A stretch of 64,000 bases of DNA, from positions 22,562-86,561 of the forward strand of contig CAZBQQ010000003.1 of the NCBI GenBank assembly GCA_964493965.1, read 5' to 3'. This document shows positions 1-64,000 of the stretch, piece after piece. The position numbers were made by a program, and so were the translations under genes. The stretch is from an uncultured Solibacteraceae bacterium (GTDB lineage Bacteria > Acidobacteriota > Terriglobia > Bryobacterales > Bryobacteraceae). The notes under the pieces were generated by a model. That model saw only the letters and a list, made by a program, of their open reading frames with translations. It had not been told where the DNA came from and made no database searches. Every line of letters starts with the position of its first letter. Within the stretch, counting starts at the first letter, position 1.

Positions 1-260
1 CCAACGACCTGGGCCTGTGGCAGAAGCTGATCCGCACCATCTCCGAGTTCCTTACGCGCGTCTGGCGCAGCGGAGCGTTGTTCGGCGCCACGGCCGATCA
101 GGCCTTTTACGTGAAGTGCGACGCGGAGCTGAATCCTGCGTCGGTGCGCGCGCTCGGGCAGGTTTTCGTCGAAATCGGCATAGCGCCAGTGCGGCCCGCC
201 GAATTCGTGGTCATCCGTATCGGCATCTGGGACGACGGTTCCCAGGTGTCGGAGCAGTAG
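1..260 (+). CDS. contractile tail sheath protein, C-terminal fragment (5' end outside window)
   Basis: The frame is open from the window edge (codon phase from nt 3) to TAG 258-260. The translation ...SGALFGATADQAFYVKCDAELNPASVRALGQVFVEIGIAPVRPAEFVVIRIG... looks like the conserved C-terminal domain of phage/CIS sheath proteins. The tube gene follows 18 nt later. Confidence 0.8.
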   Translation, partial: NDLGLWQKLIRTISEFLTRVWRSGALFGATADQAFYVKCDAELNPASVRALGQVFVEIGIAPVRPAEFVVIRIGIWDDGSQVSEQ

Positions 261-278
261 GCAGGAAAGGAGAGTTCC

Positions 279-719
279 ATGGCGACAGGCGCAGTGGTGG
301 ATCCCTATCGTAATTACAATTTTCTGGTCGAGATCGACGGCATCGCGCAGGGTAGTTTCATGGAGTGCAGCGGCCTCGACGCGACCACGGAAAGCATCGA
401 ATACCGCGAAGGCGGTGACAACGTCACGGTGCGAAAGCTGCCCGGAAAAACCTCTTACGGCGACATCACGCTGAAATGGGGGGTCAATCCCTCGAAGGAC
501 CTGTGGACCTGGCGCAAGCAGGTTATTCAGGGCAACATCCAGCGCAAGAACGGCTCGGTGGTGGTCTACGATCTGGCCAATTCCACCGAGGTGGCGCGCT
601 GGAACTTTGTGCGCGGCTGGCCCGTTAAGTGGGAAGGCCCGCACTTCGACGCCAAAGGCAAGGATGTGGCGGTGGAGACCTTGACCATCGCCCACGAAGG
701 CATCGACAGGGCGACATAG
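279..719 (+). CDS. CIS inner tube protein (T4 gp19-like tail tube family)
   Basis: 146 aa. It carries YRNYNFLVEIDGI, ECSGLD, EYREGGDN, KLPGKTSYGDITLKWGV and WPVKWEGP motifs typical of the conserved phage tail tube family. An AGGAAAGGAGAG RBS lies upstream. Confidence 0.9.
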   Translation: MATGAVVDPYRNYNFLVEIDGIAQGSFMECSGLDATTESIEYREGGDNVTVRKLPGKTSYGDITLKWGVNPSKDLWTWRKQVIQGNIQRKNGSVVVYDLANSTEVARWNFVRGWPVKWEGPHFDAKGKDVAVETLTIAHEGIDRAT

Positions 720-722
720 CAT

Positions 723-1100
723 ATGTTCCAGACCGAATACGAATTCACGCTACCCAAGGGATACGTCGACGTTGACGGCCAACTGCACCGCGAGGGCGTC
801 ATGCGCCTGGCCACCGCGGCCGATGAGATCCTGCCGCTTGCGGATCCGCGGGTGGAGAAGAACCCCGCGTACCTGCTGGTGATTCTCTTTTCGCGAGTGG
901 TGATCAAGCTTGGAAGGATCAAGCAGGTGACTCCCAAGACCATGGAGGGCCTGTTCTCCGAAGACCTGGCGTTCCTGCACCGGTTCTTCAACGAGATCAA
1001 CGGCGTGGGTGCGAGGAGGGTGTCCACGCGCTGCCCCAAGTGCAGCCATGAATACAGCGTGGAGCCTGCGCCGTTGGGGGAATTAGCGGCTATCCCTTAG
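723..1100 (+). CDS. conserved CIS protein in the tail-assembly-chaperone slot
   Basis: 125 aa. The ATG is 4 nt after the tube stop. There is a single CPKC motif near the C-terminus. The assignment is positional only (tube > this gene > DUF6760-like > DUF4157 > LysM tube-like). Confidence 0.6.
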   Translation: MFQTEYEFTLPKGYVDVDGQLHREGVMRLATAADEILPLADPRVEKNPAYLLVILFSRVVIKLGRIKQVTPKTMEGLFSEDLAFLHRFFNEINGVGARRVSTRCPKCSHEYSVEPAPLGELAAIP

Positions 1101-1240
1101 ATCTGCTCCACGAGGAGGTAGCCCTGATCGGCATGTACTGCCACTGGTCGTACACAGAGGTCATGTCGATGGAGCACGCCGAGCGGCGGCGATGGATCCG
1201 TGAAATCGTGCGCCTGGCGCGCACGGAGAGAAGCGCGTGA
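1052..1240 (+). CDS. DUF6760-like small ORF overlapping the preceding gene in the -1 frame (no canonical start before ATG 1133)
   Basis: The open frame 1052-1240 reads IQRGACAVGGISGYPLDLLHEEVALIGMYCHWSYTEVMSMEHAERRRWIREIVRLARTERSA. The YPLD-L-EEVA...HW...EH-ERRRW pattern matches what I recall for DUF6760 proteins of CIS loci. Its TGA (1238-1240) overlaps the GTG (1237) of the next gene. The ORF is under 60 aa from any ATG and is therefore absent from the track. Confidence 0.5.
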   Translation: MQRGACAVGGISGYPLDLLHEEVALIGMYCHWSYTEVMSMEHAERRRWIREIVRLARTERSA

Positions 1241-2097
1241 ACGACGACGAAAACAATCCGGAACGCGAGCGTGAACTGCCCGGTGCACGCTGGCTTGGCG
1301 CGGCCTTGGAGCAGTTGGGACGCTTCGCGGTGGACCGCAAATGGCCCGCGGCCGCGGAGTCGATCCGCGCCCGGTTCGACGCCGTCCCGCGCATGGAGTC
1401 GCTCCGCGAGCGCGTGCAAACGGCGCGTGCGCAAACCCCACGAGAAGGCCAGCCCCGCAGGATTCCGTTCCCGCAGCCCGAGCCTCCCCAGACCGCGAGC
1501 GTGGAAGACCAGCCGCCGCAAGCCGAGCCCGAGGAAGGCCGCGGGCTCGATCCGGCTCTGCGCGCCCGCCTCGAAAAACTGCTGCGCTTCGGGCTTCCGG
1601 CCATCCGCGTCTACACGGGATACGGCGCGGATCGCCTTGCGCGGCGGCACAACGCCGACGCCGTGACGGTTCGCGATGAAATCCACTTCCGCCAGGGCGC
1701 CTACGATCCGGCGACGTCCCGGGGGCTGGGTCTGCTGGCCCACGAGGCCACGCACGTTGCCTGGGATCGCGGCGCACGCACGTCCCGTCTGACCCAGGGG
1801 CTCGATCCCGCGCAGGCCGAAGAGCGGGCGGCCATCGATAACGAACGGCGCGTTCTTTACGCGGACGCGCGGCCGGCTGGATTGCGGCCCCTGCTCCCGG
1901 CTCCCCCTCTACCCATGGCCGGCCCGCCCCCGCGTTCCGGCGTCCGCACGGCGCAGACCTCCCGCGACCTGAGCCAGCCCGAGGCGGCGCCGGTCCAGGC
2001 CGCCCAACTCTCGGACGCTCAGCTGCGCGCTCTGCGGCACGACATTCACACCTCGCTGCTCGACAAGCTGCGAACGGATTACGAACGAGGAGCCTAG
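1237..2097 (+). CDS. DUF4157 domain protein (HExxH motif HEATH) in the tape-measure slot of the CIS operon
   Basis: 286 aa with a GTG start. The DUF4157-like core reads LPAIRVYTGYGADRLARRHNADAVTVRDEIHFRQGAYDPATSRGLGLLAHEATHV, with HEATH at nt 1741-1755. The flanks are Pro/Glu-rich. Confidence 0.75.
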   Translation: MNDDENNPERERELPGARWLGAALEQLGRFAVDRKWPAAAESIRARFDAVPRMESLRERVQTARAQTPREGQPRRIPFPQPEPPQTASVEDQPPQAEPEEGRGLDPALRARLEKLLRFGLPAIRVYTGYGADRLARRHNADAVTVRDEIHFRQGAYDPATSRGLGLLAHEATHVAWDRGARTSRLTQGLDPAQAEERAAIDNERRVLYADARPAGLRPLLPAPPLPMAGPPPRSGVRTAQTSRDLSQPEAAPVQAAQLSDAQLRALRHDIHTSLLDKLRTDYERGA

Positions 2098-2100
2098 AAC

Positions 2101-2730
2101 ATGTCGCTCGAAAAGGCCTCCATCACGAAACTCAGCACCGGCGAGCAGATGTCCGTGATGTTCAATCCCGCCGAATACAGCTTCGACCTGGGCAACACCT
2201 TCGCCGAAATCGACATCCCGGGCCTCCGCACGCCGCCCATCCAGTACGTACGCGGCAACGCCAGCTCGCTGCGCATGGAGCTCTTCTTCGACAGCTATGA
2301 GAGCCAGTCCGATGTGCGGGCATCCACCACGCAGTTGACCGCGCTGCTCGACGCCGACCCCATTACGTCAGCCCCGCCGATTCTCCTGTTCAACTGGGGC
2401 GGATTCGCGCTGAAGTGCGTCCTCGAATCCGTCGCCCAGCGCTTCACCATGTTTCTGGAAGACGGCACGCCCGTGCGCGCCACCCTCACGGCGACGTTCA
2501 AGGAGTACGAGCCCGTACAGGTGCAAATCCAGTCCGGGTTCTTCGTCGGGCCGCCCACCGTCGTCAATATCGTTCAGGGAGCCACGGTCAGCAAAATAGC
2601 CGAACAGGTGCTCGGCGATCCAACGCAATGGCGGACCATCGCCGACGCGAACAACATCGACAATCCCCGGAAGCTGCAGGCGGGCGGTACGGTGATCGTG
2701 CCGCCCAACACGCCGCAGCCTCCTTTCTGA
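2101..2730 (+). CDS. CIS tube-like protein with C-terminal LysM domain (tube initiator / Afp5-7-like)
   Basis: 209 aa. The N-terminal part (VMFNPAEYSF...LRMELFFD) is tube-family-like. The C-terminal part VQGATVSKIAEQVLGDPTQWRTIADANNIDNPRKLQAGGTVIVP is a LysM motif. A GAGGAG RBS lies upstream. Confidence 0.85.
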   Translation: MSLEKASITKLSTGEQMSVMFNPAEYSFDLGNTFAEIDIPGLRTPPIQYVRGNASSLRMELFFDSYESQSDVRASTTQLTALLDADPITSAPPILLFNWGGFALKCVLESVAQRFTMFLEDGTPVRATLTATFKEYEPVQVQIQSGFFVGPPTVVNIVQGATVSKIAEQVLGDPTQWRTIADANNIDNPRKLQAGGTVIVPPNTPQPPF

Positions 2731-2740
2731 GGCGCCGAAA

Positions 2741-4312
2741 ATGGGATCGTTTTACGCCCCGGCATTCAACGTGAAGATCGCAGGCCTGACGCTGGCAGCC
2801 AACGTCACCCGCTCCATCATCGAGCTGGTGTATGACAACAGCCTCACCACCGCCGACATGTTCACGCTGAAGCTGAACAACGCCGACATGAGCTTGACCG
2901 ATTCGGCGCTGTTCGACGTGGGCAAGAACGTCGAGATCTACATGGGCTATGCCGGCGACTTGCAGCCGATGATGCTAGGCGAAATCGCGGCCGTGAATCC
3001 GTCTTTCCCTCGGGACGGCGCGCCCATGATGACCATCACCGGCTACGACAAATCGCAGAAGATGCGGCACAACACGCCGGAGCCCTTCACGTTCAAGTAC
3101 ATGCCCGATAGCGCGATCGCCGCTGCCATCGCGGGGGAAAACCTGCTGATTCCCATCGTGGACCCTTCGCCCACCGGAGTGCGCGAGTCCGTTCAGCAGA
3201 CCGGCAGTGACTGGGCTTTCTTGCGCGATCTCGCTCGGCGCAATTTCTTCGAGCTCTTCGTCTATTGGGATCGCCTCTATTTCCGCTTCCCCCGCCCGCA
3301 GACCCAGCTCACCATTCTCGAGTGGGGCAAGAACCTGAGCAGTTTCAGCCCGCGCCTATCGACTTCGGGCCAGTTCGGCATCCAAGTGCTGCGCGGTTAC
3401 GACTACAAGCTGGCGCAGACCATCGTGGCGGTGCTTCCGGCGGTGACGCTCGGCGGCGACCTCTCCGACATCATCGAGCGGCTGGGCTCGAGCTTCCTCG
3501 AGCAACTGGTCTCTCTCGGCCGCTACGTGGTGCGTGACCAGCCCATCAACAACTATCTCGACGCGCTCGCGGTCGCCAAATCCGTCCTCCTTCAACTGCT
3601 CGAAGGCCTGTTTGAGGGCAGCGGCTCCTGCATCGGCATGCCGCAGCTTCGCGCTGGCGACTACGTGCAGATCAACGGCGTCGGACAGCGCTTCAGCGGC
3701 CGGTACAAGCTCAGCAAGGTGACCCACACCATCAGCGACGCCGGTTACATCACCAACTTCGAAGTGTCGCAGAACGTGAACGCCGCTCTGCTGGAGAGCC
3801 TGCGCAAGAAGCTCGGTGGATCCAGCAAGCCGGACGGCCAGTCCGCGGTCAACGGCGTCGTGGTGGCCAAGGTGGAGAACAACATCGATCCGGAGGGCCT
3901 GGGCCGCGTGCAGCTCTCGTTTCCGCATCTGTCCGACGTGAACCTGAGCAACTGGGCCCGCGTCGCCACGCCCATGGCGGGAAGCAGCAGCGGTATCTTC
4001 TTCCTGCCCGATGTCGGCGACGAAGTGCTGGCCACTTTCGAACAGGGCGACGTCGATAAGCCCGTGGTGTTGGGTGGGCTGTGGAACGGCCTGAGCCGGC
4101 CACCCGTAGTCAACGCCGGGCCAAATCAGACCAAGACCATCAAGCTCAAGAAGGGCCTGGAGGTTCAATTGGACGAAACCAAGGGCCTGACGCTCCAGAA
4201 CGGGCTGGGGTCGTCGATCTCGCTCGACCTTCAGGGCAACATAACGATCCAGGCGGTGGGAGACGTAACGATCAAATCGGGCCCGGCCGGCAAGGTCCAT
4301 CTCAATCCGTAA
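2741..4312 (+). CDS. spike/hub protein: phage late control gpD-like N-terminus fused to gp5/VgrG OB-fold and beta-helix (Afp8-like)
   Basis: 523 aa. The N-terminus is gpD-like (YAPAFNVKIAGL...MGYAGDLQPMMLGEI...ITGYD). The central part VVAKVENNIDPEGLGRVQLSFPHL...WARVATPMAG...FFLPDVGDEVLATFEQGDVDKPVVLGGLWN is the Phage_base_V/VgrG signature. Confidence 0.9.
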   Translation: MGSFYAPAFNVKIAGLTLAANVTRSIIELVYDNSLTTADMFTLKLNNADMSLTDSALFDVGKNVEIYMGYAGDLQPMMLGEIAAVNPSFPRDGAPMMTITGYDKSQKMRHNTPEPFTFKYMPDSAIAAAIAGENLLIPIVDPSPTGVRESVQQTGSDWAFLRDLARRNFFELFVYWDRLYFRFPRPQTQLTILEWGKNLSSFSPRLSTSGQFGIQVLRGYDYKLAQTIVAVLPAVTLGGDLSDIIERLGSSFLEQLVSLGRYVVRDQPINNYLDALAVAKSVLLQLLEGLFEGSGSCIGMPQLRAGDYVQINGVGQRFSGRYKLSKVTHTISDAGYITNFEVSQNVNAALLESLRKKLGGSSKPDGQSAVNGVVVAKVENNIDPEGLGRVQLSFPHLSDVNLSNWARVATPMAGSSSGIFFLPDVGDEVLATFEQGDVDKPVVLGGLWNGLSRPPVVNAGPNQTKTIKLKKGLEVQLDETKGLTLQNGLGSSISLDLQGNITIQAVGDVTIKSGPAGKVHLNP

Positions 4313-4326
4313 AGGGGAGGTTTCCG

Positions 4327-4740
4327 ATGCAGCAGCAAATCGTGGTTCAGGGGCGGACATTGACAACGACGGTGACGGCTCCTCCCGCGCCGGCCGTGCT
4401 CAACGTCGCGCTCACTCCAACGGACCACCCGGCGTTGCACTGCGACGCCAGCTCGAAAGGCGCGCTGATCCAGGGCATTGACCTGACGTGCAACTGCACC
4501 GGCGATTGGGTCACGGGAACCTCGACCTTCGTTGGTGCCGGGACGGGAACCATCTCCGCCTCCACTCCTCGTGTGCAGTGCGAAGGGCAGTCGATGGTGA
4601 CTCTCGGGGATGCGGTCAGCATCAGTTGCCCCGGGACGATCACCGTCACCGCCGGCGGCGCCACCTCGGCCGGCACGGCCAAAGTGACCGTGACCATCAC
4701 CGACGCCGCCCAGCTGACGGTGGACGCCAACAAGGCTTGA
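4327..4740 (+). CDS. putative spike-tip protein (PAAR/DUF4280 slot)
   Basis: 137 aa from ATG 4327, with a GGGGAGG RBS; the track ORF 4081.. is an upstream extension overlapping the spike gene. The protein is Cys-containing and Thr/Gly-rich. It sits between the VgrG-like and gp25 genes. No clean PAAR motif was seen. Confidence 0.5.
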   Translation: MQQQIVVQGRTLTTTVTAPPAPAVLNVALTPTDHPALHCDASSKGALIQGIDLTCNCTGDWVTGTSTFVGAGTGTISASTPRVQCEGQSMVTLGDAVSISCPGTITVTAGGATSAGTAKVTVTITDAAQLTVDANKA

Positions 4741-4753
4741 GGAGGGAGCGCCT

Positions 4754-5149
4754 ATGATCCCGGACTTGCTCGGAAAAGGGTTCGCCTACCCGATGAGCCG
4801 CAACGTTCGCGGCGGCATTCAGCAGGCGAGTGGCGTGGAGAAGGTGCGCGAAGCCATCTTCATCCTCCTCGGCACGCAGTACGGCGAACGGCTGATGCGT
4901 CCCGACTTCGGCTGCAATCTGAAGTCCCTGGTCTTCGCACCCAACAATCTGGCCACGGCGAACCTGGCCACTCACTATGTGACCGAAGGGCTCACCAACG
5001 GCGAGCCCCGCATTATTCTCGACAGCGTGCTGGTCGATAACGACAACTTGAACGGGCGGCTGATCATCAATGTCCGGTATCGGATTCGGGCGACTTACCA
5101 GCCCGACGATCTGGTGTATCCGTTCTACCTTCAGCCGTCCCAGACCTGA
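4754..5149 (+). CDS. baseplate wedge protein, GPW/gp25 family
   Basis: 131 aa. LLGKGFAYPM...GVEKVREAIFILLGTQYGERLMRPDFGCNL matches the gp25 lysozyme-like fold family. A GGAGGGAG RBS lies upstream. Confidence 0.9.
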   Translation: MIPDLLGKGFAYPMSRNVRGGIQQASGVEKVREAIFILLGTQYGERLMRPDFGCNLKSLVFAPNNLATANLATHYVTEGLTNGEPRIILDSVLVDNDNLNGRLIINVRYRIRATYQPDDLVYPFYLQPSQT

Positions 5150-5160
5150 GGATCCGCGCT

Positions 5161-7269
5161 ATGGCGAATGGTCAACTGCAAACCCTGAACCTGGACGACC
5201 GGATGTGGCAGGACATCGTCGACGAGGCCCGAAGCCTCATTCCGCGCTACAACCCCGAGTGGACCGATCACAACGCGACCGACCTGGGCATCACGCTCAT
5301 GGAGCTGTTCGCGTGGATCGTAGAGGGCATGCAGTACCGTCTCAATCGCGTGCCCGACAATAACTTCATCGAGTTCCTCAACCTGCTCGGCATCACCCAG
5401 GACCCGGCTTCGCCCGCTACTGTCTTTCTGACCTACCAGCTCGCTGGCGTCTCGCCGCCCCTCACCCTGCCCAAGGGGAACGTCGTCGCAACCCAGCAGA
5501 CCGACCAGGATCCGGCCATCCTGTTCGAAACCGATGCGGACGTGTCGCTGCTCCCCACAAACCTGACCACCGCCATCAGTCTGCACAAGACCGGCCTGCA
5601 CTACGAGAACGTCACCTCACAGATGGTCGCCGCGCCGCTCAGCGGGTATTCCTACTCGCTGGCGCCCGGCGACGTGTTGACTCTGACGCTCGGCTTCGAC
5701 CAGGCCACAGCGCTGCCGATCCCACTCAGCTTCCTGTTCCGCACGCCCGTCAGCCCCGGCAGCCTGCAGGTGCTCTGGCAGTATTCCCAAGCCGCCGTGT
5801 CACCACTCCTCTGGCCCGTGATCCCAGGCGTCCTTGATGGCACCACGTCTTTCACTCAGAACGGCGTCGCCAGCGTAACGGTCCCGCTCGACTGGGCAGC
5901 CCAGACGCCTAAAAACTGGGGCCTCACTCCAACCACGCTGGCCGACGCGGTCGACAAGCAGTTGTTCTGGGTCGGCGTGCATGTCTCGAATCTGACGGCG
6001 AACCCGCTGACCATTCAGATCGATTCCATTCTCTTCAACAGCGTGCATGCGAGCAACGCGCTCACTGTGACCCAGCCGGAATTGGCCGGCACCAGCAATG
6101 GAAAGCCCTTCCAGTATTTCGACCTCGTGAACGCGCCGCTCTACCAGCACCCCGGCGTTCCCGATCCCTACGACCACCTGGTTGTGCAGGTGCGCCAGGC
6201 CTTGCCCGGCGGCACGTTCGGACCGTGGACCACCTGGTCCCGGGTGGATGATTTCCCGCAAGGCGCGGCCAACGTCTTCCGTCTCGACGCCGTGATGGGC
6301 CGCCTCAGCTTCGGCAACTACGATTCCATCGTCTCGCCCGACGGTCACGGAACCATCCCGCCATCGGAGAGCCAGATCCAGGCGCTCACGTATCGCTACG
6401 TGGTGGGCGGCGTCATCGGCAACGTGCCGCCCTCTACCATCACCGTTCTGCGCGCGCCCGTCGCGGGGCTGGTGGCGGCCACGAACCCGGGCCCAGCGGC
6501 CAACGGAGCGGACCAGGAGTCCATCGACGACACCAAGCGCCGCGGCCCCGAGGTGCTGCGCAACCGCTACCGGGCGGTCGCCGCCGAGGACTACGAGTAT
6601 CTCGCAGTCCAGGCGAGCACCGAGGTCCAGAAGGTTCGCTGCCTGCCGCCCCGCCTCTTCACGGTCTACGACCAGAGCTTCAATCCGGCCGTAAAGCCGG
6701 GCGATCCCTGGACCTACGGCGGCCTGAACCGCGACTCGGGCAACGTCCAGGTCATCATTATTCCCGGCTCCCCGCTGAGCAATCCCACGCCGGCGCCGAC
6801 TGCGGAGTTGCTGGCGGAGGTCGCCGACTACCTGGAGCAGCGCCGCTCCGTCACCGCCGCCCTCACCGTCACCGGCCCGCGCTACCTGCCCATCAAGGTG
6901 ACCGCCCAGATCATGGTCTGGAAGCAGGCGGTGGACCAGGGTCTGGTGCCCGATCCGGCCACCTCCACCACGGTGCACGACGGCATCGTCGCCCAGATCA
7001 AGCAGTTCCTGCACCCCACCCTGGGCAACAGCGACGGAAACGGATGGGATGTCGGGGAGGACCAGACCATCGCGCCCCTGTTCGAATTCATCAAGCCGCC
7101 CAACGCGGTCGGCTTCATCTCGTCCCTGCAAATCGACGCGGAGACTCCGCTCTACACGCCGCCAACGCGACTGTATCCCACCGGCGTGTTGGGCGTCTGG
7201 GTCAAATTCGCCGACTACGAAATGGTCTGTAGCGCCGCGGCGCACAACGTGACGGTAACCAAGATCTGA
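5161..7269 (+). CDS. baseplate J-like protein (gp6/Afp11-like)
   Basis: 702 aa. The N-terminal part WTDHNATDLGITLMELFAWIVEGMQYRLNRVPDNNFIEFLNLLGI is typical of Baseplate_J proteins, and the gene sits after gp25. Confidence 0.85.
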   Translation: MANGQLQTLNLDDRMWQDIVDEARSLIPRYNPEWTDHNATDLGITLMELFAWIVEGMQYRLNRVPDNNFIEFLNLLGITQDPASPATVFLTYQLAGVSPPLTLPKGNVVATQQTDQDPAILFETDADVSLLPTNLTTAISLHKTGLHYENVTSQMVAAPLSGYSYSLAPGDVLTLTLGFDQATALPIPLSFLFRTPVSPGSLQVLWQYSQAAVSPLLWPVIPGVLDGTTSFTQNGVASVTVPLDWAAQTPKNWGLTPTTLADAVDKQLFWVGVHVSNLTANPLTIQIDSILFNSVHASNALTVTQPELAGTSNGKPFQYFDLVNAPLYQHPGVPDPYDHLVVQVRQALPGGTFGPWTTWSRVDDFPQGAANVFRLDAVMGRLSFGNYDSIVSPDGHGTIPPSESQIQALTYRYVVGGVIGNVPPSTITVLRAPVAGLVAATNPGPAANGADQESIDDTKRRGPEVLRNRYRAVAAEDYEYLAVQASTEVQKVRCLPPRLFTVYDQSFNPAVKPGDPWTYGGLNRDSGNVQVIIIPGSPLSNPTPAPTAELLAEVADYLEQRRSVTAALTVTGPRYLPIKVTAQIMVWKQAVDQGLVPDPATSTTVHDGIVAQIKQFLHPTLGNSDGNGWDVGEDQTIAPLFEFIKPPNAVGFISSLQIDAETPLYTPPTRLYPTGVLGVWVKFADYEMVCSAAAHNVTVTKI

Positions 7270-7279
7270 TCGGAGCACG

Positions 7280-9334
7280 ATGGCCAACAGCACCTATCTC
7301 GACTATCTGCCCCCGGTGCTCTGGGTACCGGACAACGACCCGACCCAGTTCCTGGGCCGTCATCTCCGGATCTATGAGAAGATCCTGACCGGCCTGGACG
7401 GCGGCGGGTTGGTGGTTCGTGCGGCGGCGCCCTTCGCCTCCGCCGTAACCGACCACATCCTGTTCGCCGCCGCCACCGACATGGCGCAGTTCCGCATTGG
7501 GGATTGGATCACTATCGCAGGCACTGCCGAGCGCCGCCAGGTGGATCACTTCACCGGCCTGACCATGTTCCTCGACGCAAGTCTCGCCGGGGGCCCTTAC
7601 ATTGCCGGAACCGTCCGCATCGCCGACCTCATCCCGGGCCAGACCACCTTCCGCGCCGACAACGCCGCCCGGCTCGAAGGCGGCCGCCCGCTCCAGATCC
7701 TGCAAGCCGGTCAGACGGAGAACCTGGTGGTGGCGCAGGCCACGGCGGAGTTCCTTACGCTGGCGTACGGCCTGGTGAACACGTATCCCCTGGCCCCGGA
7801 CGCCGTCCCGGTGAAGCTCATCGACCCCATCACGATCGTGCACGGCGATCACACCCACACCGACTTTGAGACCCAGATCGACAACCTGTTCACACTGTTC
7901 AACCCCTGGCGCACGCGCACGGATTTCCTCCCGTACCTGGCTTCCTGGGTCGCACTCACGCTCCTGCCCGATTGGACCGAGTACCAGCAGCGCAAGCTGA
8001 TTTCGCAGATGGTCGCCATCTACCAGCAACGGGGCCTGAAAGAGGGGCTCTACACCTATCTCGATATCTACGCCGTCACCGCCGCACGGCCGCGCATGGT
8101 CGTAGACGACAACGACGCAGTCCTGCACACCGTGCCCGCGAGCGATGGAACGGCGGTGTTGCGGGCGGTGGCCCACAGCAACACGGTGTCGCCCCCCAGC
8201 GCTCCAGCCCAGACCATTACGGCCTTGCTGCATCCTTCGGGCATCGCCGTCGATAGCAAGAACTTCTACTTCGTTTCCGATCCCGCCGACATTTCGCTCG
8301 CGGTTCCCCGCAGGCCCGCGCTCTGGCGCTCGACCGCGAACGGCGACCTCGATTTCGCGCCGGGCGGGCTGCCCATGCCCATGCCGAAGCCGATCTTCAC
8401 GGGCGCTCCGCTGGTTCAGCCGACGGCCGTTGTCGTGGACGCAACGGACCGCGTCAGCGTGGTGGATACGGGCCAGTACGCATCGGCCTCGCAGCAGAAA
8501 TCGGGACTCTATCGTTTCACTCCACCGGGCTACGCCATCGCCACGGTTATGGACCAGACCACGGTGCCGGTCCTGCCGGTCATCCATCCGGTGGACATGG
8601 TTTTGGACGGCGCCGGGCACTTCGTCATTCTCGATCGCGGATTCCATCCACTGGGCAATCCGCCGGCGGGGGCGTCCAAACCGGCCATCGTCGTGGTCAG
8701 CGAAGGGCCACTCGCGGCCGCCACGCACGCTCTGGCCGCCATCGGGGAGCCGACCGCTCTGATCATGGATGCCACCGGCCGCTTCATCGTCGCCGACGCC
8801 CAGCAGCAGAGCACTACCACCCCCGCCGATCTGGTCCTGGTGGATCCTGGCGCCGGCTGGACCACCACTTCCCTGCTGGGCGCCGTCGCGGCCGGCGCCA
8901 ACCCGCTGGTGTTTCCGACCGGCCTGGTGTGGGAGTCCCCTTCCGTGTTGCTCGTCTCGGACCAGGCCCTGCGCTGGGGATTCTCGGTGGATCCCAGCAA
9001 CCGCGTCATGGCCGAGCAACCCCACATCTACCGCGTCGATCTCACGCAGGCTCCGCCGGTCATCACCCGCGTGACCAGCCAGCGGCAACTCGTCCACCCC
9101 ACGAAAATGGCGAAGGATCGTAACGGCCGGGTGCTCATCACCGATGCCGGGGAGACCCAGCAGGACCCGCCGCAGCGCAGCTGGCGCGCGGGCGCCAACG
9201 AATTCGGTGTCGTCGTGTTCTTCTCCAATCAGCGCCCGACGACGTCCGACGATCGCAACAAGTTCCGGCGCGGGATCGTTCAGATCATCGAGAACGAGAA
9301 ACCCGGACACACATCGTGGTGGATGGATTTCTAG
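7280..9334 (+). CDS. baseplate protein, P2 gpI-like (Afp12-like) with C-terminal beta-propeller-like repeats
   Basis: 684 aa. The N-terminal YLDYLPPVLW...FLGRHLRIYEKIL and FNPWRTRTDFLPYLASWVAL...QQRKLISQMVAIYQQRGLKEGL match the Tail_P2_I-type domain. The C-terminal half has about 6 repeats of the G-x-h-h-V-x-D type (GHFVILDRG, GRFIVADAQ, GRVLITDAG). Confidence 0.8.
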   Translation: MANSTYLDYLPPVLWVPDNDPTQFLGRHLRIYEKILTGLDGGGLVVRAAAPFASAVTDHILFAAATDMAQFRIGDWITIAGTAERRQVDHFTGLTMFLDASLAGGPYIAGTVRIADLIPGQTTFRADNAARLEGGRPLQILQAGQTENLVVAQATAEFLTLAYGLVNTYPLAPDAVPVKLIDPITIVHGDHTHTDFETQIDNLFTLFNPWRTRTDFLPYLASWVALTLLPDWTEYQQRKLISQMVAIYQQRGLKEGLYTYLDIYAVTAARPRMVVDDNDAVLHTVPASDGTAVLRAVAHSNTVSPPSAPAQTITALLHPSGIAVDSKNFYFVSDPADISLAVPRRPALWRSTANGDLDFAPGGLPMPMPKPIFTGAPLVQPTAVVVDATDRVSVVDTGQYASASQQKSGLYRFTPPGYAIATVMDQTTVPVLPVIHPVDMVLDGAGHFVILDRGFHPLGNPPAGASKPAIVVVSEGPLAAATHALAAIGEPTALIMDATGRFIVADAQQQSTTTPADLVLVDPGAGWTTTSLLGAVAAGANPLVFPTGLVWESPSVLLVSDQALRWGFSVDPSNRVMAEQPHIYRVDLTQAPPVITRVTSQRQLVHPTKMAKDRNGRVLITDAGETQQDPPQRSWRAGANEFGVVVFFSNQRPTTSDDRNKFRRGIVQIIENEKPGHTSWWMDF

Positions 9335-9365
9335 CCGGACCGAACCATCGCAAAACGGAGGCAGC

Positions 9366-10979
9366 ATGACTTACGACCAGATCAAGAAGAACGTCTATTA
9401 CGATGCTCCGAACGAGTATCCGCACAGCAGCCGGAACCACTTCGAGGACTTCACGGACTACCATCTGCCGCTGGCGCGCCTGCACCACGCGACGGTGCAC
9501 GACCGCGGCGTGGCGTTAGGGTTGGAGGTGAGCGGGGCTCCCGGCGATACACAGGTTTCCGTCAACCCTGGAGTCGCCGTGGATGGCGTGGGCGAGATGA
9601 TCGTACTCTCAACCACCGGTCACGGCGACATCGGCGCGGACCCGCCCAACGGCAACAACAACGAGGTCGCCGTCCCGGTCCTGCTCCCGCTCTCTTTGGT
9701 TGGCCAGAAGTCGTATGTGACCATCCAGTTCTCGGAGATTAACCGCGTCACCGAAGGGTCGGGCGGCCGCATGGAGCAGGTGCCTTGGGTCCGCTTGCAG
9801 CCCGTCGCGGGCGCCGGCGCGTACGTCGACGACGGCACTTCGGTGATCCTGGCCATAGTCAACGTCTCGGGTGCCGGAGCGCTGACCACTCTTTCCGACA
9901 GCGACGGCGCGCTGCCCTTTCGCCGCTCCACGCTTGGAGAGCCGGTCGGCGAATTGCGCGTGCGCCGCTCCCTCACCAATGCCAATCAGGTGCAGGAGAA
10001 GCTGTCCGGGCGGCTGACAGCCGGCGTCGGAGGCGGGCTCCAACTCACCGTTCCGAACAGCGGAGACGCCATCGTCCTCTCCAAGGACGGCGGGACCAAC
10101 CTGTCGCGCGTCGAGACTCACGCCGACACAGTCGTGTGCAAGGACGGGGCCGGACGGCCGGCGATGAATCTGGATTCCAATCACGCCGTCCTCAGCGTTG
10201 GAACGCAGGGCAACGGCGGCGATTTCCTGTGCTTCGATGCCAACGGCCATTTAGGCCTGGCCTATGACGGCGACGAGTACCGGCTCGATATCGGCGCCAC
10301 CGGCGGCGCCGGCCATCTTTTCATGCGCAACGCCCAGGCGGCGCTCACCATGCACCTGGATGGCAGTGCGAGCGCGGTCAACGCGAACAACCTGAATCCG
10401 TTCGGACAGTCGGTGATCGACGTCGGCGCCCGATTCTTCCGCATCCACGGCTGGGACCTGGTCCTCGACGGCCGCTCGGGTGGAAACAAGCGCGCGCTGG
10501 TCGACTGGACCAACAAGCTGGCCATCAACTTCGCCGGCGACTACGCCAACGGCGTCGAGGTGATGAGCGGGATGCAGGTGGACGGAGTCCTTACCGACGG
10601 CAGCGGCACCTCTCTGATGGGCAACCCGGTCAGCAAGGTGATGGTGAACGGCAATCTGGCAGTGAACACCTCGGTAACATTCGACGTCGACCTGGGCTCC
10701 GCCAAGTTCTTCACGGCGTTCTGCCAGTACACCCTGATCGACTCCCTCGACGCCTTCGACGGTGACAACGCGGTCTCGATCGAGGTCTACAAGGTGGACG
10801 GCAACAGGACCGACCCCCCCTGGATATGGGACGACGGTCCGAAACTCGGTCACCATGGCGACGACAACAATGTTCACGCGCCTTGGTTCAGGGGCACTGG
10901 GCAGGTGATCACGTTTCGCATACAGGCGATCGGGCCGGATATCGCCGCCGCAGGTGTCGGCTTCGTATTTTTCGAATGA
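9366..10979 (+). CDS. putative tail fibre / receptor-binding protein (fibre slot)
   Basis: 537 aa from ATG 9366 with a GGAGG RBS; the track ORF start at 9144 overlaps the previous gene. The position after the gpI-like gene is the fibre slot. No family motif was recognised. Confidence 0.5.
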   Translation: MTYDQIKKNVYYDAPNEYPHSSRNHFEDFTDYHLPLARLHHATVHDRGVALGLEVSGAPGDTQVSVNPGVAVDGVGEMIVLSTTGHGDIGADPPNGNNNEVAVPVLLPLSLVGQKSYVTIQFSEINRVTEGSGGRMEQVPWVRLQPVAGAGAYVDDGTSVILAIVNVSGAGALTTLSDSDGALPFRRSTLGEPVGELRVRRSLTNANQVQEKLSGRLTAGVGGGLQLTVPNSGDAIVLSKDGGTNLSRVETHADTVVCKDGAGRPAMNLDSNHAVLSVGTQGNGGDFLCFDANGHLGLAYDGDEYRLDIGATGGAGHLFMRNAQAALTMHLDGSASAVNANNLNPFGQSVIDVGARFFRIHGWDLVLDGRSGGNKRALVDWTNKLAINFAGDYANGVEVMSGMQVDGVLTDGSGTSLMGNPVSKVMVNGNLAVNTSVTFDVDLGSAKFFTAFCQYTLIDSLDAFDGDNAVSIEVYKVDGNRTDPPWIWDDGPKLGHHGDDNNVHAPWFRGTGQVITFRIQAIGPDIAAAGVGFVFFE

Positions 10980-10994
10980 AAGGAGAGATCCAGC

Positions 10995-11585
10995 ATGAAC
11001 ATTCCGATGCAGGCGAGCCCAACCATACAGTACGTCGTGTATGACAAGACGACCGGTCAGATCCTCCACCAGCACACCCGCTACAGCGCCGAGAAAAACG
11101 CCCATGTCGAGGTTCCTCTCGATGAGCTGAAAGCAAGTCTGTTCACGGATGGCTCCATCCTGGCGCGGGTAACCGGCAAGGATGCCGCCAACCTGGACAT
11201 CATCCAGGTCGGCCCAAAGACTCCGGGCGCAGAACGCCTGGGCCGCATGGTTGTCGACCCGAAAACCCGTGTCCTGGTCGACAAGCCAGCCTTGACGCTG
11301 ACGCCTGACAAGACCCAGATCGCGGGCGATGGCCAGGCGAGCGTCAAGATCGCCATCCGGGCCGTGGGCGCCGATGGCAAGCCCGTCCGCAGCCTCGACG
11401 ACAAGCTTAAGGTTGTCACCAGCCGCGGGAAGCTCTCGGCCACGGGAGGCCTGGTCGAGCTGGTTCAGGGCCAGGCCACCATCACGCTGACCTCTGTCAA
11501 CGAGACCGTCAGCCGCGTGATGGTCAAGGCGTCTTCGATCGCGGGCGTTTGCGTCACCGGGGACGTGCGGCTCGAATTCGTGTAG
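10995..11585 (+). CDS. hypothetical protein with C-terminal bacterial Ig-like (Big_1/invasin-type) domain
   Basis: 196 aa with an AAGGAGAG RBS. LTLTPDKTQIAGDGQASVKIAIRAVGADGKPV...GQATITLTS resembles Big_1 repeats. Confidence 0.55.
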   Translation: MNIPMQASPTIQYVVYDKTTGQILHQHTRYSAEKNAHVEVPLDELKASLFTDGSILARVTGKDAANLDIIQVGPKTPGAERLGRMVVDPKTRVLVDKPALTLTPDKTQIAGDGQASVKIAIRAVGADGKPVRSLDDKLKVVTSRGKLSATGGLVELVQGQATITLTSVNETVSRVMVKASSIAGVCVTGDVRLEFV

Positions 11586-11612
11586 TTCCAGCACTGAACG
11601 GAGGGACGCAGC

Positions 11613-12599
11613 ATGGTCCAGCGCAGTGTGGCAAAGCGACAGTGGGCCGCGGCGAAGTTGTACGAGACTCCGGACGCTCGCCTCAAGGCGTTTCTCTATC
11701 ACGTCGACGCGTACACGACTGAGTGCTGGGACGATGTGGTCGCCCTGCTCCGCAAGGACTACTACGACCTGTTCGACCAGATCGTGCCGCCGCTGGTCGC
11801 CTCTTCCGACAAGGCCCTGCGCGTGCAGCTCTTCCTCCACATCGATCCAAAACAGCCCAAGGAGTTGGATCTTCTGCGCCAGTTCATCCGCCAGGCTGAT
11901 CCCGTAAAGGACCAGCCGGAACTGAAGGCGATCGCCGGATTCAACCATCCGGCGCTGCAGAAGGAAATCGCCGGCCGGCCCGAGATAGCGGCTGTGCTGG
12001 CGCCCTCCGCGCCGCCGCGAAGAGCCGTGACCAACGTGCGGCCGGCTCCCGCGACCGCCGCCGGCCCTCCGCCGCCTTCGAAAAAACCGGAGTCCAAGGA
12101 TCAACCGGAGCCAGCCGCGATCGCCGTTGCGAGCAATCCGGCGCCGCAGCAGGACATTGCCGTGCGCCCCTCCGCGCCGCCGCGAAGAGCCGTGACCAAC
12201 GTCCGGCTGCCTCCCGCGCCCGCCGCCGAGCCCCCGCCGCCCCCGAAAGAACCGGGCCCCAAGGATCAACCGGAGCCAGCCGCGAGCGCCGGCTCCAACG
12301 ATCAGGCACCGCCGCAGGAGATTGCCCGAAAGCCCCCGCCGCGAAGAGCGGCGACCAAGGTGCGGGCGGCTCCCGCGCCCGCCGCCGCGCCTCCGCCGCC
12401 GCGGAAAGAACCGGGCCCCAAGGATCAACCGGAGCCAGCCGCGAGCGCCGGCTCCAACGATCAGGCACCGCCGCAGGAGATTGCCCGAAAGCCCCCGCCG
12501 CGAAGAGCGGCGACCAAGGTGCGGGCGGCTCCCGCGCCCGCCGCCGCGCCTCCGCCGCCGCGGAAGAAACCGCGCCGCAAGCCGCGGGGTAAGGCATGA
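11613..12599 (+). CDS. Pro-rich basic tandem-repeat protein
   Basis: 328 aa with a GGAGGGA RBS. A globular ~100-aa N-terminus is followed by four ~53-aa repeats (DQPEP...PPRRA-TKVR-APAPAA-PPPP-K) and a polybasic tail RKKPRRKPRGKA. The stop overlaps the next ATG (ATGA at 12596-12599). Confidence 0.6.
   Translation: MVQRSVAKRQWAAAKLYETPDARLKAFLYHVDAYTTECWDDVVALLRKDYYDLFDQIVPPLVASSDKALRVQLFLHIDPKQPKELDLLRQFIRQADPVKDQPELKAIAGFNHPALQKEIAGRPEIAAVLAPSAPPRRAVTNVRPAPATAAGPPPPSKKPESKDQPEPAAIAVASNPAPQQDIAVRPSAPPRRAVTNVRLPPAPAAEPPPPPKEPGPKDQPEPAASAGSNDQAPPQEIARKPPPRRAATKVRAAPAPAAAPPPPRKEPGPKDQPEPAASAGSNDQAPPQEIARKPPPRRAATKVRAAPAPAAAPPPPRKKPRRKPRGKA
11910..12575 (+). repeat. coding tandem repeat, ~159-bp period, 4 copies; the last two copies are identical over 162 nt
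   Basis: nt 12245-12406 and 12404-12565 are identical by direct reading. The earlier copies are diverged. Confidence 0.85.
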
Positions 12600-15500
12600 A
12601 TCGTAGCCGGGCCGACAAAACGCCCGCTGTTCGCACCGTTGAGAGTGCGGCGCAGGTGCGGGAACACGAGCCCGCGCTGGCGATCGCCAAGGCCCAGGGC
12701 CTGCGCGGTTTGCAGCCGCTGGCGGGCAATCGCGCTTTGCTAGCGATTCTCTCGGGCGCGCCCGGCGCGGGTGCACGGCCCCATCGCCACCGGATCGAAA
12801 ACGTGGATGGCGGCCCTGGATCAGAGGAGCTGCGAATCGATGGCGCCCCTGTCCTGCGTTACCCGCGCAACGCGCCGCCTGTCTCGGCTGCGTGGTCGGA
12901 CCTTCGGCCGGACCTGATCCACCTCGCACTCTCCGCCAAAACCGCAGCCGGCGCCCGGCAGAACGCTCCCGGCCTGATGCGGCTGGCCCTTCGGGGGATT
13001 ACGGTGGTGCCCCATGAGGGCGAGGTTCCGCGGCGCTACGGCGAGACAAGGCGCGTCGAACCCCTGCCCGCCCCGCCCACTCCCGCGCAGGGCGAGGCCG
13101 CCTATCATGCGGGCCAGGCGGATGCCGCGGATAGCGATGCCTCCCCTCCCGCGATCGTCGAACCGCCGCCCGAAGATGGCGAATCGGACCAGCCCTCCGA
13201 ACGCGAGGCCGATCGCGTCGCCGCCGCCGTCGCCGGCCGCGCCCCGCCCCGTGTTAGCCCGCTTCTGCCTCTTCACGAGCGCGTTTCCTCGCGGCGTGCG
13301 CGCTTCGGACCCGGTGCCGCCCTCTCGCGCCCCCTGCGCGAGTTCTTCGAGGCGCGATTCGGCCGCTCGCTCGCCGGCGTCGGCATCCACACCGGCCCGG
13401 AGGCGGAGCGCGCCGCGGAAAGGGCCGGGGCGCGCGCCTTCGCCTACGGCTCCTCCATCGTCTTCAACCGCTCCGAATTTGCTCCGCAGTCGCCGGCCGG
13501 CCGCGAACTGCTCGCCCACGAGCTGACCCACGTGGTGCAGCAAGTGGAAAGCGGTCGCGCTCCCGTCATTCAGCGCGACGCCAAGAAGGAGCAGCCTCAG
13601 CAGACGAGCGTCACCGGCGTAACCGTCTACTGCACCGACGACCCCTTCTCTTCGAGCTACATCGTCTTCGCCACGGCCACAGGCAATCTCACCTACGAAT
13701 TGAGCGACTGTACGGTTCCGGAGGGAGGTTACGAGACCACGGTTACCGTCGAGGGGAAGAAGGTTCATTGGGACTTCGGCGATAAGTTGGTGGGCGGCCA
13801 GCAATACGAGTTCGGCTTCAAGGTACTGCCCGGCCAACGCGACCCCGCGACCCTCTTCAAAAAACAGAAGAAGGTTCACGTCGACGTCATCAAGAAGACC
13901 CTCTTCGCGTTCGCGCCGTCGGAAGATAAGCAGGAGGAGCCGGAGAAGCCGTCGCTCGCCGACCGCGTCGCCGCCTTCAAGCGTCTGGTCAAGGCCGCGG
14001 GCCAGGCGCGCATGGCGGGCAACCGCTCCGCGCTCGCGGACTGGCGCCAGTTCCTCGAACAGCAACTGCAGCCCAAACAGGTGGAGCGCATGGCTTACTC
14101 CCAGGACGTCCGCGACCTCCAGGTTCGGGCCGTGCAGGAGGGCGGGCAGGCGCTGCAGGCTTACGACCAGGCCGTCACTTCAAAGAACCCAATCCGGCGA
14201 ATGAAGGCCGAGGGCCAGGTGAGGGGCGAGAATCGGGTCTGCATGGGCTGCCACCTGGAGCTTCTCGCCGACCAGTTGGAAAAGGAGACTCCGAAGTACC
14301 TGCAGACCGGCCGCGAATGGGAAGCGCCGGTGGACATCTTGAAGGACTACGCCGCCGACGAGATGAAGTCCCCCACGCCCCGTCCCACCTTCGCCAAGCC
14401 GCTCAAAGGCGAGGGCATGCCTCCCGAATACCGCATCGACAACCAGGCGCTTCCGGGTGCAACTTCCGCTTCGGCCTCCTTGACCAAGATCCAGCCCTTC
14501 CTCCTCGTCCTCGGACCCGCCAACTACGACGTGCTGCCGGAAAACCTGCTGGTGACGCACACCGAGCCCGCCGAGGTCCTGACCGAAATCGTGAACCGCA
14601 TTGAGGAGCGCCGCGCCAAGTTTGCCGCCTTCTCGAGGAAGATCGGCGAGCCCGACTTCGATTACCTCACGCTCCGGCCCATCGTCCGCGAGTTGCTCCC
14701 TTTGCAGGACGAGGCCGTCCAGAAAGCCATCGAAGAGGAGATAGAGGTCGCCGAGACCTGGGAGAAGGTCAAGAGCGTCCTGATGTTCGGCCTCACCATC
14801 GCCCTGCTCCTGCTGGCCATCTTTCCTCCCACCTCCGCCATCGGCATCGCCGGCGTCGCGGCCCTGGAAGCGGGCATGGGGGCCTACGCGATCTATTCCG
14901 GCATCAGCGCTTTCGAGCAGGGCTACATGCTCTCGCTCGGCAAGGGCGCCCACGACGTGCTCGACAAGGAACAGCAGGAGGCCGCCAACCAGATGATGGT
15001 CATGGGCGCGATCACCGCCGTGATGGGCGCGATTGGCCTCAAGAATGCCGCGGTGAAAGGCGTCAAGCTGGTGCGCGGCGGGCCGACGGCGGTCACCGGC
15101 GCCCTGAAGCCGATCGACGCCATCGAGGGCGAGGCCGGCGGCAACAAGATCGCCATCACCGAGATGTCGGGCGGCAGCCCCAAGGTGAAGGTCACCTCGC
15201 CCGAAGGCAAGGTGCTTTACGACGGACCGCTCAAAGACATGCCGCAGGAAGGTTTCGGCGGCGGCACCACGGGCGCCCCTCCCGAGCCTGGAGGGAATCT
15301 GCTGCAGCAACAGCGCGCCGCGGCCTGGCAACGTCTCGCCGCGTCCAAGGAGGCCGAAGCCGCCGAGTTGGAACGCCGCGTCGCCGTAATGAAGGATGTC
15401 GACAAGGCCGCGAAGTTCAAGGATCAGGCCGCCGCTCTGCGCAAAGAGGCAGCCAGCCTGAAGGAGGAGTCCGCCGAATACGCCGCCGGAACCCGGTCGG

Positions 15501-16030
15501 CGACCGCGGATCTGCCGACCAATGAGGAGATCGACGCCGAGATCGACAAGCTCGCCGCCGGGAAAGGCGCGCCCCAGCAGAAGGTCGAAGTGCCGCTTTC
15601 GAAGAGCGAGCAAACTCCTGCCGAACTGCCGCGCCTGGAGCGCGGGCTGCTGAAGACTGCGCGCGGCCGCGTGGTCTTCCGAGTGGAGGGCAGCGGCAGC
15701 CGTACTCTCCTCAACGTCGATCCGGCCGGAGCAGTCACTACCACGCCGGGCACCGCATATCTGAACTTCGGCTCGGTCGAACGGGCCCTCGAGTTCCTCG
15801 CCAAGCGCGGTCCCGGCGCAAGAATCGTGGCCTTTGAGGTGGAGGAGAGTTGGGTACAGTCCCTGCGTTCCGCCGCCGTCCCCGAGCGTGGAACGAAGTT
15901 CCTGCAGGGACAGCCGCGATTGGTCGACGTACGCTTCGCCGAAGACCAGATGGAAATTCCAGCGAACCTGCTACCGGAGATGGAGAAATTCATCGTTCCG
16001 GGATCGGCCAAGGTCGTGATCACCAGGTGA
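12596..16030 (+). CDS. large DUF4157/HExxH protein with central hydrophobic segments, coiled-coil region and unknown C-terminal domain (candidate CIS cargo)
   Basis: 1144 aa. It has a LQPLAGNRALLAIL leader and the DUF4157 core LREFFEARFGRSLAGVGIHTGPEAERAAERAGARAFAYGSSIVFN...GRELLAHELTHVVQQ (HELTH at 13517-13531). Hydrophobic stretches lie at about nt 14760-15045. An Ala/Glu/Lys-rich helical region follows. Confidence 0.8.
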   Translation: MNRSRADKTPAVRTVESAAQVREHEPALAIAKAQGLRGLQPLAGNRALLAILSGAPGAGARPHRHRIENVDGGPGSEELRIDGAPVLRYPRNAPPVSAAWSDLRPDLIHLALSAKTAAGARQNAPGLMRLALRGITVVPHEGEVPRRYGETRRVEPLPAPPTPAQGEAAYHAGQADAADSDASPPAIVEPPPEDGESDQPSEREADRVAAAVAGRAPPRVSPLLPLHERVSSRRARFGPGAALSRPLREFFEARFGRSLAGVGIHTGPEAERAAERAGARAFAYGSSIVFNRSEFAPQSPAGRELLAHELTHVVQQVESGRAPVIQRDAKKEQPQQTSVTGVTVYCTDDPFSSSYIVFATATGNLTYELSDCTVPEGGYETTVTVEGKKVHWDFGDKLVGGQQYEFGFKVLPGQRDPATLFKKQKKVHVDVIKKTLFAFAPSEDKQEEPEKPSLADRVAAFKRLVKAAGQARMAGNRSALADWRQFLEQQLQPKQVERMAYSQDVRDLQVRAVQEGGQALQAYDQAVTSKNPIRRMKAEGQVRGENRVCMGCHLELLADQLEKETPKYLQTGREWEAPVDILKDYAADEMKSPTPRPTFAKPLKGEGMPPEYRIDNQALPGATSASASLTKIQPFLLVLGPANYDVLPENLLVTHTEPAEVLTEIVNRIEERRAKFAAFSRKIGEPDFDYLTLRPIVRELLPLQDEAVQKAIEEEIEVAETWEKVKSVLMFGLTIALLLLAIFPPTSAIGIAGVAALEAGMGAYAIYSGISAFEQGYMLSLGKGAHDVLDKEQQEAANQMMVMGAITAVMGAIGLKNAAVKGVKLVRGGPTAVTGALKPIDAIEGEAGGNKIAITEMSGGSPKVKVTSPEGKVLYDGPLKDMPQEGFGGGTTGAPPEPGGNLLQQQRAAAWQRLAASKEAEAAELERRVAVMKDVDKAAKFKDQAAALRKEAASLKEESAEYAAGTRSATADLPTNEEIDAEIDKLAAGKGAPQQKVEVPLSKSEQTPAELPRLERGLLKTARGRVVFRVEGSGSRTLLNVDPAGAVTTTPGTAYLNFGSVERALEFLAKRGPGARIVAFEVEESWVQSLRSAAVPERGTKFLQGQPRLVDVRFAEDQMEIPANLLPEMEKFIVPGSAKVVITR

Positions 16031-16040
16031 AGGATCGGCT

Positions 16041-19000
16041 ATGAAGCGCGCCCACGCCGGCAAGGTCAGACCCCGCCCCGTTCGCAACCGGGGCGCCAAG
16101 GCTCCGCCCGCGTCCGCTCAGGCGCCGCCCGCTGTGCTCGGGCTGCAATCGCTGATCGGGAACCGCGCCGTCGCGTCTATGCTGCGGCGTAACGCCGGCC
16201 GCCAGCCAGGCATCCCGGTAAGGGCGGCGCTCCAATCCTCCGGCAGGCCCCTCGATGACGGGACGCGAGCTGAGATGGAGCAGCACTTCGGCGAGGATCT
16301 CGATACGGTGCGGGTTCACTCCGGCCCGCGCGCAGCCGCCACCGCCGACGCCGCGAACGCGCTCGCTTTCACCGTCGGTGACGACGTAGTCTTCAACCAG
16401 GGCCAGGTGTCCGCGGATCGCGCCGACTCCGAAGAGCTATTGACTCACGAACTGGCCCACGTGGTCCAGCAGCGGCGTGGCGGCCAGGCGCGTGCGGGCT
16501 CCGCCGCGCCGGAGCAGTCCGCGGCGAAAGCAGCCGCCGATGTGGCCGGCGGCGCCGAACGCGTCGATCTGCCCGCCGGAAGCATGGTCGGCATGGCCCG
16601 GCAAGACAAGCCCGAAACCCCAGGGCCCAAGGTGGGATACGTTGAAGCGGGCGAAGGTCTGCAGGAGGTCCAGGTTGACGGCGTCGGCGTCATCCGGTAT
16701 CCGAAGGACAACAGCCTCCAGGATGAGCAATTCGCCGTTGCCATCGGCTGGACAACCGACGAGCCTGGAACGCTGAACATCGCGATCCGCCGCAAGACCA
16801 CCACGCCCGTGCGCGTCGACCAGGCAGCCATGTCGCGGCTCGCCGCCCTCGGCTACAACAAGGTGGTGATCAACGAGTACCCAATCCCGGTGGACCTCAG
16901 GGAACATCCCGGGCCGCAGTTCCGGCCGCTGCCGCCCCCGGAGGCGCGCCCGAAGCCGAAGCCCAAGCCCAAAGCACCGCCCCCGAAGATCGAAGCGAAG
17001 CCGCCCGACTTGCCGCCCCTGCCTGCGCCGGATGTGGACGAACTGCCGCAACTCCCGCCGCCGGAGCTGCACGACGTCCTCGCACCGCCACCTCCGCCTC
17101 CTCCCACGCTGGTGCAGCCGGTCGAGAGCGACATTGTGCCGCCGCCCACGCCCCATCTGGAAACGATCGAGCCACCGCCGCCCGTGCGAACGCCGGAGGA
17201 GTTGATCGACGACCACACGAGTTGGCTGAATCTCGACGAGCAGGCGCTGGGCGCCGATCTGCTCAAGCGAGCCTTGCGTAGCGACCCCGACTACGTCCAG
17301 CGCGTCATCGATTCGTTGGGCTCCACCGACCAGGATGATGTGTCCTTGGCTTTCGCCGAAGCCGCAACCGACGAGCAGCTTCGCCAGCTCGCCGGGACCC
17401 CCGAAGGCCGTCGCCTCCTGGACCGCCTCTTCGACGAGCTGACCGCCGGGGAAGTCTTCGAGGACGAGCAGAAGCAGGCGGACCGCATCCTCGCCATCAA
17501 GACCAAGGCGGTGATGACGGCGGAGGTATTCGCCAAGGGGTTGGAGAAGGCGAAATCCAGCCTGATTCTGCCTTACAGAAAACCCGGCATTACAGTGCTG
17601 ACCCCCTCGCCCATATACGCGCGCCGTCTCCCCGATGGCAAGATCGCCGTCCACCTCCGTTTCGACATTTTCGGCACCGATTACTTTTACGATCGCGATC
17701 TGCGCCTGCCGTCCAGGATCTGGGACGAGGTGATCCTCGACGAAACCGACGTCGTGGGAGTGAAGTTCTACGACGAGGGCGGGACCGTGGGCTACTTCCC
17801 CGCGCTCTACCTGTTGCAGCTCGAGAACGAATCGACGCGAGTGGCGCTCGAGAAGGCTGGTGAGGCATTCGGCACCGGCCTGACGTTCGGGTTTGGAGGC
17901 GAGGTGGCGGCCGGGGCCGAAACGGTGGAGGGTCTGGGCGCCGTCTCGACTGTGGCTCGCGTCGGCGCGGCCGCTCGCACTGGCCTGGTCTGGGCCGACC
18001 GTATCGCCTTGACGCTAGATCTCACCAACAGCGTCATCCAGGAACACCGCGGCTGGATTATCGAGACCTGGCCGGACCAGGGCCGCGAGTTCGTCACCAG
18101 CCTCGACCAGATCACAGCCTACGTTCGGATTTACGGCCTGGCGCGCGGCGGCATTGGCCTCGTGCAGCTGGGGAATGGCCTGCGCAAGAACTACGCCAAC
18201 TGGCGCGCCGCCGTCAGAGCGGCCAAAGAACTGGACGCGAGCGACCTCGAGAACATCGAGCAGGTTGGCAAGCAGACCGAGGCTTTGCTCCAAGCCATCG
18301 ACGATGCCGAGAAGGCCGGCCCGCCGGCCGTCAAGCCAGCTGTCGCAGGGACCGGGCCGCCTCCCGACCCTGAGTCGCTCGCCGACACGGCCGCCAAGTC
18401 GCCGATCCGCTCCGTAGTACAGGGCGAGGGACAAACCACCGCGGCCAAGACCGGCCACCTCAAGGTGGTCGGAGGGAAGAAGGAACTGACGCCTGCCGTC
18501 AACGCTGCCGAAGAGCTCGAGGAAGCGGAGCAGGAACTTCGGGCGGTTTCGGGCGATCCGAGGGCCGTGCGCCGGGTGGTGGCTCCGAAGAAGGCGCCGA
18601 AGACCGTTACCACCACCGCCGGCGGAACTGTCGGCGAAACCACCGAGGCTGTTCCCAAGAAGGGGGGCGGGCGCGGCGGAGGCGGCAGCGGTACAACGGG
18701 CAAGGCGATCGAGAAGAAGGAGATCAAGCGCTACGTCGCCGAGCGGCTCAAGGAACAACTGCAGGGGCACAAGCCCGATCCCACAGAATTCCTCACGTTT
18801 CACGAGCAGGTGACCATCCGCGGGAAGAGCTATGGCGGCAACAGCACCTTCAACGACATCGCGGAGGGTTTGAACAACTCGTCCACTCTGCGGCAGCAGG
18901 GCCTCAAACCGGCGCTCCCGCTGGACCCCAAGAAGGTCGACGCACTACTGAAAGAGGGCCAGATCAACTTCATCAAGCGCAACGCCGACCTGAGCACCCT

Positions 19001-19346
19001 TTACGATCAGCTCGACCGGCTGGCCAAGGGGCAGTCCGTACCTGAGCTCGAAGCGCTCCAACTCTCCCCTTCGCGTCTATCCGAGATCAGAGAAGAATTG
19101 GAGGCTCTCCAGGTCCGCCGGATCGGCAATATGCGGACCGACATCACCGAAGTCTGGTTCGATACCAAACGCGTCGAGATCGCCGACATCTCCCTGCGGG
19201 AGAACGACCCTCTCCACGAGTTCAAGACTCTCCTATACAAACACATCATGGAGGAAATGCTGCCTGGCTTCACCGTCCGCGCCCAGGACATCAAACCCAC
19301 GCCGGGGAACTACTTCAACTACCTGTTCAAACTGGTGGGAGAGTAG
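16041..19346 (+). CDS. large DUF4157/HExxH protein with Pro-rich linker and unknown C-terminal domains (candidate CIS cargo)
   Basis: 1101 aa. It has a LQSLIGNRAVASML leader and the DUF4157 core GRPLDDGTRAEMEQHFGEDLDTVRVHSGPRAAATADAANALAFTVGDDVVFN...LLTHELAHVVQQ (HELAH at 16446-16460). A poly-Pro linker lies at about 16920-17170. Confidence 0.8.
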   Translation: MKRAHAGKVRPRPVRNRGAKAPPASAQAPPAVLGLQSLIGNRAVASMLRRNAGRQPGIPVRAALQSSGRPLDDGTRAEMEQHFGEDLDTVRVHSGPRAAATADAANALAFTVGDDVVFNQGQVSADRADSEELLTHELAHVVQQRRGGQARAGSAAPEQSAAKAAADVAGGAERVDLPAGSMVGMARQDKPETPGPKVGYVEAGEGLQEVQVDGVGVIRYPKDNSLQDEQFAVAIGWTTDEPGTLNIAIRRKTTTPVRVDQAAMSRLAALGYNKVVINEYPIPVDLREHPGPQFRPLPPPEARPKPKPKPKAPPPKIEAKPPDLPPLPAPDVDELPQLPPPELHDVLAPPPPPPPTLVQPVESDIVPPPTPHLETIEPPPPVRTPEELIDDHTSWLNLDEQALGADLLKRALRSDPDYVQRVIDSLGSTDQDDVSLAFAEAATDEQLRQLAGTPEGRRLLDRLFDELTAGEVFEDEQKQADRILAIKTKAVMTAEVFAKGLEKAKSSLILPYRKPGITVLTPSPIYARRLPDGKIAVHLRFDIFGTDYFYDRDLRLPSRIWDEVILDETDVVGVKFYDEGGTVGYFPALYLLQLENESTRVALEKAGEAFGTGLTFGFGGEVAAGAETVEGLGAVSTVARVGAAARTGLVWADRIALTLDLTNSVIQEHRGWIIETWPDQGREFVTSLDQITAYVRIYGLARGGIGLVQLGNGLRKNYANWRAAVRAAKELDASDLENIEQVGKQTEALLQAIDDAEKAGPPAVKPAVAGTGPPPDPESLADTAAKSPIRSVVQGEGQTTAAKTGHLKVVGGKKELTPAVNAAEELEEAEQELRAVSGDPRAVRRVVAPKKAPKTVTTTAGGTVGETTEAVPKKGGGRGGGGSGTTGKAIEKKEIKRYVAERLKEQLQGHKPDPTEFLTFHEQVTIRGKSYGGNSTFNDIAEGLNNSSTLRQQGLKPALPLDPKKVDALLKEGQINFIKRNADLSTLYDQLDRLAKGQSVPELEALQLSPSRLSEIREELEALQVRRIGNMRTDITEVWFDTKRVEIADISLRENDPLHEFKTLLYKHIMEEMLPGFTVRAQDIKPTPGNYFNYLFKLVGE

Positions 19347-19431
19347 CAACGTTCCGGCCTGGACTCTCAGGATTCCGTCGCCTCTTTCAGGCGGCAAAGC
19401 GCCACCATAAAGATCACCTGTCGTCGTATCG

Positions 19432-19457
19432 CGGACAGTTTACGCGGACAGCTTACG
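19432..19457. repeat. tandem 13-mer (cggacagtttacg / cggacagcttacg) in the junction region after the CIS island
   Basis: Two adjacent copies with one mismatch, read directly. They lie in a non-coding stretch between the last CIS-associated gene and the efflux gene remnant. Confidence 0.6.
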
Positions 19458-19539
19458 CTCCACAAAACCCTTTTTGTGTGATAGGATTCCGCTGTAAAGA
19501 TCCAGATGGGCAGGTGTCCTCCTGCATGGCGCTGGGCAA

Positions 19540-19771
19540 GTGGTCGCGCTTCAAGACCGCCTACAGAGCCTGCTCCGTAAGACTCCGGCTGCGCGCGATA
19601 CTGCCGGGATTGGCGTACGTGCGCTATCGCGGCGGCGTGGATACGCAACTCAACGCCCTGGATGCGGACCGCGACCTCTTTCAGGCCGAGCTGACGGACT
19701 CCCAGATCAAGCTGAACGAGTTGCTAAGCGTGGTTCAGCTGTACAAGGCCCTGGGCGGCGGATGGGACTAG
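19540..19771 (+). pseudogene. 3' remnant of an RND-efflux outer membrane factor (NodT family) gene
   Basis: The terminal translation YVRYRGGVDTQLNALDADRDLFQAELTDSQIKLNELLSVVQLYKALGGGWD* is the characteristic C-terminus of NodT/OprM-type lipoproteins. About 400 N-terminal codons are absent. A frame change around nt 19600 is likely. Confidence 0.65.
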
Positions 19772-19806
19772 CTTCGAACGATCATGGGTGAGGAGGGGTA
19801 AGTAAC

Positions 19807-21444
19807 ATGGCTGAAGACCCGCAACAGACCGACTTGATGTTCCCTGTCTTGGATGACGCTCAGATCGCGAGGCTCGCTGCATTCGCCGAACAGCGAACCG
19901 TACAGCCGGGCGAAATCGTTTACGACCAGGGCGATGACAGCCATGGGGTCTTTATCGTACTCCAGGGCAGTATCGAGATCATTGGTGTTACGGGCCGGCA
20001 GGAGACCGAGCTCAGAATCCTTGGCCCGGGGAAGTTCACGGGAGAAGTGAATCAGCTCTCGGGCCGGCGCAGCCTGGTCCGATGCCGGGCGCACGAAGCG
20101 AGCACGCTGCTCGAGCTTGGCAGGGCATCACTGCGGCGGATCATGCAGTCGGACGTCGCGCTTGGCGAGATTTTTCTGCGCTCCTTCGTGCTGCGCCGCG
20201 TGTATCTGATCGCCAACTCCGTAGGCGACGCGGTGCTGATCGGATCCAGCCATTCCGGCGACACTTTACGACTGAAAAGCTTCCTGTCCCGCAACGGCCA
20301 TCCCCATACCTATGTGGACGTCGAGCGCGATCCCGATGTGCAGGGGATGCTCGATCACTTCGGGATTCAGGTGACGGAGATCCCGGTGCTGATCTGCCGT
20401 GGGGAGTTGGTGCTTCGGAACCCCACCAATGCGGAGGCCGCTGCGTGCTTTGGTTTGAATGCAGGGGTCGACGAGGGCGCAGTATACGACTTGATCGTGG
20501 TTGGTGCGGGACCGAGCGGGCTTGCCGCGGCGGTTTACGGAGCCTCGGAGGGGCTGAATGTGCTGGTGCTCGAGGGCAACGCGCCGGGAGGCCAAGCCGG
20601 CGCGAGTTCCAGGATCGAGAACTATCTCGGTTTTCCCATGGGGATTTCGGGCCAGGATCTCGCGAACCGCGCGTTCGTGCAGGCGGAGAAGTTCGGCGCA
20701 CAGATCCTGGTGGCACGTGCGGCGCGCGCCTTAAAATGCGCCCGTGCGCCCTACGCGATCGAACTGGACGATGGAGGATCCGTTCGGGGGCGCAGCATCA
20801 TTTTGGCGGCTGGCGCGCAATACCGAAAGCTGCCTCTGCCGAAGCTGGCGCGGTTCGAGGGCGCCGGTGTCTACTACGGCGCGACGCAGGTCGAGGCCCA
20901 GCTATGCAGCAACGAGGAAGTCGTCGTTGTCGGAGGAGGAAACTCCGCCGGGCAAGCGGCGATGTTCCTTTCCGGGATCGCCAAGCACGTCTACCTTCTG
21001 GTTCGCGGCCCGGGGCTTGCCGACACGATGTCCCGATACCTGGTTTCCCGAATCGAGGCCTGCCAAACCATCACTCTCAAGGCGTGGACCCAAATCGAAG
21101 AACTCGATGGCGACGCGCACCTCGAGCGTGTTCGTTGGCGAGCCAGAGACGAGGAGACGGCCGAGACCCACGAGGTCCGCCACGTGTTCCTGATGACTGG
21201 TGCGAATCCCAACACCGCATGGCTCGGAGGATGTTTGGCGCTTGACGGCAAACAGTTCGTCAAAACCGGCACCGACCTGGGGCCGGAGTGGTCCTTGAGC
21301 CGTGCGCCGTATATGCTCGAGACGAGTCTGCCCGGCGTTTTTGCTGTCGGAGATATCCGCTCCGGGAGCGTGAAGCGCGTGGCGTCGGCGGTGGGCGAAG
21401 GTTCGATGGCGGTCCAGTTCGTACACAAGGTGTTGGCGGCGTAG
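19807..21444 (+). CDS. cyclic-nucleotide-binding domain fused to thioredoxin-reductase-like FAD oxidoreductase
   Basis: 545 aa. The N-terminal CAP_ED-like region reads GEIVYDQGDDSHGVFIVLQGSIEI...GPGKFTGEVNQLSGRR. The Rossmann motif is DLIVVGAGPSGLAAAVYGASEGL and the second motif is VVVVGGGNSAGQAA. The TrxR CxxC position reads GATQVEAQLCSNEE, so no CxxC is present. Confidence 0.85.
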   Translation: MAEDPQQTDLMFPVLDDAQIARLAAFAEQRTVQPGEIVYDQGDDSHGVFIVLQGSIEIIGVTGRQETELRILGPGKFTGEVNQLSGRRSLVRCRAHEASTLLELGRASLRRIMQSDVALGEIFLRSFVLRRVYLIANSVGDAVLIGSSHSGDTLRLKSFLSRNGHPHTYVDVERDPDVQGMLDHFGIQVTEIPVLICRGELVLRNPTNAEAAACFGLNAGVDEGAVYDLIVVGAGPSGLAAAVYGASEGLNVLVLEGNAPGGQAGASSRIENYLGFPMGISGQDLANRAFVQAEKFGAQILVARAARALKCARAPYAIELDDGGSVRGRSIILAAGAQYRKLPLPKLARFEGAGVYYGATQVEAQLCSNEEVVVVGGGNSAGQAAMFLSGIAKHVYLLVRGPGLADTMSRYLVSRIEACQTITLKAWTQIEELDGDAHLERVRWRARDEETAETHEVRHVFLMTGANPNTAWLGGCLALDGKQFVKTGTDLGPEWSLSRAPYMLETSLPGVFAVGDIRSGSVKRVASAVGEGSMAVQFVHKVLAA

Positions 21445-21448
21445 CGGT

Positions 21449-22288
21449 ATGTCCGCACCTTCCGGCCCTCCGTATGTTACGGTGAAGCAAATGATGCTCG
21501 GAGGGGCTGAGGAGGTCCAGCGCCTTGCCTGTCGGGAGGTGCGCGGTGGGAATCGTCTCGCTGCGTTCTCGGCGGAGTTGCCGGGATTGGCGGGCTGGAT
21601 TTCGTGCCGACCGCTCGAACCTTCTACACGCGGCGGAGACCTCTATTACATGTCCGCTTGCAGCCACGGCGTGATCGCCCGGGTTGTCCTGGCGGACGTA
21701 TCCGGCCATGGCGAAGCGGTCAGCGCCGCGGCCGGCCGTTTGCGCGACTCGTTGCGGCAGCATGTCGAGAGCTGGGATCAATCCGCCTTGATCCAGGAGC
21801 TGAACGAGAACTTTCTGAGGACCGCGGAGAGCCCGCAGTTTGCCACGGCTTTCGTGGCCAGCTTCTACTCGGATTCCGGGGAGCTACTGTTTACGAACGC
21901 CGGTCAGGTGCCTCCTCTCTGGTATCGTGCCGCAGCACGGGAGTGGAACCTGCTATTGGACTCCACACCGCTCAGCAAAGAGATTGTTGACCTTCCACTA
22001 GGGCTCATTGCGGGAACTTCCTACCGCCAGACGGCGGTCCAGTTGGAGCCCCGGGACCTCCTGTTGGTCTTCACCGACGGGATCAGCGAGTCCTGGGATG
22101 CATCCGGTGCGCAATTAGGCCTGGACGGTTTGCTTTCCGCCGCCCGAAATCTGCCCACGGAATCCCCGGTAGCAGCCGGCCGAGGGCTGCTGGAGGCGGT
22201 GGCGCGGTTTCGCGGGACAGCGCCACAGACCGATGACGAAACGGTATTGGCCTTCGAGAGGCGCCTGCCTGGAGGTGGCAATGGGTAA
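21449..22288 (+). CDS. PP2C-type (SpoIIE/RsbU-like) serine phosphatase
   Basis: 279 aa. It carries the GGDLYY...VLADVSGHGEAVSAAAG...FVASFY...LLFTNAG...LLVFTDGISE...DDETVLAFE motifs of SpoIIE-family phosphatases. Its end overlaps the next gene by 8 nt. Confidence 0.8.
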   Translation: MSAPSGPPYVTVKQMMLGGAEEVQRLACREVRGGNRLAAFSAELPGLAGWISCRPLEPSTRGGDLYYMSACSHGVIARVVLADVSGHGEAVSAAAGRLRDSLRQHVESWDQSALIQELNENFLRTAESPQFATAFVASFYSDSGELLFTNAGQVPPLWYRAAAREWNLLLDSTPLSKEIVDLPLGLIAGTSYRQTAVQLEPRDLLLVFTDGISESWDASGAQLGLDGLLSAARNLPTESPVAAGRGLLEAVARFRGTAPQTDDETVLAFERRLPGGGNG

Positions 22289-22710
22289 CCCTCCGCACGG
22301 CCTGCTACTCAAGTTCTCGATGCCGAGCGACCCGCGATATTTGCCCGTGGTCCGCGGCGCTATCGGGCCTCTGGCCGCACTGATTGGCTGGGATGAATCC
22401 GAATGCGATGCAATCGTCCTGGCGATACACGAAGCCCTCGCCAATGTCATCACGCATGCCTATCACAACCGCACCGACGGTTTGATGGAGCTGGAATGCA
22501 GGGAGAGCGCGGACGGCCTGGAGATCGCATTGTTGGACAACGGCGACGCGCCGGACCGGTCAAAAATCTGCGCGCGCGAAAATGGGCGGCGAGCAACCGG
22601 GCGGCCTTGGAACGCACATCATCCGGAACGTGATGGACGAAGTTTCCTACCAGGAATCGCCGGCGGGAAATCGTTTTGTGGCGAGCAAGCGGTTCAGGAA
22701 GGCGCCATGA
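22281..22710 (+). pseudogene. RsbW-like anti-sigma-factor serine kinase (HATPase_c), frameshifted
   Basis: The N-terminal part is in frame 0 (MGNPPHGLLLKF...IHEALANVITHAY...LEIALLDNGDAPD). The G2-box and C-terminus (GGLGTHIIRNVMDEVSYQESPAGNRFVASKRFRKAP*) are in the +1 frame and end at TGA 22708-22710, overlapping the STAS ATG. The frame switch lies between about 22560 and 22590; A-runs at 22562-22566 and 22579-22582 are candidate indel sites. Confidence 0.7.
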
Positions 22711-23036
22711 AGATCACCGTGCGTGAGGTGGGAGCGGCGAAGGTTGTGGAGGTGGATGGAGACGTGGATCTCGGCACTTCTTCGGAACTCCGCCGCACTC
22801 TTCTCGCCGCCCTGCCGACGGGGGGCAGGCTGGCACTCAACCTGGCGGCGATCCGGTACATCGACAGCTCCGGAATCGCCACCCTTATCGAAGTGTTGAA
22901 GCGGTCGCAGAATCTGAAGAAGGAGTTCGTTCTGTTCGGGCTGACACCCAGGGTGCAAGAGGTGTTTCGGCTCACCCATGTAATTCGTATCTTTCAAGTC
23001 TTTCAAACTGAGCAGGAGGCATTGGGGGTGTCGTAA
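22707..23036 (+). CDS. STAS-domain protein (anti-sigma-factor antagonist RsbV/SpoIIAA-like or MlaB-like)
   Basis: 109 aa. MKITVREVGAAKVVEVDGDVDLGTSSELRRTLL...LNLAAIRYIDSSGIATLIEVLK...LFGLTPRVQEVFRLT has the conserved phosphorylatable DSSG. An ATGA overlap lies upstream and a TAATG overlap downstream. Confidence 0.85.
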   Translation: MKITVREVGAAKVVEVDGDVDLGTSSELRRTLLAALPTGGRLALNLAAIRYIDSSGIATLIEVLKRSQNLKKEFVLFGLTPRVQEVFRLTHVIRIFQVFQTEQEALGVS

Positions 23037-23255
23037 TGCAGTGGGTGGCAGAGGTGGGCGGGGCAACCGAGCGAAGCATCGCGTACGTTGGCGGACTGGC
23101 CGAGATTGCCGTCCAATCGCTGCGATTGCTGTTTCTCTCCCCGCTGAAGACCAGCCGGATGCTCCAACGGGCGGTCCATGAAGCCATGGCCGTGGGCGTC
23201 GGCGCAATCCCCATCACCTCATTGATCACCTTCTTTGTAGGGGTCATCCTCAGGG
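23036..23255 (+). pseudogene. 5' stub (~73 codons) of an MlaE-type ABC transporter permease gene
   Basis: The translation ...AVQSLRLLFLSPLKTSRMLQRAVHEAMAVGVGAIPITSLITFFVGVIL matches the N-terminus of MlaE/Ttg2B permeases. Similarity is lost after about nt 23252, and the remaining ~190 codons are absent. Confidence 0.6.
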
Positions 23256-23259
23256 CAAG

Positions 23260-23733
23260 TTGGACGGTCCTGTTCTGCTGGTGGGCGAAATCACGACACC
23301 GGAATCTCTCGAGGACGGCCGGATTCGGTACAGGAAAGGGTCCAACGAGGCAGGCGCGTATGAGTATCATCGCTGGACGGAGCGGCCCGGATCGATGGTC
23401 CGCGACGCACTGCTGCGCGCCCTGCGGGACTCGGGACAGTACCGGCGCGTGCTTAATTCGGGAAGTTCGACCAACGGCGACTACCTGGTGCGAGGAATGC
23501 TGGACGAGTTCGACGAAGTGGATAGCTCCTCCATTCGGACCAAGATCTCGCTGCATGTCGAGGTGGTAGACCGGAAGGCCAACCAGACTGTCTGGGATCG
23601 CACGGCGGAGCGAGAGGAGCAGGTCAGTGGCAACACAGTGGTCGAGGTGGTGCGATCGATGGAGCGCAACCTGCAACAACTTGTGGGCGAAACGGCGGGT
23701 GAGATCGACAGGTTCCTTGCCGAGCGGCGCTGA
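23260..23733 (+). pseudogene. 5'-truncated ABC-transport auxiliary lipoprotein (DUF330/PqiC-YmbA-like)
   Basis: PVLLVGEITTPESLEDGRIRYRKGSNEAGAYEYHRWTERPGSMVRDALLRALRDSG...GDYLVRGMLDEFDEVD fits the family. No signal peptide or lipobox is present, and the only starts are TTG or internal. Confidence 0.6.
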
Positions 23734-23744
23734 GTGAGCGCCTG

Positions 23745-23759
23745 AGCCGGGACCCGGCT
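23745..23759 (+). terminator. weak candidate hairpin (AGCCGG-GAC-CCGGCT) after the lipoprotein remnant
   Basis: A 6-bp GC stem with a 3-nt loop lies 12 nt after the stop. There is no U-tract. Confidence 0.25.
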
Positions 23760-24007
23760 TGCGCGACGGCGCATGCGCGGCTGTAGGGACTTTTGTAGGG
23801 AGCCTCCTTGCGAATCGGGCATAACGGAGAACATTGGTACAGGTCCGAGGCGCCACGCATGAAGCCCTCGAAGGCGAGCCAGCCGCGAGAAAACTCGAGA
23901 GAAGCCATCCAGACCTTGCGGCGCGGCGCTGGCGCGCGCAGGGCGATGCCGCGCTCTCGAATTTCTAGCTCGTTCGCGACTGCGCCGGGGCTCGGAACGA
24001 GACTGGT

Positions 24008-27000
24008 TCAGGCTGGCGGGAGACGAGGGCCGGGCCTGACGGTTCGGATGGCGAGCACCAGCAGGATCCCGAGCGAGAGCAGACTGATCCCATCGGCCAG
24101 GCGGCGCGGCGGCGTGCGGGTCCACTCCGCATCGAGCGTGTGTTCTCCGGCGGGAACCCGGAACCGGATCAGGCCGGTCGGGTCCGCCGGCTGAGTGGAG
24201 ACCGGCGACCCGTCGATTCGCACCACCCAGCCCGGGAACCAGGCGATCGGCATCTCCGCCGTGCCGCCGGCGGCCGTGCGGATCCGTCCGGACCAGGAAA
24301 CGGGCGTAAGGCGGCCTTGCCAGACCACCACTTCGCCGCCGGGAATTCGCGCCGGACGTGGATCGTACGCCGGCCAGGTTTTCACCCACCGCGGGACGTA
24401 TTCGGCCGCAGTCGTCACTTCAATTCCGCGCATGGCGATTCGTTGCGGGGTCCACAGCGTCAGGTCCATGTCGCGGAATCGCCAAGGCTGACAGTGGGCC
24501 AGGCCGGGCAGGATCAAGAGCGCCAGAGCGGCGATCGCAGCGCCGGCCCGCCAGCGCGGGAGCGTGCCGATCAGCGCGCCGAGCGGCGCCACCAGCAGCG
24601 CCACACACAGGGTCACCGGTCCCAGCAAGCGCCACGGGAACTCGACCATTTGCAGAAGGGGCATGCGATCCCACAGCGGCGCCGCGACGTCGAGCATCAG
24701 GATCGCGAGGCCCGCCGCCGCGCCGGCGAAAAACCACAGCCACGGCCACTCTGCGTGAGCGTGTGTGCATGGCATCGCACCGAAGCTCACGCGACGAAGA
24801 TGACCTCGCCGGCGGGACCACAGAATCCAGATTGCGGCAGTCGCAGCCAGCAGCAGGTGGCTCCATCCCAGAGCGAACGACATGCCGTCCTGGTCGCCCG
24901 CCACCGAGATCCCGTATCCCCACGGCGAGTAGAACAACTGGTGCAGGTAAACAAAATGGTTCTTGTAGTTCAGGTAACCTTCGAGCAGGCGGGCGAGACC
25001 GACGTACTGCCGTTCCGCGAGCGACGGCAGCCACACGCAAGCCCCCAGGCCGAGGCCCAGCAGAAACCCGTAAGCCTGATGGCGCAGCAGGCGCCACGAG
25101 TGCGCGGTCCACGCGGTGAAGACCAGAAACGCGATCAGCAGCGGCGTGAACAGCAAAGCCGCCGCGTTGTGGCTCAACAGGACGCCCGCATACGCCGCCG
25201 CTCCCGCCAGCAGGTACCCGCGCTTGCCGGTTTTGGCGTAGGCTCCGAAGCCATACAGCGTCAGCGCGAAGAACGGAAACGCGGCGAACTCGGCGAGGGC
25301 CGAGCGCACATAGAGGTCGACGGCGAAATAGGGCGCGTAGAGATAGGCCGCCGTTCCGAACCATCCGCCCCACGGACCGAAATAGAGCCGGCACAACAGG
25401 AACATGCCGGCGGCCGACGCCAGTACCAGTGTCACCGCCGCAAGATTGACGGAGGTCAGGAAATCGAAGCCCGCGAGATGCCAGAACTCGGACAGGTAGT
25501 AGATGACGGGCGGATTGAATTCGAAAAGCGGTTGACCCGTGCCGCGGCTCAAGTCGGGCGCCCAGCGCGGAAACAGGATCCCGTGGGAGATGTTTTCGTG
25601 AAACTCCTCGAGGCGCGGAAAGTACTCCAGCGCGTCGTGTCCGTCGGGGAGCCGCGGAGTGATGAGCGAAACGGCGACCGGCAGAGCCAGCGCCACCAGG
25701 CCCGCCGCGACCGCGACCCGCCGGGGTACGGCATGCTGCGCCCATTTCCACAGGACGGGCCGCGGTCCCACGCGAGCGAGGACCAGCGCGAGCAGGCACC
25801 CGCCCAGAAGGAGGATCGCCTTCGCGTGGTCCGCTTCGTACCGGCATACGATCTTGTGCGGCCCCGGCGTCAACGGCAAGCCCACGAACCCCGGTGAGAG
25901 CACGAGCGTCGGTTCCGGCCGCCCATCCACGTACGCCTTCCAGTTGGGATGCCAGGTCATGCGAAAAAGGGCAAAGCTCGGCCGCAGCGCCTGAACCTGG
26001 GCCTCGAAGGACCCGCCGTCCTGGCGTTCGCTGGCGACGAAACCGGGGACGCCCATGGAAAAAGCCGGGAAGAGCTGCTGCTCGGGATCGAGACGGGGCG
26101 CCTGGGTCTGGTCGCCGTAAAGATCGAGGCGCAGATGCTGCTTCCTGGCTGCCTGATCGCTGTGCAGCCAGCGATCGTTCACGTCGTAGAAGTTGTCGCG
26201 TGTGGTGTGGACGGCGAAGGGCGCGTCCACCACGTCAAAGTAGCCCACACCAGGCGCGTCGAAGATACGGAAGGGCCCGATCCGCTCGCGCGGAGCCAGA
26301 AACGGAGGCAACGCGACGCCCTCGGCCGGAGCAATCACGCTGCGGATATTGAAGAGCAGGTAGTGGGTGGGATCCATCTCGTCAAAGCGCACCATGACAT
26401 CGCCGGTGAGCGCCATGGAGTGGTACAGGAAAGCCACCGCAGGCACTTCCGCCCGGCTCAGAAACGCGTAGAAGGGAACATCGCCCACCTTGAACTTGCC
26501 GCCCCAGCCCGCGGCGAGCCCCGGGTAGACGCGGCCTCCGCGTTCGCGCACGCGCGCGATGACGGCATCGATCGCATTCCGGTTCTCGTGGTACTCCGCC
26601 AGGTTCCGGCGCCCCCAAACGGCATTGTCCGAGAGGAGATGGGCGCGCTCGCGGATCATCGGGTAAAGCAGGAGCGCGGTGACCGCTACCGCCGCGGCGA
26701 AATGCCAGCGCGCGGCGAGCCAGCGCCAGAGCGCGGCCAGCCCGATGGCAGCCGCCAGCACCAGGAAGACGTGCGCGCCGCCGATGACACGATGCACCTG
26801 CATGTCCTCGGGCACACCCAGCATCTTGAGCGACGGCCCCCAGAACGGCCGCCCGAAGAACATCAGTAGCCACAGGAGGGCGCCGGATACGACGAACGTC
26901 CCCGCGAGGTGAAGCCGGCGCTTGTGCCGGTAGTCCCAGAACCACACCACGATGCCCGCCAGCGCCAGCAGGGAGAGCACGGGCAGGCGGCCATGGTCGA

Positions 27001-27853
27001 GCAGCTCGCCGGTGAAGAGCATCTTCAGCACCTGCCAGGCGCCGAAGGAGTCCCACTTCCACGTCGGCTCCCAGCGGCTGTGGTTGATGAAGCCGCCGTC
27101 CTGGAGCATGGGCACGAGTTGAAACGCGGACAGCAGGAGCGCGATGGCGCCGATCCACAAGGTGCGCAGAATACGCGGCCTCCGCGGCGTCTCCCTGTCG
27201 GGCAGAAATGCCAGCAGGCACAGGGTCACAGCGGCGATGTACCCGTAGATGAAATGGGAAAGAAACGTGAGCGCCAGAAAGAGGGCGCACCATCCGAGGC
27301 GCCGGCCCCGGCGGATCGCCGCGAAGCCGAAGCCGATGGCAAGGAGCAGGAAGTGCGTGGCCACGGCCTGGGTAAACAACCCGCTGCCCGCCCACAGGTA
27401 GCTGCCGTACTCGACGCCGTAAAGGAAGTTCGTCGAGACCAGCGGCGCCAGGAGGCTCGCCGCCGCAGCTTCCCACCACTCCAAAGACAGCAATCGCGCC
27501 GTCACGAAGAATGTCAGCGGCAGGAGCAGGACGGAAAGGAACCGCGCCCACACGAAGACGGTCATCAGCGACAACGTCTTCGCCGAGGCGAAGTACACCA
27601 GCACGACCAGGGCGTGGGCCAGCGGCTGATAGGTACGCAGGACCGGGTAGCCCAGCGACCACTCCGGCGACCAGAAATCCAGCGGGCTTCCGCGCTCCGC
27701 GGCCCTGGCCATGCCCTGGATCAGGCCGAAGTGGAATACGTTGTCGTTCAGGTCGACACGGCTGATGGAAAGCTCCGGCCAGAGGCCTACGGCGCCGGCG
27801 ATAAGCACGCAGGCCAGCAGGAGCAGCGGGGCCGCCCGCGAGCCGGCCATCAT
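24008..27853 (-). CDS. 1281-aa polytopic membrane protein with two tandem GT-C-like modules (putative glycosyltransferase)
   Basis: Many hydrophobic helices fall in two similar halves, each followed by a soluble domain. The second half has HENISHGILFPRWAPDLSRGTGQPLFEFNPPVIYY, as in the membrane proteins annotated as PTPS-related (COG5617-like). The ATG abuts the stop of the upstream collagen-like gene (TAGATGATG). Confidence 0.7.
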   Translation of the reverse strand: MMAGSRAAPLLLLACVLIAGAVGLWPELSISRVDLNDNVFHFGLIQGMARAAERGSPLDFWSPEWSLGYPVLRTYQPLAHALVVLVYFASAKTLSLMTVFVWARFLSVLLLPLTFFVTARLLSLEWWEAAAASLLAPLVSTNFLYGVEYGSYLWAGSGLFTQAVATHFLLLAIGFGFAAIRRGRRLGWCALFLALTFLSHFIYGYIAAVTLCLLAFLPDRETPRRPRILRTLWIGAIALLLSAFQLVPMLQDGGFINHSRWEPTWKWDSFGAWQVLKMLFTGELLDHGRLPVLSLLALAGIVVWFWDYRHKRRLHLAGTFVVSGALLWLLMFFGRPFWGPSLKMLGVPEDMQVHRVIGGAHVFLVLAAAIGLAALWRWLAARWHFAAAVAVTALLLYPMIRERAHLLSDNAVWGRRNLAEYHENRNAIDAVIARVRERGGRVYPGLAAGWGGKFKVGDVPFYAFLSRAEVPAVAFLYHSMALTGDVMVRFDEMDPTHYLLFNIRSVIAPAEGVALPPFLAPRERIGPFRIFDAPGVGYFDVVDAPFAVHTTRDNFYDVNDRWLHSDQAARKQHLRLDLYGDQTQAPRLDPEQQLFPAFSMGVPGFVASERQDGGSFEAQVQALRPSFALFRMTWHPNWKAYVDGRPEPTLVLSPGFVGLPLTPGPHKIVCRYEADHAKAILLLGGCLLALVLARVGPRPVLWKWAQHAVPRRVAVAAGLVALALPVAVSLITPRLPDGHDALEYFPRLEEFHENISHGILFPRWAPDLSRGTGQPLFEFNPPVIYYLSEFWHLAGFDFLTSVNLAAVTLVLASAAGMFLLCRLYFGPWGGWFGTAAYLYAPYFAVDLYVRSALAEFAAFPFFALTLYGFGAYAKTGKRGYLLAGAAAYAGVLLSHNAAALLFTPLLIAFLVFTAWTAHSWRLLRHQAYGFLLGLGLGACVWLPSLAERQYVGLARLLEGYLNYKNHFVYLHQLFYSPWGYGISVAGDQDGMSFALGWSHLLLAATAAIWILWSRRRGHLRRVSFGAMPCTHAHAEWPWLWFFAGAAAGLAILMLDVAAPLWDRMPLLQMVEFPWRLLGPVTLCVALLVAPLGALIGTLPRWRAGAAIAALALLILPGLAHCQPWRFRDMDLTLWTPQRIAMRGIEVTTAAEYVPRWVKTWPAYDPRPARIPGGEVVVWQGRLTPVSWSGRIRTAAGGTAEMPIAWFPGWVVRIDGSPVSTQPADPTGLIRFRVPAGEHTLDAEWTRTPPRRLADGISLLSLGILLVLAIRTVRPGPRLPPA

Positions 27854-29128
27854 CTACTGGGTGGCGACGACGTACCAGTGATGGTTGCCGTCGCTGAAGA
27901 GCATGATCGGCCCGAGCGCTGTCATTGTCGACGTTCCCACCGGAGCCTCGTTGAGGATGGTATCGCCGGACTGCGCCGTGATCTGGACCCGGATGGTGCT
28001 GGAAACGAGACTGGGGTTGACCGGAATCACCACGAGCCGCCTGCCGCTCACGGTGGCGTGCGGCAAGGTGAAATTGCCGGGCCCGCCGGACGGATTGTTG
28101 GTCTCGTAGTACAAGAACGTGTCGCTATCCGGGATGGTGTAGCCGCCGGAGGGGTGGATCGTGGGGTCCATGCTGAACTGATTGCCGGTGGGCCCGTTCG
28201 CTCCCGTGGGGCCAGTGGCGCCGGTGGCGCCTGCCGGGCCGAGCCCGCCGGCCAGTCCCTGGGCTCCCGTTGCGCCAGCGGGGCCGGTGGCTCCGACAGG
28301 TCCGGTGGGGCCGGTAGCGCCGGCCGCGCCCGCGAGTCCCTGAGTTCCAATCGCGCCGGCGGCGCCGGTCGGACCGACTGGGCCGGTGGGGCCGGTAGCG
28401 CCGGCTGCACCCGCCAGTCCCTGGGCTCCCGTTGCCCCGGCTGGACCGGTGGCGCCGAAGGGTCCGGTGGGGCCGGTAGCGCCGGTGGCTCCCTTAGGTC
28501 CATTGACGCCGGCGGGTCCGGTGGCGCCGGTTGGTCCGGCGGCGCCCGGTTGCCCGGCAGCGCCGGCAGGTCCGGCCGGTGCGATCACGGCGATCTCCAG
28601 CTCCGGAGCGTGGCTGGTGGCGGTGTTCTCCTTGCTATCGAGAGCGACGTTGGTTGACCCGATACCGGTGATCGAGATGCCGAAGTTACTTGCCGGGGTG
28701 GCCAGCCAGCCGTTGACCTGCGCCGTGACGTCAAACAGCACAAACGTATTCGCGGTACTCACGGGCGCGGTGGCAAAGGGCAGGGCCACGGACGGCTGCA
28801 CGGAGAAGGTCACCGTAGACTCTGCCCACGAGGATGTCACTGCAGACAGGCTGATGGATCCGGAGGTAGTCACCTTATCGACATAGACCTTGAGGTAGGC
28901 CACGGCGACGGGGCCGGCCGGGATCGAAGAAAGATCGAACTGCACCAGACCGGCACTTCCGGAGCCGATGTTCAGAGTGACGGCCGTGCCGAAATTGGAG
29001 CCGGACGCGGCGGACGAGACATATGTGTCCTGTTGGACCGGGATATCGGCGGCCCGCAGCGAGGGAAGACACACCGCGGCGGCAACAAGCAGAAACGTCG
29101 ATGCTCTGACAAGAGATTGGCTGCCCAT
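27854..29128 (-). CDS. secreted collagen-like repeat protein, paralog 1 (DNRLRE-like N-domain, ~43 Gly-X-Y triplets, C-terminal globular domain)
   Basis: The start is ATG 29128 with an AGGAGA RBS and the signal peptide [26 protein letters not shown]. The N-domain reads QDTYVSS...NFG...[10 protein letters not shown]. Uninterrupted GXY runs span nt 28184-28573 ([25 protein letters not shown]...). The C-terminus ends [13 protein letters not shown]. Confidence 0.85.
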
Positions 29129-29139
29129 GATGTTCTCCT

Positions 29140-30387
29140 CTAGTTCGTCCACAGAACCAACCAGCGCGACGCGCCATCCGAGACCAATGTGATGCCGGCC
29201 TGCTGGCTTTGGCTGGTGAGCGCTGGTGGGAAGTTGGTATCCCAAATGCCGTCGCTGCCCCCAGGGATCACCGTGAGGAGGTGACCGTTGTACGGAACCG
29301 TGGCCTGCAGGCGGATCTGCTTGCCTGCGCCGCTCGCGGCACTGGGCAACTGGATGGTCGCCGCGGTAGTTGAGTTATCCACCAGGAAGACGAAGTGCGT
29401 GTCGGAATTGGCGATTACGGCGCCGTTGCTGAGCGTGGTGACGGAATCGTGGTTCGCGGCGGGACCTACGGGGCCGGTTGCACCGGCGGGTCCGGGGGCC
29501 CCGGGGGCACCCAGCGCGCCGGTTGGTCCGGTGGGACCCGCAGCGCCGGCTGGGCCCGCCGATCCGGCCGCGCCCGTGGCACCGGTGGGGCCGACAGGTC
29601 CGGTGGGGCCAGTGGGACCGTTCACTCCGGCGACTCCGGCAGCACCAATGGCTCCCGCCGGACCGGTAGCGCCTACAGGACCGGTGGGGCCAGTGGGGCC
29701 CGCAACTCCGGTCACTCCCGCGGGTCCGGGCGCACCCGTGTTACCCGTGGCCCCGGCGCTCCCAGCCGGGCCGGCCGCACCGGTTGTTCCGGCGGGGCCC
29801 TGCGCACCGGTGGGGCCCGCTGGCCCCGCGGCGCCGGAGAAGAGCACGTCCAGGAAGGCAGCGTGGCTGGTGGTGACGCTTTCCTTGCTGTCGATGTAGA
29901 TCGTCGTAGAGGGAATCTGGGCGCTGATGATGAACCCGTTGTTGGGACTGCCACCCAACCAGGAGATCACCTGCGCGGTGACGTCGACTTCGACCCAACC
30001 GACCGTGGTGGTCGGGACTCCGGACGCGACCACCGTGCCAGGCGCAGGTCCGCCAACTCCGGAAACGGTGGATTCCGACCAGGGCGCATTGGCAGCGGCG
30101 ATGTTCACGGGGCCGGGAAAGCTGACCTTGCTCACGTAGAACCACAGCCGGGCCCGGGCCACCCTAGCCGCCGTACCGCTGAGGTGGCTGAGGTCGAACA
30201 GCAGCAGACCTTGCGCCGCGGTACCGCCGCCGACGCTGATGGCGGTCAGGCCTCCGTGGTTGGAGGCATCGCCGGTGACGATGTAGGTGTCGCCCGCCAG
30301 GGGCGCGGTCTCGCCCCGGGCCAGCACGGGAAGAAGAGCCCAGCCGGCCGCCAGAAACCATGCGAGTTTCGAGAATTTGTGGCTCAT
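29140..30387 (-). CDS. secreted collagen-like repeat protein, paralog 2
   Basis: 415 aa with a signal peptide and a GGAGAG RBS. The N-domain reads GDTYIVTGD...[13 protein letters not shown] triplets span nt 29458-29835. The C-terminus ends [14 protein letters not shown]. Confidence 0.85.
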
Positions 30388-30399
30388 AGCGTTCTCTCC

Positions 30400-31668
30400 C
30401 TAGTCCCACTGAACGGGGAACCAGCGATGGTTGCCGTCCGAGATCACATGAAGGCGGTAGTTGATGGGAAACGATGTCAAGTTTAGGAACACCGCGTTGT
30501 GAACGATGATTTCATCGCCGCTTGCGGCCAGGACATCGAATGTGTTGCCGTTGGTAGTGAAATCATTGCCGACGATCCACACATCCTTGCCCGCCGTTCC
30601 GGGGCCGGCGGACGGCAAGGTGATCTGGGCATTGCCGGCGCTGGTGTTATTGACCAGGATGACGTTTTGCGTGAGAGATGATGAGATGGTTCCGGCCGGC
30701 TGCTCCGGCGAAATCGTAAAGCTATTGAGGATCGCTCCGGCTGGCCCGGCGGCCCCGGCAGCGCCGGGGGCTCCCGCAGCGCCCGTGAATCCGGCGGGGC
30801 CCGTGGCACCGACGGGGCCGGCCGCGCCCGCGAGTCCTTGGGCGCCGGCTGTTCCCGCGGCGCCGGCTGGCCCGGCTAGGCCGGCAGGTCCGGTGGCGCC
30901 AGCGGCTCCGGCGAGCCCTTGAGCGCCGGCTGTTCCCGCAGTCCCGGTGGGGCCTTGGGGACCGACGACTCCTTGTGGGCCTTGCGCGCCAGCCAGTCCC
31001 TGGGCGCCGGTAACGCCGGTATCGCCCTTCGGGCTGGCGCCGGCGGGACCGGTAACGCCAGTGGGACCGGCGGGACCTGTGGCACCGGCGGGGCCGGAGG
31101 GTCCGGCAGGTGGCGCGAGAACGATTTCGAGCACGGCCGGATGGCTGGTGGCGGTGCTCTCCTTGCTTTCGAAGCCCACCGAGGTGGTGGAGCTGGCCTG
31201 TATGAGAATCCCGTACGCCGACGCGCCGCTCACCCAGGACTGCACCAGGGCTGTGACCGGAATCGCAAGGTAGGAGTTCGCCGTGGTGACGCTGACGGGT
31301 CCGGCGGCCAGCGCTCCCGGCGCCAGGCCAGACAGACCGTTGACGGTGCCTTCTGTCCACGCCACGTTGGCGGCATAGAGGTTGATGGTGCCCGGCGAGC
31401 CGACCTTGTTGACAAACAGCCGCAGGGATGCGCTCGCGACATTGGCGGCAGTAACTCCGGGGGGCAGCTTACTCAGGTCGAACTGAAATAACCCCAGATA
31501 GCCCTGCGCCCCGCCCACGCTTACCGTAGCCGCCGCGCCGACGTTAACCCCCGAGCCGGGCAGGATGTACGCATCGCCGGTCAGCGGCACGGTCTGTGCC
31601 TGCGTCACCGCCTGGCAGAGAGCCAAGGCAGCAATTCCCCATAGAGCCCTTCCGAGAAACCCCATCAT
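30400..31668 (-). CDS. secreted collagen-like repeat protein, paralog 3
   Basis: 422 aa with a signal peptide and a GAGGGGG RBS. The N-domain reads GDAYILPG...[13 protein letters not shown] triplets span nt 30736-31104 with one interruption (GASPKGDTG). The C-terminus ends [14 protein letters not shown]. Confidence 0.85.
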
Positions 31669-31705
31669 GTCCCCCTCTGCTACTCAACCAAAACTGCCGT
31701 GAACT

Positions 31706-32386
31706 TTACCTGCGCCGCCGCGCCAGCACGAACGCGCAGAGCCCGAGCGAACCTAACAGGAACGCGGCGGGTTCAGGCACGCCGGTGATCTCGGCGGCCG
31801 TACCAACGCCGGTGATGTCTACCGCCCAGGAACCGTTTCGCTGGGCGCCTGGGCCCTCGCAGAAGGGATTCCCTCCGCAGCCGTTGGCGGCGGTGAAATT
31901 GCCGTTGCCATCCTCGGAGAAGCCGTCGCCATAAGTGAGCCCATTCGCGAAGTTATCGTTCTCGGTGAGAACCAGGGCGTAAGTGTGCCCGGCGAGGAGC
32001 GTGGTGAGCTCAAGCAGCGAGTCGTAAGCGTTGAGCGTAGCCGGATCGGCAGCCACCACCCCTGTGCCGTCGTCGTTGCTGTCGACCAACGCGCTGGAGG
32101 CAGTGAGGCCGCCGGTGGCGTCGAAAAGCGACAGGACCGGATTGAACCCGCCGGGCGCTATGGCGTCGCCGGCAGCGTCGTTGCCGCCAGCATAGCTCCA
32201 GGTTCGCATCACCACGTCGCTCGACGGAGCGGTAAACAGGAACAGCTGCCGCTGATCGTCCTGTGTGAAGGTGCCGCTGAACGAGAAACTGGCGGCGGAC
32301 GCTACACCCGCGAGCATACAGAATGCGAAAGCACCGATTTCCAGGCGTCTCAGGCGCACGGGCAAACCTCCGAACCGGCTGTTCAT
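31706..32386 (-). CDS. PEP-CTERM sorting-signal protein (secreted, Asp/Gly-rich domain)
   Basis: 226 aa with an N-terminal signal. The C-terminal GVPEPAAFLLGSLGLCAFVLARRRR is a PEP motif plus TM helix plus Arg cluster. Confidence 0.85.
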   Translation of the reverse strand: MNSRFGGLPVRLRRLEIGAFAFCMLAGVASAASFSFSGTFTQDDQRQLFLFTAPSSDVVMRTWSYAGGNDAAGDAIAPGGFNPVLSLFDATGGLTASSALVDSNDDGTGVVAADPATLNAYDSLLELTTLLAGHTYALVLTENDNFANGLTYGDGFSEDGNGNFTAANGCGGNPFCEGPGAQRNGSWAVDITGVGTAAEITGVPEPAAFLLGSLGLCAFVLARRRR

Positions 32387-32559
32387 GGCAACTAAGTGGA
32401 GGACAGACCGAGCCGAAACGCCAACTCAGACGCAGCCGCAGACGATGCGTCCGAGCATTCAGCCCTCAACCACTCATTCTTGTAACGGGAGTACTGTGTC
32501 CATATTCGCATAAGTGCCGCCGCGCGGGAAGGGGGTGAGAAGAAAAAAAGAGCCGGTTT

Positions 32560-32841
32560 CTAGTCCTCCGGCGGATCCCAGGGAAGTCGGTCGGGCGGGG
32601 CCGGCACCCGCACCGGCTCGGGCGGCGATTCGCCGGCATTGCGTTTCAGAGTCCGGTTGGCCCGCGCATAGACGCGGTTCGCTGCCGTCGTCCGCCACCG
32701 CGCCTGCGTCTTCTTCCGCCGCGCCGCCTGGCACTCCGGCTTCGAGCAGGCCCGCTGCCGCGCTCCCACCCGCGCATCGCATCGGAACCAGTGCCGGCAG
32801 ATCGAGCAGGGGCGCTTGGGGACGCAAGGTTCGGATGAGGG
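32560..32841 (-). pseudogene. Cys-rich small protein remnant (CxxC ... CSKPEC) lacking a usable start
   Basis: The frame opens directly after a TGA and reads PSSEPCVPKRPCSICRHWFRCDARVGARQRACSKPECQAARRKKTQARWRTTAANRVYARANR... The only start is a GTG downstream of the first CxxC, so the gene is either degenerate or mis-started. Confidence 0.3.
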
Positions 32842-33318
32842 TCAGTTGCCGCTCGCGCAGGTCACTTCTGGTGAGCGCCGAAGGCCATCGTCCGACATCA
32901 GATAATTATCAGAAGCAGGGCCCGTTGGCGTGCCGGCATCCCCGCCAAGCGTACTCCTTGAAACTGCTGGTGGTGCCCTTCGGCGTGAGGCTGTGCCGTC
33001 AAGCAGGGCCTGCCATTCCGGCCTATACGCGCATTTGGGGCGCGCGCAGTAGTGGCGCGCAAGCGTCCGCCCTCTCACAGTCGCGGTGCTGGGTGATGGT
33101 AGAAGTCCCTCGCGGATGCAGCCTGCGGTTGGTCGACTGTCCCTCCTTAGCACGAGGTGGTCCCGGGCGTGCTCCCTGCGCTTAGAGGCAGATGCCGGCG
33201 GGCCGAGATGCAGAACCTGCATCTGGAGTGCGAAATCTGCCGCGGCTCACGCGTGAGGGCGCCGGGCAGCGCTCGCAGGCGGCGGTGGTCACGAACGTGC
33301 CTCCCTTCAAGGGAAGCC

Positions 33319-34635
33319 ATGACACCATATGAGGCAACACACCGATTCAGGTACTCAGCCGCGCTTGGGCTGTTGCTCTTCTGCTTAGCACCGGCCGCAT
33401 ACTCGTACTCCGTCCTTACCCACGAAGCCATCATCGATTCCACTTGGGACAGCGCGATCCGCCCCCTGTTGCTGAAACGCTTCCCGGCTGCCACCCCGGA
33501 TGAGCTGAAGCAAGCACACGGATACGCCTACGGCGGGTGTATTATCCAGGATCTTGGGTACTATCCGTTCGGCAGCAAGCTCTTCAGCGACTTGACGCAC
33601 TACGTCCGGAGCGGCGATTTCGTAATCAGCCTGATCCGCGAGTCGCAAGACCTCAACGAGTACGCCTTCGCCCTGGGAGCCTTGTCGCACTATGCCGCCG
33701 ATAACAATGGCCACCCCATAGCCGTCAACCGGGCCGTTCCGATGTTCTACCCGGCGCTTGGCGTGAAGTTCGGAAAGCAGGTGACGTATGCGGACGATCC
33801 GGCTTCTCACGCCGAGACGGAGTTCGCATTCGACGTCTTCCAGGCGGCCAGGGGCCGCTACGCCTCCGCCGCGTATAAGAGCTTCATCGGCTTTGAAGTC
33901 GCAAAGCCGCTGCTCGATCGGGCGTTTCAGGACACCTATGGATTAAGGCTTGAGAAGGTGTTCCTGAGCGTAGATCTCGCCATCGGATCGTATCGCCGCG
34001 CGGTTGGGACGGTGTTTCCGGCGATCACGAGGGTAGCCTGGCAACTCAGGAAGCAGGCAATCAGAAAAGAAACGCCCAGCATGACGCGCAAGAAGTTCCT
34101 CTATAACTTGTCTCGCTCCAGTTACGAGAAGAACTGGGGCAACACCTATACCCGGCCGGGCATCCGGTCGAAGTTCCTGACAGTGGTACTTCGCATTATG
34201 CCCAGGATGGGCCCGCTCCGAGCGCTGTCGTTCAAGAGGCTGACACCGGAGACCGAGAAGATGTACATGGCCAGCTTCAATTCGACCATCGACCGCTATC
34301 GCGAACTGCTCTCGGAACAGAATGCGGATCGTCTGACTTTGGCGAACGCCAATCTGGACGTGGGAACCCTGACCGCACCGGGGACATATAGACTGGCGGA
34401 TTCCGCTTATTCACGCCTGCTGGACAAGTTGCAGGGCCACTACACGGAAATGCCACAAGGGCTCCGGACCGACGTTCTCGCTTTCTACCACGACCTTGAC
34501 GCCCCCATTTCGACCAAGACGGACGCCAGCGACTGGACCCGGCTGCTCAAAGAACTGGGCCAGTTGCAGGCTGTGGACAGCGACCTGCGGCATGCTCCCG
34601 CGCTCGCCGCCGCCGGTCTGCCTGTTCAGAAATAG
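33319..34635 (+). CDS. zinc-dependent phospholipase C family protein (secreted)
   Basis: The start is ATG 33319. A signal-like segment RYSAALGLLLFCLAPAAYSYS is followed by VLTHEAIIDSTWD...GGCIIQDLGYYPFG...LGALSHYAADNNGHP, a His-rich Zn_dep_PLPC-type pattern. Confidence 0.75.
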   Translation: MTPYEATHRFRYSAALGLLLFCLAPAAYSYSVLTHEAIIDSTWDSAIRPLLLKRFPAATPDELKQAHGYAYGGCIIQDLGYYPFGSKLFSDLTHYVRSGDFVISLIRESQDLNEYAFALGALSHYAADNNGHPIAVNRAVPMFYPALGVKFGKQVTYADDPASHAETEFAFDVFQAARGRYASAAYKSFIGFEVAKPLLDRAFQDTYGLRLEKVFLSVDLAIGSYRRAVGTVFPAITRVAWQLRKQAIRKETPSMTRKKFLYNLSRSSYEKNWGNTYTRPGIRSKFLTVVLRIMPRMGPLRALSFKRLTPETEKMYMASFNSTIDRYRELLSEQNADRLTLANANLDVGTLTAPGTYRLADSAYSRLLDKLQGHYTEMPQGLRTDVLAFYHDLDAPISTKTDASDWTRLLKELGQLQAVDSDLRHAPALAAAGLPVQK

Positions 34636-34666
34636 GCGCGAGACCCAGCCTCCCGTCCTGCGCCCC

Positions 34667-34689
34667 CAGCACGGAACCGCGAGCGGACC
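34667..34689. repeat. dispersed REP-like motif copy (cagcacggaaccgcgagcggacc)
   Basis: It lies in the convergent intergenic spacer and shares the gcac-gaaccgcgagcg core with the repeat cluster at 48387-48598. Confidence 0.4.
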
Positions 34690-34824
34690 GGGCGATGGGG
34701 CATTTCGGGGATGGGCCCACCGGCTGCTATGCGTCGGACGCACCGGCGGCACCCGAGTCCGCTTGTCGGTAGATCGATCCGCAAAGCCTTGCCGGTTCCC
34801 TTGCGCCACAATCGCTCAGAACGT

Positions 34825-37071
34825 TCATTCTACGGCGATGAAGGAAAGGGCCGGGGGGCGCGGAGCGGGAGGAAGGTCTGTCACGACGATTGCATCGGCC
34901 GGAGCGCCGTGCAGGTACGCGTCGATTCTCTGTTCCATCGCCGCCGGAAACCGCGGTACGGGCCCTAGCCGCTTCGCGCCGTACGCGCCGAGCACGATCT
35001 CTTTGAACACCGGGAGCGCAACCCTGCCGCCGGTCTCTTTCTCTCCCAGGGAACGGTCGTCGTCAAAACCTATGCGGACGGCCACGGTGATTCCTTGGGG
35101 GCCGTAGGTGGACCCCACGAAGAGAGCATCCTTGAACCCGGTTGTCGTTCCCGTCTTGCCCATAACTGCGAGCGAGCCCAGTGCATGAGCCGTGCCTCCG
35201 GGAAGCCGCACCACTCCGCGCAGCCCTTCCTGAATCAGCGCCAGCGCATCGCCATCGACGGCCACCGGGAACGACCCGCGCTCGCCGTCGGCGATCACTT
35301 CGCCCGAATCCAGAACGATCTTCTGAATCACATGCGGCTGGGTCAGAGTGCCCGAGGCGATCGTGCGGTACGCATTGGCAAGCTCCAGCAGGTTCACTTC
35401 GGACGCTCCCAGGGCCGTAGTGGCATAAGGGCGCAGGTGAGTTCGAATCCCCAGATGGCGCGCCATATCGAGAACGCTCGAAATGCCGATCTGCTGGGTG
35501 ATCCAGACCGCGACGGCGTTCCTGGATTCCGCCAGCGCCATCCGCAGGGGGATCATGCCCTTGAACTGCCCGTCGTAGTTCGAGATCCATTTCGCGTCCC
35601 GCGTGCTGCCCTGAGAAACGCGAATGGGCTCGTCGGGCACAACTGTGTCCAGATTGAACGCGCCTCTGGAAAAAGCCGCCAGATAGACGATGGGTTTCAT
35701 AGCCGACCCAGGCTGCCGCAGGGAGTTCGTCACGCGGTTGTAGTCACTGGATACGCTGGAGCGGTCCTTGTAGGACTGACGGCCGCCCGTCTCGGCGAGG
35801 ATGCTCGCATCGCGGTTTCTCAGCACGACCACCGAGCCCTGGACTACGCCGGCGGCCCTGGGGTGCCGCTTCTCATACAGCAGCAGGCCGTGCTCCAGTG
35901 CCTGGTTCGCAATTTGCTGCACCTCGGCGTCCACTGTCGAGTAGACCTGGATGTGACCGTTCAACAGGTCTTTTTCGCTGAACTCGGCGTGGCGGCTTTT
36001 GATCTCGTCCAGGACATTGTCAACCACCGCGGACGCTCCTACGGCCTGGTCCTTGTGCAACTTGACCGTCTCAATCGAGCGCTGCCTGGCTTCCCTGGCC
36101 TGGTCCGGAGAGATGAAACCGCTCGCCGCCATGAGCGCCAGTATCTGATTCCTGCGGTCAAAGACTCTCCGGATCTTGCTCACATTGGGCGCGTAGTTGC
36201 GCGCCGACTTCAGCGTGCCGGCCAGCAGCGCCGCCTTGTCGGCATCCTCTGCGGTAAACGTGGCGAGAGGCCGGCCAAAATAGTATTCCGCCGCCCTCGC
36301 GAACCCGTACTGACCGTTTCCCATGTAAATGAAGCTGACATACCGGGCCAGAAGTTCTTCCTTAGCGCGACGTTTGGAACCGAAGCGCGTCCGCATCTCT
36401 CCTTCGAGCCACAACGATAACCGGATCTCCTCCAGCTTCCGAAACAACATGTTGACCATCCGCGCGCCGATCACGCTCGCAAATGCACGCGCCAGGATCT
36501 GGCTGTGCCGGAGCTGATCGCTGTCTTCCTCCGCTGTCATGGCCTTGAGGAAGTAGCCGCGCACGAGCTGTTGGGTGATGGTCGATCCGCCCTGCGGGAA
36601 GATGTTGGCGGTATTCGCGGAGTCCCGGCTTCCCATCTTCGTAAGCCGCCCGATCAGATTCCCGAGCTTGAGTTTGCAAACGACGCGCACAAACCCGGAG
36701 TAGTCGACTCCGCTGTGCGAGAAGAAGTTCTTGTCCTCCGCGGCGAGGATCGCGTTGCGAACGATGGGCGGGATGTCCGCGTACTGGGTCACCTGGCGGT
36801 ATTCCACCGCCATCTCAACCAGCGGACGGCCGTCGGCATCGTAGACATGGCCGATGGTGGGGAGCTGAAACCGGCAGAATGCCTCGATGTCCGGCAGGTT
36901 GCTGCGATCCAGGCAGACGTAGTAGATTCCCCCTGCAGCCAGAGCGGCGGCAGCGATAGCCGTGCAGACGAGAGTGCGCATCATGCCACGCCGCCAGGGC
37001 AGTCTGCCCAAGCGGCTGCTCTGGATTCTCCTGGCCGCCGTCAGGACGCCCACCCGCAGGCGTCTTGGCAT
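34825..37071 (-). CDS. penicillin-binding protein 1A family (GT51 transglycosylase + transpeptidase)
   Basis: GT51 motifs are present (AAEDKNFFSHSGVD, GGSTITQQLVR), as are the transpeptidase motifs SAMKP (SxxK), SRN and KTGTT. The start is uncertain: ATG 37071, 36984 or the ORF start at 37131. Confidence 0.9.
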   Translation of the reverse strand: MPRRLRVGVLTAARRIQSSRLGRLPWRRGMMRTLVCTAIAAAALAAGGIYYVCLDRSNLPDIEAFCRFQLPTIGHVYDADGRPLVEMAVEYRQVTQYADIPPIVRNAILAAEDKNFFSHSGVDYSGFVRVVCKLKLGNLIGRLTKMGSRDSANTANIFPQGGSTITQQLVRGYFLKAMTAEEDSDQLRHSQILARAFASVIGARMVNMLFRKLEEIRLSLWLEGEMRTRFGSKRRAKEELLARYVSFIYMGNGQYGFARAAEYYFGRPLATFTAEDADKAALLAGTLKSARNYAPNVSKIRRVFDRRNQILALMAASGFISPDQAREARQRSIETVKLHKDQAVGASAVVDNVLDEIKSRHAEFSEKDLLNGHIQVYSTVDAEVQQIANQALEHGLLLYEKRHPRAAGVVQGSVVVLRNRDASILAETGGRQSYKDRSSVSSDYNRVTNSLRQPGSAMKPIVYLAAFSRGAFNLDTVVPDEPIRVSQGSTRDAKWISNYDGQFKGMIPLRMALAESRNAVAVWITQQIGISSVLDMARHLGIRTHLRPYATTALGASEVNLLELANAYRTIASGTLTQPHVIQKIVLDSGEVIADGERGSFPVAVDGDALALIQEGLRGVVRLPGGTAHALGSLAVMGKTGTTTGFKDALFVGSTYGPQGITVAVRIGFDDDRSLGEKETGGRVALPVFKEIVLGAYGAKRLGPVPRFPAAMEQRIDAYLHGAPADAIVVTDLPPAPRPPALSFIAVE

Positions 37072-37197
37072 GACGCGCCAGACCCGGTACTGAAGCCGGG
37101 AGCAGAAGCTGCCGGGGGACCATAGAAGCATAAGGGAACTTCACTTTGGCGCACGCGCGCCGGTTTCAAGCCAGAGCTGAGATGACGGCCCGGGGGC

Positions 37198-37419
37198 TCA
37201 GAAAGATGCCGAGGCGACCCCTACGGCTGTGGCTCGGCGTGACCTTCGGAGCCACCGGTTCATGAGCAGGCTGAATACTGCGACACAGGCTGCTCCGACA
37301 GCGATCCGGGCAGAGATGGCGTGGACCGCCACCCCGAGCGCAGCGCCCAGAGCAACGCCAACTGCTATTCCCACGCCCATGTAGCTCCTCATCGTTGCCT
37401 CCCAATCTCGTGTCTTCAT
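37198..37419 (-). CDS. small Gly/Ala-zipper membrane protein
   Basis: 73 aa with two hydrophobic GxxxG-rich helices. The ATG overlaps the upstream stop (ATGA), which suggests translational coupling. Confidence 0.45.
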   Translation of the reverse strand: MKTRDWEATMRSYMGVGIAVGVALGAALGVAVHAISARIAVGAACVAVFSLLMNRWLRRSRRATAVGVASASF

Positions 37420-38225
37420 CGCGCCGCCGGCGGATCCTGGTCCGTCGGAATTCCGGCTAGCGAGCGATAGAACGCAATCGCCCGGTTGATCGAGGACGCC
37501 GCGTGCCCCGTGGACAGCCGGCTCGCGTTTGGTCCAGTGCGCGCGATGCTGTAGCAGCGCCAGACGTCGTCCGATTCGCGATCCAGAAAATAGATCGATT
37601 GGATCTCACCCGGGTGGAACAGTGTTATCAGGAAATATCGCATCGTGCTGACATTCTCGACATCGAAGACCAGCCGGTTGGGCGAAGCCTCGTCGATGCG
37701 CATTCGGTAGATGGCCGCTCCCGAAAGATTGTCGACCTGTTCCAGGTAGAGTTCCGTGCCTGCCGTCATCTCCGCCGCAGTAAAGTCCTGGCGTCGGACT
37801 CCCTGGGCGCCGGTTAAAGCGTGGGCGCTCTCCACGAGCGTCTGCCATCGCTGATGAGTGGTGGACCAGTAGCGCATACCCGCGCGCTCTGAAATTGCCC
37901 CAACCTTGCGGACCAAGCCTTCGGCGCCCGCGGGATAACGAAACCGCGCAGCTGTGGTTACCAGCGTCGCGAAGCCCGTCGTAGTCCAACCCGTGCATGA
38001 GGGGGGCCTCCAATCGCGGCCGAAGTCAGACTGGCTCCAGAACGTCACGTTGGGAGGACTATCCAGACCGGCATAGGCCGGAATGGGGTCGCTTCCACAT
38101 GGCGGCACGGGCCCTGTTTGCGCGCGCCCGTGGACCTGGCAGACCAGCAGAACCGTGAGTGCAAACCGAATGCGGCGCCCGGCTCGAGTCCGGACAACTG
38201 TCTCGTGGAGTGGATCTGCGCTCAT
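37416..38225 (-). CDS. secreted hypothetical protein
   Basis: 269 aa with a signal-like segment RFALTVLLVCQVHGRAQ. The composition is non-repetitive and protein-like. No family was recognised. Confidence 0.55.
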   Translation of the reverse strand: MSADPLHETVVRTRAGRRIRFALTVLLVCQVHGRAQTGPVPPCGSDPIPAYAGLDSPPNVTFWSQSDFGRDWRPPSCTGWTTTGFATLVTTAARFRYPAGAEGLVRKVGAISERAGMRYWSTTHQRWQTLVESAHALTGAQGVRRQDFTAAEMTAGTELYLEQVDNLSGAAIYRMRIDEASPNRLVFDVENVSTMRYFLITLFHPGEIQSIYFLDRESDDVWRCYSIARTGPNASRLSTGHAASSINRAIAFYRSLAGIPTDQDPPAAR

Positions 38226-38329
38226 TTAGTTCAAGCCAACCTTGTTGCAGTCGGGCGGCTTAAGGGCCACCTGCCGGCAGCCCGGCCTGCCGGCATATGG
38301 AGATTGCCTGGAAAGTGGAGATGGCTCGC

Positions 38330-38623
38330 CTAGCGCCAGTGCCCTTCCACCAAAACCCACCCGCCCCTTTGGTGGACATAGTGGTGCGCTACCCAACGGG
38401 CGTGCGGCCGTGGAGGCTGTTCCCATCTGCCCGGCGTCCAGGCGTATGAGTTGTTGTCGTAACGCTGGTATCCGGAAATCCACACGTGATCACGGCTCGG
38501 ACGCGGCGCCCGCCTCTCGAATTCAGCCCGGGGCGGTTTGACGCGAATCACAAGCTCGCCGCCCAAGGCGCTGAATACCAGAGCGCCTGCAAAAACCAAT
38601 CCCATCAATCGTTTCACAAACAT
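38330..38623 (-). CDS. WXXGXW/YXWGXW-repeat small secreted protein
   Basis: 97 aa with a signal peptide. WTPGRWEQPP...WVAHHYVHQRGGWVLVEGHW fits the two-copy WxxGxW repeat family. Confidence 0.7.
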   Translation of the reverse strand: MFVKRLMGLVFAGALVFSALGGELVIRVKPPRAEFERRAPRPSRDHVWISGYQRYDNNSYAWTPGRWEQPPRPHARWVAHHYVHQRGGWVLVEGHWR

Positions 38624-38679
38624 AACATCCCCTCCTCGTTCTTAGTTCCAAATTGCAAATGAGTCCAGCGGCAGTTGCA

Positions 38680-38937
38680 CTACCAGGCTCGGCGTCGGCG
38701 GACGGCGTGATAGAGAACCAGCATCACCACCGAGCCGACAACCGCCACGAAGAAACTGTAGACGTTGAGTCCGCTGACGCCGGACGCTCCGAACATGCGG
38801 AACAGCCATCCACCGGCAAGAGCGCCGACAACGCCCAACAGGATGTCGAGTACAATTCCCTCACCTCTCCTGTTCACAATCTTGCTACCGATGAAGCCTG
38901 CAATCAGGCCGAGAACCACCCAAGCCAAGACTGACAT
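38680..38937 (-). CDS. GlsB/YeaQ/YmgE family stress-response membrane protein
   Basis: 85 aa. LAWVVLGLIAGFIGSKIV...GIVLDILLGVVGALAGGWLF is the family signature. Confidence 0.9.
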   Translation of the reverse strand: MSVLAWVVLGLIAGFIGSKIVNRRGEGIVLDILLGVVGALAGGWLFRMFGASGVSGLNVYSFFVAVVGSVVMLVLYHAVRRRRAW

Positions 38938-39108
38938 AGTGTCCGCCCTTTCCAGTCGATGAACGCAGCGAGAAGGGGACCGGCAGAATACGCCAAGGCC
39001 CGCTCTCCGAGGCTTAGCAGTGCACGTGCATGGCCTTACTCAAACACGCACACTCCAGCAGCCAGGTACGCGGGCGCAGGCAAAACCTGCACGCAAGTGC
39101 AGTACACG

Positions 39109-39810
39109 TCAATCAGCCGGAGGCAGAGTGAAGTGGAACGTCGATCCAGCCCCGGGCGCCGATTCCATCCACATTCGGCCGCCATGCCACTCGATGGCCT
39201 TCTTGCAGAATGCGAGTCCCAGCCCGTTCCCAGGGTGTTCTCTTCCGTGCAGGCGCCGGAAGACGCCGAAGATGCGGCCCTGGAATACCGGGGCGATGCC
39301 AGGGCCGTTGTCTCGCACGGAAAACACCCACTCGGCGTCCTGGCGTCTGGACGAAACGTGAACGCGCGCAGGAGGTGCGTCGCAGTATTCGATGCCGTTC
39401 CGGATCAGGTGATGCAGGACCTTAGCCAGCATTTCGAAGTCCCCCATTACCGCCGGCAGAGGGTCGTGGGTGACGATTGCCCCCCGCTCCACTGTCTGTT
39501 TGTCCGCGTAGAGCAGCGCCTGGCTCAGCACCGCTTCCATGTCCGTGCGGGAGGCCTGCCGGCCGCTCCCGTCCGTGGCCCAGTAGTCCACCATCGCGGC
39601 GAGCTGTGACTCCATGCGCGCCGCTCCCTCGCGGATGTGGTCGAGGTACACGCCTGCATCCGGATCGAGCCGGCCGGCATAGGTCTCGGCCATCAGCTGG
39701 CCATAGGCGGCCACGTCGCGGAGAGACTCGCGCAGGTTGTGCGCCGCCCTCGAGACAAACTCCTCGAAGTCCGCGTTCGCCTGCTCCAACCGGTGATCAG
39801 AGTCGCCCAT
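39109..39810 (-). CDS. cytoplasmic sensor histidine kinase (HisKA + HATPase_c)
   Basis: The start is ATG 39810; the track ORF extends falsely to 40074. The H-box is FVSRAAHNLRESLRD, and the N/G boxes are LIRNGIEY, RDNGPGI and GNGLGLAFCKK. Confidence 0.85.
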   Translation of the reverse strand: MGDSDHRLEQANADFEEFVSRAAHNLRESLRDVAAYGQLMAETYAGRLDPDAGVYLDHIREGAARMESQLAAMVDYWATDGSGRQASRTDMEAVLSQALLYADKQTVERGAIVTHDPLPAVMGDFEMLAKVLHHLIRNGIEYCDAPPARVHVSSRRQDAEWVFSVRDNGPGIAPVFQGRIFGVFRRLHGREHPGNGLGLAFCKKAIEWHGGRMWMESAPGAGSTFHFTLPPAD

Positions 39811-42800
39811 TTTGAGTGCCCGCGCCGAGGTGTATCGGAATCGTGAACTTGAACGTGGCGCCCCGCCCTGGTTCCGATTCCACCCAGATCCTTCCGCCCT
39901 GGCGCTCGACGACCTTCTTGCAGAGCGCAAGGCCCATGCCGGTGCCGGGGATTTCGCTTCCGTGCAAGCGCTTGAACATGCCGAACACCCGTTCGGAGTC
40001 CTCCGCACCGATACCGGCTCCGTTGTCCCGCACCGCGAACAGCCACCCTTCCGCGTCTCTCTCCGCCGAAACATGGATTCTCGGCACTTCCTTGCCTCTG
40101 TACTTGATGGAATTGGAAATGAGGTTCTGGAAAAGCTGCATCAGCATAACCTCATCAGCGGCCACCGTTGGCAATGGATCGGAAGTTATGGTCGCGCCAC
40201 CCTCCTCGATGGCCGCCTGGAGGTTCAGCAGCGCCTTGGCGAGAACGGCGCCGGAATCGATCGCGGCGACTCTGCCCGGTTCCCGCTCGGTAATTTCCCA
40301 ATAGGCAAGCAGGGCCTTGAGCAGCGCCTCTATCCTCAGGGCGCCCTCCACGGAATAGGAAATGTACTTGTCCGCGTCGTCGCCCAGCTTTCCCTTGTAC
40401 TCCCGGCCCAGGAGCTCCGTAAAGCTCACGACCATCCGCAGAGGCTCCTGCAGGTCGTGCGTGAGCGCATAGGCAAAATGCTGCAGTTCGGCGTTGGTTT
40501 TCCGAAGCGACTCTTCAGCCACCTTGCGGTCGGTTGCGTCCTCAATCGCCAGAAGGATCGTCCGCGCCTGCGCATTCGGATTGAACACCTCGCTGGCGTT
40601 GAGCAGCATCACCTTGCGTCCGACATGTTCAAACTCGTGTGTCACCTCGAAATCGCGGAACGTCGAGTGCGCCGGCAGAATGTTCTCCAGCAGTTCGCGC
40701 AGCTTCGGGATGTTCCATTGTCCGTTCCCGAGGTCGTAGATCAGCCGCCCCTCCGTATCCTCCCGCGCTGCCCGGAACGTGCCGTAGAACGCCCGGTTCG
40801 CCTTCATGACCTGCAGATTCTGGTCCAGGATTACCAGAGGCTCCCGCACCGTCTCGACAATCGCTTCGGCGAAGTCCAGCCCGCGCTTGGCGGCATCGAT
40901 ATCGATCAACATCAGAACGGCGCCGTCGATCTTGCCATCCGTCCCCACCGACGGCAGGATGCGGAGCGAATACCAGCGGCCGTGCGCATCGCGAACATCG
41001 CGCGGCTTCCGGTTGCCGCCTTCCATCGCATCCAGCAGCAACCGCCGCAGGTCGGGCAGCTCCATTTGCGGCTGAAGGTCCGTTAGCGACCGCCCCACAT
41101 CGGAAGCGATGAGATTCAGCAGGGGCTCCATGGCGCGCGTAAAGCGGCGGATGCGCAAATCGTGCCCCACCATCACCAGGGGGATGCTGATGCTCTCGAG
41201 AAGATTGGTCAGGTCGCGGTTGACCTGGCTGTATTCGACGTTGCTGATCTTGAGCTCCTCGTTCAGCGTGTTCAGTTCTTCGTTGGCCGATTCCAGCTCC
41301 TCTTGCGCGGTTTCCAGCTCCTCGTTCCCCGCCTGCGCCTCTTCATTTGCCGCCTTCAACTCTTCCAGGGTGGATGCATGATCCTCAACGATCGATTGCA
41401 GATACTCTTTGGTCGCTACAATCTCGCGCCGCAGCCGCACGCTTCCCCCCTTGTCCTGTGTCGCGGGCTTGCGCGTCGCCTTCGGGCCACGCCTCGGTTC
41501 GACGTCTTCGAACAGGACCAGGAAATGCCGTCCCTTGGAGGCGGATGAGCCCGTAAACGGGATGACTTTGATCTTCACGTCTCTCAGCTGGCCGCCGTCC
41601 TCGATCCGGAAGCCCTCTTCTTTGGCTGGGGCGTTCGTCTGTCTGGCAGCTCGGATGGCCTTTCCTAGTCCGGCAATCAGGCCTTCGCGCGCTAGTTTCA
41701 GAAGATTCTGAGTCGGCTCGCCCGGCGACAGTTCCAGGTACGGGGATGTGCGGCCACGGACCTGAACGATGTTCATGGCGTCGTCAATGACGGCTCCCGG
41801 GGGGCCGTGCTCGGCCAACACCAGGCGGTCGGCTTCTCTCGCCAGGTCCGGCTCCGGCCTCCCCTCGGCAGTCCTCGGCCGCAGATCCAGCCGGCCCTCC
41901 GTGCGGCGGCCTGTGCCCGAGTGCGGCGCCGGTCGATCCGTGACCGGCCGCACGCTATAGATCCTGTGGCTCTTTTCTATCTGATGAAAGGACTCGGAAA
42001 GCGAGCCGATGCTCTCCGACGGCCCGAGCACCAGGAAGCCGCTGGGCTTGAGCGCGTAACGCAGGATCGACAGTACCTTGTGCTGTAACATCGTTCCGAG
42101 GTAGATCAGCACGTTGCAGCAACTGATCAGGTCCAGCTTGGAGAAGGGCGGGTCCTCGGTCACATTGTGCCTGGCAAAAATGCACACGTCACGGATGCAC
42201 TTCGCGATCTGGTATCCACGTTCGGTCGTGGTGAAGAACCGCGCCAACCGCTGCGGCGAGACATTCTCCAAGGCGGCGCTCGTATACGTGCCGGCGCGGG
42301 CTTTCTCGATCGCCGCCTCGCTGATATCCGTGGCGAAAATCTCGAACGGAACGCTGACTTTCCGGTCCTCCAGGACTTCCATCAAACAGATGGCCATCGA
42401 ATAGGCTTCCTCGCCCGTGGCACATCCAGCCACCCAGATCCGGATCGGATCGTCGGGCCCCCTGTTTTCAAGCAGGGCCGGAAGCACCCTCTTCTTCAAC
42501 TCCATGAAGACCGCTGGTTCCCGGAAGAACGCAGTGACGGTGATCAGACAGTCCGCGCACAACGCGAGTGCTTCCTCGCGGCTCTCCTCGAGATGCCGGC
42601 CGTAGCTTTCCAGCGTTGCGAATCCGCGCATGCCCATGCGCCGCTTGATACGCCGCTGGAGCGTGCTGTGCTTGTAGTGAGTGAAGTCCACTCCCGTGGC
42701 GGTCCGCACCAGCCGGAGTATCGCGGTCAGTTCCGGATCCGCTGCATCGGCATCCTCAGGCTCGATCGGGACCCGGGAACCCCGCGCGATGGCCACCAGT

Positions 42801-43450
42801 TGCCTCGCGATTCCGGCCAGCGGCAGGATCGAATCCGCCACACCCGCTGCGATGGCGCTTCTCGGCATGGCGTCGAACCGCGCGGTCTGCGCCTCCTGAG
42901 CGAAGGTGACACCGCCCGCGCCCTTGATCGCCTCGAGCCCGAGCGTCCCATCGGATCCGGTCCCCGAGAGAACAACCCCGAGCGCCTTGCGGCCCCGGTC
43001 CGCGGCCAGGGCGCGGAGAAAAGAGTCGATCGGCATGTTGCGGCCGGTGGCCGGCCGGGGCGGGGTCTGGAGGATACCATCGGAAATGGCCAGGTTACTG
43101 CGCGGCGCGATCACATAGACATGATCGGCCTCGGCGCGCATCTCGCCATTCACCTCGCACACAGGCATTCGGCTTGCCCTGGAGAGCAGCTCCGTTAGAT
43201 GGCTCTCGTGACCCGGATCGAGGTGCTGGATGAGCACGAATGCCATCCCCGTATCGTCCGGCAGATGGCTGAGCAGCTCTGAGAATGCCTCCAGCCCCCC
43301 GGCGGAGGCTCCGATGCCAACAACAAAGGGACTTTCCTCGACGGCTGGCGGCAAGATACTTACGGCTGCAGTGGAGGTCTTCGCCTTCGCCGGGGCATGC
43401 CGCGAATTCGTGACTATGCCTTGCCGGCGACTGCCGATCTTCTTTGCCAC
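39797..43450 (-). CDS. CheB methylesterase / CheR methyltransferase / PAS / histidine kinase fusion protein
   Basis: CheB signature: VVGIGASAGGLEAFSELL...FVLIQHLDP. CheR signature: FFREPAVF...IRIWVAGCATGEEAYSMAICL. A coiled coil and PAS regions follow. The H-box is FAYALTHDLQEPLR and the G-boxes are RDNGAGI and GTGMGLALCKK. The start is uncertain: GTG 43450 is proposed, because the in-frame ATG 43747 would overlap the response regulator gene by about 195 nt. Confidence 0.85.
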   Translation of the reverse strand: MAKKIGSRRQGIVTNSRHAPAKAKTSTAAVSILPPAVEESPFVVGIGASAGGLEAFSELLSHLPDDTGMAFVLIQHLDPGHESHLTELLSRASRMPVCEVNGEMRAEADHVYVIAPRSNLAISDGILQTPPRPATGRNMPIDSFLRALAADRGRKALGVVLSGTGSDGTLGLEAIKGAGGVTFAQEAQTARFDAMPRSAIAAGVADSILPLAGIARQLVAIARGSRVPIEPEDADAADPELTAILRLVRTATGVDFTHYKHSTLQRRIKRRMGMRGFATLESYGRHLEESREEALALCADCLITVTAFFREPAVFMELKKRVLPALLENRGPDDPIRIWVAGCATGEEAYSMAICLMEVLEDRKVSVPFEIFATDISEAAIEKARAGTYTSAALENVSPQRLARFFTTTERGYQIAKCIRDVCIFARHNVTEDPPFSKLDLISCCNVLIYLGTMLQHKVLSILRYALKPSGFLVLGPSESIGSLSESFHQIEKSHRIYSVRPVTDRPAPHSGTGRRTEGRLDLRPRTAEGRPEPDLAREADRLVLAEHGPPGAVIDDAMNIVQVRGRTSPYLELSPGEPTQNLLKLAREGLIAGLGKAIRAARQTNAPAKEEGFRIEDGGQLRDVKIKVIPFTGSSASKGRHFLVLFEDVEPRRGPKATRKPATQDKGGSVRLRREIVATKEYLQSIVEDHASTLEELKAANEEAQAGNEELETAQEELESANEELNTLNEELKISNVEYSQVNRDLTNLLESISIPLVMVGHDLRIRRFTRAMEPLLNLIASDVGRSLTDLQPQMELPDLRRLLLDAMEGGNRKPRDVRDAHGRWYSLRILPSVGTDGKIDGAVLMLIDIDAAKRGLDFAEAIVETVREPLVILDQNLQVMKANRAFYGTFRAAREDTEGRLIYDLGNGQWNIPKLRELLENILPAHSTFRDFEVTHEFEHVGRKVMLLNASEVFNPNAQARTILLAIEDATDRKVAEESLRKTNAELQHFAYALTHDLQEPLRMVVSFTELLGREYKGKLGDDADKYISYSVEGALRIEALLKALLAYWEITEREPGRVAAIDSGAVLAKALLNLQAAIEEGGATITSDPLPTVAADEVMLMQLFQNLISNSIKYRGKEVPRIHVSAERDAEGWLFAVRDNGAGIGAEDSERVFGMFKRLHGSEIPGTGMGLALCKKVVERQGGRIWVESEPGRGATFKFTIPIHLGAGTQNGRL

Positions 43451-43551
43451 CCGCCACCTAACCTTTCCCGCCGGGAGGAGCGTAGCACGTGTGGTGCCAA
43501 TCTCGCGCCAGTCGCGGTTGGCGGCCAGCCAATGGATCGATTGTAGCGCCC

Positions 43552-44025
43552 TCAGCCAGCGGTGGCTCCCGTGAGCAGATCCTTGATGATCTTCCCGATC
43601 GCCATGAATTGATCCAGCCCGGAAGGCTTGGTGATGAATTGAGTAACGCCGAGGTCCTTCAGAAGCGCTTCGTCGCGCCGCGACTGGGAAGAGCTCCACA
43701 CGCACACCGGAACGCCGCCCAGGTGCCCGGCGCTTCGGATCTCGCACAAGATGTCTTCGCCGGTGTACTTGGAAAGATTCAGGTCCACCAGGATCAGGTT
43801 GGGAGCCGCCGTATCCGAATAGGCTCCCTGCCTGCGGATGAACGCGAGCGCTTCGCCGCCGCTGATCAGGTGGATCAGTTCAAACCGGAGGTCCTGCTTC
43901 TTCAGTGCCCGATCGAGAAGGAAGACGTCCGAGGCGTTGTCTTCGATGACAAGGATCCGCGCTACGGGAATAGCCGAAGGGTCTGTCACTCTGACTCCCG
44001 GCGGTCGGCCATTGCACTTCATCAT
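43552..44025 (-). CDS. single-domain response regulator (CheY-like receiver)
   Basis: 157 aa. RILVIEDNASDVFLL...PNLILVDLNLSKYTGEDIL...VCVWSSS...FITKP contains the receiver Asp pocket. The start overlaps the sortase stop. Confidence 0.9.
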   Translation of the reverse strand: MMKCNGRPPGVRVTDPSAIPVARILVIEDNASDVFLLDRALKKQDLRFELIHLISGGEALAFIRRQGAYSDTAAPNLILVDLNLSKYTGEDILCEIRSAGHLGGVPVCVWSSSQSRRDEALLKDLGVTQFITKPSGLDQFMAIGKIIKDLLTGATAG

Positions 44026-44609
44026 TTCACAGCCACCCGTGCCAGCGTTTGCGGCGACACCTGCCTGGCCCTCACGATGAACCGCTCGGGCGCCGCTCCG
44101 ATATAGAAAAAGGGATAACAGGTCACCAGCGTCAGCACGTTGTCGTGCGAGGGTGCGAGCACTCCAACGTCGCGCGGCTTCACAACCATGAGCGACTCAA
44201 CCTGGTATTTGAAATCGCCCGTCAGCGTCGAGAGCTGAATCTCGTCCTTGATCTTCAGATCCTTCAGTGGGCGAAAGAATGTGTCCCTATGCGCGGAAAG
44301 ACCTACGTTCCCTGCCTCGCCCGGCAGCGCTGTGCCGGGAATATGCCCGATCCCGCGGCGGAGGGTTTTTGCGTCCACGCCTTCAACAACGATCGTGGAA
44401 AGGCCCAGACGTGGTATCTCCAGGCGGCCGACCAGGCCGTCCGTCGCGGCGGCAGGCGCGCCGGCGCTCGCCGTGCGCCGATCGTGCAGCATGCGGTCGA
44501 GATCCATGCTCTCGCGGCGTTGGAACGCCCAGGTGTCCAACAGAACCAATCCACTGTAGCCCAGAAGCAGGACGGCGCAGGCAAAGAAAGCACGCTGCAC
44601 CCACTTCAT
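44022..44609 (-). CDS. sortase family transpeptidase
   Basis: 195 aa with an N-terminal TM anchor. The catalytic His context is NVGLSAHRDTFF, the TLxTC motif is LTLVTCYP, and the C-terminal Arg is in ERFIVRA. Confidence 0.85.
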   Translation of the reverse strand: MKWVQRAFFACAVLLLGYSGLVLLDTWAFQRRESMDLDRMLHDRRTASAGAPAAATDGLVGRLEIPRLGLSTIVVEGVDAKTLRRGIGHIPGTALPGEAGNVGLSAHRDTFFRPLKDLKIKDEIQLSTLTGDFKYQVESLMVVKPRDVGVLAPSHDNVLTLVTCYPFFYIGAAPERFIVRARQVSPQTLARVAVK

Positions 44610-45574
44610 TTGGCGCTCGTCTCGGCAAGCCGCGGCTCGCCACCGGGTATATAGCCGGTGCGCGTGCGCACGGACAGCTTCTCGTGGCCTTTGGCCCGGG
44701 CGACTACCCGAATGGTGCGGTAAGCATCGTCATGGGCATGCTTGAGTGGAACATATCCGATCGTGTACTGGTGGCGAATGTCCCGGGCGATGCGCCCGCA
44801 GATGGCCACCACTTCGCTGATCTCGCCAGGAAGAAAGGCCTCGCCACCCGTCGCCTGAGCCAGGTGTTTGAGGACACCCGGATTCCGGTCCGGATCGCTG
44901 GCATCGAATAAACCTACGGTGTAAATCACGGCTGTGGATTGCGCGGCCAGCCTCATGACCTGAGCCAGGCTGAGCCTGCTCTTGTTGTCACCGCCATCGC
45001 TGATAACGATCAACACCTTCTTGTCCCGCGTGCCGGCCTGCAATTCGTCCAGCGCCTTGGCGATCGCGGCGTAGAGGGCAGTTTGGCCGCCGGCATCCAC
45101 CTTCCAGATCGCGGCTTGAAGCTCGGCGATTTTATTGGTGAAACGCGTCGTAGGGGGCAGGCCCAGCGACACCTTCTCGTTGAAGTTGACGACGAACATT
45201 TCGTCTTCGGGATTGCTGGACCGCGCAAAAGTAAGGGCGGCGAGGGTCACCTCTTCGAGTTTCGGCGCCATCGTTGAGCTGTGGTCGATGACGAGTCCCA
45301 CTGTGACCGGGACATCTTCGCTTTCGAAGAACCGGATGGACTGCGGGGCACCGTCCTCAAAAACCCCAAAGTCCTGCTCGCCCAAATCGGAGACGAAGCC
45401 GCCTTGCCGGTCGGTCACCGTGGCGTGCAATACCACCAGGTCGACGTCCACCGAGATTCGGAAAGCAGGCTGCTGGGCAGCGTGGCCTGGCAGCACCACC
45501 ATCGCGAGGAAAAACAGGAGAGCGACTGCCTTTGCGACGCCCTGCTTTCCTATGCGCGATGGTCTGTTTTTCAT
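44606..45574 (-). CDS. VWA domain protein (Acidobacteria-type VWFA-related domain)
   Basis: 322 aa with a signal peptide. FRISVDVDLVVLHATVTDRQGGFVSDLGEQDFGVFEDGAPQSI...VGLVIDHSSTM (MIDAS-like DxSxS) is followed by ALYAAI and LIVISDGGDN. Confidence 0.85.
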   Translation of the reverse strand: MKNRPSRIGKQGVAKAVALLFFLAMVVLPGHAAQQPAFRISVDVDLVVLHATVTDRQGGFVSDLGEQDFGVFEDGAPQSIRFFESEDVPVTVGLVIDHSSTMAPKLEEVTLAALTFARSSNPEDEMFVVNFNEKVSLGLPPTTRFTNKIAELQAAIWKVDAGGQTALYAAIAKALDELQAGTRDKKVLIVISDGGDNKSRLSLAQVMRLAAQSTAVIYTVGLFDASDPDRNPGVLKHLAQATGGEAFLPGEISEVVAICGRIARDIRHQYTIGYVPLKHAHDDAYRTIRVVARAKGHEKLSVRTRTGYIPGGEPRLAETSAK

Positions 45575-45583
45575 GGCTGCTCT

Positions 45584-45799
45584 CTAAGCCTTCACTTCTA
45601 CAGCGACCGTCGTGCCAAGTCCCCCCATGATCATTACGGCGCTCAAGAACGGGGACATCACTTGCGCACGTTGGCTTTCAATGCCCGTCGACACGCCGCC
45701 GGCCGTGAGGCCCTCCCTCTGGCCGGTGGGCACCGGCACAAAGATCGAACCGCTGCCCGGAATCAGCACCGCCAGGCCAGTCCAAAATAGCGTTTTCAT
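45584..45799 (-). CDS. small secreted/membrane hypothetical protein (71 aa)
   Basis: ATG 45799 has a GGAGAGG RBS. MKTLFWTGLAVLIPGSG is signal-like, and there is a second hydrophobic stretch. The gene sits inside the sortase operon. Confidence 0.4.
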   Translation of the reverse strand: MKTLFWTGLAVLIPGSGSIFVPVPTGQREGLTAGGVSTGIESQRAQVMSPFLSAVMIMGGLGTTVAVEVKA

Positions 45800-45864
45800 C
45801 CACTGTCCTCTCCTGCCGCCGGCGCGCCACACAAATCGGCGCGCCGTGTAGCGGACCTGGCTCC

Positions 45865-46596
45865 TTACGAAAGGCGCTTCTGCACCAGTCGGAGCGTAAA
45901 GCCGCCGCACAAAGCGAGCAAGCCGAGCAGTTCGATCAGCGGCAATTCGCTACCCGTCTTGGGGAGCTGCGCCGCGGCAACCTGCACCGGTTCTGCTGGC
46001 GGCGGCGTGACCACCTGGGCCAGTTCCACTTCTTCTCCCGTGGGCTTGATCGCCATGACGGGCGCCTGTTTCAGTCGCACCACCACCGGCTCGTCGGCCG
46101 TCTTGATCGGCTCCGCGACTTCCAGGGGCATTTCCTCTGCCGTGAAGAGCACGGGAGCGTTGGAGGTCTTCGCCAGCTCCATGGCCTTTGCCTTCGGATA
46201 AACGAATTCCTCGCCCCAGTTCATTCCGGGATAGAACCATGCCCGCAGCGCTTCCGGCTCACCGGCCGGCCGCTCGCTGAAGGTAACTACGGTCTTGCCC
46301 GTCGCCGTGAGGCGATAGTTTGGGATGGCCAGGATGGTGGCGTAGATCTGCGTTTCGTCCTGGTTGAAGATCTGAACGATGTGGCGGTCGGTCTGCGAAT
46401 CCAGGATCTTGAACACATAGGTCCCGGCCGGTAGCACTCCCCACCCCTTCAAGTGGACGCCCGGAATCTCGACGGGCCCGCTGAAGGTCATCACGGTCTT
46501 CCTGTTCCACTCACTGGCATTGGCGACCGGCGAGAATACTGCTCCCATCAGCGCCAGGCCAAAAACGGTCGTTGTGACTGTTCTCAAAATGCTCAT
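45865..46596 (-). CDS. secreted protein with C-terminal LPXTG-type cell-wall sorting signal (LPKTG)
   Basis: The start is ATG 46596 with an AGAGAGG RBS and the signal peptide MSILRTVTTTVFGLALMGAVFSPVANA. The C-terminus AAQLPKTGSELPLIELLGLLALCGGFTLRLVQKRLS is LPKTG plus a hydrophobic helix plus a basic tail. Confidence 0.8.
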   Translation of the reverse strand: MSILRTVTTTVFGLALMGAVFSPVANASEWNRKTVMTFSGPVEIPGVHLKGWGVLPAGTYVFKILDSQTDRHIVQIFNQDETQIYATILAIPNYRLTATGKTVVTFSERPAGEPEALRAWFYPGMNWGEEFVYPKAKAMELAKTSNAPVLFTAEEMPLEVAEPIKTADEPVVVRLKQAPVMAIKPTGEEVELAQVVTPPPAEPVQVAAAQLPKTGSELPLIELLGLLALCGGFTLRLVQKRLS

Positions 46597-46891
46597 CTGC
46601 TGCCTCTCTTTTGACTCAGAATCTGTGCGGCCGGCTTTTCGCTCTGTCCGGCATTGTGCCTGCAGATTCGGCTGGCCGGTCGCACGTGCTGGGAAGAAGC
46701 ACTCCGAGGTCCATCGGCGGAAACAGAGCTTGCCCTCTCGTTCCAGCGTAATCTTGCCGGCTGGGCCACCGGCTCGTGCAGGTATTGCCATGTGGAATGC
46801 AGGAATTGCTGCGGATCGGAGGTGGGACCAAATGCGAAAGAGCCTGGACTTGGCGCCCAGGCTCTGCGTTTCAGGTTGAAGAGGTTTGCGG

Positions 46892-47458
46892 TCAGTTCCC
46901 CAGGTACTCGACGTGAGCGTATGTGCCGAATCGCGGGTTGTATGCGAGATACCAGCCATCGTGGTCGGGGTCCTCGTAGATCACGATCTGATCTCCGGAC
47001 CAGTTCCAGCCGCCGACGATGCTGTAGTCGTACGGGGCGATATCCCAGTAGTCATTGCCAAACCAGAAGCGTTCCCGGTTTCCGCCCCCAAGCACGAACA
47101 CATGCTGCGGCCCGAAGCCGCCGGTGAAGCGCCCATGCGCCCACGCCCGATCGACGCGGTAATGCGCATCGTTGCGGCCACTGTCGTGTCCCACCCATTG
47201 ATCGTTCGTGGCGTGAACATGCGGGACGTCCGGATGGCCTCTCTTGTCCACGGAAATGCGGTTTTCGGCCGGGCCGTTCGACTGATACCGTCCGGACCCG
47301 GAAGCCCTCGCGGGAGCAGGACCCCGTGCAGGAATGTGGCCGCCTCCAACCGCCTGATGGCCACCGCCGCGCGACTCGCCGCCGCGTCCCTTATCGCCTC
47401 TATCCTGCGCCCAAGCGGCAACGCAGATCACAACTGCCAGCAATACAATCTTCTTCAT
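46892..47458 (-). CDS. secreted hypothetical protein (Gly/His/Trp-rich)
   Basis: 188 aa from ATG 47458 with a GGGAGGA RBS and the signal peptide MKKIVLLAVVICVAAWA. No family was recognised. Confidence 0.6.
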   Translation of the reverse strand: MKKIVLLAVVICVAAWAQDRGDKGRGGESRGGGHQAVGGGHIPARGPAPARASGSGRYQSNGPAENRISVDKRGHPDVPHVHATNDQWVGHDSGRNDAHYRVDRAWAHGRFTGGFGPQHVFVLGGGNRERFWFGNDYWDIAPYDYSIVGGWNWSGDQIVIYEDPDHDGWYLAYNPRFGTYAHVEYLGN

Positions 47459-47587
47459 TGAATCCTCCCTAGGTACGCATCGCCGTCCAGTTCGATCTTG
47501 TCTACGAGCGTGCCCTGGCGACGGCCCGCGGAGCGGGGGCCATAGCCAGAACAAGCGTCAGCAGCACCAAAACAGCCAGCGCATTTG

Positions 47588-47812
47588 CTACGAACATTGG
47601 ATCCTCGATTCCGTTGTTGTCGCGAAGCCGCCCTGGGCTCGCATTTCGCGCGGCGGTGGCAGGGCGCGTGACAACACGGGTTGAACTTCTTCCCAGCATA
47701 CCCGCCGCCGCCCGCACGTCCGGCACTCGTACTGGCCGTGCGAAGGCCACATGGGCTCTGAATGCATCAACCTGCACCAGAGGTCCGCAACTCGCGCCTG
47801 GGTCGATTTCAT
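47588..47812 (-). CDS. small Cys-containing (zinc-ribbon-like) hypothetical protein
   Basis: 74 aa from ATG 47812, 9 nt after the CsbD stop. The sequence reads LWCRLMHSEPMWPSHGQYECRTCGRRRVCWEE. The RBS is weak. Confidence 0.35.
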   Translation of the reverse strand: MKSTQARVADLWCRLMHSEPMWPSHGQYECRTCGRRRVCWEEVQPVLSRALPPPREMRAQGGFATTTESRIQCS

Positions 47813-47820
47813 AGGTCCGC

Positions 47821-48057
47821 CTAAGGCCGACGCGCCGCGGGGCTTGCGCAACCGCAGTCCGTCAGCGCGAGCGACCATTCGTCGGCCTGCCTCTCGGCGT
47901 CGGCTTTCGCCACTCCATACCGCTCCTGGATTCGCCCCACCAGCTGGTCCTTCTTGCCGGCGATCGTCTCCCAGTCGTCGTTGGTGAGCTTCCCCCAGCG
48001 CTCGCGTGCGGAGCCGGTGAACTGCTTCCACTTGCCTTCGATCTGATCCCAATTCAT
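47821..48057 (-). CDS. CsbD family stress-response protein
   Basis: 78 aa. MNWDQIEGKWKQFTGSARERWGKLTNDDWETIAGKKDQLVGRIQERYG is the CsbD signature. An AAGGAGAA RBS lies upstream. Confidence 0.9.
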   Translation of the reverse strand: MNWDQIEGKWKQFTGSARERWGKLTNDDWETIAGKKDQLVGRIQERYGVAKADAERQADEWSLALTDCGCASPAARRP

Positions 48058-48072
48058 TGCGTTCTCCTTGGC

Positions 48073-48219
48073 CTAAATGCGTCCCAAAAGCACCAGCGCA
48101 ATCACGATCGCCAACACCACGCCCAGACCTCCGCTGGGGTAGTAGCCCCAACCTCCGCTGTATGGCCATCTGGGTACGGCCGCGAGCAGCAGCACGACGA
48201 GCAAGAGTATCAGTAACAC
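48073..48219 (-). CDS. DUF3309 family small membrane protein (48 aa, not in ORF track)
   Basis: Hand translation from GTG 48219 (GGAGAG RBS) gives VLLILLLVVLLLAAVPRWPYSGGWGYYPSGGLGVVLAIVIALVLLGRI*, with the stop at TAG 48073-48075. This matches the P-W-P-Y-S-x-x-WGY-x-PSGGLG signature. Confidence 0.8.
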   Translation of the reverse strand: MLLILLLVVLLLAAVPRWPYSGGWGYYPSGGLGVVLAIVIALVLLGRI

Positions 48220-48386
48220 AAGGAACTCTCCTGCCACGTTTCCGCCGTTACTTACCTGTGCACGTTGGCCTCCGATTGAAATAGGCCGTCAATGGGCCCT
48301 ATCCGGTCTCTCGACGCGGCCAAATGTGCATTTCAGCGGCAACTTCTGCATCGAGGGAGCCGGCGCGCGATGGCCATGGCCGCCCA

Positions 48387-48598
48387 GCACCGAACCGCGA
48401 CCGTAACGGAGTCCCCATGGCCCTGCGGGCCACCGATGGCGATGAAGACGCGGCCGGCGCAGCCGGGCGATGTCCGCCGGAGCGGACCCTGCCCGTTCGT
48501 TACCGAGCCGCGACCGCAAGGGAGCGGACCCCGCTCGTTCGTTACCGAGCCGCGTCTTCAACGGAGCGGTCCGCTCGCCCACGCTCGCGGTTCGGTGC
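48387..48598. repeat. REP-like intergenic repeat cluster: 18-nt inverted repeat arms plus 2.4 tandem copies of a ~42-bp unit
   Basis: The left arm gcaccgaaccgcgaccgt (48387-48404) matches the reverse complement of acgctcgcggttcggtgc (48581-48598) at 17 of 18 positions. Tandem units start at 48480, 48522 and 48564 (gagcggacc..cgttcgttaccgagccgcg..). Confidence 0.7.
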
Positions 48599-48634
48599 CC
48601 TGGCGCAGGGTAAGCCTACTTCGGAGACAGGGCG

Positions 48635-51178
48635 CTAGAGCAACGCGTGCCGCCGGTAGAACCAGGTCTTGACGGCTTGCACCAAACCCAGATACGTCAG
48701 TGCAAGCAGCGTAATCGCACCCAGCAACGACAGCGGCAACGGTGTGAACCCCAGGGGAGCGCCGAGGGGCGTGTACGGCAGCACGGCGCCGACAAGGGAA
48801 ACCGCAACCACTCCGATTACCAGCCTCCCGCTCGGACGGCTCTTGAACGGATTCCCCGCCGTCCGGATCACAAACACCACCAGCGTCTGTGTGACCAGGG
48901 ATTCCACGAACCATCCGGTCCGGAACAGCGGCGCGTTTTTGGCCGCGTGGAACAGCAAAAGCAGGACCCCGAACGTGAGGAAATCGTAAATAGAGCTGAT
49001 GGGGCCGATGATCGTCATGAACTGGCGAATGAACCCGATCTGCCACCGCTTGGGCTTGTGCACCAGCGTCGGATCGACGTTGTCGCCGGGCACGGCGACC
49101 TGCGAAGTGTCGTAGAGGAAGTTATTCAGGAGTATCTGAGTCGGTAACATCGGCAGAAATGGCAGGAAAAGCGACGCCGCGGCCATGCTGAACATATTGC
49201 CGAAGTTAGAGCTGGTGCTCATGATGATGTACTTCATGATGTTGGCGAAGCACCGCCGCCCCTCAACCACGCCCTCGTTCAAGACCGACAGATCCTTCTC
49301 CAGCAGGATGATCTTCGCGGCGTCTTTTGCCACATCCACGCCATTCATAACGGAAATGCCGACGTCCGCGGTGTGCAGCGACGGAGCGTCGTTGATGCCG
49401 TCCCCTATGTATCCGACCACGTGCCCGCGCGCCTTCAGGCCGAGGATCACCCGGTTCTTCTGTTCCGGAGACACACGCGCGAAGATGGCGCCGTGCTCGG
49501 CCTGGTAAGCCAGGGCGGCATCGTCCATCGTGTCCAGTTGGTCGCCAGTGACGATGCGGTCGGTAGCCAGTCCGACGTCGTGGGCTACCTTCTGCGTCAC
49601 GTACTGGTTGTCGCCGGTCATGATGACCACCGACACGCCGTTCTTGTTCAGCGCGTCGAGAACGGCGGAAATCCCCTCCTTCGGCGGGTCGAGGAAGGCC
49701 GCAAACCCGGCCAGTGTCATCTCCTGCTCGGCCGCGACAGCGTAAGCATCCTGCTTCTCCACTTTCCGGGATGCGACCCCGAGGACGCGGAAGCCGTCGG
49801 CGCTCAACTTCTTGAAGGTTTCCCCAGCCTCCGCACGCCGGCCGTCGTCGAACGGCTGAGGAGCGCCGTCAATCATGACGGTCCCGCATACAGAGAGGAC
49901 GCTCTCCTCCTCGCCCTTGGTAATGAGGAGGTCCTCCTCGCCGTGACGCACCACCACGGAGAGGCGCTTGCGGTTGAAGTCGAAGGGAATCTCGTCCACC
50001 TTCGCGTACTCCGCAATGGCAGGGTGCTCGTGCTTCAAGATGGCGTCGTCCAGCGGGCTTTTGATTCCGGCTTCAAAGTAACTGTTCAGATAGATGAGGC
50101 GCAGGACGTCCTCGTTGTCCTGCCCGTGAACGTCCACGTGCCGGTCAAGCACAATCTCGCCTTCAGTCAGCGTTCCGGTCTTGTCGCTGCAGAGAATCTC
50201 GATGCTGCCGAAGTCTTCGATCGCGGTGAGTTGTTTGACCAGCACCTTCTTCTTTGCCATCCGGCGAGCGCCCTGCGCCAGCGTGATGGTGATGATCATC
50301 GGCATCATCTCCGGCGTCATCCCGACGGCCAGCGCAATCGCGAACAGGAACGATTCCAGGAACGGACGATGCAGGACCAGGTTCACCAGCAGGACGAAAA
50401 GCACCAGCAGCATGATTACGCGCGTGATCATCAGCCCGAAGTGGCGTATCCCGCGGCCGAATTCGGTCTCCGGCGGCCGCTTGGCCAGCCGTTCAGCAAT
50501 CGCGCCGAAGGCGGTGTCTTTGCCCGTCCGCACGATGACCGCGGTGCCGATGCCCGTCTGCACGGCGGTCCCCAGGAAAACGCTGTTGACGGCGTCGGCA
50601 ATGCTGTGTTGCCCCGCCGGAAGATCCTTCGCCGCCTTGTCGACGGGCAGAGACTCCCCCGTGAGCGCGGACTCGCGCACGTGGAGATCTTTGGAGTCCA
50701 ATAAACGGGTATCGGCCGGAGCCAGGTCGCCGCAATTGAGCCGGACGATATCGCCGGGAACCAGTTCGGCAACCGGCAACTCCAGTTCGTGCCCGTCACG
50801 CAGGACCGCCGCAGTGGTCGCAACCTGCTTCCGAATATCTTCCACCGCATGTCGAGCCTGAAACTCTACATAGAAGTTCACCACCACGCTGAGCAGGACT
50901 ATGGCGATGATGATCGACCCGCCGACCGGATCGCCCAGTGCGATCGAAATGGCGCTGGCCGCCAGGAGAATGAGAACCAGGGGATTGGCAAAGAAGCTCA
51001 GAAAACTGATCAGGCCGGCGAAGCGGGACTCTCCCGCCAGGCTGTTCGGCCCATGTACACGAAGCCGCTCTTTCGCCTCGGCGGAAGTCAGTCCTGTGGG
51101 CGTTGCCTGGAGCTGGACAAGCAGGTCCTGCAGGGGCACGTCCCAAAAGCGGTCCAGCGTCTGGTCTGGTTTGCTCAT
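48635..51178 (-). CDS. mgtA: magnesium-translocating P-type ATPase
   Basis: 847 aa from ATG 51178 with a GGGGAGAG RBS. Motifs seen: TGES, the phosphorylation site CSDKTGTLTEGE, MTGDNQ and GDGINDAPSLHTADVGISV. The N-terminal LTSAEAKERLRVHGPN and the C-terminal TM architecture are typical of MgtA/MgtB. Confidence 0.9.
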   Translation of the reverse strand: MSKPDQTLDRFWDVPLQDLLVQLQATPTGLTSAEAKERLRVHGPNSLAGESRFAGLISFLSFFANPLVLILLAASAISIALGDPVGGSIIIAIVLLSVVVNFYVEFQARHAVEDIRKQVATTAAVLRDGHELELPVAELVPGDIVRLNCGDLAPADTRLLDSKDLHVRESALTGESLPVDKAAKDLPAGQHSIADAVNSVFLGTAVQTGIGTAVIVRTGKDTAFGAIAERLAKRPPETEFGRGIRHFGLMITRVIMLLVLFVLLVNLVLHRPFLESFLFAIALAVGMTPEMMPMIITITLAQGARRMAKKKVLVKQLTAIEDFGSIEILCSDKTGTLTEGEIVLDRHVDVHGQDNEDVLRLIYLNSYFEAGIKSPLDDAILKHEHPAIAEYAKVDEIPFDFNRKRLSVVVRHGEEDLLITKGEEESVLSVCGTVMIDGAPQPFDDGRRAEAGETFKKLSADGFRVLGVASRKVEKQDAYAVAAEQEMTLAGFAAFLDPPKEGISAVLDALNKNGVSVVIMTGDNQYVTQKVAHDVGLATDRIVTGDQLDTMDDAALAYQAEHGAIFARVSPEQKNRVILGLKARGHVVGYIGDGINDAPSLHTADVGISVMNGVDVAKDAAKIILLEKDLSVLNEGVVEGRRCFANIMKYIIMSTSSNFGNMFSMAAASLFLPFLPMLPTQILLNNFLYDTSQVAVPGDNVDPTLVHKPKRWQIGFIRQFMTIIGPISSIYDFLTFGVLLLLFHAAKNAPLFRTGWFVESLVTQTLVVFVIRTAGNPFKSRPSGRLVIGVVAVSLVGAVLPYTPLGAPLGFTPLPLSLLGAITLLALTYLGLVQAVKTWFYRRHALL

Positions 51179-51352
51179 GCGCACTCTCCCCTTGAATTCT
51201 ACCCGCTGTGACAGCCAGGTACCTGCAGCAACTGCGGGGGCGAGTGCATATTCTGCACCTCTCGCCGGCAAGACTCCCCGTTCAGGCAGTGCACCCGCGC
51301 GCCGCCGCTTTGGACCTGCGCGTGCCCTTACCAACCGCGGAGGAGCAAAAAG

Positions 51353-51505
51353 ATGCTTTGGACAATTTGCGTTGTATTGCTGGTTCTGTGGGCACTGGGA
51401 ATGGTGACGTCCTTTACCGCGGGCGGGCTGCTTCACCTCCTGTTAGTGTTCGCGCTGATCGTCATGGTCATCCGCCTCGTCCAGGGACGCAGGGTTGTTG
51501 GCTAG
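51353..51505 (+). CDS. lmo0937-family small membrane protein (50 aa, not in ORF track)
   Basis: A GGAGGAG RBS lies 7 nt upstream of the ATG. The hand translation MLWTICVVLLVLWALGMVTSFTAGGLLHLLLVFALIVMVIRLVQGRRVVG* matches the family pattern (MLWTI...LG...GG.IH.LLV.A.I....L.QGRR). Confidence 0.8.
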   Translation: MLWTICVVLLVLWALGMVTSFTAGGLLHLLLVFALIVMVIRLVQGRRVVG

Positions 51506-51552
51506 CCTCCGGCCGTCGGAGCGCTGGTTGAAGCCGTAGGAGAGGAAACAAA

Positions 51553-51741
51553 ATGCCGTTGGTAACTATCGTTGTTACGCTGGTCGTGATCGGCGTAGTC
51601 TTATACCTGATCAACAACTACATCCCGATGGCCTCGGGCATCAAGCGGCTGCTGAACGTGGTCGTCGTGGTGCTAGCCGCCGTCTGGGTGCTACAGGTGG
51701 TCGGAGTGTGGGGACAAATAACAAGCTATAGGTTGCATTGA
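51553..51741 (+). CDS. Thivi_2564-family small membrane protein
   Basis: 62 aa. MPLVTIVVTLVVIGVVLYLINNYIPMASGIKRLLNVVVVVLAAVWVL resembles that family. A GGAGAGGA RBS lies upstream. Confidence 0.7.
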   Translation: MPLVTIVVTLVVIGVVLYLINNYIPMASGIKRLLNVVVVVLAAVWVLQVVGVWGQITSYRLH

Positions 51742-51745
51742 GCCA

Positions 51746-52330
51746 GTGCTCCCCATGACAGCGCAGTGCGTGATCTTGCTGTGCGCAGTGCCCGTCGTAG
51801 CCATGGCTCAGTCCGTGGAGCCGCTCGACCTGAAAGCCAAGCTGCGCTTTCATGTTGAGGCCATTTCCAGCCCCTTGACGCTCGCGGGATCCGCGGCCTA
51901 CGCCGGGCTTCTCCAGGCAGCCGGCGCTCCGACAGAGTGGGGGCAGGGAGCCGGCGCCTACGGGAAGCGCTTGGCTTCCACTATGGGTGGCGTCGCGATC
52001 TATGGCGCCCTCGGTTTCGCTCTCGACTCGACTCTGCACGAGGATCCTCGGTATTACCGATCGCGCAGCACGGGATTTTGGCGCAGAACGGGCCATGCCC
52101 TCCGCGGAACCATACTCACCCGGACCGACCGCGGCGGCGAGACGCTGTCCGTTTGGCGCCTGGGTAGTGCCTACGGCGCCGCCTTCCTCTCGAACCAGTG
52201 GTATCCGGACCGGCTAAACACCGTGCGCCTGGGAGTGCTGCAGGGCTCTCTTGGGGTCGGGTTCGGCTTCGTCAGCAATCTCGGTTCCGAGTTCTGGCCT
52301 GATCTCAGACGGAAGATCCTGCGCCGATAG
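51746..52330 (+). CDS. hypothetical secreted/membrane protein
   Basis: 194 aa with signal-like CVILLCAVPVVAMAQ. The composition is protein-like. No family was recognised. Confidence 0.5.
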   Translation: MLPMTAQCVILLCAVPVVAMAQSVEPLDLKAKLRFHVEAISSPLTLAGSAAYAGLLQAAGAPTEWGQGAGAYGKRLASTMGGVAIYGALGFALDSTLHEDPRYYRSRSTGFWRRTGHALRGTILTRTDRGGETLSVWRLGSAYGAAFLSNQWYPDRLNTVRLGVLQGSLGVGFGFVSNLGSEFWPDLRRKILRR

Positions 52331-52348
52331 TTGCTAACATAGGAGTCA

Positions 52349-53755
52349 ATGCCCCGATTGCCGGCGGTCTCGGGCCGCATTCTCATAGTCGACGATGACG
52401 AGCGTCAGCGGACTGCCTTGTCCGCGATGCTCTCCGATTGCGACTTCGAAACGCAGGTCGCCGTAGATGGGCAAGATGCGCTGGAACGTCTCACCGCCTT
52501 CAACGCCGACGTCATCGTTGCCGATTTAATCATGCCGCGCATGGACGGCTTCGAGCTCCTCCGGCTCTTGAAGGAACGCGGCGACCTCACGCCGGCGATC
52601 GTGCTCACCGGCTTCGGCAGCATGGAGAAGGCGCTGGCCGCGGTTCATGACCTGAATGCATTCTGGTTCCTCGAAAAGCCGGTGGAACCGCGCGCCTTCA
52701 AAACCCTTCTGGCACGCGCCGTCCACTACAAGAGAAGTCTCCAGAAGACCGAGGAGCTCAAGCGTGACCTGAGCCTCCGCGGTGTGATGGGGAATCTGGT
52801 GGGAACCTCCCCGGCGATGCAGCAGATCTTCGCAGTCATCAGGCAAGTGGGGCCCACTTCGGCGCCCGTCTTGATCTGTGGAGAGAGCGGCACGGGCAAA
52901 GAATTGGTTGCACGGGAAATCCACAACTGCAGCCCCCGCGCCGATGGGCCTTTCGTCGCCATCAACGCGGCCGCCCTGCCCGAAACCCTGATCGAGAGCG
53001 AGCTATTCGGCCACGAGAAGGGCGCGTTTACCGGGGCCATGGAGCGTTCCGCCGGCTGCTTTGAGCAGGCCCACGGGGGCACGCTGCTACTCGACGAGAT
53101 CGGCGAGATGCCGCAATCCACGCAACCCAAATTGCTGCGCGTTCTCGAGGACTTGCGAGTGCGGCGGCTTGGAGGAAAGCACGAAATCCCCGTCGACGCC
53201 CGCGTGCTGGCCGCCACGAGCCAGGACCTCGGAACGCATCTGCGCGAAGAACTTTACTACCGGCTGAGTGTTTTCCAGATCCAGATTCCGCCTCTGCGCG
53301 AGCACAAGGAAGATATCTCGCCGATCGCCGATGTGATGGTGCAAAACCTGAACAAGAAGCACGGCACGCGCGTCACTGGCGTCGATGCCGAAGTCCTGGA
53401 ACTCTTTCAACGGTATGATTGGCCCGGCAATGTGCGGGAGTTACGCAACGTCCTGGAGCGCGCCGCCATCATGGCAGGCGAGGGCCCAATCCGGTTGGCG
53501 AACCTTCCCTCCCCCGGACTCGGCGCGGTCACGGGCCCGTATACCCGGCCATCACCCAGCTATGAGGGGCCTATTATGCTTCCGGCCGGCCAGCCACTCA
53601 TGAAACTAGAGGCGGCTTACATCAAACTTACCCTCGAGCACGTCGCCGGGAATCGCAAACGCGCCGCCGAGATGTTGGGAATCAGCCTGCGGACGCTGCA
53701 GAACCGCATCGCCGCGCTGCGAGAAGAGGCGAAGGCGATAACTCCCGGTTCCTGA
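52349..53755 (+). CDS. sigma-54-dependent response regulator (NtrC family: receiver + AAA+ + Fis-type HTH)
   Basis: The receiver reads ILIVDDDE...VIVADLIMPRMDG. Walker A is GESGTGKE. The GAFTGA motif is present as EKGAFTGA. Also present are ELFGHE, YRL and the C-terminal HTH AAEMLGISLRTLQNRI. Confidence 0.9.
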   Translation: MPRLPAVSGRILIVDDDERQRTALSAMLSDCDFETQVAVDGQDALERLTAFNADVIVADLIMPRMDGFELLRLLKERGDLTPAIVLTGFGSMEKALAAVHDLNAFWFLEKPVEPRAFKTLLARAVHYKRSLQKTEELKRDLSLRGVMGNLVGTSPAMQQIFAVIRQVGPTSAPVLICGESGTGKELVAREIHNCSPRADGPFVAINAAALPETLIESELFGHEKGAFTGAMERSAGCFEQAHGGTLLLDEIGEMPQSTQPKLLRVLEDLRVRRLGGKHEIPVDARVLAATSQDLGTHLREELYYRLSVFQIQIPPLREHKEDISPIADVMVQNLNKKHGTRVTGVDAEVLELFQRYDWPGNVRELRNVLERAAIMAGEGPIRLANLPSPGLGAVTGPYTRPSPSYEGPIMLPAGQPLMKLEAAYIKLTLEHVAGNRKRAAEMLGISLRTLQNRIAALREEAKAITPGS

Positions 53756-53762
53756 GCGGCTC

Positions 53763-54605
53763 ATGCGTCTGCTCAAGGCCTTGCCGCGATTGTTCTGGCA
53801 AGCCTCGGTCGAATGGGTCAACGACAATGGGCCGCGCCTCGGCGCTTCCGTCTCGTTCTACACCCTGCTGTCGCTGGCGCCCGTGATTGTGATCGCCGTC
53901 GCCGTGGCCGCCCTTGTTTACGGCCAGGAGGCCGCGCAGGGCCGGCTGGCGTCGGAAATCCGAGGCTTCGCCGGTTCCGAAGTGGCACGGACCGTCAAGG
54001 AGATCATCCGAGGCGCCTACAAGCCCGGGTCAGGCGTAATTGCGACCGTGCTTGGCCTGGCGACCTTGGCATTCGGCGCCTCTTCCATCTTTGTGGAGCT
54101 GCATGACGCCCTGAACACGATCTGGCATGTTACGCTTCCCCCTGACCGAACCAATGCTGCCGCCGTTCTTCGTCTGATCCGGGCTCGCTTCTATTCGTTT
54201 GCGGGGGTGACGGGCATAGGTCTGCTGCTGCTGGTTGCCCTGCTGTTGAACGCCTGGATCGCCACCATGAGGATTGCCGCGCCGCGGACTGCCACGTTCG
54301 CGACTCTGTGCGCGGTGATCGCGGTGCTGTTCGCGTGCCTCTACAGGATTGCTCCAGACGTCAAACTGAAGTGGAGCGACGTCGCCCCCGGAGCCGTCCT
54401 TGCCGCCTTGCTGTTCATGATCGGCAAGCAGCTTATGGGGCAGTACTTCGCACATACCAGCTTCGGCTCGACGTACAGTGCCGCCGGCTCGCCGATTGTC
54501 GTGCTGCTATGGGTGTACTGCTCGGCGGAGGTGTTCTTTTGGGGCGCCGAGTTCAGCAAGGTGTACGCGCGGACATTGGGATCCCACAGCGACCCGCAGC
54601 CTTGA
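53763..54605 (+). CDS. YihY/BrkB family membrane protein
   Basis: 280 aa. GPRLGASVSFYTLLSLAPVIVI...IFVELHDALNTIW, six hydrophobic segments and LLWVYCSAEVFFWGAEFS are typical of the family. Confidence 0.85.
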   Translation: MRLLKALPRLFWQASVEWVNDNGPRLGASVSFYTLLSLAPVIVIAVAVAALVYGQEAAQGRLASEIRGFAGSEVARTVKEIIRGAYKPGSGVIATVLGLATLAFGASSIFVELHDALNTIWHVTLPPDRTNAAAVLRLIRARFYSFAGVTGIGLLLLVALLLNAWIATMRIAAPRTATFATLCAVIAVLFACLYRIAPDVKLKWSDVAPGAVLAALLFMIGKQLMGQYFAHTSFGSTYSAAGSPIVVLLWVYCSAEVFFWGAEFSKVYARTLGSHSDPQP

Positions 54606-54640
54606 GGGCACTTCGGCCACAGGAGTGCTCCATCGCAAGC

Positions 54641-55486
54641 ATGGAGAGAGCCCCCTTCCGCACATGCGGGTTGCTGCTGATCCTGGCTTCGGCGACAGCG
54701 CTGCCGGGCCAGACGGACGCGCGCGAAATCATCCGCCGCGCCGCCGCAGCCGACGCCAGCAATTGGAAGGTGGCCCGAAACTACAACTTCTCCGAACGCG
54801 AGAAGTTGCGCTATCTGGACTCCCAAGGCCGGTTGAAATCCCAGGAAATCAATATCGACGACGTCACGCTGCTGGACGGCTCCCCCTACCGGCGGCTGAT
54901 GGCGCGTGACGGCCTCCCGTTGCCGCCCGCCGAAGAGAAGAAGGAGTCGGAGAAGTTCGCGCGCAGCGTCGCCGAGCGCCGGGACCAGACGGCATCCCAG
55001 CGGGCGCAACGCCTGTCCGAGTATGTCTCGCGCCCGGAGTGGCAGCGTGAAGCCTGGCGCGAACTGCCAAACGGCTTCGACTTCCGTCTGGCTGGGGAAG
55101 AGGCGCGGGACGGCGGCACTCTCTACGTGATCGAGGCCACGCCGCACCCGGGATACCAGCCCCTGTCACGCACCGCGAAAACGTTTGCGCACCTCCGGTG
55201 CAAGTTTTGGGTGGATAAGCAGGATTACCGCCTGGTGAGAGCGGAGGTGGAAGTGGTCGACGCCATCTCGGTGGGGCTCATCCTGGTTCGCGTGGCCAAG
55301 GGCTCCCACGCGACCTTTGAGCAGGCCCGCGTTAACGATGAGGTCTGGCTGCCGAGTCAGGTACGCGCATTTCTCTCGGTTCGTTTGGGATTGTTGAAAG
55401 TGCTGCGCATCGAACAGGAACTGAGCTACAGCAAATGCAGTGAATCCCCGCCGCCGGTCGACATCTCACAGATGACCACGAAGTAG
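54641..55486 (+). CDS. secreted hypothetical protein
   Basis: 281 aa from ATG 54641 (the track ORF start at 54308 overlaps the previous gene). The signal peptide is MERAPFRTCGLLLILASATALPGQ. No family was recognised. Confidence 0.55.
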   Translation: MERAPFRTCGLLLILASATALPGQTDAREIIRRAAAADASNWKVARNYNFSEREKLRYLDSQGRLKSQEINIDDVTLLDGSPYRRLMARDGLPLPPAEEKKESEKFARSVAERRDQTASQRAQRLSEYVSRPEWQREAWRELPNGFDFRLAGEEARDGGTLYVIEATPHPGYQPLSRTAKTFAHLRCKFWVDKQDYRLVRAEVEVVDAISVGLILVRVAKGSHATFEQARVNDEVWLPSQVRAFLSVRLGLLKVLRIEQELSYSKCSESPPPVDISQMTTK

Positions 55487-55501
55487 CGGGCGCGATTCTA
55501 T

Positions 55502-55690
55502 CTACGCCGCCTCGCCGATGGGCGATTGCCACCGGAACAGGAAGAAGTGATGGCCGCAAAGACCGCACCGGCACGGTTGAAGGAGCCAATGAAAAGCTCC
55601 CTCCACGACGTTCCGGGCGCCCACCCGCCTGAACTCAATGGATCTGCAATAGGGACAGCGCGTGCTGAATAGCGTCAGGATCGCGCCCAT
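55502..55690 (-). CDS. small Cys-rich (zinc-ribbon-like) protein
   Basis: 62 aa from ATG 55690. The sequence reads CPYCRSIEFRR...CRCGLCGHHF (CxxC ... CxCxxC). Confidence 0.35.
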   Translation of the reverse strand: MGAILTLFSTRCPYCRSIEFRRVGARNVVEGAFHWLLQPCRCGLCGHHFFLFRWQSPIGEAA

Positions 55691-56012
55691 GAAGTTTCTA
55701 GGCATCGGCCTTCGCCGTACTGTGGGCCGCAAGGCGTGCATGACTTCGCGCCATCGGCGTGCCGTAGTGAGCCTGGGGGCCATCTCGCCGGGCCGCGGCT
55801 GGCCGGCTCGCCTCGCGGGCTGCCTTCACCTGCTCCGGCGTTCTCAAGTCGGGCTCCGACAGCCGGACCCGTGCTTTCGCGCGTGAAACCTCACGCTTGT
55901 GCCGCTTCTGTATTCTCTTGTCCATACGTATCCTTTACCCGGCTCATGTGGGGCAGCTTGTCAAGCTGCGCGTCGGTTGCCAACCGGCGCCGAAGGCAGT
56001 CAACAACCCGCC

Positions 56013-56029
56013 GCAGGCTGCCAGCCTGC
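56013..56029 (-). terminator. candidate hairpin after groEL (GCAGGCT-GGC-AGCCTGC)
   Basis: A 7-bp GC-rich stem with a 3-nt loop lies about 20 nt downstream of the groEL stop on the minus strand, followed by gggTTGTTg. The U-tract is poor. Confidence 0.3.
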
Positions 56030-56049
56030 CCCACAGGACGGTCGGTGGT

Positions 56050-57672
<1,623 letters not shown>

Positions 57673-57984
57673 CTACTTCTTGGCCACTTTGGCGGCCGGA
57701 TCCAAAATGCCGAGAACGTCGTCCTCGCGCATGATGATGTATTCGACCCCATCCAGCTTCGTCTCGCTGCCGGAATACTTCCCGAAAAGGATGCGATCGC
57801 CGACCTTGACGTCGAGGGCCACCAGTTCGCCGCTCTCGAGCCTCTTGCCGTGACCCACAGCCAGCACCTCGCCCTCTTGAGGTTTCTCTTTGGCGGAGTC
57901 CGGGATGATGATGCCCTTGCGCGTGGTTTCTTGTTCCTCGATCCGCTTCACCACGATGCGGTCGTATAACGGTCTTAGGTTCAT
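57673..57984 (-). CDS. groS: co-chaperonin GroES (Cpn10)
   Basis: 103 aa. The sequence reads [46 protein letters not shown]... Confidence 0.97.
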
Positions 57985-58146
57985 AGTGCTGTCGGATTCA
58001 ACTGCACGCGTCGCGCCAATATCCTCTGCTGTTGAGGCGATTCGCCGGCGAGCGGGTTGTAGACTCCGCGGGGAGGGGATGGGACGTCTGGCGGTAACGC
58101 TATATGGTCAAGTGACCGCGGGCGGTCGGTAGTTTTCCAGTGCCGG

Positions 58147-58323
58147 CTACGGCGTCTTGACCATGCCGGCGAACACGGCTGCGACCGCAAGCGTGAGCGC
58201 GATCAACGCGAATACCAGGGTAAAGCCTTTCAGCCACTCGCGGCGATCGAAGTCTGTCTCTGCTTTGTATGCACGCTGCTGCGCGTCCCAGACCAGATCA
58301 GCGGCCTGCGAGGGGTTTTCCAT
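58147..58323 (-). CDS. small single-pass membrane protein
   Basis: 58 aa from ATG 58323, with the C-terminal TM helix GFTLVFALIALTLAVAAVFAG. It lies between the sigma-54 activator and groES. Confidence 0.4.
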   Translation of the reverse strand: MENPSQAADLVWDAQQRAYKAETDFDRREWLKGFTLVFALIALTLAVAAVFAGMVKTP

Positions 58324-58366
58324 TGCTGTCACGAGTGCACGCGTCTGGCCAGCGGACGAAGGACGG

Positions 58367-60520
58367 TCAGAGATCCTTGCGAGAGATGCCAAGCTTGCGC
58401 ATCAGCGCGTTCAAGGTTGTTCGCGGCATTCCGAGGCGGGCAGCGGCCTTGCTGATCACGCCACCCGTCTCCCGTAGCACCCGGATGACATGCTCCCTTT
58501 CCACCTGCTCCAGCGTGCTGTTGCCGGCGGGCTCCGCGGCATCGTGCCGTATTTCGGCCAAAGGAGCACGAAGGTTGGGGCCTCGGGAGAGGATGACTGC
58601 CCGCTCAATGAAGTTCTCGAGCTCCCGGACATTGCCGGGCCACGACCAACTCACCAGCGCGCGCATCGTATCCGACGGGATCTTCTCGATCTGCTTGTTC
58701 ATCTCCCGGGCGTACTTTTGCGTGAAGTGGCGGGCGAGCACGGGTATGTCCTCGGGGTGATCGCGCAAGGGAGGTGTCGTGATCGGAAAGACCTTCAGCC
58801 GGTAGTACAGATCTGTCCGAAACAGTTTGTCGCCCATCATCTGGGTCAAATTGCGATTGGTCGCGGCAACCAGCCGGACGTCAATGGGAATCGTCCGTGT
58901 GCCGCCCAACCGCTCGAACGACTTCTCCTGCAGCGCCCGAAGCAGCTTCGGCTGCAAGTCCAGCGGGATGTCGCCCACCTCGTCCAGGAACAGAGTCCCC
59001 CGGTGGGCCAGCTCGAAGCGGCCCAACTTCTGCGACAAGGCGCCGGTGAAGGCTCCTTTCTCGTAGCCGAACAACTCGCTCTCGAGCAGCCCCGTCGGAA
59101 TGGCGGCGCAATTCAAGGTGACAAAGGGTTGGTTCTTGCGGGGGCTCAGCCGGTGGATCGCGCGCGCCACCAGTTCCTTCCCGGTGCCGGTTTCACCGAG
59201 GATCAGGACGTTGGCGTCGGTAGGAGCGACCACTTCCACCTGTCGCAGAATCCGCTTCAGAGCCGCGCTGTTCCCGACCATCTCCTCGAAGTTCTGCTTG
59301 CCCTCGACGTCTTCGTCGCCGACGTTCTCGAAGTGGTCGCGCTCCCGCAGGTCCTGAACGAATGTGATCCATCGGAAAGGCGAGAGCTTCAAAACCGCGG
59401 TGGCAACCAGAACCGGAACTCGCGTTCCGTCCTTGCGGAGCAGTTCTTTCTCGTATGGTGTGCAGGCTCCGAATCTCAAGCCTTCTTCGTGCGCCAGATC
59501 GTCGAGCGCGGAGTATTCCGCGGGAGTAAGATCGGGCCAGTGCAGCCGGCCCGCCAGTAAGTCCTCACGGCTGTACCCCACCAGTTTGAGGAACGCATCA
59601 TTGGCCTCGGAAATGCGGTCGAACTCGCCGGAAACGATGCCGGCAATCGTGGATCCCGCGGCGACCGGACGGACGCGCGCGCGGCCGCGGCGCAACTTCT
59701 CGTCCATTTCGTGACGCTCGCTAAAGTCGCGCACCACCCTCGCAAAGCCTTGCAGCTCTCCGTCCCCATCTCTCAGGGCTTGCGTAATGACGTTGGCCCA
59801 GAATCGCGATCCGTCCTTTCTTACGTGCCAGCCTTCATTTCCGAAATGGCCTTCGGCGGCCGATCGGTTCAGTTCCTGCTCCGCGTCCACGCTGGGACTC
59901 CCCGCGCCGGCACTCTCCTCGCTGGCATACAAAAATGAGACGTGCCTGCCGGCCGCCTCCTCTCCGGTGTAGCCGTAAATGCGCGCCGCGCCCGAGTACC
60001 AGGCGGCAACGCGGCCCCCAGCGTCCAAAAGGAAGAGCGCGTAGTCTTGCGCCCACGACGGGGCCTGGTCCTGGCCGGCCTCGGAGGTCTTGTCGCGCAA
60101 CACCAGCAGGTGGCGCACCGGCAACACGTTCCCTTTCGCCGTGTACTCCACGTCCCACTGGGTTCCATGCGGACCGGCCATCCGAAGAGTGCCCTCCTGC
60201 TCGCCCTGTCCCAGAAAGGCGCTCCAGAGCTCCGGAATCCGAGGTCTGAAGCTTGGATCGGTGAGCTCGTCGATCTTGTGGCCGATAATCTCTTCCCGCG
60301 GGATTCCCAGCAGCTTGCCTGCGCCCTCGCTCGCGTCCCGGTAGTTGCGTTCGTCGTCTGCGATGAGGAGGGGTACGGAAGGATGGTAGACGATCGCCCG
60401 AAACAGCAGTTCGAGTTCTCGTGGACCATTCTCCAACAACCAGTCCACGCCCTGCGCCTGTGGGAATTCAGAGGCCAACCATGCTCCTTCGGAAACACCT
60501 CGAATGGGTCGTCGGTTCAT
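58367..60520 (-). CDS. sigma-54-dependent transcriptional activator with N-terminal PAS domains (PAS-PAS-AAA+-HTH)
   Basis: The AAA+ module carries GETGTGKE, EKGAFTGA, ESELFGYE and RTDLYYRL. The C-terminal HTH is AAARLGMPRTTLNALMRKLGI. The N-terminal half has PAS-like repeats. The start is uncertain (ATG 60520 or the ORF start at 60607). Confidence 0.85.
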   Translation of the reverse strand: MNRRPIRGVSEGAWLASEFPQAQGVDWLLENGPRELELLFRAIVYHPSVPLLIADDERNYRDASEGAGKLLGIPREEIIGHKIDELTDPSFRPRIPELWSAFLGQGEQEGTLRMAGPHGTQWDVEYTAKGNVLPVRHLLVLRDKTSEAGQDQAPSWAQDYALFLLDAGGRVAAWYSGAARIYGYTGEEAAGRHVSFLYASEESAGAGSPSVDAEQELNRSAAEGHFGNEGWHVRKDGSRFWANVITQALRDGDGELQGFARVVRDFSERHEMDEKLRRGRARVRPVAAGSTIAGIVSGEFDRISEANDAFLKLVGYSREDLLAGRLHWPDLTPAEYSALDDLAHEEGLRFGACTPYEKELLRKDGTRVPVLVATAVLKLSPFRWITFVQDLRERDHFENVGDEDVEGKQNFEEMVGNSAALKRILRQVEVVAPTDANVLILGETGTGKELVARAIHRLSPRKNQPFVTLNCAAIPTGLLESELFGYEKGAFTGALSQKLGRFELAHRGTLFLDEVGDIPLDLQPKLLRALQEKSFERLGGTRTIPIDVRLVAATNRNLTQMMGDKLFRTDLYYRLKVFPITTPPLRDHPEDIPVLARHFTQKYAREMNKQIEKIPSDTMRALVSWSWPGNVRELENFIERAVILSRGPNLRAPLAEIRHDAAEPAGNSTLEQVEREHVIRVLRETGGVISKAAARLGMPRTTLNALMRKLGISRKDL

Positions 60521-60730
60521 GCTACCACCGCGACGACTCCGGGGCGGATCTTCCCGACCAAATGCGGTCAGGGAGGGGCCGTGAACGATGGTTGTTGGCC
60601 CGACCACATTCGGTCATGTGACCGCCCGGCGTCGGGGCAGAAAAGGCGTGCCGTTCGCACGGACCAGCTGTTTGGCCCCGCTCAGCGGGCATCTGGCGAT
60701 GGGCAACGGATTGCTCCTCGGGAAGCCAGC

Positions 60731-62467
60731 ATGCGACAGCGAGTCATTCCGCTACTGGCGCCACTCACGAAGCACCGTCAGAACGGCGACTCCTGCTACC
60801 AGACCAAAGCTCGCGGGCTGGCCGTGCTCAACTCTCCGCTGTTGAACAAGGGGACAGCGTTCACTTCGGAAGAACGCAAAGCGCTGGGCCTCACGGGTCT
60901 TCTCCCGCCGGACATCAGCACGCTGGGGTCGCAAGTCAAACGCGCCTACATCCAGTACGAACGGCTGCCGGATGCGCTGAGCAAGAACGTCTACCTGACC
61001 GCCCTGCACGACCGCAATGAGGTGCTGTTCTACCGGCTGTTCTCAGAGCACCTGCGCGAGATGGTCCCCATCGTCAACGACCTCACCGTCGGCATGGCCA
61101 TGGAACAGTACCACCATGAGTGCCGGCGTCCACGGGGCGTCTACCTCTCCATCGACCACGTCGACGCGATTGAGGAGGCCTTTGCCAACCTCGGCGTCGG
61201 CTCCGGCGATATCGACCTCATCCTCGCGACCGATGCAGAGCAGATTCTGGGAATCGGCGACTGGGGAGTGGGCGGCATTGAAGTGTCGATCGGCAAATTG
61301 GCGATTTACACGGCGGCCGGCGGCGTTGACCCGACCCGCGTGATTCCCGTGATGCTCGATGTCGGCACCAACCGGGCCAGCCTGTTGGACGATCCCGCCT
61401 ACATCGGCAACCGCCACGCCCGGGTGCGCGGAGAGCAGTACGACGCCTTCATCGACGCCTACGTCAAAGCCGTTACCACGATGTTCCCGAATGCGCTGCT
61501 GCAGTGGGAGGACTTCGCCCCCGGCAACGGCCGGCGCATCATAGAGAAGTATCGCGACAGGATCTGCACCTTCAACGACGATATCCAGGGCACCGGTGCG
61601 ATCACGCTGGCGGCCGCGATCTCCGCGGTCCGCGTCTGCGGGACTCCGCTGCGCAACCAGCGCGTGGTCATCTTCGGCGCCGGCACGGCAGGCGTTGGAG
61701 TCGCCGACCAGATTCGGGAGGCCATGGTGCGTGAGGGGCTCTCCCAACAGGATGCAACCAGACGGTTCTGGTGCGTGGACCGGCAGGGGTTGCTGACGGC
61801 CGACATGGCCGGCCAACTCCGCGACTATCAGGCGCCGTACGCCCGGCCGGCGGCCGAAAACAAGACCTGGAAGCGCGACGGAAATGGAGACGGTGCAAGC
61901 CTGGCCGAGGTGGTGCGCCAGGTGAAACCGACAATGCTGATCGGTGCGTCAACGGTTTCCGGCAGTTTCACGGAAGAGATCGTCAGGGAAATGGCGGCGC
62001 ACACGGAGCGCCCAATCATTTTCGCGCTCTCCAATCCACCCGCGCGGGCAGAGGCGAACCCGGCCGACCTGATCGCCTGGACGGACGGGCGGGCGCTGAT
62101 CGCCACCGGCAGCCCGGTCGCCCCCATCACTTATAAAGGGGTGACCTACGTGATCGCGCAGGTGAACAACGCCATGCTGTACCCCGGCCTGGGCCTCGGG
62201 GCGATCGTTTCGCGAGCCAGCCGGATCAGCGATGGGATGTTCGCGGCGGCGGCGGGTGCGGTGTCCAGCCTGGTGGCAGTGCGCCAGCCCGGCGCTTCCC
62301 TGCTCCCGCATATCGACGACCTGCGCAGCGTGGCTGGAACCGTGGCGGCAGCCGTCGCCGAGACGGCGGAAGCAGAGGGACTGTCCGGAGTCCACTTCAG
62401 CGACATCGTTCAACAAGTCCAAGACGCCATGTGGCAGCCGGAATACCGCCGCATCCAAGCGTCCTGA
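60731..62467 (+). CDS. NAD(P)-dependent malic enzyme
   Basis: 578 aa from ATG 60731; the track ORF 59942.. is an antisense-overlapping extension. Motifs seen: LLNKGTAFTSEER, LGLTGLLPP, LGIGDWGVGGI.VSIGKL.IYTA.GG, FNDDIQGT and FGAG.AG.G.A. Confidence 0.9.
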   Translation: MRQRVIPLLAPLTKHRQNGDSCYQTKARGLAVLNSPLLNKGTAFTSEERKALGLTGLLPPDISTLGSQVKRAYIQYERLPDALSKNVYLTALHDRNEVLFYRLFSEHLREMVPIVNDLTVGMAMEQYHHECRRPRGVYLSIDHVDAIEEAFANLGVGSGDIDLILATDAEQILGIGDWGVGGIEVSIGKLAIYTAAGGVDPTRVIPVMLDVGTNRASLLDDPAYIGNRHARVRGEQYDAFIDAYVKAVTTMFPNALLQWEDFAPGNGRRIIEKYRDRICTFNDDIQGTGAITLAAAISAVRVCGTPLRNQRVVIFGAGTAGVGVADQIREAMVREGLSQQDATRRFWCVDRQGLLTADMAGQLRDYQAPYARPAAENKTWKRDGNGDGASLAEVVRQVKPTMLIGASTVSGSFTEEIVREMAAHTERPIIFALSNPPARAEANPADLIAWTDGRALIATGSPVAPITYKGVTYVIAQVNNAMLYPGLGLGAIVSRASRISDGMFAAAAGAVSSLVAVRQPGASLLPHIDDLRSVAGTVAAAVAETAEAEGLSGVHFSDIVQQVQDAMWQPEYRRIQAS

Positions 62468-62475
62468 AAGGCCCC

Positions 62476-64000
62476 ATGAAAGAGACGTCCAAAGTCCGCA
62501 AGATTGCGTTTGTCGGCGATCACTTGCCACGCAAGTGCGGCATCGCCACGTTCACCGCCAACCTGCTCGACGCAGTCCAGACAGCGCATCCTTACAGCCA
62601 GTGCCTCGCCGTTTCGGTGAACGACGTTCAGGGCGGCTACGAGTACCCCGACGTGGTTCGCTTCGAGATTGAGGAGCAGGACGTGTCGTCCTATCTGCGC
62701 GCCGCGGACTTCCTCAATATCAGCAACGTGGACATCGTCTGCCTGCAGCACGAGTTCGGCATTTACGGCGGGCCCGCCGGCGCCTACATCCTGGCGCTCC
62801 TGCGCGAACTGAGAATGCCCATCGTCACGACCTTGCACACCGTTCTGCGCGACCCGAGCGTGGAGCAGCGCCGCGTGATGGAGGGGCTCGTCTCGCTCTC
62901 TACCCGCCTGGTGGTCATGGCCGACCGTGGACGGCAGATGCTGCAGGACATCTACCAGGCGCCGCCGGCCAAGATCGATCTCATCCCGCACGGGATTCCC
63001 GACGTGGGCTTCGTCGACCCGACCTATTTCAAGGACCAGTTCGGCGTGGAAGGCAGAGTGGTGCTGCTCACCTTCGGCCTGCTGTCTCCCAACAAGGGCA
63101 TCGAGCACGTGCTGAATGCCCTGCCGCCCATCCTGGCGGAGTTCCCCGACGTGGTCTACATCGTCCTCGGCGCCACGCATCCCAACGAACTGCGCGAGCA
63201 CGGCGAAGCTTACCGGCTCAGTCTCGAGATCCTCGCCCATAAGAACAAGGTAGACAAGAACGTCATCTTCTATAACCAGTTCGTGGAGCTCGAGAATCTC
63301 AAAGAGTTCATCGGCGCGGCGGACCTCTACATAACTCCCTACCTCAACGAGGCGCAGATCACGTCCGGGACGCTGGCTTACACGTTTGGCGCCGGCAAAG
63401 CGGTGGTGTCCACACCCTACTGGCACGCGGCGGAATTGCTCGCGGAAGACCGCGGTGTGCTGGTGCCGTTCGGCGACGCGCCAGCCATCGCACGCGAGGT
63501 GATCGGGCTGCTGCGCGACGACGTCCGCCGCCATGCCATGCGCAAGAACGCCTACAGGATAGGCCGCGACATGATCTGGAGCAATGTGGCGCAGATGTTT
63601 ATGCGCTCCTTCGAGTGCTCGCGCCTCGAGAAGGCGGCCCTGTCGCGAAAATCTCTGGCCACCAAGACGCTCGACCGCAAGCCCCGGGAACTGCCGAAGA
63701 TGAGACTGAGCCATCTCTCGCGCATGACCGATTCCACCGGCGTCTTCCAGCACGCCATTTTCAGCGTCCCCAATTTCTCCGAAGGCTACTGCACCGACGA
63801 CAACGCCCGCGCCTTCATCCTGTCCATCCTCCTCGGCGAGTTGGGCGACAACCCGGAGCGCGCGCGCACGCTGGCCACCACCTCCGCCGCTTTTCTCCAG
63901 CACGCTTTCGATGTCAAGACGAAGCGGTTCCACAACCTTCTGGGCTTCGACCGGCACTGGCTGGACGAACAGGGATCGGAGGACTGCCAGGGGCGGGCTC
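62476..64000 (+). CDS. glycosyltransferase (GT4/GT1-type) fused to an additional C-terminal domain; 3' end outside window
   Basis: Hand translation from ATG 62476 gives MKETSKVRKIAFVGDHLPRKCGIATFTANLL...VVLLTFGLLSPNKGIEHVL...ADLYITPYLNEAQITSGTLAYTFGAGKAVVSTP (E-x7-E-like region). This continues into ...TGVFQHAIFSVPNFSEGYCTDDNARAF with no stop before nt 64000. The ORF is not in the track because it is open-ended. Confidence 0.8.
   Translation, partial: MKETSKVRKIAFVGDHLPRKCGIATFTANLLDAVQTAHPYSQCLAVSVNDVQGGYEYPDVVRFEIEEQDVSSYLRAADFLNISNVDIVCLQHEFGIYGGPAGAYILALLRELRMPIVTTLHTVLRDPSVEQRRVMEGLVSLSTRLVVMADRGRQMLQDIYQAPPAKIDLIPHGIPDVGFVDPTYFKDQFGVEGRVVLLTFGLLSPNKGIEHVLNALPPILAEFPDVVYIVLGATHPNELREHGEAYRLSLEILAHKNKVDKNVIFYNQFVELENLKEFIGAADLYITPYLNEAQITSGTLAYTFGAGKAVVSTPYWHAAELLAEDRGVLVPFGDAPAIAREVIGLLRDDVRRHAMRKNAYRIGRDMIWSNVAQMFMRSFECSRLEKAALSRKSLATKTLDRKPRELPKMRLSHLSRMTDSTGVFQHAIFSVPNFSEGYCTDDNARAFILSILLGELGDNPERARTLATTSAAFLQHAFDVKTKRFHNLLGFDRHWLDEQGSEDCQGRA

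Follow-up and report, generated by a model that had tools for sequence, protein, structure and literature searches.

The window analysed here, a stretch of 64,000 nucleotides from an uncultured Solibacteraceae bacterium, carries a complete operon for an extracellular contractile injection system (eCIS); the nearest genome is a MAG of the Bryobacterales (Acidobacteriota). Its gene products include a sigma54 activator, an AAA+ ATPase, a Pvc16_N cap, sheath and tube proteins, a DUF4157 protein, a CIS_tube protein with LysM, VgrG, gp25, baseplate J and P2_I; a match to the CIS13 family is weak (E 2e-4, well under the cutoff). The operon also contains tail-fibre-slot and Ig-like genes, which are typical of released particles. 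The tape-measure slot is occupied by the short DUF4157 protein, the third of its kind in the operon (286 aa, motif HEATH; 1237–2097, plus strand; PF13699, E 2.5e-18), with a tail-assembly-chaperone-like gene on its 5′ side (723–1100; phrog_508, E 9e-7).

Two large, intact open reading frames close the operon at its 3′ end on the same, plus strand. ORF, Pfam and family comparisons define gene A (12596–16030), encoding 1144 aa, and gene B (16041–19346), encoding 1101 aa. As in the preliminary description of this DNA, which proposed the two proteins as novel cargo, the start of A at 12596 overlaps the preceding ORF, which stops at 12599, in an ATGA, and 10 nt separate the stop of A at 16030 from the start of B at 16041. 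The preceding ORF is an accessory gene of 328 aa (11613–12599, plus strand). Its N-terminal ~140 aa are kept at the equivalent position in two related loci, with 46% identity to a 156-aa gene in L019 (tblastn, E 6e-39) and 30% to a 139-aa gene in L014 (E 7e-18). Its product may serve as an adaptor or chaperone for the cargo.

Protein A consists of a leader, an 85-aa module, DUF4157/eCIS_core, a beta-rich domain, a core with hydrophobic helices, a coiled coil and a toxin-type C-terminal domain. In protein B, the leader is followed by DUF4157/eCIS_core, the 85-aa module, a proline-rich linker, a conserved core, a further linker and a rare C-terminal domain. All of these features lie on the plus strand.

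Leader motif, DUF4157 and shuffled module

The leader motifs, LQPLAGNRALLAIL in A (aa 39–52; 12710–12751) and LQSLIGNRAVASML in B (aa 35–48; 16143–16184), contain the LQxLxGNRA pattern seen in the first reading, as LQPLAGNRA (from aa 39) and LQSLIGNRA (from aa 35). Of the 31 B-family members, 17 carry the more general pattern [LIVMF]Q..(1-3)GN.A 5′ of HExxH, as do 4 of the 21 members of the A family; shuffling would give 0.04 per family. In AlgoCIS, the disordered N-terminal domain of the cargo proteins Cgo1 and Cgo2 is needed for loading and DUF4157 is unnecessary (bioRxiv 10.64898/2026.05.27.728243). By analogy with these Cgo data, the leader motif is a candidate loading signal.

Pfam PF13699, now named eCIS_core, matches aa 243–318 of A (13322–13549; E 3.9e-26, 91.5 bits at a score cutoff of 22) and aa 70–147 of B (16248–16481; E 3e-28, 98.2 bits), which bears out the assignment of both proteins to DUF4157. 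The HExxH-QQ signatures are intact and located as described, HELTHVVQQ from 13517 in A and HELAHVVQQ from 16446 in B. The proposed shuffled module is also real: aa 66–145 of A (12791–13030) and aa 197–283 of B (16629–16889) share 29% identity (BLASTP, E 5e-7), and the module precedes DUF4157 in A and follows it in B.

Each of the operon's three DUF4157 proteins has an intact HExxH motif, which would fit a role of A and B mainly as metalloproteases, processing cargo or attacking the target, with their C-terminal regions as substrate-binding parts. We consider this highly improbable. Growth inhibition by Cgo1 did not depend on metalloprotease motifs (PMC8894135), DUF4157 spans just ~79 aa and is joined to dozens of unrelated toxins, and the tips of A and B act like autonomous, mobile domains.

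Cgo1 and Cgo2 of Algoriphagus machipongonensis fill the tube lumen of AlgoCIS (PMC8894135). By description rather than by sequence, they resemble A and B in that one eCIS cluster encodes two DUF4157 proteins, in the succession of a disordered-looking N-terminal region, DUF4157 and differing C-terminal domains, and, for one protein, in size (Cgo2, 1228 aa). In contrast to the Cgo proteins, A and B possess large family-specific cores, that of A with hydrophobic helices, and the extra 85-aa module shuffled around DUF4157. Their host belongs to another phylum, and their loading is a prediction.

Two unrelated conserved cores

A beta-rich domain in A (aa 330–445; 13583–13930) is, according to per-region identity and coverage, missing from some members of the family. 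It is followed by a conserved core defined by family comparison and hydropathy (aa 452–885; 13949–15250). All 22 clusters retain this core, as do 13 genome loci spanning at least five phyla; identity is 24–81% across all 18 aligned relatives. It contains an invariant CxxCH (aa 549–553; 14240–14254). Its strongest hydrophobic segment spans aa 725–743 (Kyte-Doolittle 2.39), and Gly/Ala-rich hydrophobic stretches run on to ~aa 815 (aa 725–815; 14768–15040), in agreement with the segments first noted there. One strongly hydrophobic helix and two more hydrophobic segments are conserved family-wide.

In B, a proline-rich linker (aa 290–385; 16908–17195), with 34 Pro in aa 301–400, leads to a core delimited by family comparison (aa 386–756; 17196–18308). 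Identity within the B family is 30–92% in this region. The core is not homologous to that of A (hhalign probability 0.3%) and is also found in short proteins lacking both DUF4157 and a toxin tip.

The conserved hydrophobic helix and segments of A sit awkwardly with a soluble cargo of the tube lumen. They would suit a protein that is not ejected as a toxin but acts as an adaptor for firing or membrane anchoring, fixing the CIS to the membrane of its producer in the manner of the membrane-associated factors of cytoplasmic or thylakoid-anchored CISs. Precedents for such a role exist: in the closely related Streptomyces CIS, a putative membrane-associated protein has been proposed that may trigger contraction (PMC13277306), and a CIS anchored to thylakoids is described in Anabaena (PMC8894136). 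However, A bears an effector-type leader and DUF4157, its C-terminus is polymorphic and common to Rhs/CdiA toxins, A-type genes can stand alone as orphans, and one syntenic operon has none. The tail-fibre-slot and Ig-like genes likewise point to release of the particle. A membrane-adaptor function of A therefore appears very unlikely to us.

Exchangeable C-terminal tips

We compared A and B with 74 relatives. The preliminary description had proposed examining related loci for variable C-termini behind conserved N-terminal parts, and this pattern is found in both families. Beyond aa 886, the tail of A is common to 10 of 22 clusters and the others carry at least seven unrelated tails; the tail of B is common to 7 clusters and otherwise replaced by at least 15 types. 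In both families, identity falls abruptly where the core gives way to the tip. Five of the B-family tails are Pfam nuclease toxins (Col-Pyo_DNase, AHH, EndoU_bacteria, RNAse_A_bac and CdiA_C_tRNase). A linker motif of B, LRAVSGDP (aa 833–840; 18537–18560), is kept ahead of several unrelated tips (8/35 observed, 0.005 expected). By eye, PoNe-like motifs are visible in some other B-family tips (published motif: PMC6688995).

The swappable cassette of A opens with an Ala/Glu/Lys-rich predicted coiled coil, recognized by composition (aa 900–990; 15293–15565), and ends in a C-terminal domain (aa 1010–1144; 15623–16030) that a profile search places in a large unannotated toxin-tip family of 459 clusters. 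The domain lies within 25 aa of the C-terminus in 140 of 163 domain hits, preceded by RHS repeats, PT-VENN, PT-TG, Fil_haemagg_2, DUF6531 or eCIS_core, and once occurs on a B-like chassis (P0071). Read by eye, P0071 has a comparable coiled coil, then 'LPGPEEIDELL' and the A-type domain. R1029, N1057, D1111 and Q1118 are invariant. Among A orthologues the tip is the best-conserved region (64–93% identity vs 57–81% for the core). The predicted structure has a pLDDT of 38 and hence offers no fold from which to deduce a function. Since the widespread family also caps Rhs and CdiA-type toxins, this distribution indicates that the A tip is most likely an enzymatic toxin. It is not always a terminal toxin, however, and an adaptor role is possible: 14 large proteins have the domain internally and continue for more than 200 aa behind it, one of them ending in Tox-ART-HYD1.

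The C-terminal domain of B (aa 885–1101; 18693–19346) is a rare alpha/beta domain, present only in 7 family clusters and 2 fragments. Its confident AF2 model (pLDDT 80.4, pTM 0.81) gave no significant Foldseek match (best E 0.16 in the PDB and 0.015 in BFVD). Invariant residues include D1034, E1037, D1041, D1049, H1059 and K1062. The domain is without known relative, and that it is a toxin we infer purely from its position. Neither tip matches Pfam, NCBIfam or PDB sequences, in keeping with the suggestion that both are possibly new effector domains.

Like Rhs/CdiA polymorphic toxins, A and B pass abruptly from a conserved delivery part to an exchangeable toxin-type part at the C-terminus, and the tip of A is itself common to Rhs and CdiA-type proteins, behind PT-VENN or PT-TG pre-toxin junctions. 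Unlike them, A and B would be delivered by a phage-tail-like particle and have no YD shell, VENN/TG junction or adjacent immunity gene. Conserved cores, replaced tails, nuclease tips and the presence of the A tail on Rhs/CdiA-type toxins lend computational support to the idea of polymorphic payloads.

No immunity-like small gene is adjacent to either protein, as had been observed: none lies 3′ of A or B, and B is followed only by a 460-nt gap that holds a leftover C-terminal piece of an outer-membrane efflux gene. Near an Hcp gene, an ORF of 167 aa overlaps the 3′ end of the gene for an Rhs protein with the A-type tip (P0194); this candidate immunity ORF has no homologue within the window. The missing immunity gene and the internal A-type domains both count against A and B as toxin cargo. 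Many tested eCIS-associated toxins (EATs) also have no associated immunity gene (PMC8213781; PMC11297309).

Related loci and the tape-measure alternative

Cargo content differs from one related locus to the next, in favour of a cargo role. The syntenic operon L019 has a single cargo gene, of B type, and no A-type gene. L013 and L014 combine a B-type gene with another kind of DUF4157 gene, whose called length in L014 is 1498 aa. A B-type gene is present in three of three syntenic operons examined. The A-type genes P0010 and P0015 are orphans with no CIS operon visible around them. They parallel the off-cluster DUF4157 genes of haloarchaeal T6SS-like CIS, which also have several DUF4157 substrates per system (PMC11566945). 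Differently from A and B, two of the five secreted haloarchaeal DUF4157 proteins are toxic and are neutralized by a downstream partner, and that system is cell-anchored and contact-dependent.

Tme of the Streptomyces davawensis CIS matches the outline of A, with an N-terminal DUF4157, predicted transmembrane helices, a coiled coil and a C-terminal toxin domain (PMC11126660). A or B could accordingly be a tape-measure-related effector that sets or helps to set tube length, lies along the lumen, fixed to the spike, and delivers its C-terminal domain on firing. The hydrophobic helices and coiled coil of A fit this proposal, as does the constant presence of a B-type gene. P0071, with the A tip on its B-like chassis, sits between the tube genes and VgrG of its own CIS locus, and the lone protein in the tape-measure slot seems to us, at 286 aa, short for a ruler.

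In contrast to A and B, however, Tme has 2247 aa, lies in the tape-measure slot and combines remote tape-measure homology with a nuclease end. A and B are encoded at the operon's 3′ end, the slot holds the chaperone-like gene and the conserved short DUF4157 gene, and neither A nor B matched any family in a PHROGs scan, and hence no tape-measure family. A-type genes are missing from L019 and orphaned far from any CIS elsewhere, lengths vary widely (816–1209 aa in the A and 563–1267 aa in the B family), and the B core appears by eye to be a mixed alpha/beta globular region between proline-rich linkers rather than a long helix. We regard a Tme-type role as unlikely, and the Afp14-like, length-determining function offered earlier as an alternative is poorly supported on the same grounds of slot occupancy, PHROGs result and A-type distribution.

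Proposed role of A and B

We propose, as the probable explanation, that the operon's eCIS has A and B as its modular effectors (cargo), both with the build of polymorphic toxins. The Arg/Ala/Pro-rich leader with LQxxxGNxA would direct them to the particle during assembly, probably via the AAA+ ATPase of the operon, with DUF4157/eCIS_core as an accessory or docking element, and they may come to lie in the tube lumen or the spike complex. Next in each protein is the family-specific conserved core of ~400 aa. The hydrophobic Gly-rich helices of A could enter a target membrane after ejection and aid passage of the tip, an action also ascribed to phage tape-measure proteins and Tme. The last 220–260 aa form the exchangeable cassette, in place of which relatives with the same core bear different ends, among them several known nucleases; it would supply a putative toxin of a widespread unannotated family in A and the rare alpha/beta domain in B. 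The lack of an adjacent cognate immunity gene may reflect a released particle that hits other organisms, or immunity encoded elsewhere.

In published EATs, a long linker joins DUF4157 to a toxin at the C-terminus (Geller et al. 2021, PMC8213781), and A and B share this N-terminal DUF4157, long 'linker' and toxin-type end (see also Danov et al. 2024, PMC11297309). They differ in that their 'linkers' can be assigned to two separate families of conserved cores and in that their tips fall outside annotated toxin domains. The architecture is thus already described for eCIS, and A and B are good new examples of a known weapon type. As judged from sequence, the last two genes of this soil bacterium's injection-system operon would encode large cargo proteins, each joining a conserved delivery part to an exchangeable toxin-type tip.

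Two DUF4157 proteins at the 3' end of an eCIS operon

The putative cargo genes A (12596-16030, plus strand, 1144 aa) and B (16041-19346, plus strand, 1101 aa) are the last two genes of an eCIS operon and lie on the same strand as those for the AAA+ ATPase, cap, sheath, tube, VgrG, gp25, baseplate J and P2_I. Both are intact open reading frames (ORFs). The start of A overlaps the stop codon of the preceding ORF by 4 nt (ATGA), and B begins 10 nt past A. Residues 243-318 of A and 70-147 of B match PF13699 (eCIS core domain, formerly DUF4157) with 91.5 bits (E 3.9e-26) and 98.2 bits (E 3e-28), respectively, well above the gathering cutoff of 22 bits. This bears out the DUF4157 assignment of the preliminary description, and the intact HExxH motifs lie exactly where it had placed them (HELTHVVQQ at 13517 in A, HELAHVVQQ at 16446 in B). 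In Pfam and NCBIfam scans of A and B, PF13699 was the sole family matched; sequence searches of the PDB with A, B, both family profiles and a profile of the C-terminal domain of A returned nothing meaningful.

The N-termini of both proteins are rich in Arg, Ala, Pro and Gly and contain an LQxxxGNxA motif at aa 35-48. Pairwise BLASTP aligns this leader piece (A 38-52 with B 34-48), the DUF4157 domains (43% identity, E 2e-11) and a module of about 85 residues (E 5e-7). The domain shuffling proposed earlier is real, because this module precedes DUF4157 in A, within the N-terminus (aa 66-145), and follows it in B (aa 197-283). The leader motif, written as [LIVMF]Q..(1-3)GN.A, occurs in 17 of 31 members of the B family and 4 of 21 of the A family, against 0.04 expected by shuffling.

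Toxins associated with eCIS have been described with DUF4157 at the N-terminus, then a long linker and finally a C-terminal toxin, at the operon's 3' end, and several of them have no associated immunity gene (PMC8213781; PMC11297309). In AlgoCIS, two DUF4157 proteins, Cgo1 and Cgo2, fill the tube lumen (PMC8894135); a disordered N-terminal domain is needed for their loading and DUF4157 is dispensable (bioRxiv 10.64898/2026.05.27.728243). The architecture, position and logic of A and B are thus already described for eCIS, and the best reading of their sequences is that they are DUF4157-tagged eCIS cargo or effectors. The AAA+ ATPase would recognize their leader, both proteins would reside in the tube lumen, the hydrophobic helices of A would insert into a membrane, and the C-terminal domains would be toxic. 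That A and B, with their intact HExxH motifs, serve as proteases only seems to us very improbable.

Operon organization and the tape-measure position

The window begins within the CIS operon, and the missing 5' part was recovered from sibling metagenome contigs by exact-protein look-ups. The operon opens with a sigma54 activator, an 88-aa gene, the AAA+ ATPase (763 aa), a Pvc16_N cap, the sheath and the tube (279-719). There follow a tail-assembly-chaperone-like gene of 125 aa (723-1100; phrog_508, E 9e-7), a short DUF4157 protein of 286 aa with the motif HEATH (1237-2097; DUF4157 E 2.5e-18), CIS_tube+LysM, VgrG, a 137-aa gene, gp25, baseplate J and P2_I. The protein after P2_I, 537 aa as called on sibling contigs, shows a weak CIS13-family match below cutoff (E 2e-4). 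An Ig-like protein and a 328-aa gene (11613-12599) then lead to A and B. The sigma54-dependent transcriptional activator (L007/L008 3379-4506, on sibling contigs) lies just 5' of the AAA+ ATPase; since it heads the operon, sigma54 control of the CIS is suggested. The nearest genome is a Bryobacterales (Acidobacteriota) MAG with 86% identity, and ENA and JGI samples also yielded metagenome contigs with the exact protein.

The N-terminal ~140 aa of the 328-aa gene product are kept at the same position in two related loci (46% identity in L019, 30% in L014), where the conserved counterparts, of 156 and 139 aa respectively, stand directly 5' of DUF4157 cargo genes. The product is a candidate cargo adaptor or chaperone. 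Its C-terminal half consists of about 3.5 tandem repeats of 159 nt (12012-12585), each encoding 53 aa that appear Pro/Ala/Lys-rich by eye.

On the 3' side of B, a 460-nt gap contains nothing beyond a leftover C-terminal piece of an outer-membrane efflux gene. The ORF at 19478-19771 ends in '...LFQAELTDSQIKLNELLSVVQLYKALGGGWD' and has a weak OEP (outer-membrane efflux protein) match in the gene call of a sibling contig; it seems to be what is left of the 3' part of a truncated efflux gene, and the border of the CIS island may lie here. A terminator-like site was sought 3' of B and none was found. The genes beyond the operon are unrelated to it (a cNMP-binding oxidoreductase, a SpoIIE phosphatase and an anti-sigma/STAS protein).

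The genes at 723-1100 and 1237-2097 occupy the tape-measure position of phage tails and Tme-type CISs, and no long ruler protein is obvious in the operon. One might ask whether A or B is itself a tape-measure-related effector of the Tme type (PMC11126660), whose outline A shares. A carrier of the C-terminal domain of A in another CIS locus (P0071) does occupy the tape-measure slot, the 286-aa protein in the slot of the present operon looks short for a ruler, and a B-type gene is present in 3/3 syntenic operons examined; the B core is also found outside CIS loci. However, A and B stand at the operon's 3' end, about 10 kb 3' of the slot, which is filled by the 286-aa DUF4157 gene. Neither matches a PHROGs family at E <= 0.01, and thus neither matches a tape-measure family. 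Their lengths vary widely within their families. An A-type gene is absent from the syntenic locus L019 and hence dispensable, and two A relatives (P0010 and P0015) are orphans. We therefore regard a Tme-type role as unlikely, and the related suggestion of an Afp14-like length-determining protein is poorly supported, given the lack of a PHROG match and the position outside the slot.

Conserved cores with exchangeable C-terminal tips

Family searches with the parts of A and B that follow DUF4157 yielded 22 A clusters and 52 B clusters. A core is present in every member of each family (A aa 452-885, 24-81% identity; B aa 386-756, 30-92% identity), and the sequence behind it changes. The region of A past aa 886 is common to 10 clusters only, the others carrying at least 7 unrelated tails; the tail of B is common to 7 clusters, with at least 15 other tail types on the B core. 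In total, the A core carries at least 8 tail types and the B core at least 16. Among those on the B core are Col-Pyo_DNase, RNAse_A_bac, CdiA_C_tRNase, AHH and EndoU_bacteria. In orthologues that keep the tail of A, it is the most conserved region (64-93% vs 57-81% for the core), as would be expected of a functional domain. The proposal that A and B are polymorphic payloads with possibly new effector domains is supported by this pattern, since tails vary over conserved cores in the relatives of both proteins. We refer to the exchangeable C-terminal domain as the tip (A aa 1010-1144, B aa 885-1101) and to the family-specific conserved part as the core or chassis. By hhalign (probability 0.3%), the two cores share no homology.

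By eye, the tips of three B-family proteins (P0037, P0039 and P0040) contain the motif published for PoNe DNases, Kx3GE...GIDx2Y...ExK (PMC6688995). The motif is absent from the tips of A and B, and a PoNe assignment was rejected for both.

Between core and tip, B contains the motif [LIVM]RA(A)SGDP (18537-18560, B aa 833-840), preceded by an acidic/Gln-rich stretch. This linker lies 63-112 aa past the B core, ahead of several unrelated C-terminal domains, and 8 of 35 members carry its strict pattern (0.005 expected). One possibility is a processing site, another a recombination junction. The B family also includes 15 short forms of 563-715 aa that have no DUF4157 match and extend only 6-57 aa past the core. 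One short B-core protein (P0067, L017 10001-11749) has apparently housekeeping neighbours and no CIS genes within 10 kb.

Hydrophobic helices and an invariant CxxCH motif in the A core

The A core has been found in Acidobacteriota, Bacteroidota, Myxococcota, Cupriavidus, Chloroflexia, Tahibacter and Candidatus Methanoperedens, and its best-kept part in distant members is a hydrophobic block. In A, this feature includes a strongly hydrophobic helix at aa 725-743 (KD 2.39) and two more hydrophobic stretches, rich in Gly/Ala, that reach to about aa 815. No segment of B exceeds the transmembrane threshold. Upstream of the helices, at aa 549-553 (14240-14254), lies a C-x-x-C-H motif ('RVCMGCHLE', consensus RACTGCH), which is present in 19/19 aligned A-family members and in 12/12 genome loci (of 13) aligned over the segment, including distant loci from Cupriavidus, Chloroflexia, Bacteroidota and Candidatus Methanoperedens. 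CxxCH is the haem-c attachment signature. A is expected to be cytoplasmic cargo and has no Sec signal, yet it carries this signature; the motif might represent a metal site or a redox switch.

The three hydrophobic helices and the invariant CxxCH are kept from Acidobacteriota to Methanoperedens. One tentative extension of the cargo reading, which we hold to be possible but doubtful, is that the A core is a dedicated membrane-insertion and translocation module whose CxxCH binds metal or haem, that the tip is carried across the target membrane, and that this tip founds a large unannotated toxin family with new biochemistry. If true, such transport of the tip would amount to a colicin-like translocation step, so far undescribed for eCIS cargo. 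That the same helices instead make A an anchor in the membrane of the producer appears far less probable still.

The tip of A occurs on unrelated delivery systems

A profile built from aa 995-1144 of A together with 8 orthologues, searched against 1.84 billion representative proteins, found 459 clusters (50% identity) at E <= 1e-3, 173 of them at E <= 1e-10. Among the best 150 of the 459 together with the family members, 140 of 163 domain hits stop no more than 25 residues before the C-terminus. The proteins are 98 to 3445 aa long, and the domain comes after RHS repeats with DUF6531, PT-VENN, PT-TG, Fil_haemagg_2, DUF6862 or eCIS_core. In two Rhs proteins (P0194 and P0192), it forms the very tip behind RHS repeats with DUF6531. 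The same domain is thus found on unrelated delivery chassis, including the B-like chassis of P0071 (contig JGI 3300047160, genes at 752-1378, 1375-4497 and 6176-7000), which sits between tube genes and VgrG, the tape-measure/Tme position of its locus. In P0071, cassette exchange between the two types of chassis can be seen directly.

Across 16 diverse members, four residues are invariant, corresponding to R1029, N1057, D1111 and Q1118 of A. The family has no sequence match in the PDB, and scanning the 16 sequences at relaxed thresholds gave no recurrent Pfam or NCBIfam family. An AlphaFold2 model from a 9-sequence alignment is of low confidence (pLDDT 38). An ADP-ribosyltransferase assignment (R...S...ExE, by eye) was dropped, as the 'E-x-E' is unconserved, the invariant positions being R, N, D and Q. 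Fourteen very large proteins carry the domain internally, followed by more than 200 aa, and one of these ends in Tox-ART-HYD1; here it may be one of several effector modules or have a non-toxin role.

The tip of B is rare and has a confident predicted fold

For B aa 885-1101 with 5 relatives, AlphaFold2 gives a confident alpha/beta model (pLDDT 80.4, pTM 0.81). Foldseek found no significant match to it in the PDB (best E 0.16, TM about 0.2) or in BFVD (best E 0.015, TM about 0.2). The weak matches, to PD-(D/E)XK, a CE-clan protease and an acetyltransferase (TM about 0.2), were not accepted as evidence; PD-(D/E)XK nucleases recur among the weak viral matches and are a lead only. Invariant residues of the B tip include D1034, E1037, D1041, D1049, H1059 and K1062. 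Outside the B chassis, where it occurs in 7 clusters, only two short fragments of this tip were found, on contigs of 675 and 1068 nt, in a word-indexed profile search of doubtful sensitivity that missed known members. The earlier impression that neither C-terminal region could be assigned to a family thus held for both tips: A has no Pfam, NCBIfam or PDB sequence match, and B has none of these nor a significant Foldseek match.

Immunity genes and related loci

As first noted, no small immunity-like gene adjoins the cargo genes; B follows A after 10 nt, and only the efflux-gene remnant follows B. Candidate immunity ORFs from four related loci, used as queries, have no homologues in the window. 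The position right after an Rhs toxin gene is the usual place of an immunity gene. The Rhs protein P0194, encoded near an Hcp gene, has such a neighbour, an overlapping ORF of 167 aa (L015 14335-14838) for which the window contains no homologue. Further 3' of the Rhs gene, at L015 16080-17104, stand a PTS_2-RNA (Tpt1/KptA-like) gene and then a weak SUKH-3 match, a layout that resembles an orphan toxin/immunity array.

The syntenic operon L019 contains a short DUF4157 gene, CIS_tube, VgrG, gp25, P2_I, an Ig-like gene and a small accessory gene. Its cargo is a single gene of B type with the tip of B, followed by ORFs of 172 and 127 aa, and it has no A-type gene. L013 and L014 carry a B-type gene with a different tip and three small ORFs at the end of the cargo stretch; a 1498-aa DUF4157 gene follows the B-type gene in L014, and gene calling in L013 divides the same stretch into four shorter genes. 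The A orthologue P0010 has the same tip as A and is an orphan gene with no visible CIS operon around it. P0015, from Sorangium cellulosum, likewise lies outside a visible CIS operon; it adjoins DotU and IcmF-related genes and precedes a 191-aa ORF. In a Bryobacterales MAG (CAVXQQ010000016.1, L021 10001-13425), the nearest genomic A orthologue is split into ORFs of 644 and 415 aa, either through a frameshift (pseudogene) or an assembly indel, and the adjoining B orthologue is intact (1104 aa).

Implications for eCIS cargo

The current picture of how eCISs work is unchanged by A and B. What sequence comparison adds is two defined chassis families in place of 'linkers' and a large, unannotated, putatively toxic tip family common to Rhs, CdiA and eCIS systems; structure prediction adds a rare B tip, confidently modelled and lacking structural relatives. 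The widespread tip of A and the rare tip of B are two well-delimited toxin-tip candidates for experiments. The leader motif, together with the conserved gene just 5' of the cargo, provides candidate loading determinants. The 'long linkers' of DUF4157 effectors are conserved modules with families of their own, which helps to set cargo boundaries in eCIS engineering.

Follow-up and report, generated by a model that had tools for sequence, protein, structure and literature searches.

A conserved three-gene collagen-like cassette of Bryobacteraceae and Solibacteraceae, possibly encoding the chains of one heterotrimeric surface fibre

BclA and BclB carry an uncharged, Thr-rich stalk of Gly-X-Y triplets (GPT/GAT) followed by a C-terminal all-β globular domain. 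In BclA, a homotrimer on Firmicutes spores, this domain is TNF/C1q-like. Scl1, Scl2 and Lcl are likewise secreted bacterial proteins that join a globular domain to a collagen stalk; the Scl proteins are homotrimers and their stalks are rich in charged residues. According to a 2022 review all known bacterial collagens are homotrimers, hence the heterotrimeric collagens of animals are hard to mimic (PMC8968730). The gene arrangement described here has its closest parallel in Pasteuria ramosa, a Firmicute endospore parasite, whose PCL triplets consist of three collagen-like genes, one per sequence group, in a fixed order and the same orientation (PMC13233619). In C1q, three clustered genes supply three chains whose collagen stalks are matched, with a globular domain at the C-terminus setting the chain composition, and collectins and ficolins present lectin-type heads on a collagen stalk for multivalent binding. 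The founder of the CBM96 family, TM6-N4 of the alginate lyase Dp0100, binds alginate via a Lys/Arg-rich groove formed by Lys10/22/25/27/31, Arg36 and Tyr159 (PMC9971899).

In the window analysed (the whole 64,000-nt stretch of DNA), the minus strand at 27854-31668 encodes three paralogues, A, B and C (422, 415 and 424 aa), which share 44-46% pairwise identity in a three-way alignment (Table 1). A sequence-only reading had proposed three tandem paralogues with ribosome-binding sites in 11-12-nt spacers, built on a common plan of signal peptide, DNRLRE-like head, collagen tract and shared C-terminal domain. The ORFs and the GGAG present in each spacer confirmed the arrangement, and HMM matches and the alignment agreed on the plan. 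The unit is larger than the three genes first taken to compose it: a PEP-CTERM protein gene lies 37 nt upstream of A, and the gene of a 1281-aa membrane protein follows C. These five co-directional genes, separated by 37, 12, 11 and 0 nt, form an operon-like block that is presumably co-transcribed. The mechanical ORF of C extends to a TTG at 29245; its start was placed at the ATG at 29128 because AGGAG precedes this codon and the orthologues agree. An Rfam scan of 23000-33300 gave zero matches, no sigma-70-like site was found in 32387-33156, and promoter and terminator scans stayed at chance level. RNA runs were also looked for, and none turned up. The Acidobacteria-like host suggested earlier is borne out: the nearest genome locus comes from a MAG of the Bryobacteraceae, and of the 77 related genome loci nearly all are from Acidobacteriota.

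Table 1. Features of the five-gene block and its upstream region (window coordinates).
Feature	Position	Strand	Remarks
Upstream intergenic region	32387-33156	-	770 nt, presumed promoter/leader of the block
PEP-CTERM protein, first gene of the block	31706-32386	-	226 aa, DVUA0089 ('FDP') family
Chain A	30400-31668	-	422 aa
Chain A signal peptide	31597-31668	-	
Chain A CBM96/DNRLRE domain	31105-31596	-	
Chain A collagen tract	30730-31104	-	8 triplets + PK break + 33 triplets, 125 aa
Chain A C-terminal gp10-like domain	30403-30729	-	fold from model
A-B spacer	30388-30399	-	12 nt, GGAGAGAACGCT, GGAG = ribosome-binding site
Chain B	29140-30387	-	415 aa
Chain B signal peptide	30313-30387	-	
Chain B CBM96/DNRLRE domain	29836-30312	-	
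Chain B collagen tract	29458-29835	-	42 triplets, charged residues 0
Chain B C-terminal domain	29143-29457	-	
B-C spacer	29129-29139	-	11 nt, AGGAGAACATC, AGGAG = ribosome-binding site
Chain C	27854-29128	-	424 aa
Chain C signal peptide	29051-29128	-	
Chain C CBM96/DNRLRE domain	28574-29050	-	
Chain C collagen tract	28178-28573	-	44 triplets, internal super-period 81 nt
Chain C C-terminal domain	27857-28177	-	
Polytopic membrane protein, GT-C-like	24008-27853	-	1281 aa, begins right after C's stop codon

Signal peptides are found at the N-terminus of all three chains and of their orthologues. The N-terminal domains match Pfam CBM96 (E 3e-14 to 8e-24; PF24517, 53-85 bits against a cut-off of 26) and the NCBIfam DNRLRE_dom model (NF033679, 66-92 bits against 34). 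Exceeding the cut-offs of both HMMs, they resemble TM6-N4; however, they are joined to collagen and TM6-N4 to an enzyme. The heads are acidic (pI 4.1-5.0) and contain no Lys or Arg in the first 40 mature residues. Judged by pI and these 40 residues, a basic groove of the TM6-N4 type is not evident. Four motifs, D-x-Y, FDLS, SKE..TSH and SDG-x-x-x-W, are shared without change by all three aligned sequences. None of the chains bears an anchoring signal: they end in ...WFPVQWD, ...LVLWTN and ...YVVATQ, and LPXTG is absent. Homologues bear the annotation 'DNRLRE domain-containing protein' or hypothetical.

The Pfam Collagen model (PF01391) scores 62.9-66.8 bits on A, B and C, against a cut-off of 27.2, over 41, 42 and 44 triplets. 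The tracts had been described as about 40 uninterrupted triplets each; the coordinates agree to within 6 nt, but tract A is broken (GAS-PK-GDT) and tract C begins two triplets earlier. The stalks hold 0-3 charged residues, and Thr fills 22-64% of their Y positions. In this they resemble the stalks of BclA and BclB, with Thr glycosylation as a plausible parallel, and differ from the charge-rich stalks of Scl proteins. The Scl1, Scl2 and Lcl equivalog HMMs match the collagen tract only, with 59-79 bits against cut-offs of 325-500, and membership of these families was rejected on such scores and, for Scl, on the absence of LPXTG.

The lengths of the repeats, which called for a check against independent assemblies, were upheld. 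Contigs from independent public runs bridge each tract with 0-1 differences and zero gaps. An independent 7.6-kb metagenome contig (L079) shows the same gene order and collagen-tract lengths as the window, its chain C N-domain being 100% identical over the matched part. Therefore the tracts are not assembly artefacts. In gene C, two alternative joints of low depth (141-nt and 181-nt skips, depth about 2.7 versus 7-9) may be either graph artefacts or rare variants. The repeat DNA had also been expected to be prone to length variation. This does not hold, as tract length is near-invariant within clades although orthologue X/Y identity averages only about 40%, and the independent assemblies agree.

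The C-terminal domain, about 105 aa long and conserved in A, B and C, has no model in Pfam or NCBIfam, and its sequence gave zero matches to PDB chains. A confident monomer model (pLDDT 83) was compared using Foldseek. The matches to phage modules (overall E 1e-4 to 5e-3, TMq 0.52-0.63) comprise 9f4b_FA (E 1e-4, TMq 0.63), T4 gp10 (5iv5_AC, E 2e-3) and CBA120 TSP4 (7rej/7rfo, E 4e-3 to 5e-3, TMq up to 0.60). The same fold is seen at the termini of collagen-repeat proteins from phages and giant viruses (BFVD, TMq about 0.7). As modelled, the domain is of the fold class of the phage T4 gp10 and tailspike XD adaptor modules, which come from trimeric fibres and baseplates. The TNF/C1q-like domain of BclA type that had been supposed is not supported: BclA and C1q are absent from the Foldseek top 50, at the head of which stand phage gp10/tailspike modules, and phmmer matches BclA (1wck) over the collagen tract only. 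At the sequence level, neither Pfam T4_gp9_10 nor Gp10_C matched A, B or C at E <= 0.01; these models matched only a remote relative, P0051, and a Collar protein of locus L027. Unlike T4 gp10 and TSP4, the three chains are cellular and, to judge from their signal peptides, exported by Sec, with no virion genes nearby. They differ from BclA in the gp10/tailspike-type domain of the model and in having a CBM96 head, a Sec signal peptide and a PEP-CTERM partner.

This partner consists of a signal peptide, a β-jelly-roll domain of about 150 aa and a C-terminal sorting signal reading VPEPAAFLLGSLGLCAFVLARRRR (Pfam PEP-CTERM PF07589, 22.1 bits against a cut-off of 20.7), and matches NCBIfam NF038127 (DVUA0089) with E 1.3e-34. 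Its AF2 model (pLDDT 76) gave generic jelly-roll matches. These had low TM scores (Tk-SP C-terminal domain, YPM, C-CPE and LipL32), and a resemblance to a collagen-binding domain, which had been looked for, was not found among them. The window ORFs that were scanned include no exosortase.

The membrane protein is made of two modules, an N-terminal half with a YfhO-type C-terminal region (26.4-27.8 bits against a cut-off of 28.5) and a C-terminal half that matches PMT_2 (GT39; 26.8 bits vs 26.1 for this half, 25.0 for the whole protein); both scores are borderline. The two halves show marginal similarity to each other (E 0.037). NCBI names the homologues 'glycosyltransferase family 39 protein' or 'YfhO family protein', and the search of PDB sequences gave no match. 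On these sequence features the protein is a candidate for a periplasmic enzyme that glycosylates the Thr-rich stalks. In about 5-6 of about 13 loci its gene is a neighbour of the cassette, at a varying position, and the family occurs mostly away from such cassettes. A tight functional linkage is weakened because four homologues lie on long contigs with no cassette nearby.

Related loci were collected with the N-domain motif SKE[NS][TV][AST]TSH, the C-domain having no conserved stretch. A word-indexed protein search returned almost exclusively fragments of about 100 aa, since assemblies of short reads are interrupted at the collagen tracts; full-length relatives were recovered by exhaustive profile search. 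The cassette of PEP-CTERM gene, A, B and C recurs in Bryobacterales (Bryobacteraceae) and Solibacteraceae (L001-L010 and L079-L093). In most related arrays the PEP-CTERM gene lies directly upstream of the CBM96-collagen genes, and in our census the commonest multi-gene array was FNNN, a PEP-CTERM gene (F) with three CBM96-collagen genes (N). Trees of the N-domain and of the C-domain resolve three orthogroups sorted by gene position; because genes group by position, the triplication is old and the gene order fixed. Unlike the PCL triplets of Pasteuria, which are many, turn over rapidly and lack the CBM96 head, the PEP-CTERM partner and the gp10-like knob, this cassette looks conserved between species and its stalk length is strictly kept.

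Collagen spans are matched within the 13 complete cassettes, at about 125/125/130 or about 177/174/178 residues for A/B/C. The shorter spans are 125/126/132, 126/123/127, 126/123/132, 126/126/132, 125/123/132 and 126/122/129, the longer ones 177/174/182, 177/174/177, 177/174/174, 178/174/180 and 177/174/177. Because the two length classes are two clades (bootstrap 96%), all three genes shifted by 15-17 triplets on one branch. On these trees the joint shift is a single phylogenetic event. Gene conversion was rejected as the cause of equal lengths: identity at X and Y positions is 0.34 between paralogues of one cassette, lower than between orthologues (0.40) and not above that of non-orthologues from other cassettes (0.37). 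Retention of stalk length while stalk sequence drifts is, on sequence comparison, selection on a molecular ruler. Spans in the family at large vary between 12 and 182 residues, yet tandem pairs correlate here too (r 0.84, permutation p 0.0014); as the joint shift is one event, such permutation statistics overstate independence.

Three distinct co-encoded chains with matched helix length, one feature of heterotrimeric collagens, are what the gene comparison found. We consider the chances about even that A, B and C are the chains of one collagen-like fibre, an A:B:C heterotrimer that has a fixed length and sits at the cell surface. Hetero-trimerisation had been raised as a possibility in the sequence-only reading, and the old fixed-order orthogroups, the length match within cassettes and the joint shift between the two clades lend it comparative support. 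Each chain would be exported by Sec. The three C-terminal β-sandwich domains, of gp10/tailspike-like fold, would pick one chain of each kind and seed a triple helix whose length is fixed, here at about 36 nm (about 126 residues x 0.286 nm). The opposite end of the helix would display three CBM96/DNRLRE-type heads, presumably for ligand binding. The DVUA0089-family PEP-CTERM protein would be the likely cell-surface partner or anchor, and the translationally coupled GT39/YfhO-like enzyme is a candidate to glycosylate the Y-position Thr of the nearly uncharged stalks. Such a fibre would be comparable to C1q in its three clustered genes, matched stalks and composition-setting globular domain, and to collectins and ficolins in its heads. 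However, this likeness is functional and not one of homology: the non-collagen domains are unrelated in sequence and fold, the heads of A, B and C are N-terminal, and the organism is bacterial.

The foremost alternative, which we regard as a serious though less probable one, is that the genes encode three separate homotrimers, AAA, BBB and CCC. These would be paralogous lectin-like stalks, kept at equal length because they work next to one another in a single surface layer. Single-gene arrays are common in the census (68 N and 17 FN), so the domain set can presumably work as a homotrimer, and the divergence of heads and knobs (33-44% identity between paralogues) fits diversified specificity. 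The need to reach the same height would also select for matched length. By contrast, homotrimers account less readily for exactly three genes whose order is fixed through deep divergence, or for a near-equal change of all three stalks on one branch that does not involve gene conversion. The Phage Tail Collar genes that come after the cassette in related loci bear on both sides. Their number equals that of the collagen genes (3:3 or 1:1), as for three independent pairs, but where they occur the order is NNN-KKK instead of NK-NK-NK. In addition, the 11-12-nt spacers with ribosome-binding sites would fit coupled, roughly equimolar translation.

It is very improbable that the three genes are phage-derived, encoding tail fibres for a prophage, for a tailocin or for the contractile injection system whose genes lie 8.5 kb away in the window. 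The modelled C-domain fold does resemble phage baseplate, tailspike and tail-fibre modules, in a distant relative T4_gp9_10_N occurs together with collagen and four copies of this domain, Phage Tail Collar genes trail the cassette in related loci, and an eCIS-like locus (Phage_base_V, Baseplate_J, Tail_P2_I and eCIS_core) lies at 1237-19346. However, such fibres are assembled in the cytoplasm and have no N-terminal signal peptides, which all three chains and their orthologues carry, and the conserved partner is a PEP-CTERM protein. Moreover, homologues of the window's eCIS proteins occur in the flanks of 0 of 158 related loci, and the eCIS genes are on the opposite strand with unrelated regulatory genes between. 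Slimmer still is the chance that A, B and C are periplasmic or secreted carbohydrate-binding proteins in which the Gly-X-Y tracts serve as flexible low-complexity linkers with no triple helix: low imino-acid content (Pro makes up 11-17% of tract residues) and scarce charge pairs do predict a weak unmodified collagen helix, but Gly periodicity is perfect through 41-60 triplets and retained in every orthologue despite X/Y drift, tract length is conserved, and a triple helix is known for BclA, which is uncharged and GPT-rich.

Bacterial collagens are used as model systems and as recombinant biomaterials. The biomaterials literature reportedly includes a recombinant collagen of Solibacter usitatus; our search for literature on collagen-like proteins of Solibacter or Acidobacteria found nothing relevant. 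Demonstration of a mixed three-chain collagen in bacteria would be new. That the cassette encodes the first natural heterotrimeric bacterial collagen in full, with gp10-like knobs setting the chains, a ruler length of about 36 nm in one clade and about 51 nm in the other, three different lectin-type heads, a PEP-CTERM tether and stabilisation through periplasmic glycosylation of Thr by a GT-C enzyme, is a tentative and rather doubtful proposal. If it is true, the small C-terminal domains (about 105 aa) that sort the chains would constitute a testable, portable registration module. In soil microbiology, the Bryobacteraceae and Solibacteraceae are abundant and poorly understood Acidobacteria, and the cassette points to a conserved, putative surface structure of both families that has so far been annotated only by domain. 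This structure may tie into the PEP-CTERM/exosortase system, which is associated with exopolysaccharide and floc formation.

The unit exceeds the three collagen-like genes: five co-directional genes form one block behind a 770-nt intergenic region, in which Rfam and promoter scans found no Rfam element and no convincing promoter. No RNA runs containing the locus were found. The block comprises a PEP-CTERM protein gene, the collagen-like genes A, B and C, and a gene for a GT39/YfhO-like membrane protein (GT). A and B are separated by 12 nt (GGAGAGAACGCT), B and C by 11 nt (AGGAGAACATC). The start of C was placed at ATG 29128, behind AGGAG and in accord with the orthologues; the mechanical ORF extends to TTG 29245.

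Coordinates of the genes and tracts discussed (window positions unless a related locus, L, is named).
Feature	Position	Strand	Remarks
eCIS- or tailocin-like locus	1237-19346	plus	
eCIS_core protein	1237-2097	plus	
Phage_base_V/VgrG-like	2741-4312	plus	
Baseplate_J	5161-7269	plus	
Tail_P2_I with NHL repeat	7280-9334	plus	
Two very large eCIS_core-domain proteins	12596-16030, 16041-19346	plus	
cNMP-binding pyridine-nucleotide-disulphide oxidoreductase fusion	19807-21444	plus	
SpoIIE-type phosphatase	21449-22288	plus	
HATPase_c_2 + STAS fusion	22233-23036	plus	
GT gene	24008-27853	minus	1281-aa polytopic membrane protein; 0-nt spacer after C stop codon
Chain C gene	27854-29128	minus	424 aa
C collagen tract	28178-28573	minus	44 triplets
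Chain B gene	29140-30387	minus	415 aa
B collagen tract	29458-29835	minus	42 triplets
Chain A gene	30400-31668	minus	422 aa
A collagen tract	30730-31104	minus	8 triplets + two-residue break GAS-PK-GDT + 33 triplets
PEP-CTERM protein gene	31706-32386	minus	226 aa; 37 nt upstream of A; signal peptide + DVUA0089-family domain + PEP-CTERM sorting signal
CheB methylesterase + CheR methyltransferase + PAS domains + histidine-kinase ATPase domain fusion	39797-43747	minus	1316 aa
Collar triplet, L006	9411-10976		
Collar triplet, L008	9588-11201		
Collar triplet, L010	9270-10853		
Collar triplet, L083	6644-8200		
Collar triplet, L084	4750-6312		
Collar triplet, L089	5845-7410		
Collar triplet, L091	8542-10150		

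In a three-way alignment, A, B and C are 44-46% identical overall. Each opens with a typical Sec signal peptide (24, 25 and 26 aa, read by eye), followed by a head of ~160 aa assigned by HMM to the CBM96/DNRLRE family (Pfam CBM96, E 3e-14 to 8e-24 in all three chains; NCBIfam DNRLRE_dom, 66-92 bits for a cut-off of 34). Next to the head lies a Gly-X-Y tract matching Pfam Collagen, and the aligned chains all place the TSH motif 12 residues from the first Gly. The sequence-only reading described these genes correctly overall, except that the A tract is interrupted and the A and C tracts are shifted by 6 nt at their low-coordinate ends (3′ on the coding strand). The break in A is a Pro-Lys dipeptide (window 31027-31032, residues 213-214) that B and C lack. 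In the related loci L002, L009, L091 and L092 the A orthologue also has a tract in two runs whose span is no multiple of three, as a similar break would give; L003, L005, L007 and L083 do not show this. An 81-nt super-period (27 residues, nine triplets) recurs in the C tract (window 28238-28567; 3-4 copies, 71-79% matches) and in the A tract (30760-30941; 2.2 copies).

Contigs of independent public runs from rhizosphere and bog metagenomes run through the whole of each collagen tract without gaps and with 0-1 differences. An independent 7.6-kb JGI contig (L079) has all five genes and the very tract lengths of the window, with 100% identity over the matched N-domain of chain C. Together these contigs rule out that the repeat tracts are assembly artefacts. 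Two alternative joints were seen in gene C at low depth (~2.7 versus 7-9), in contigs from two metagenome runs: X3 (depth 2.6) skips 141 nt (window 28330-28472), and X2 (depth 2.8) skips 181 nt with one inserted base (28371-28553), which would delete 20 triplets in phase. These may be rare length variants or de Bruijn graph artefacts.

Scanning one genome per species with a sequence motif brought up 195 relatives; a Bryobacteraceae MAG holds the closest (82% identity). The 77 loci retained are nearly all from Acidobacteriota (Bryobacteraceae, Solibacteraceae, Acidobacteriaceae, Terriglobales), and a metagenome scan added at least 545 further relatives. Existing annotation of the homologues goes no further than 'DNRLRE domain-containing protein', 'Collagen triple helix repeat' or hypothetical. 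When all loci were scanned with our own HMMs, the cassette of a PEP-CTERM gene and three CBM96-collagen genes recurred (L001-L010, L079-L093). Trees of the N-domain and of the C-domain both give three orthogroups matching gene position; the triplication is therefore older than these lineages, and the A-B-C order is fixed. The cassette is conserved in Bryobacteraceae and Solibacteraceae, a real finding and one better defined than first described. Family-wide, the most constant neighbour is the PEP-CTERM protein, accompanied by one (17 arrays) or three (10 arrays) CBM96-collagen genes. Its identity, 53-79%, lies above the conservation of the chains. The window protein carries a DVUA0089-family domain (NF038127, E 1.3e-34) and is modelled as a beta-jelly roll with generic structural matches only. 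Gene linkage and general knowledge of PEP-CTERM/exosortase systems suggest that it would tether the fibres to the cell surface.

The three stalks of a cassette match in length. Short-class A/B/C spans are 125/126/132 (window), 126/123/127, 126/123/132, 126/126/132 (twice), 125/123/132 and 126/122/129, and long-class spans are 177/174/182, 177/174/177 (twice), 177/174/174 and 178/174/180 (twice); none of the 13 complete cassettes mixes the two. The classes correspond to two clades (96% bootstrap, concatenated tree). The difference counts as a single evolutionary event: all three genes changed, each by 15-17 triplets. Because the co-shift is a single event, the very small permutation p-values overstate independence and are descriptive. 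Tracts that the sequence-only reading took to be prone to length variation proved the opposite: within each clade length is nearly constant, while stalk sequence drifts freely. What selection maintains is stalk length rather than stalk sequence. Gene conversion was rejected as the cause of equal lengths, since X/Y-position identity between paralogues within a cassette (average 0.34) is below that of orthologues (0.40) and not above that of non-orthologues across cassettes (0.37). Across the family at large the shortest span is 12 residues and the longest 182, and here too the members of a tandem pair tend to be of similar length (r 0.84). With the rise of the collagen helix, 0.286 nm per residue, the stalk would be about 36 nm long in the window, against about 51 nm in the clade of the long class.

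From these comparisons, A, B and C may well contribute one chain each to a single heterotrimeric molecule. Exactly three paralogues in a fixed gene order, the old divergence of heads and knobs (the C-terminal domains), the equal 12-residue spacing ahead of the first Gly, and stalk lengths that match and shift together all fit this reading, as do the short RBS-bearing spacers, which would suit coupled and roughly equimolar translation. On the model of C1q, chain choice and helix nucleation would fall to the C-terminal domains. In Pasteuria ramosa, too, collagen-like genes from three groups form triplets whose order is fixed (PMC13233619), a precedent for the A-B-C arrangement. Three separate homotrimers held at equal height would account for the length match almost as well as the heterotrimer; we consider them somewhat less likely.

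The C-terminal domain (~105 aa; invariant motifs LP-x-A, (G)D-x-I and SDG-x-x-x-W) had no match in Pfam, NCBIfam or PDB sequences. Its AlphaFold2 model (39 sequences) is confident (pLDDT 83, pTM 0.77) and all-beta and, in the PDB, matches phage baseplate and tailspike modules: the Klebsiella phage KP1 baseplate (9f4b, E 1e-4, TMq 0.63), an Acinetobacter phage tailspike (24qj), T4 gp10 (5iv5) and the N-terminal adaptor region of CBA120 TSP4 (7rej/7rfo). A search of predicted viral structures led, at TMq ~0.7, to the ends of tail-fibre and minor-tail proteins and to those of phage and giant-virus collagen-repeat proteins. BclA and C1q are missing from the top structural matches, so the TNF/C1q analogy originally drawn for this domain fails. 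An exhaustive profile search (E <= 1e-3) found the domain in 1589 representative proteins, many with the same CBM96, collagen and knob layout (420-510 aa); in a single remote relative, T4_gp9_10_N and collagen are joined to four knob copies.

The phage-like knob, the Collar genes at related loci and the eCIS-like locus in the window raise the idea that the chains are phage or eCIS tail fibres. However, every chain and orthologue has a signal peptide, the partner is a PEP-CTERM protein, the eCIS locus lies on the opposite strand beyond regulatory genes, and eCIS homologues flank none of 158 related loci (7-8 kb flanks). The three intervening genes, which separate that locus from the cassette, look like a partner-switching regulatory module; the two very large eCIS_core-domain proteins may be effectors.

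Seven related cassettes carry, just after the three collagen-like genes, exactly three Phage Tail Collar (PF07484) genes in tandem, each of ~170 aa, and nine single-gene collagen arrays are followed by one. The window cassette has none within 64 kb. The Collar proteins lack an obvious signal peptide. Positive selection has been reported in tail-collar paralogues of Solibacter usitatus (PMC3174227). Fused CBM96, collagen and Collar proteins were confirmed by Pfam in L018 (6061-7374) and L151 (6812-7867), and found by our jackhmmer profile only in L011 (7908-8903) and L137 (173-1285); such fusions provide a Rosetta-stone-type link between collagen-like chains and Collar proteins.

The window heads are acidic (pI 4.1-5.0), with no basic residue in the first 40 positions, whereas the alginate groove of the CBM96 founder is Lys/Arg-rich (PMC9971899). 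The stalks carry 0-3 charged residues; Pro lies chiefly in X positions (~32-45% of triplets in the window), 22-64% of the Y positions hold Thr, and there is much Ala. A collagen helix so low in charge lacks electrostatic stabilization of the Scl2 type, and glycosylated Thr in Y is a known alternative stabilizer (BclA, Riftia cuticle collagen). On these grounds GT is a tentative candidate for a periplasmic Thr glycosyltransferase, its link to the cassette being suggestive only. Its C-terminal half matches PMT_2 (GT39; 26.8 bits, gathering score 26.1) and its N-terminal half falls just short of the threshold against the end of YfhO. Acidobacteria have more than 400 homologues of full length, which NCBI calls 'glycosyltransferase family 39 protein' or 'YfhO family protein'. 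GT apparently consists of two fused membrane modules (BLASTP between halves, E 0.037), each ending in a similar periplasmic segment (W-x-P-x-W...DG-x-P), a 1270-1300-aa format kept in more than 100 acidobacterial homologues. It follows the cassette directly in the window, L079 and L080 and at a distance of 0.7 kb in L003/L090, and precedes it in L006, L089, L007 and one further contig; none of four homologues on long contigs has a cassette nearby.

Heterotrimeric assembly, surface location, anchoring and glycosylation are offered as hypotheses; the comparative evidence is for a three-chain molecule of fixed length.
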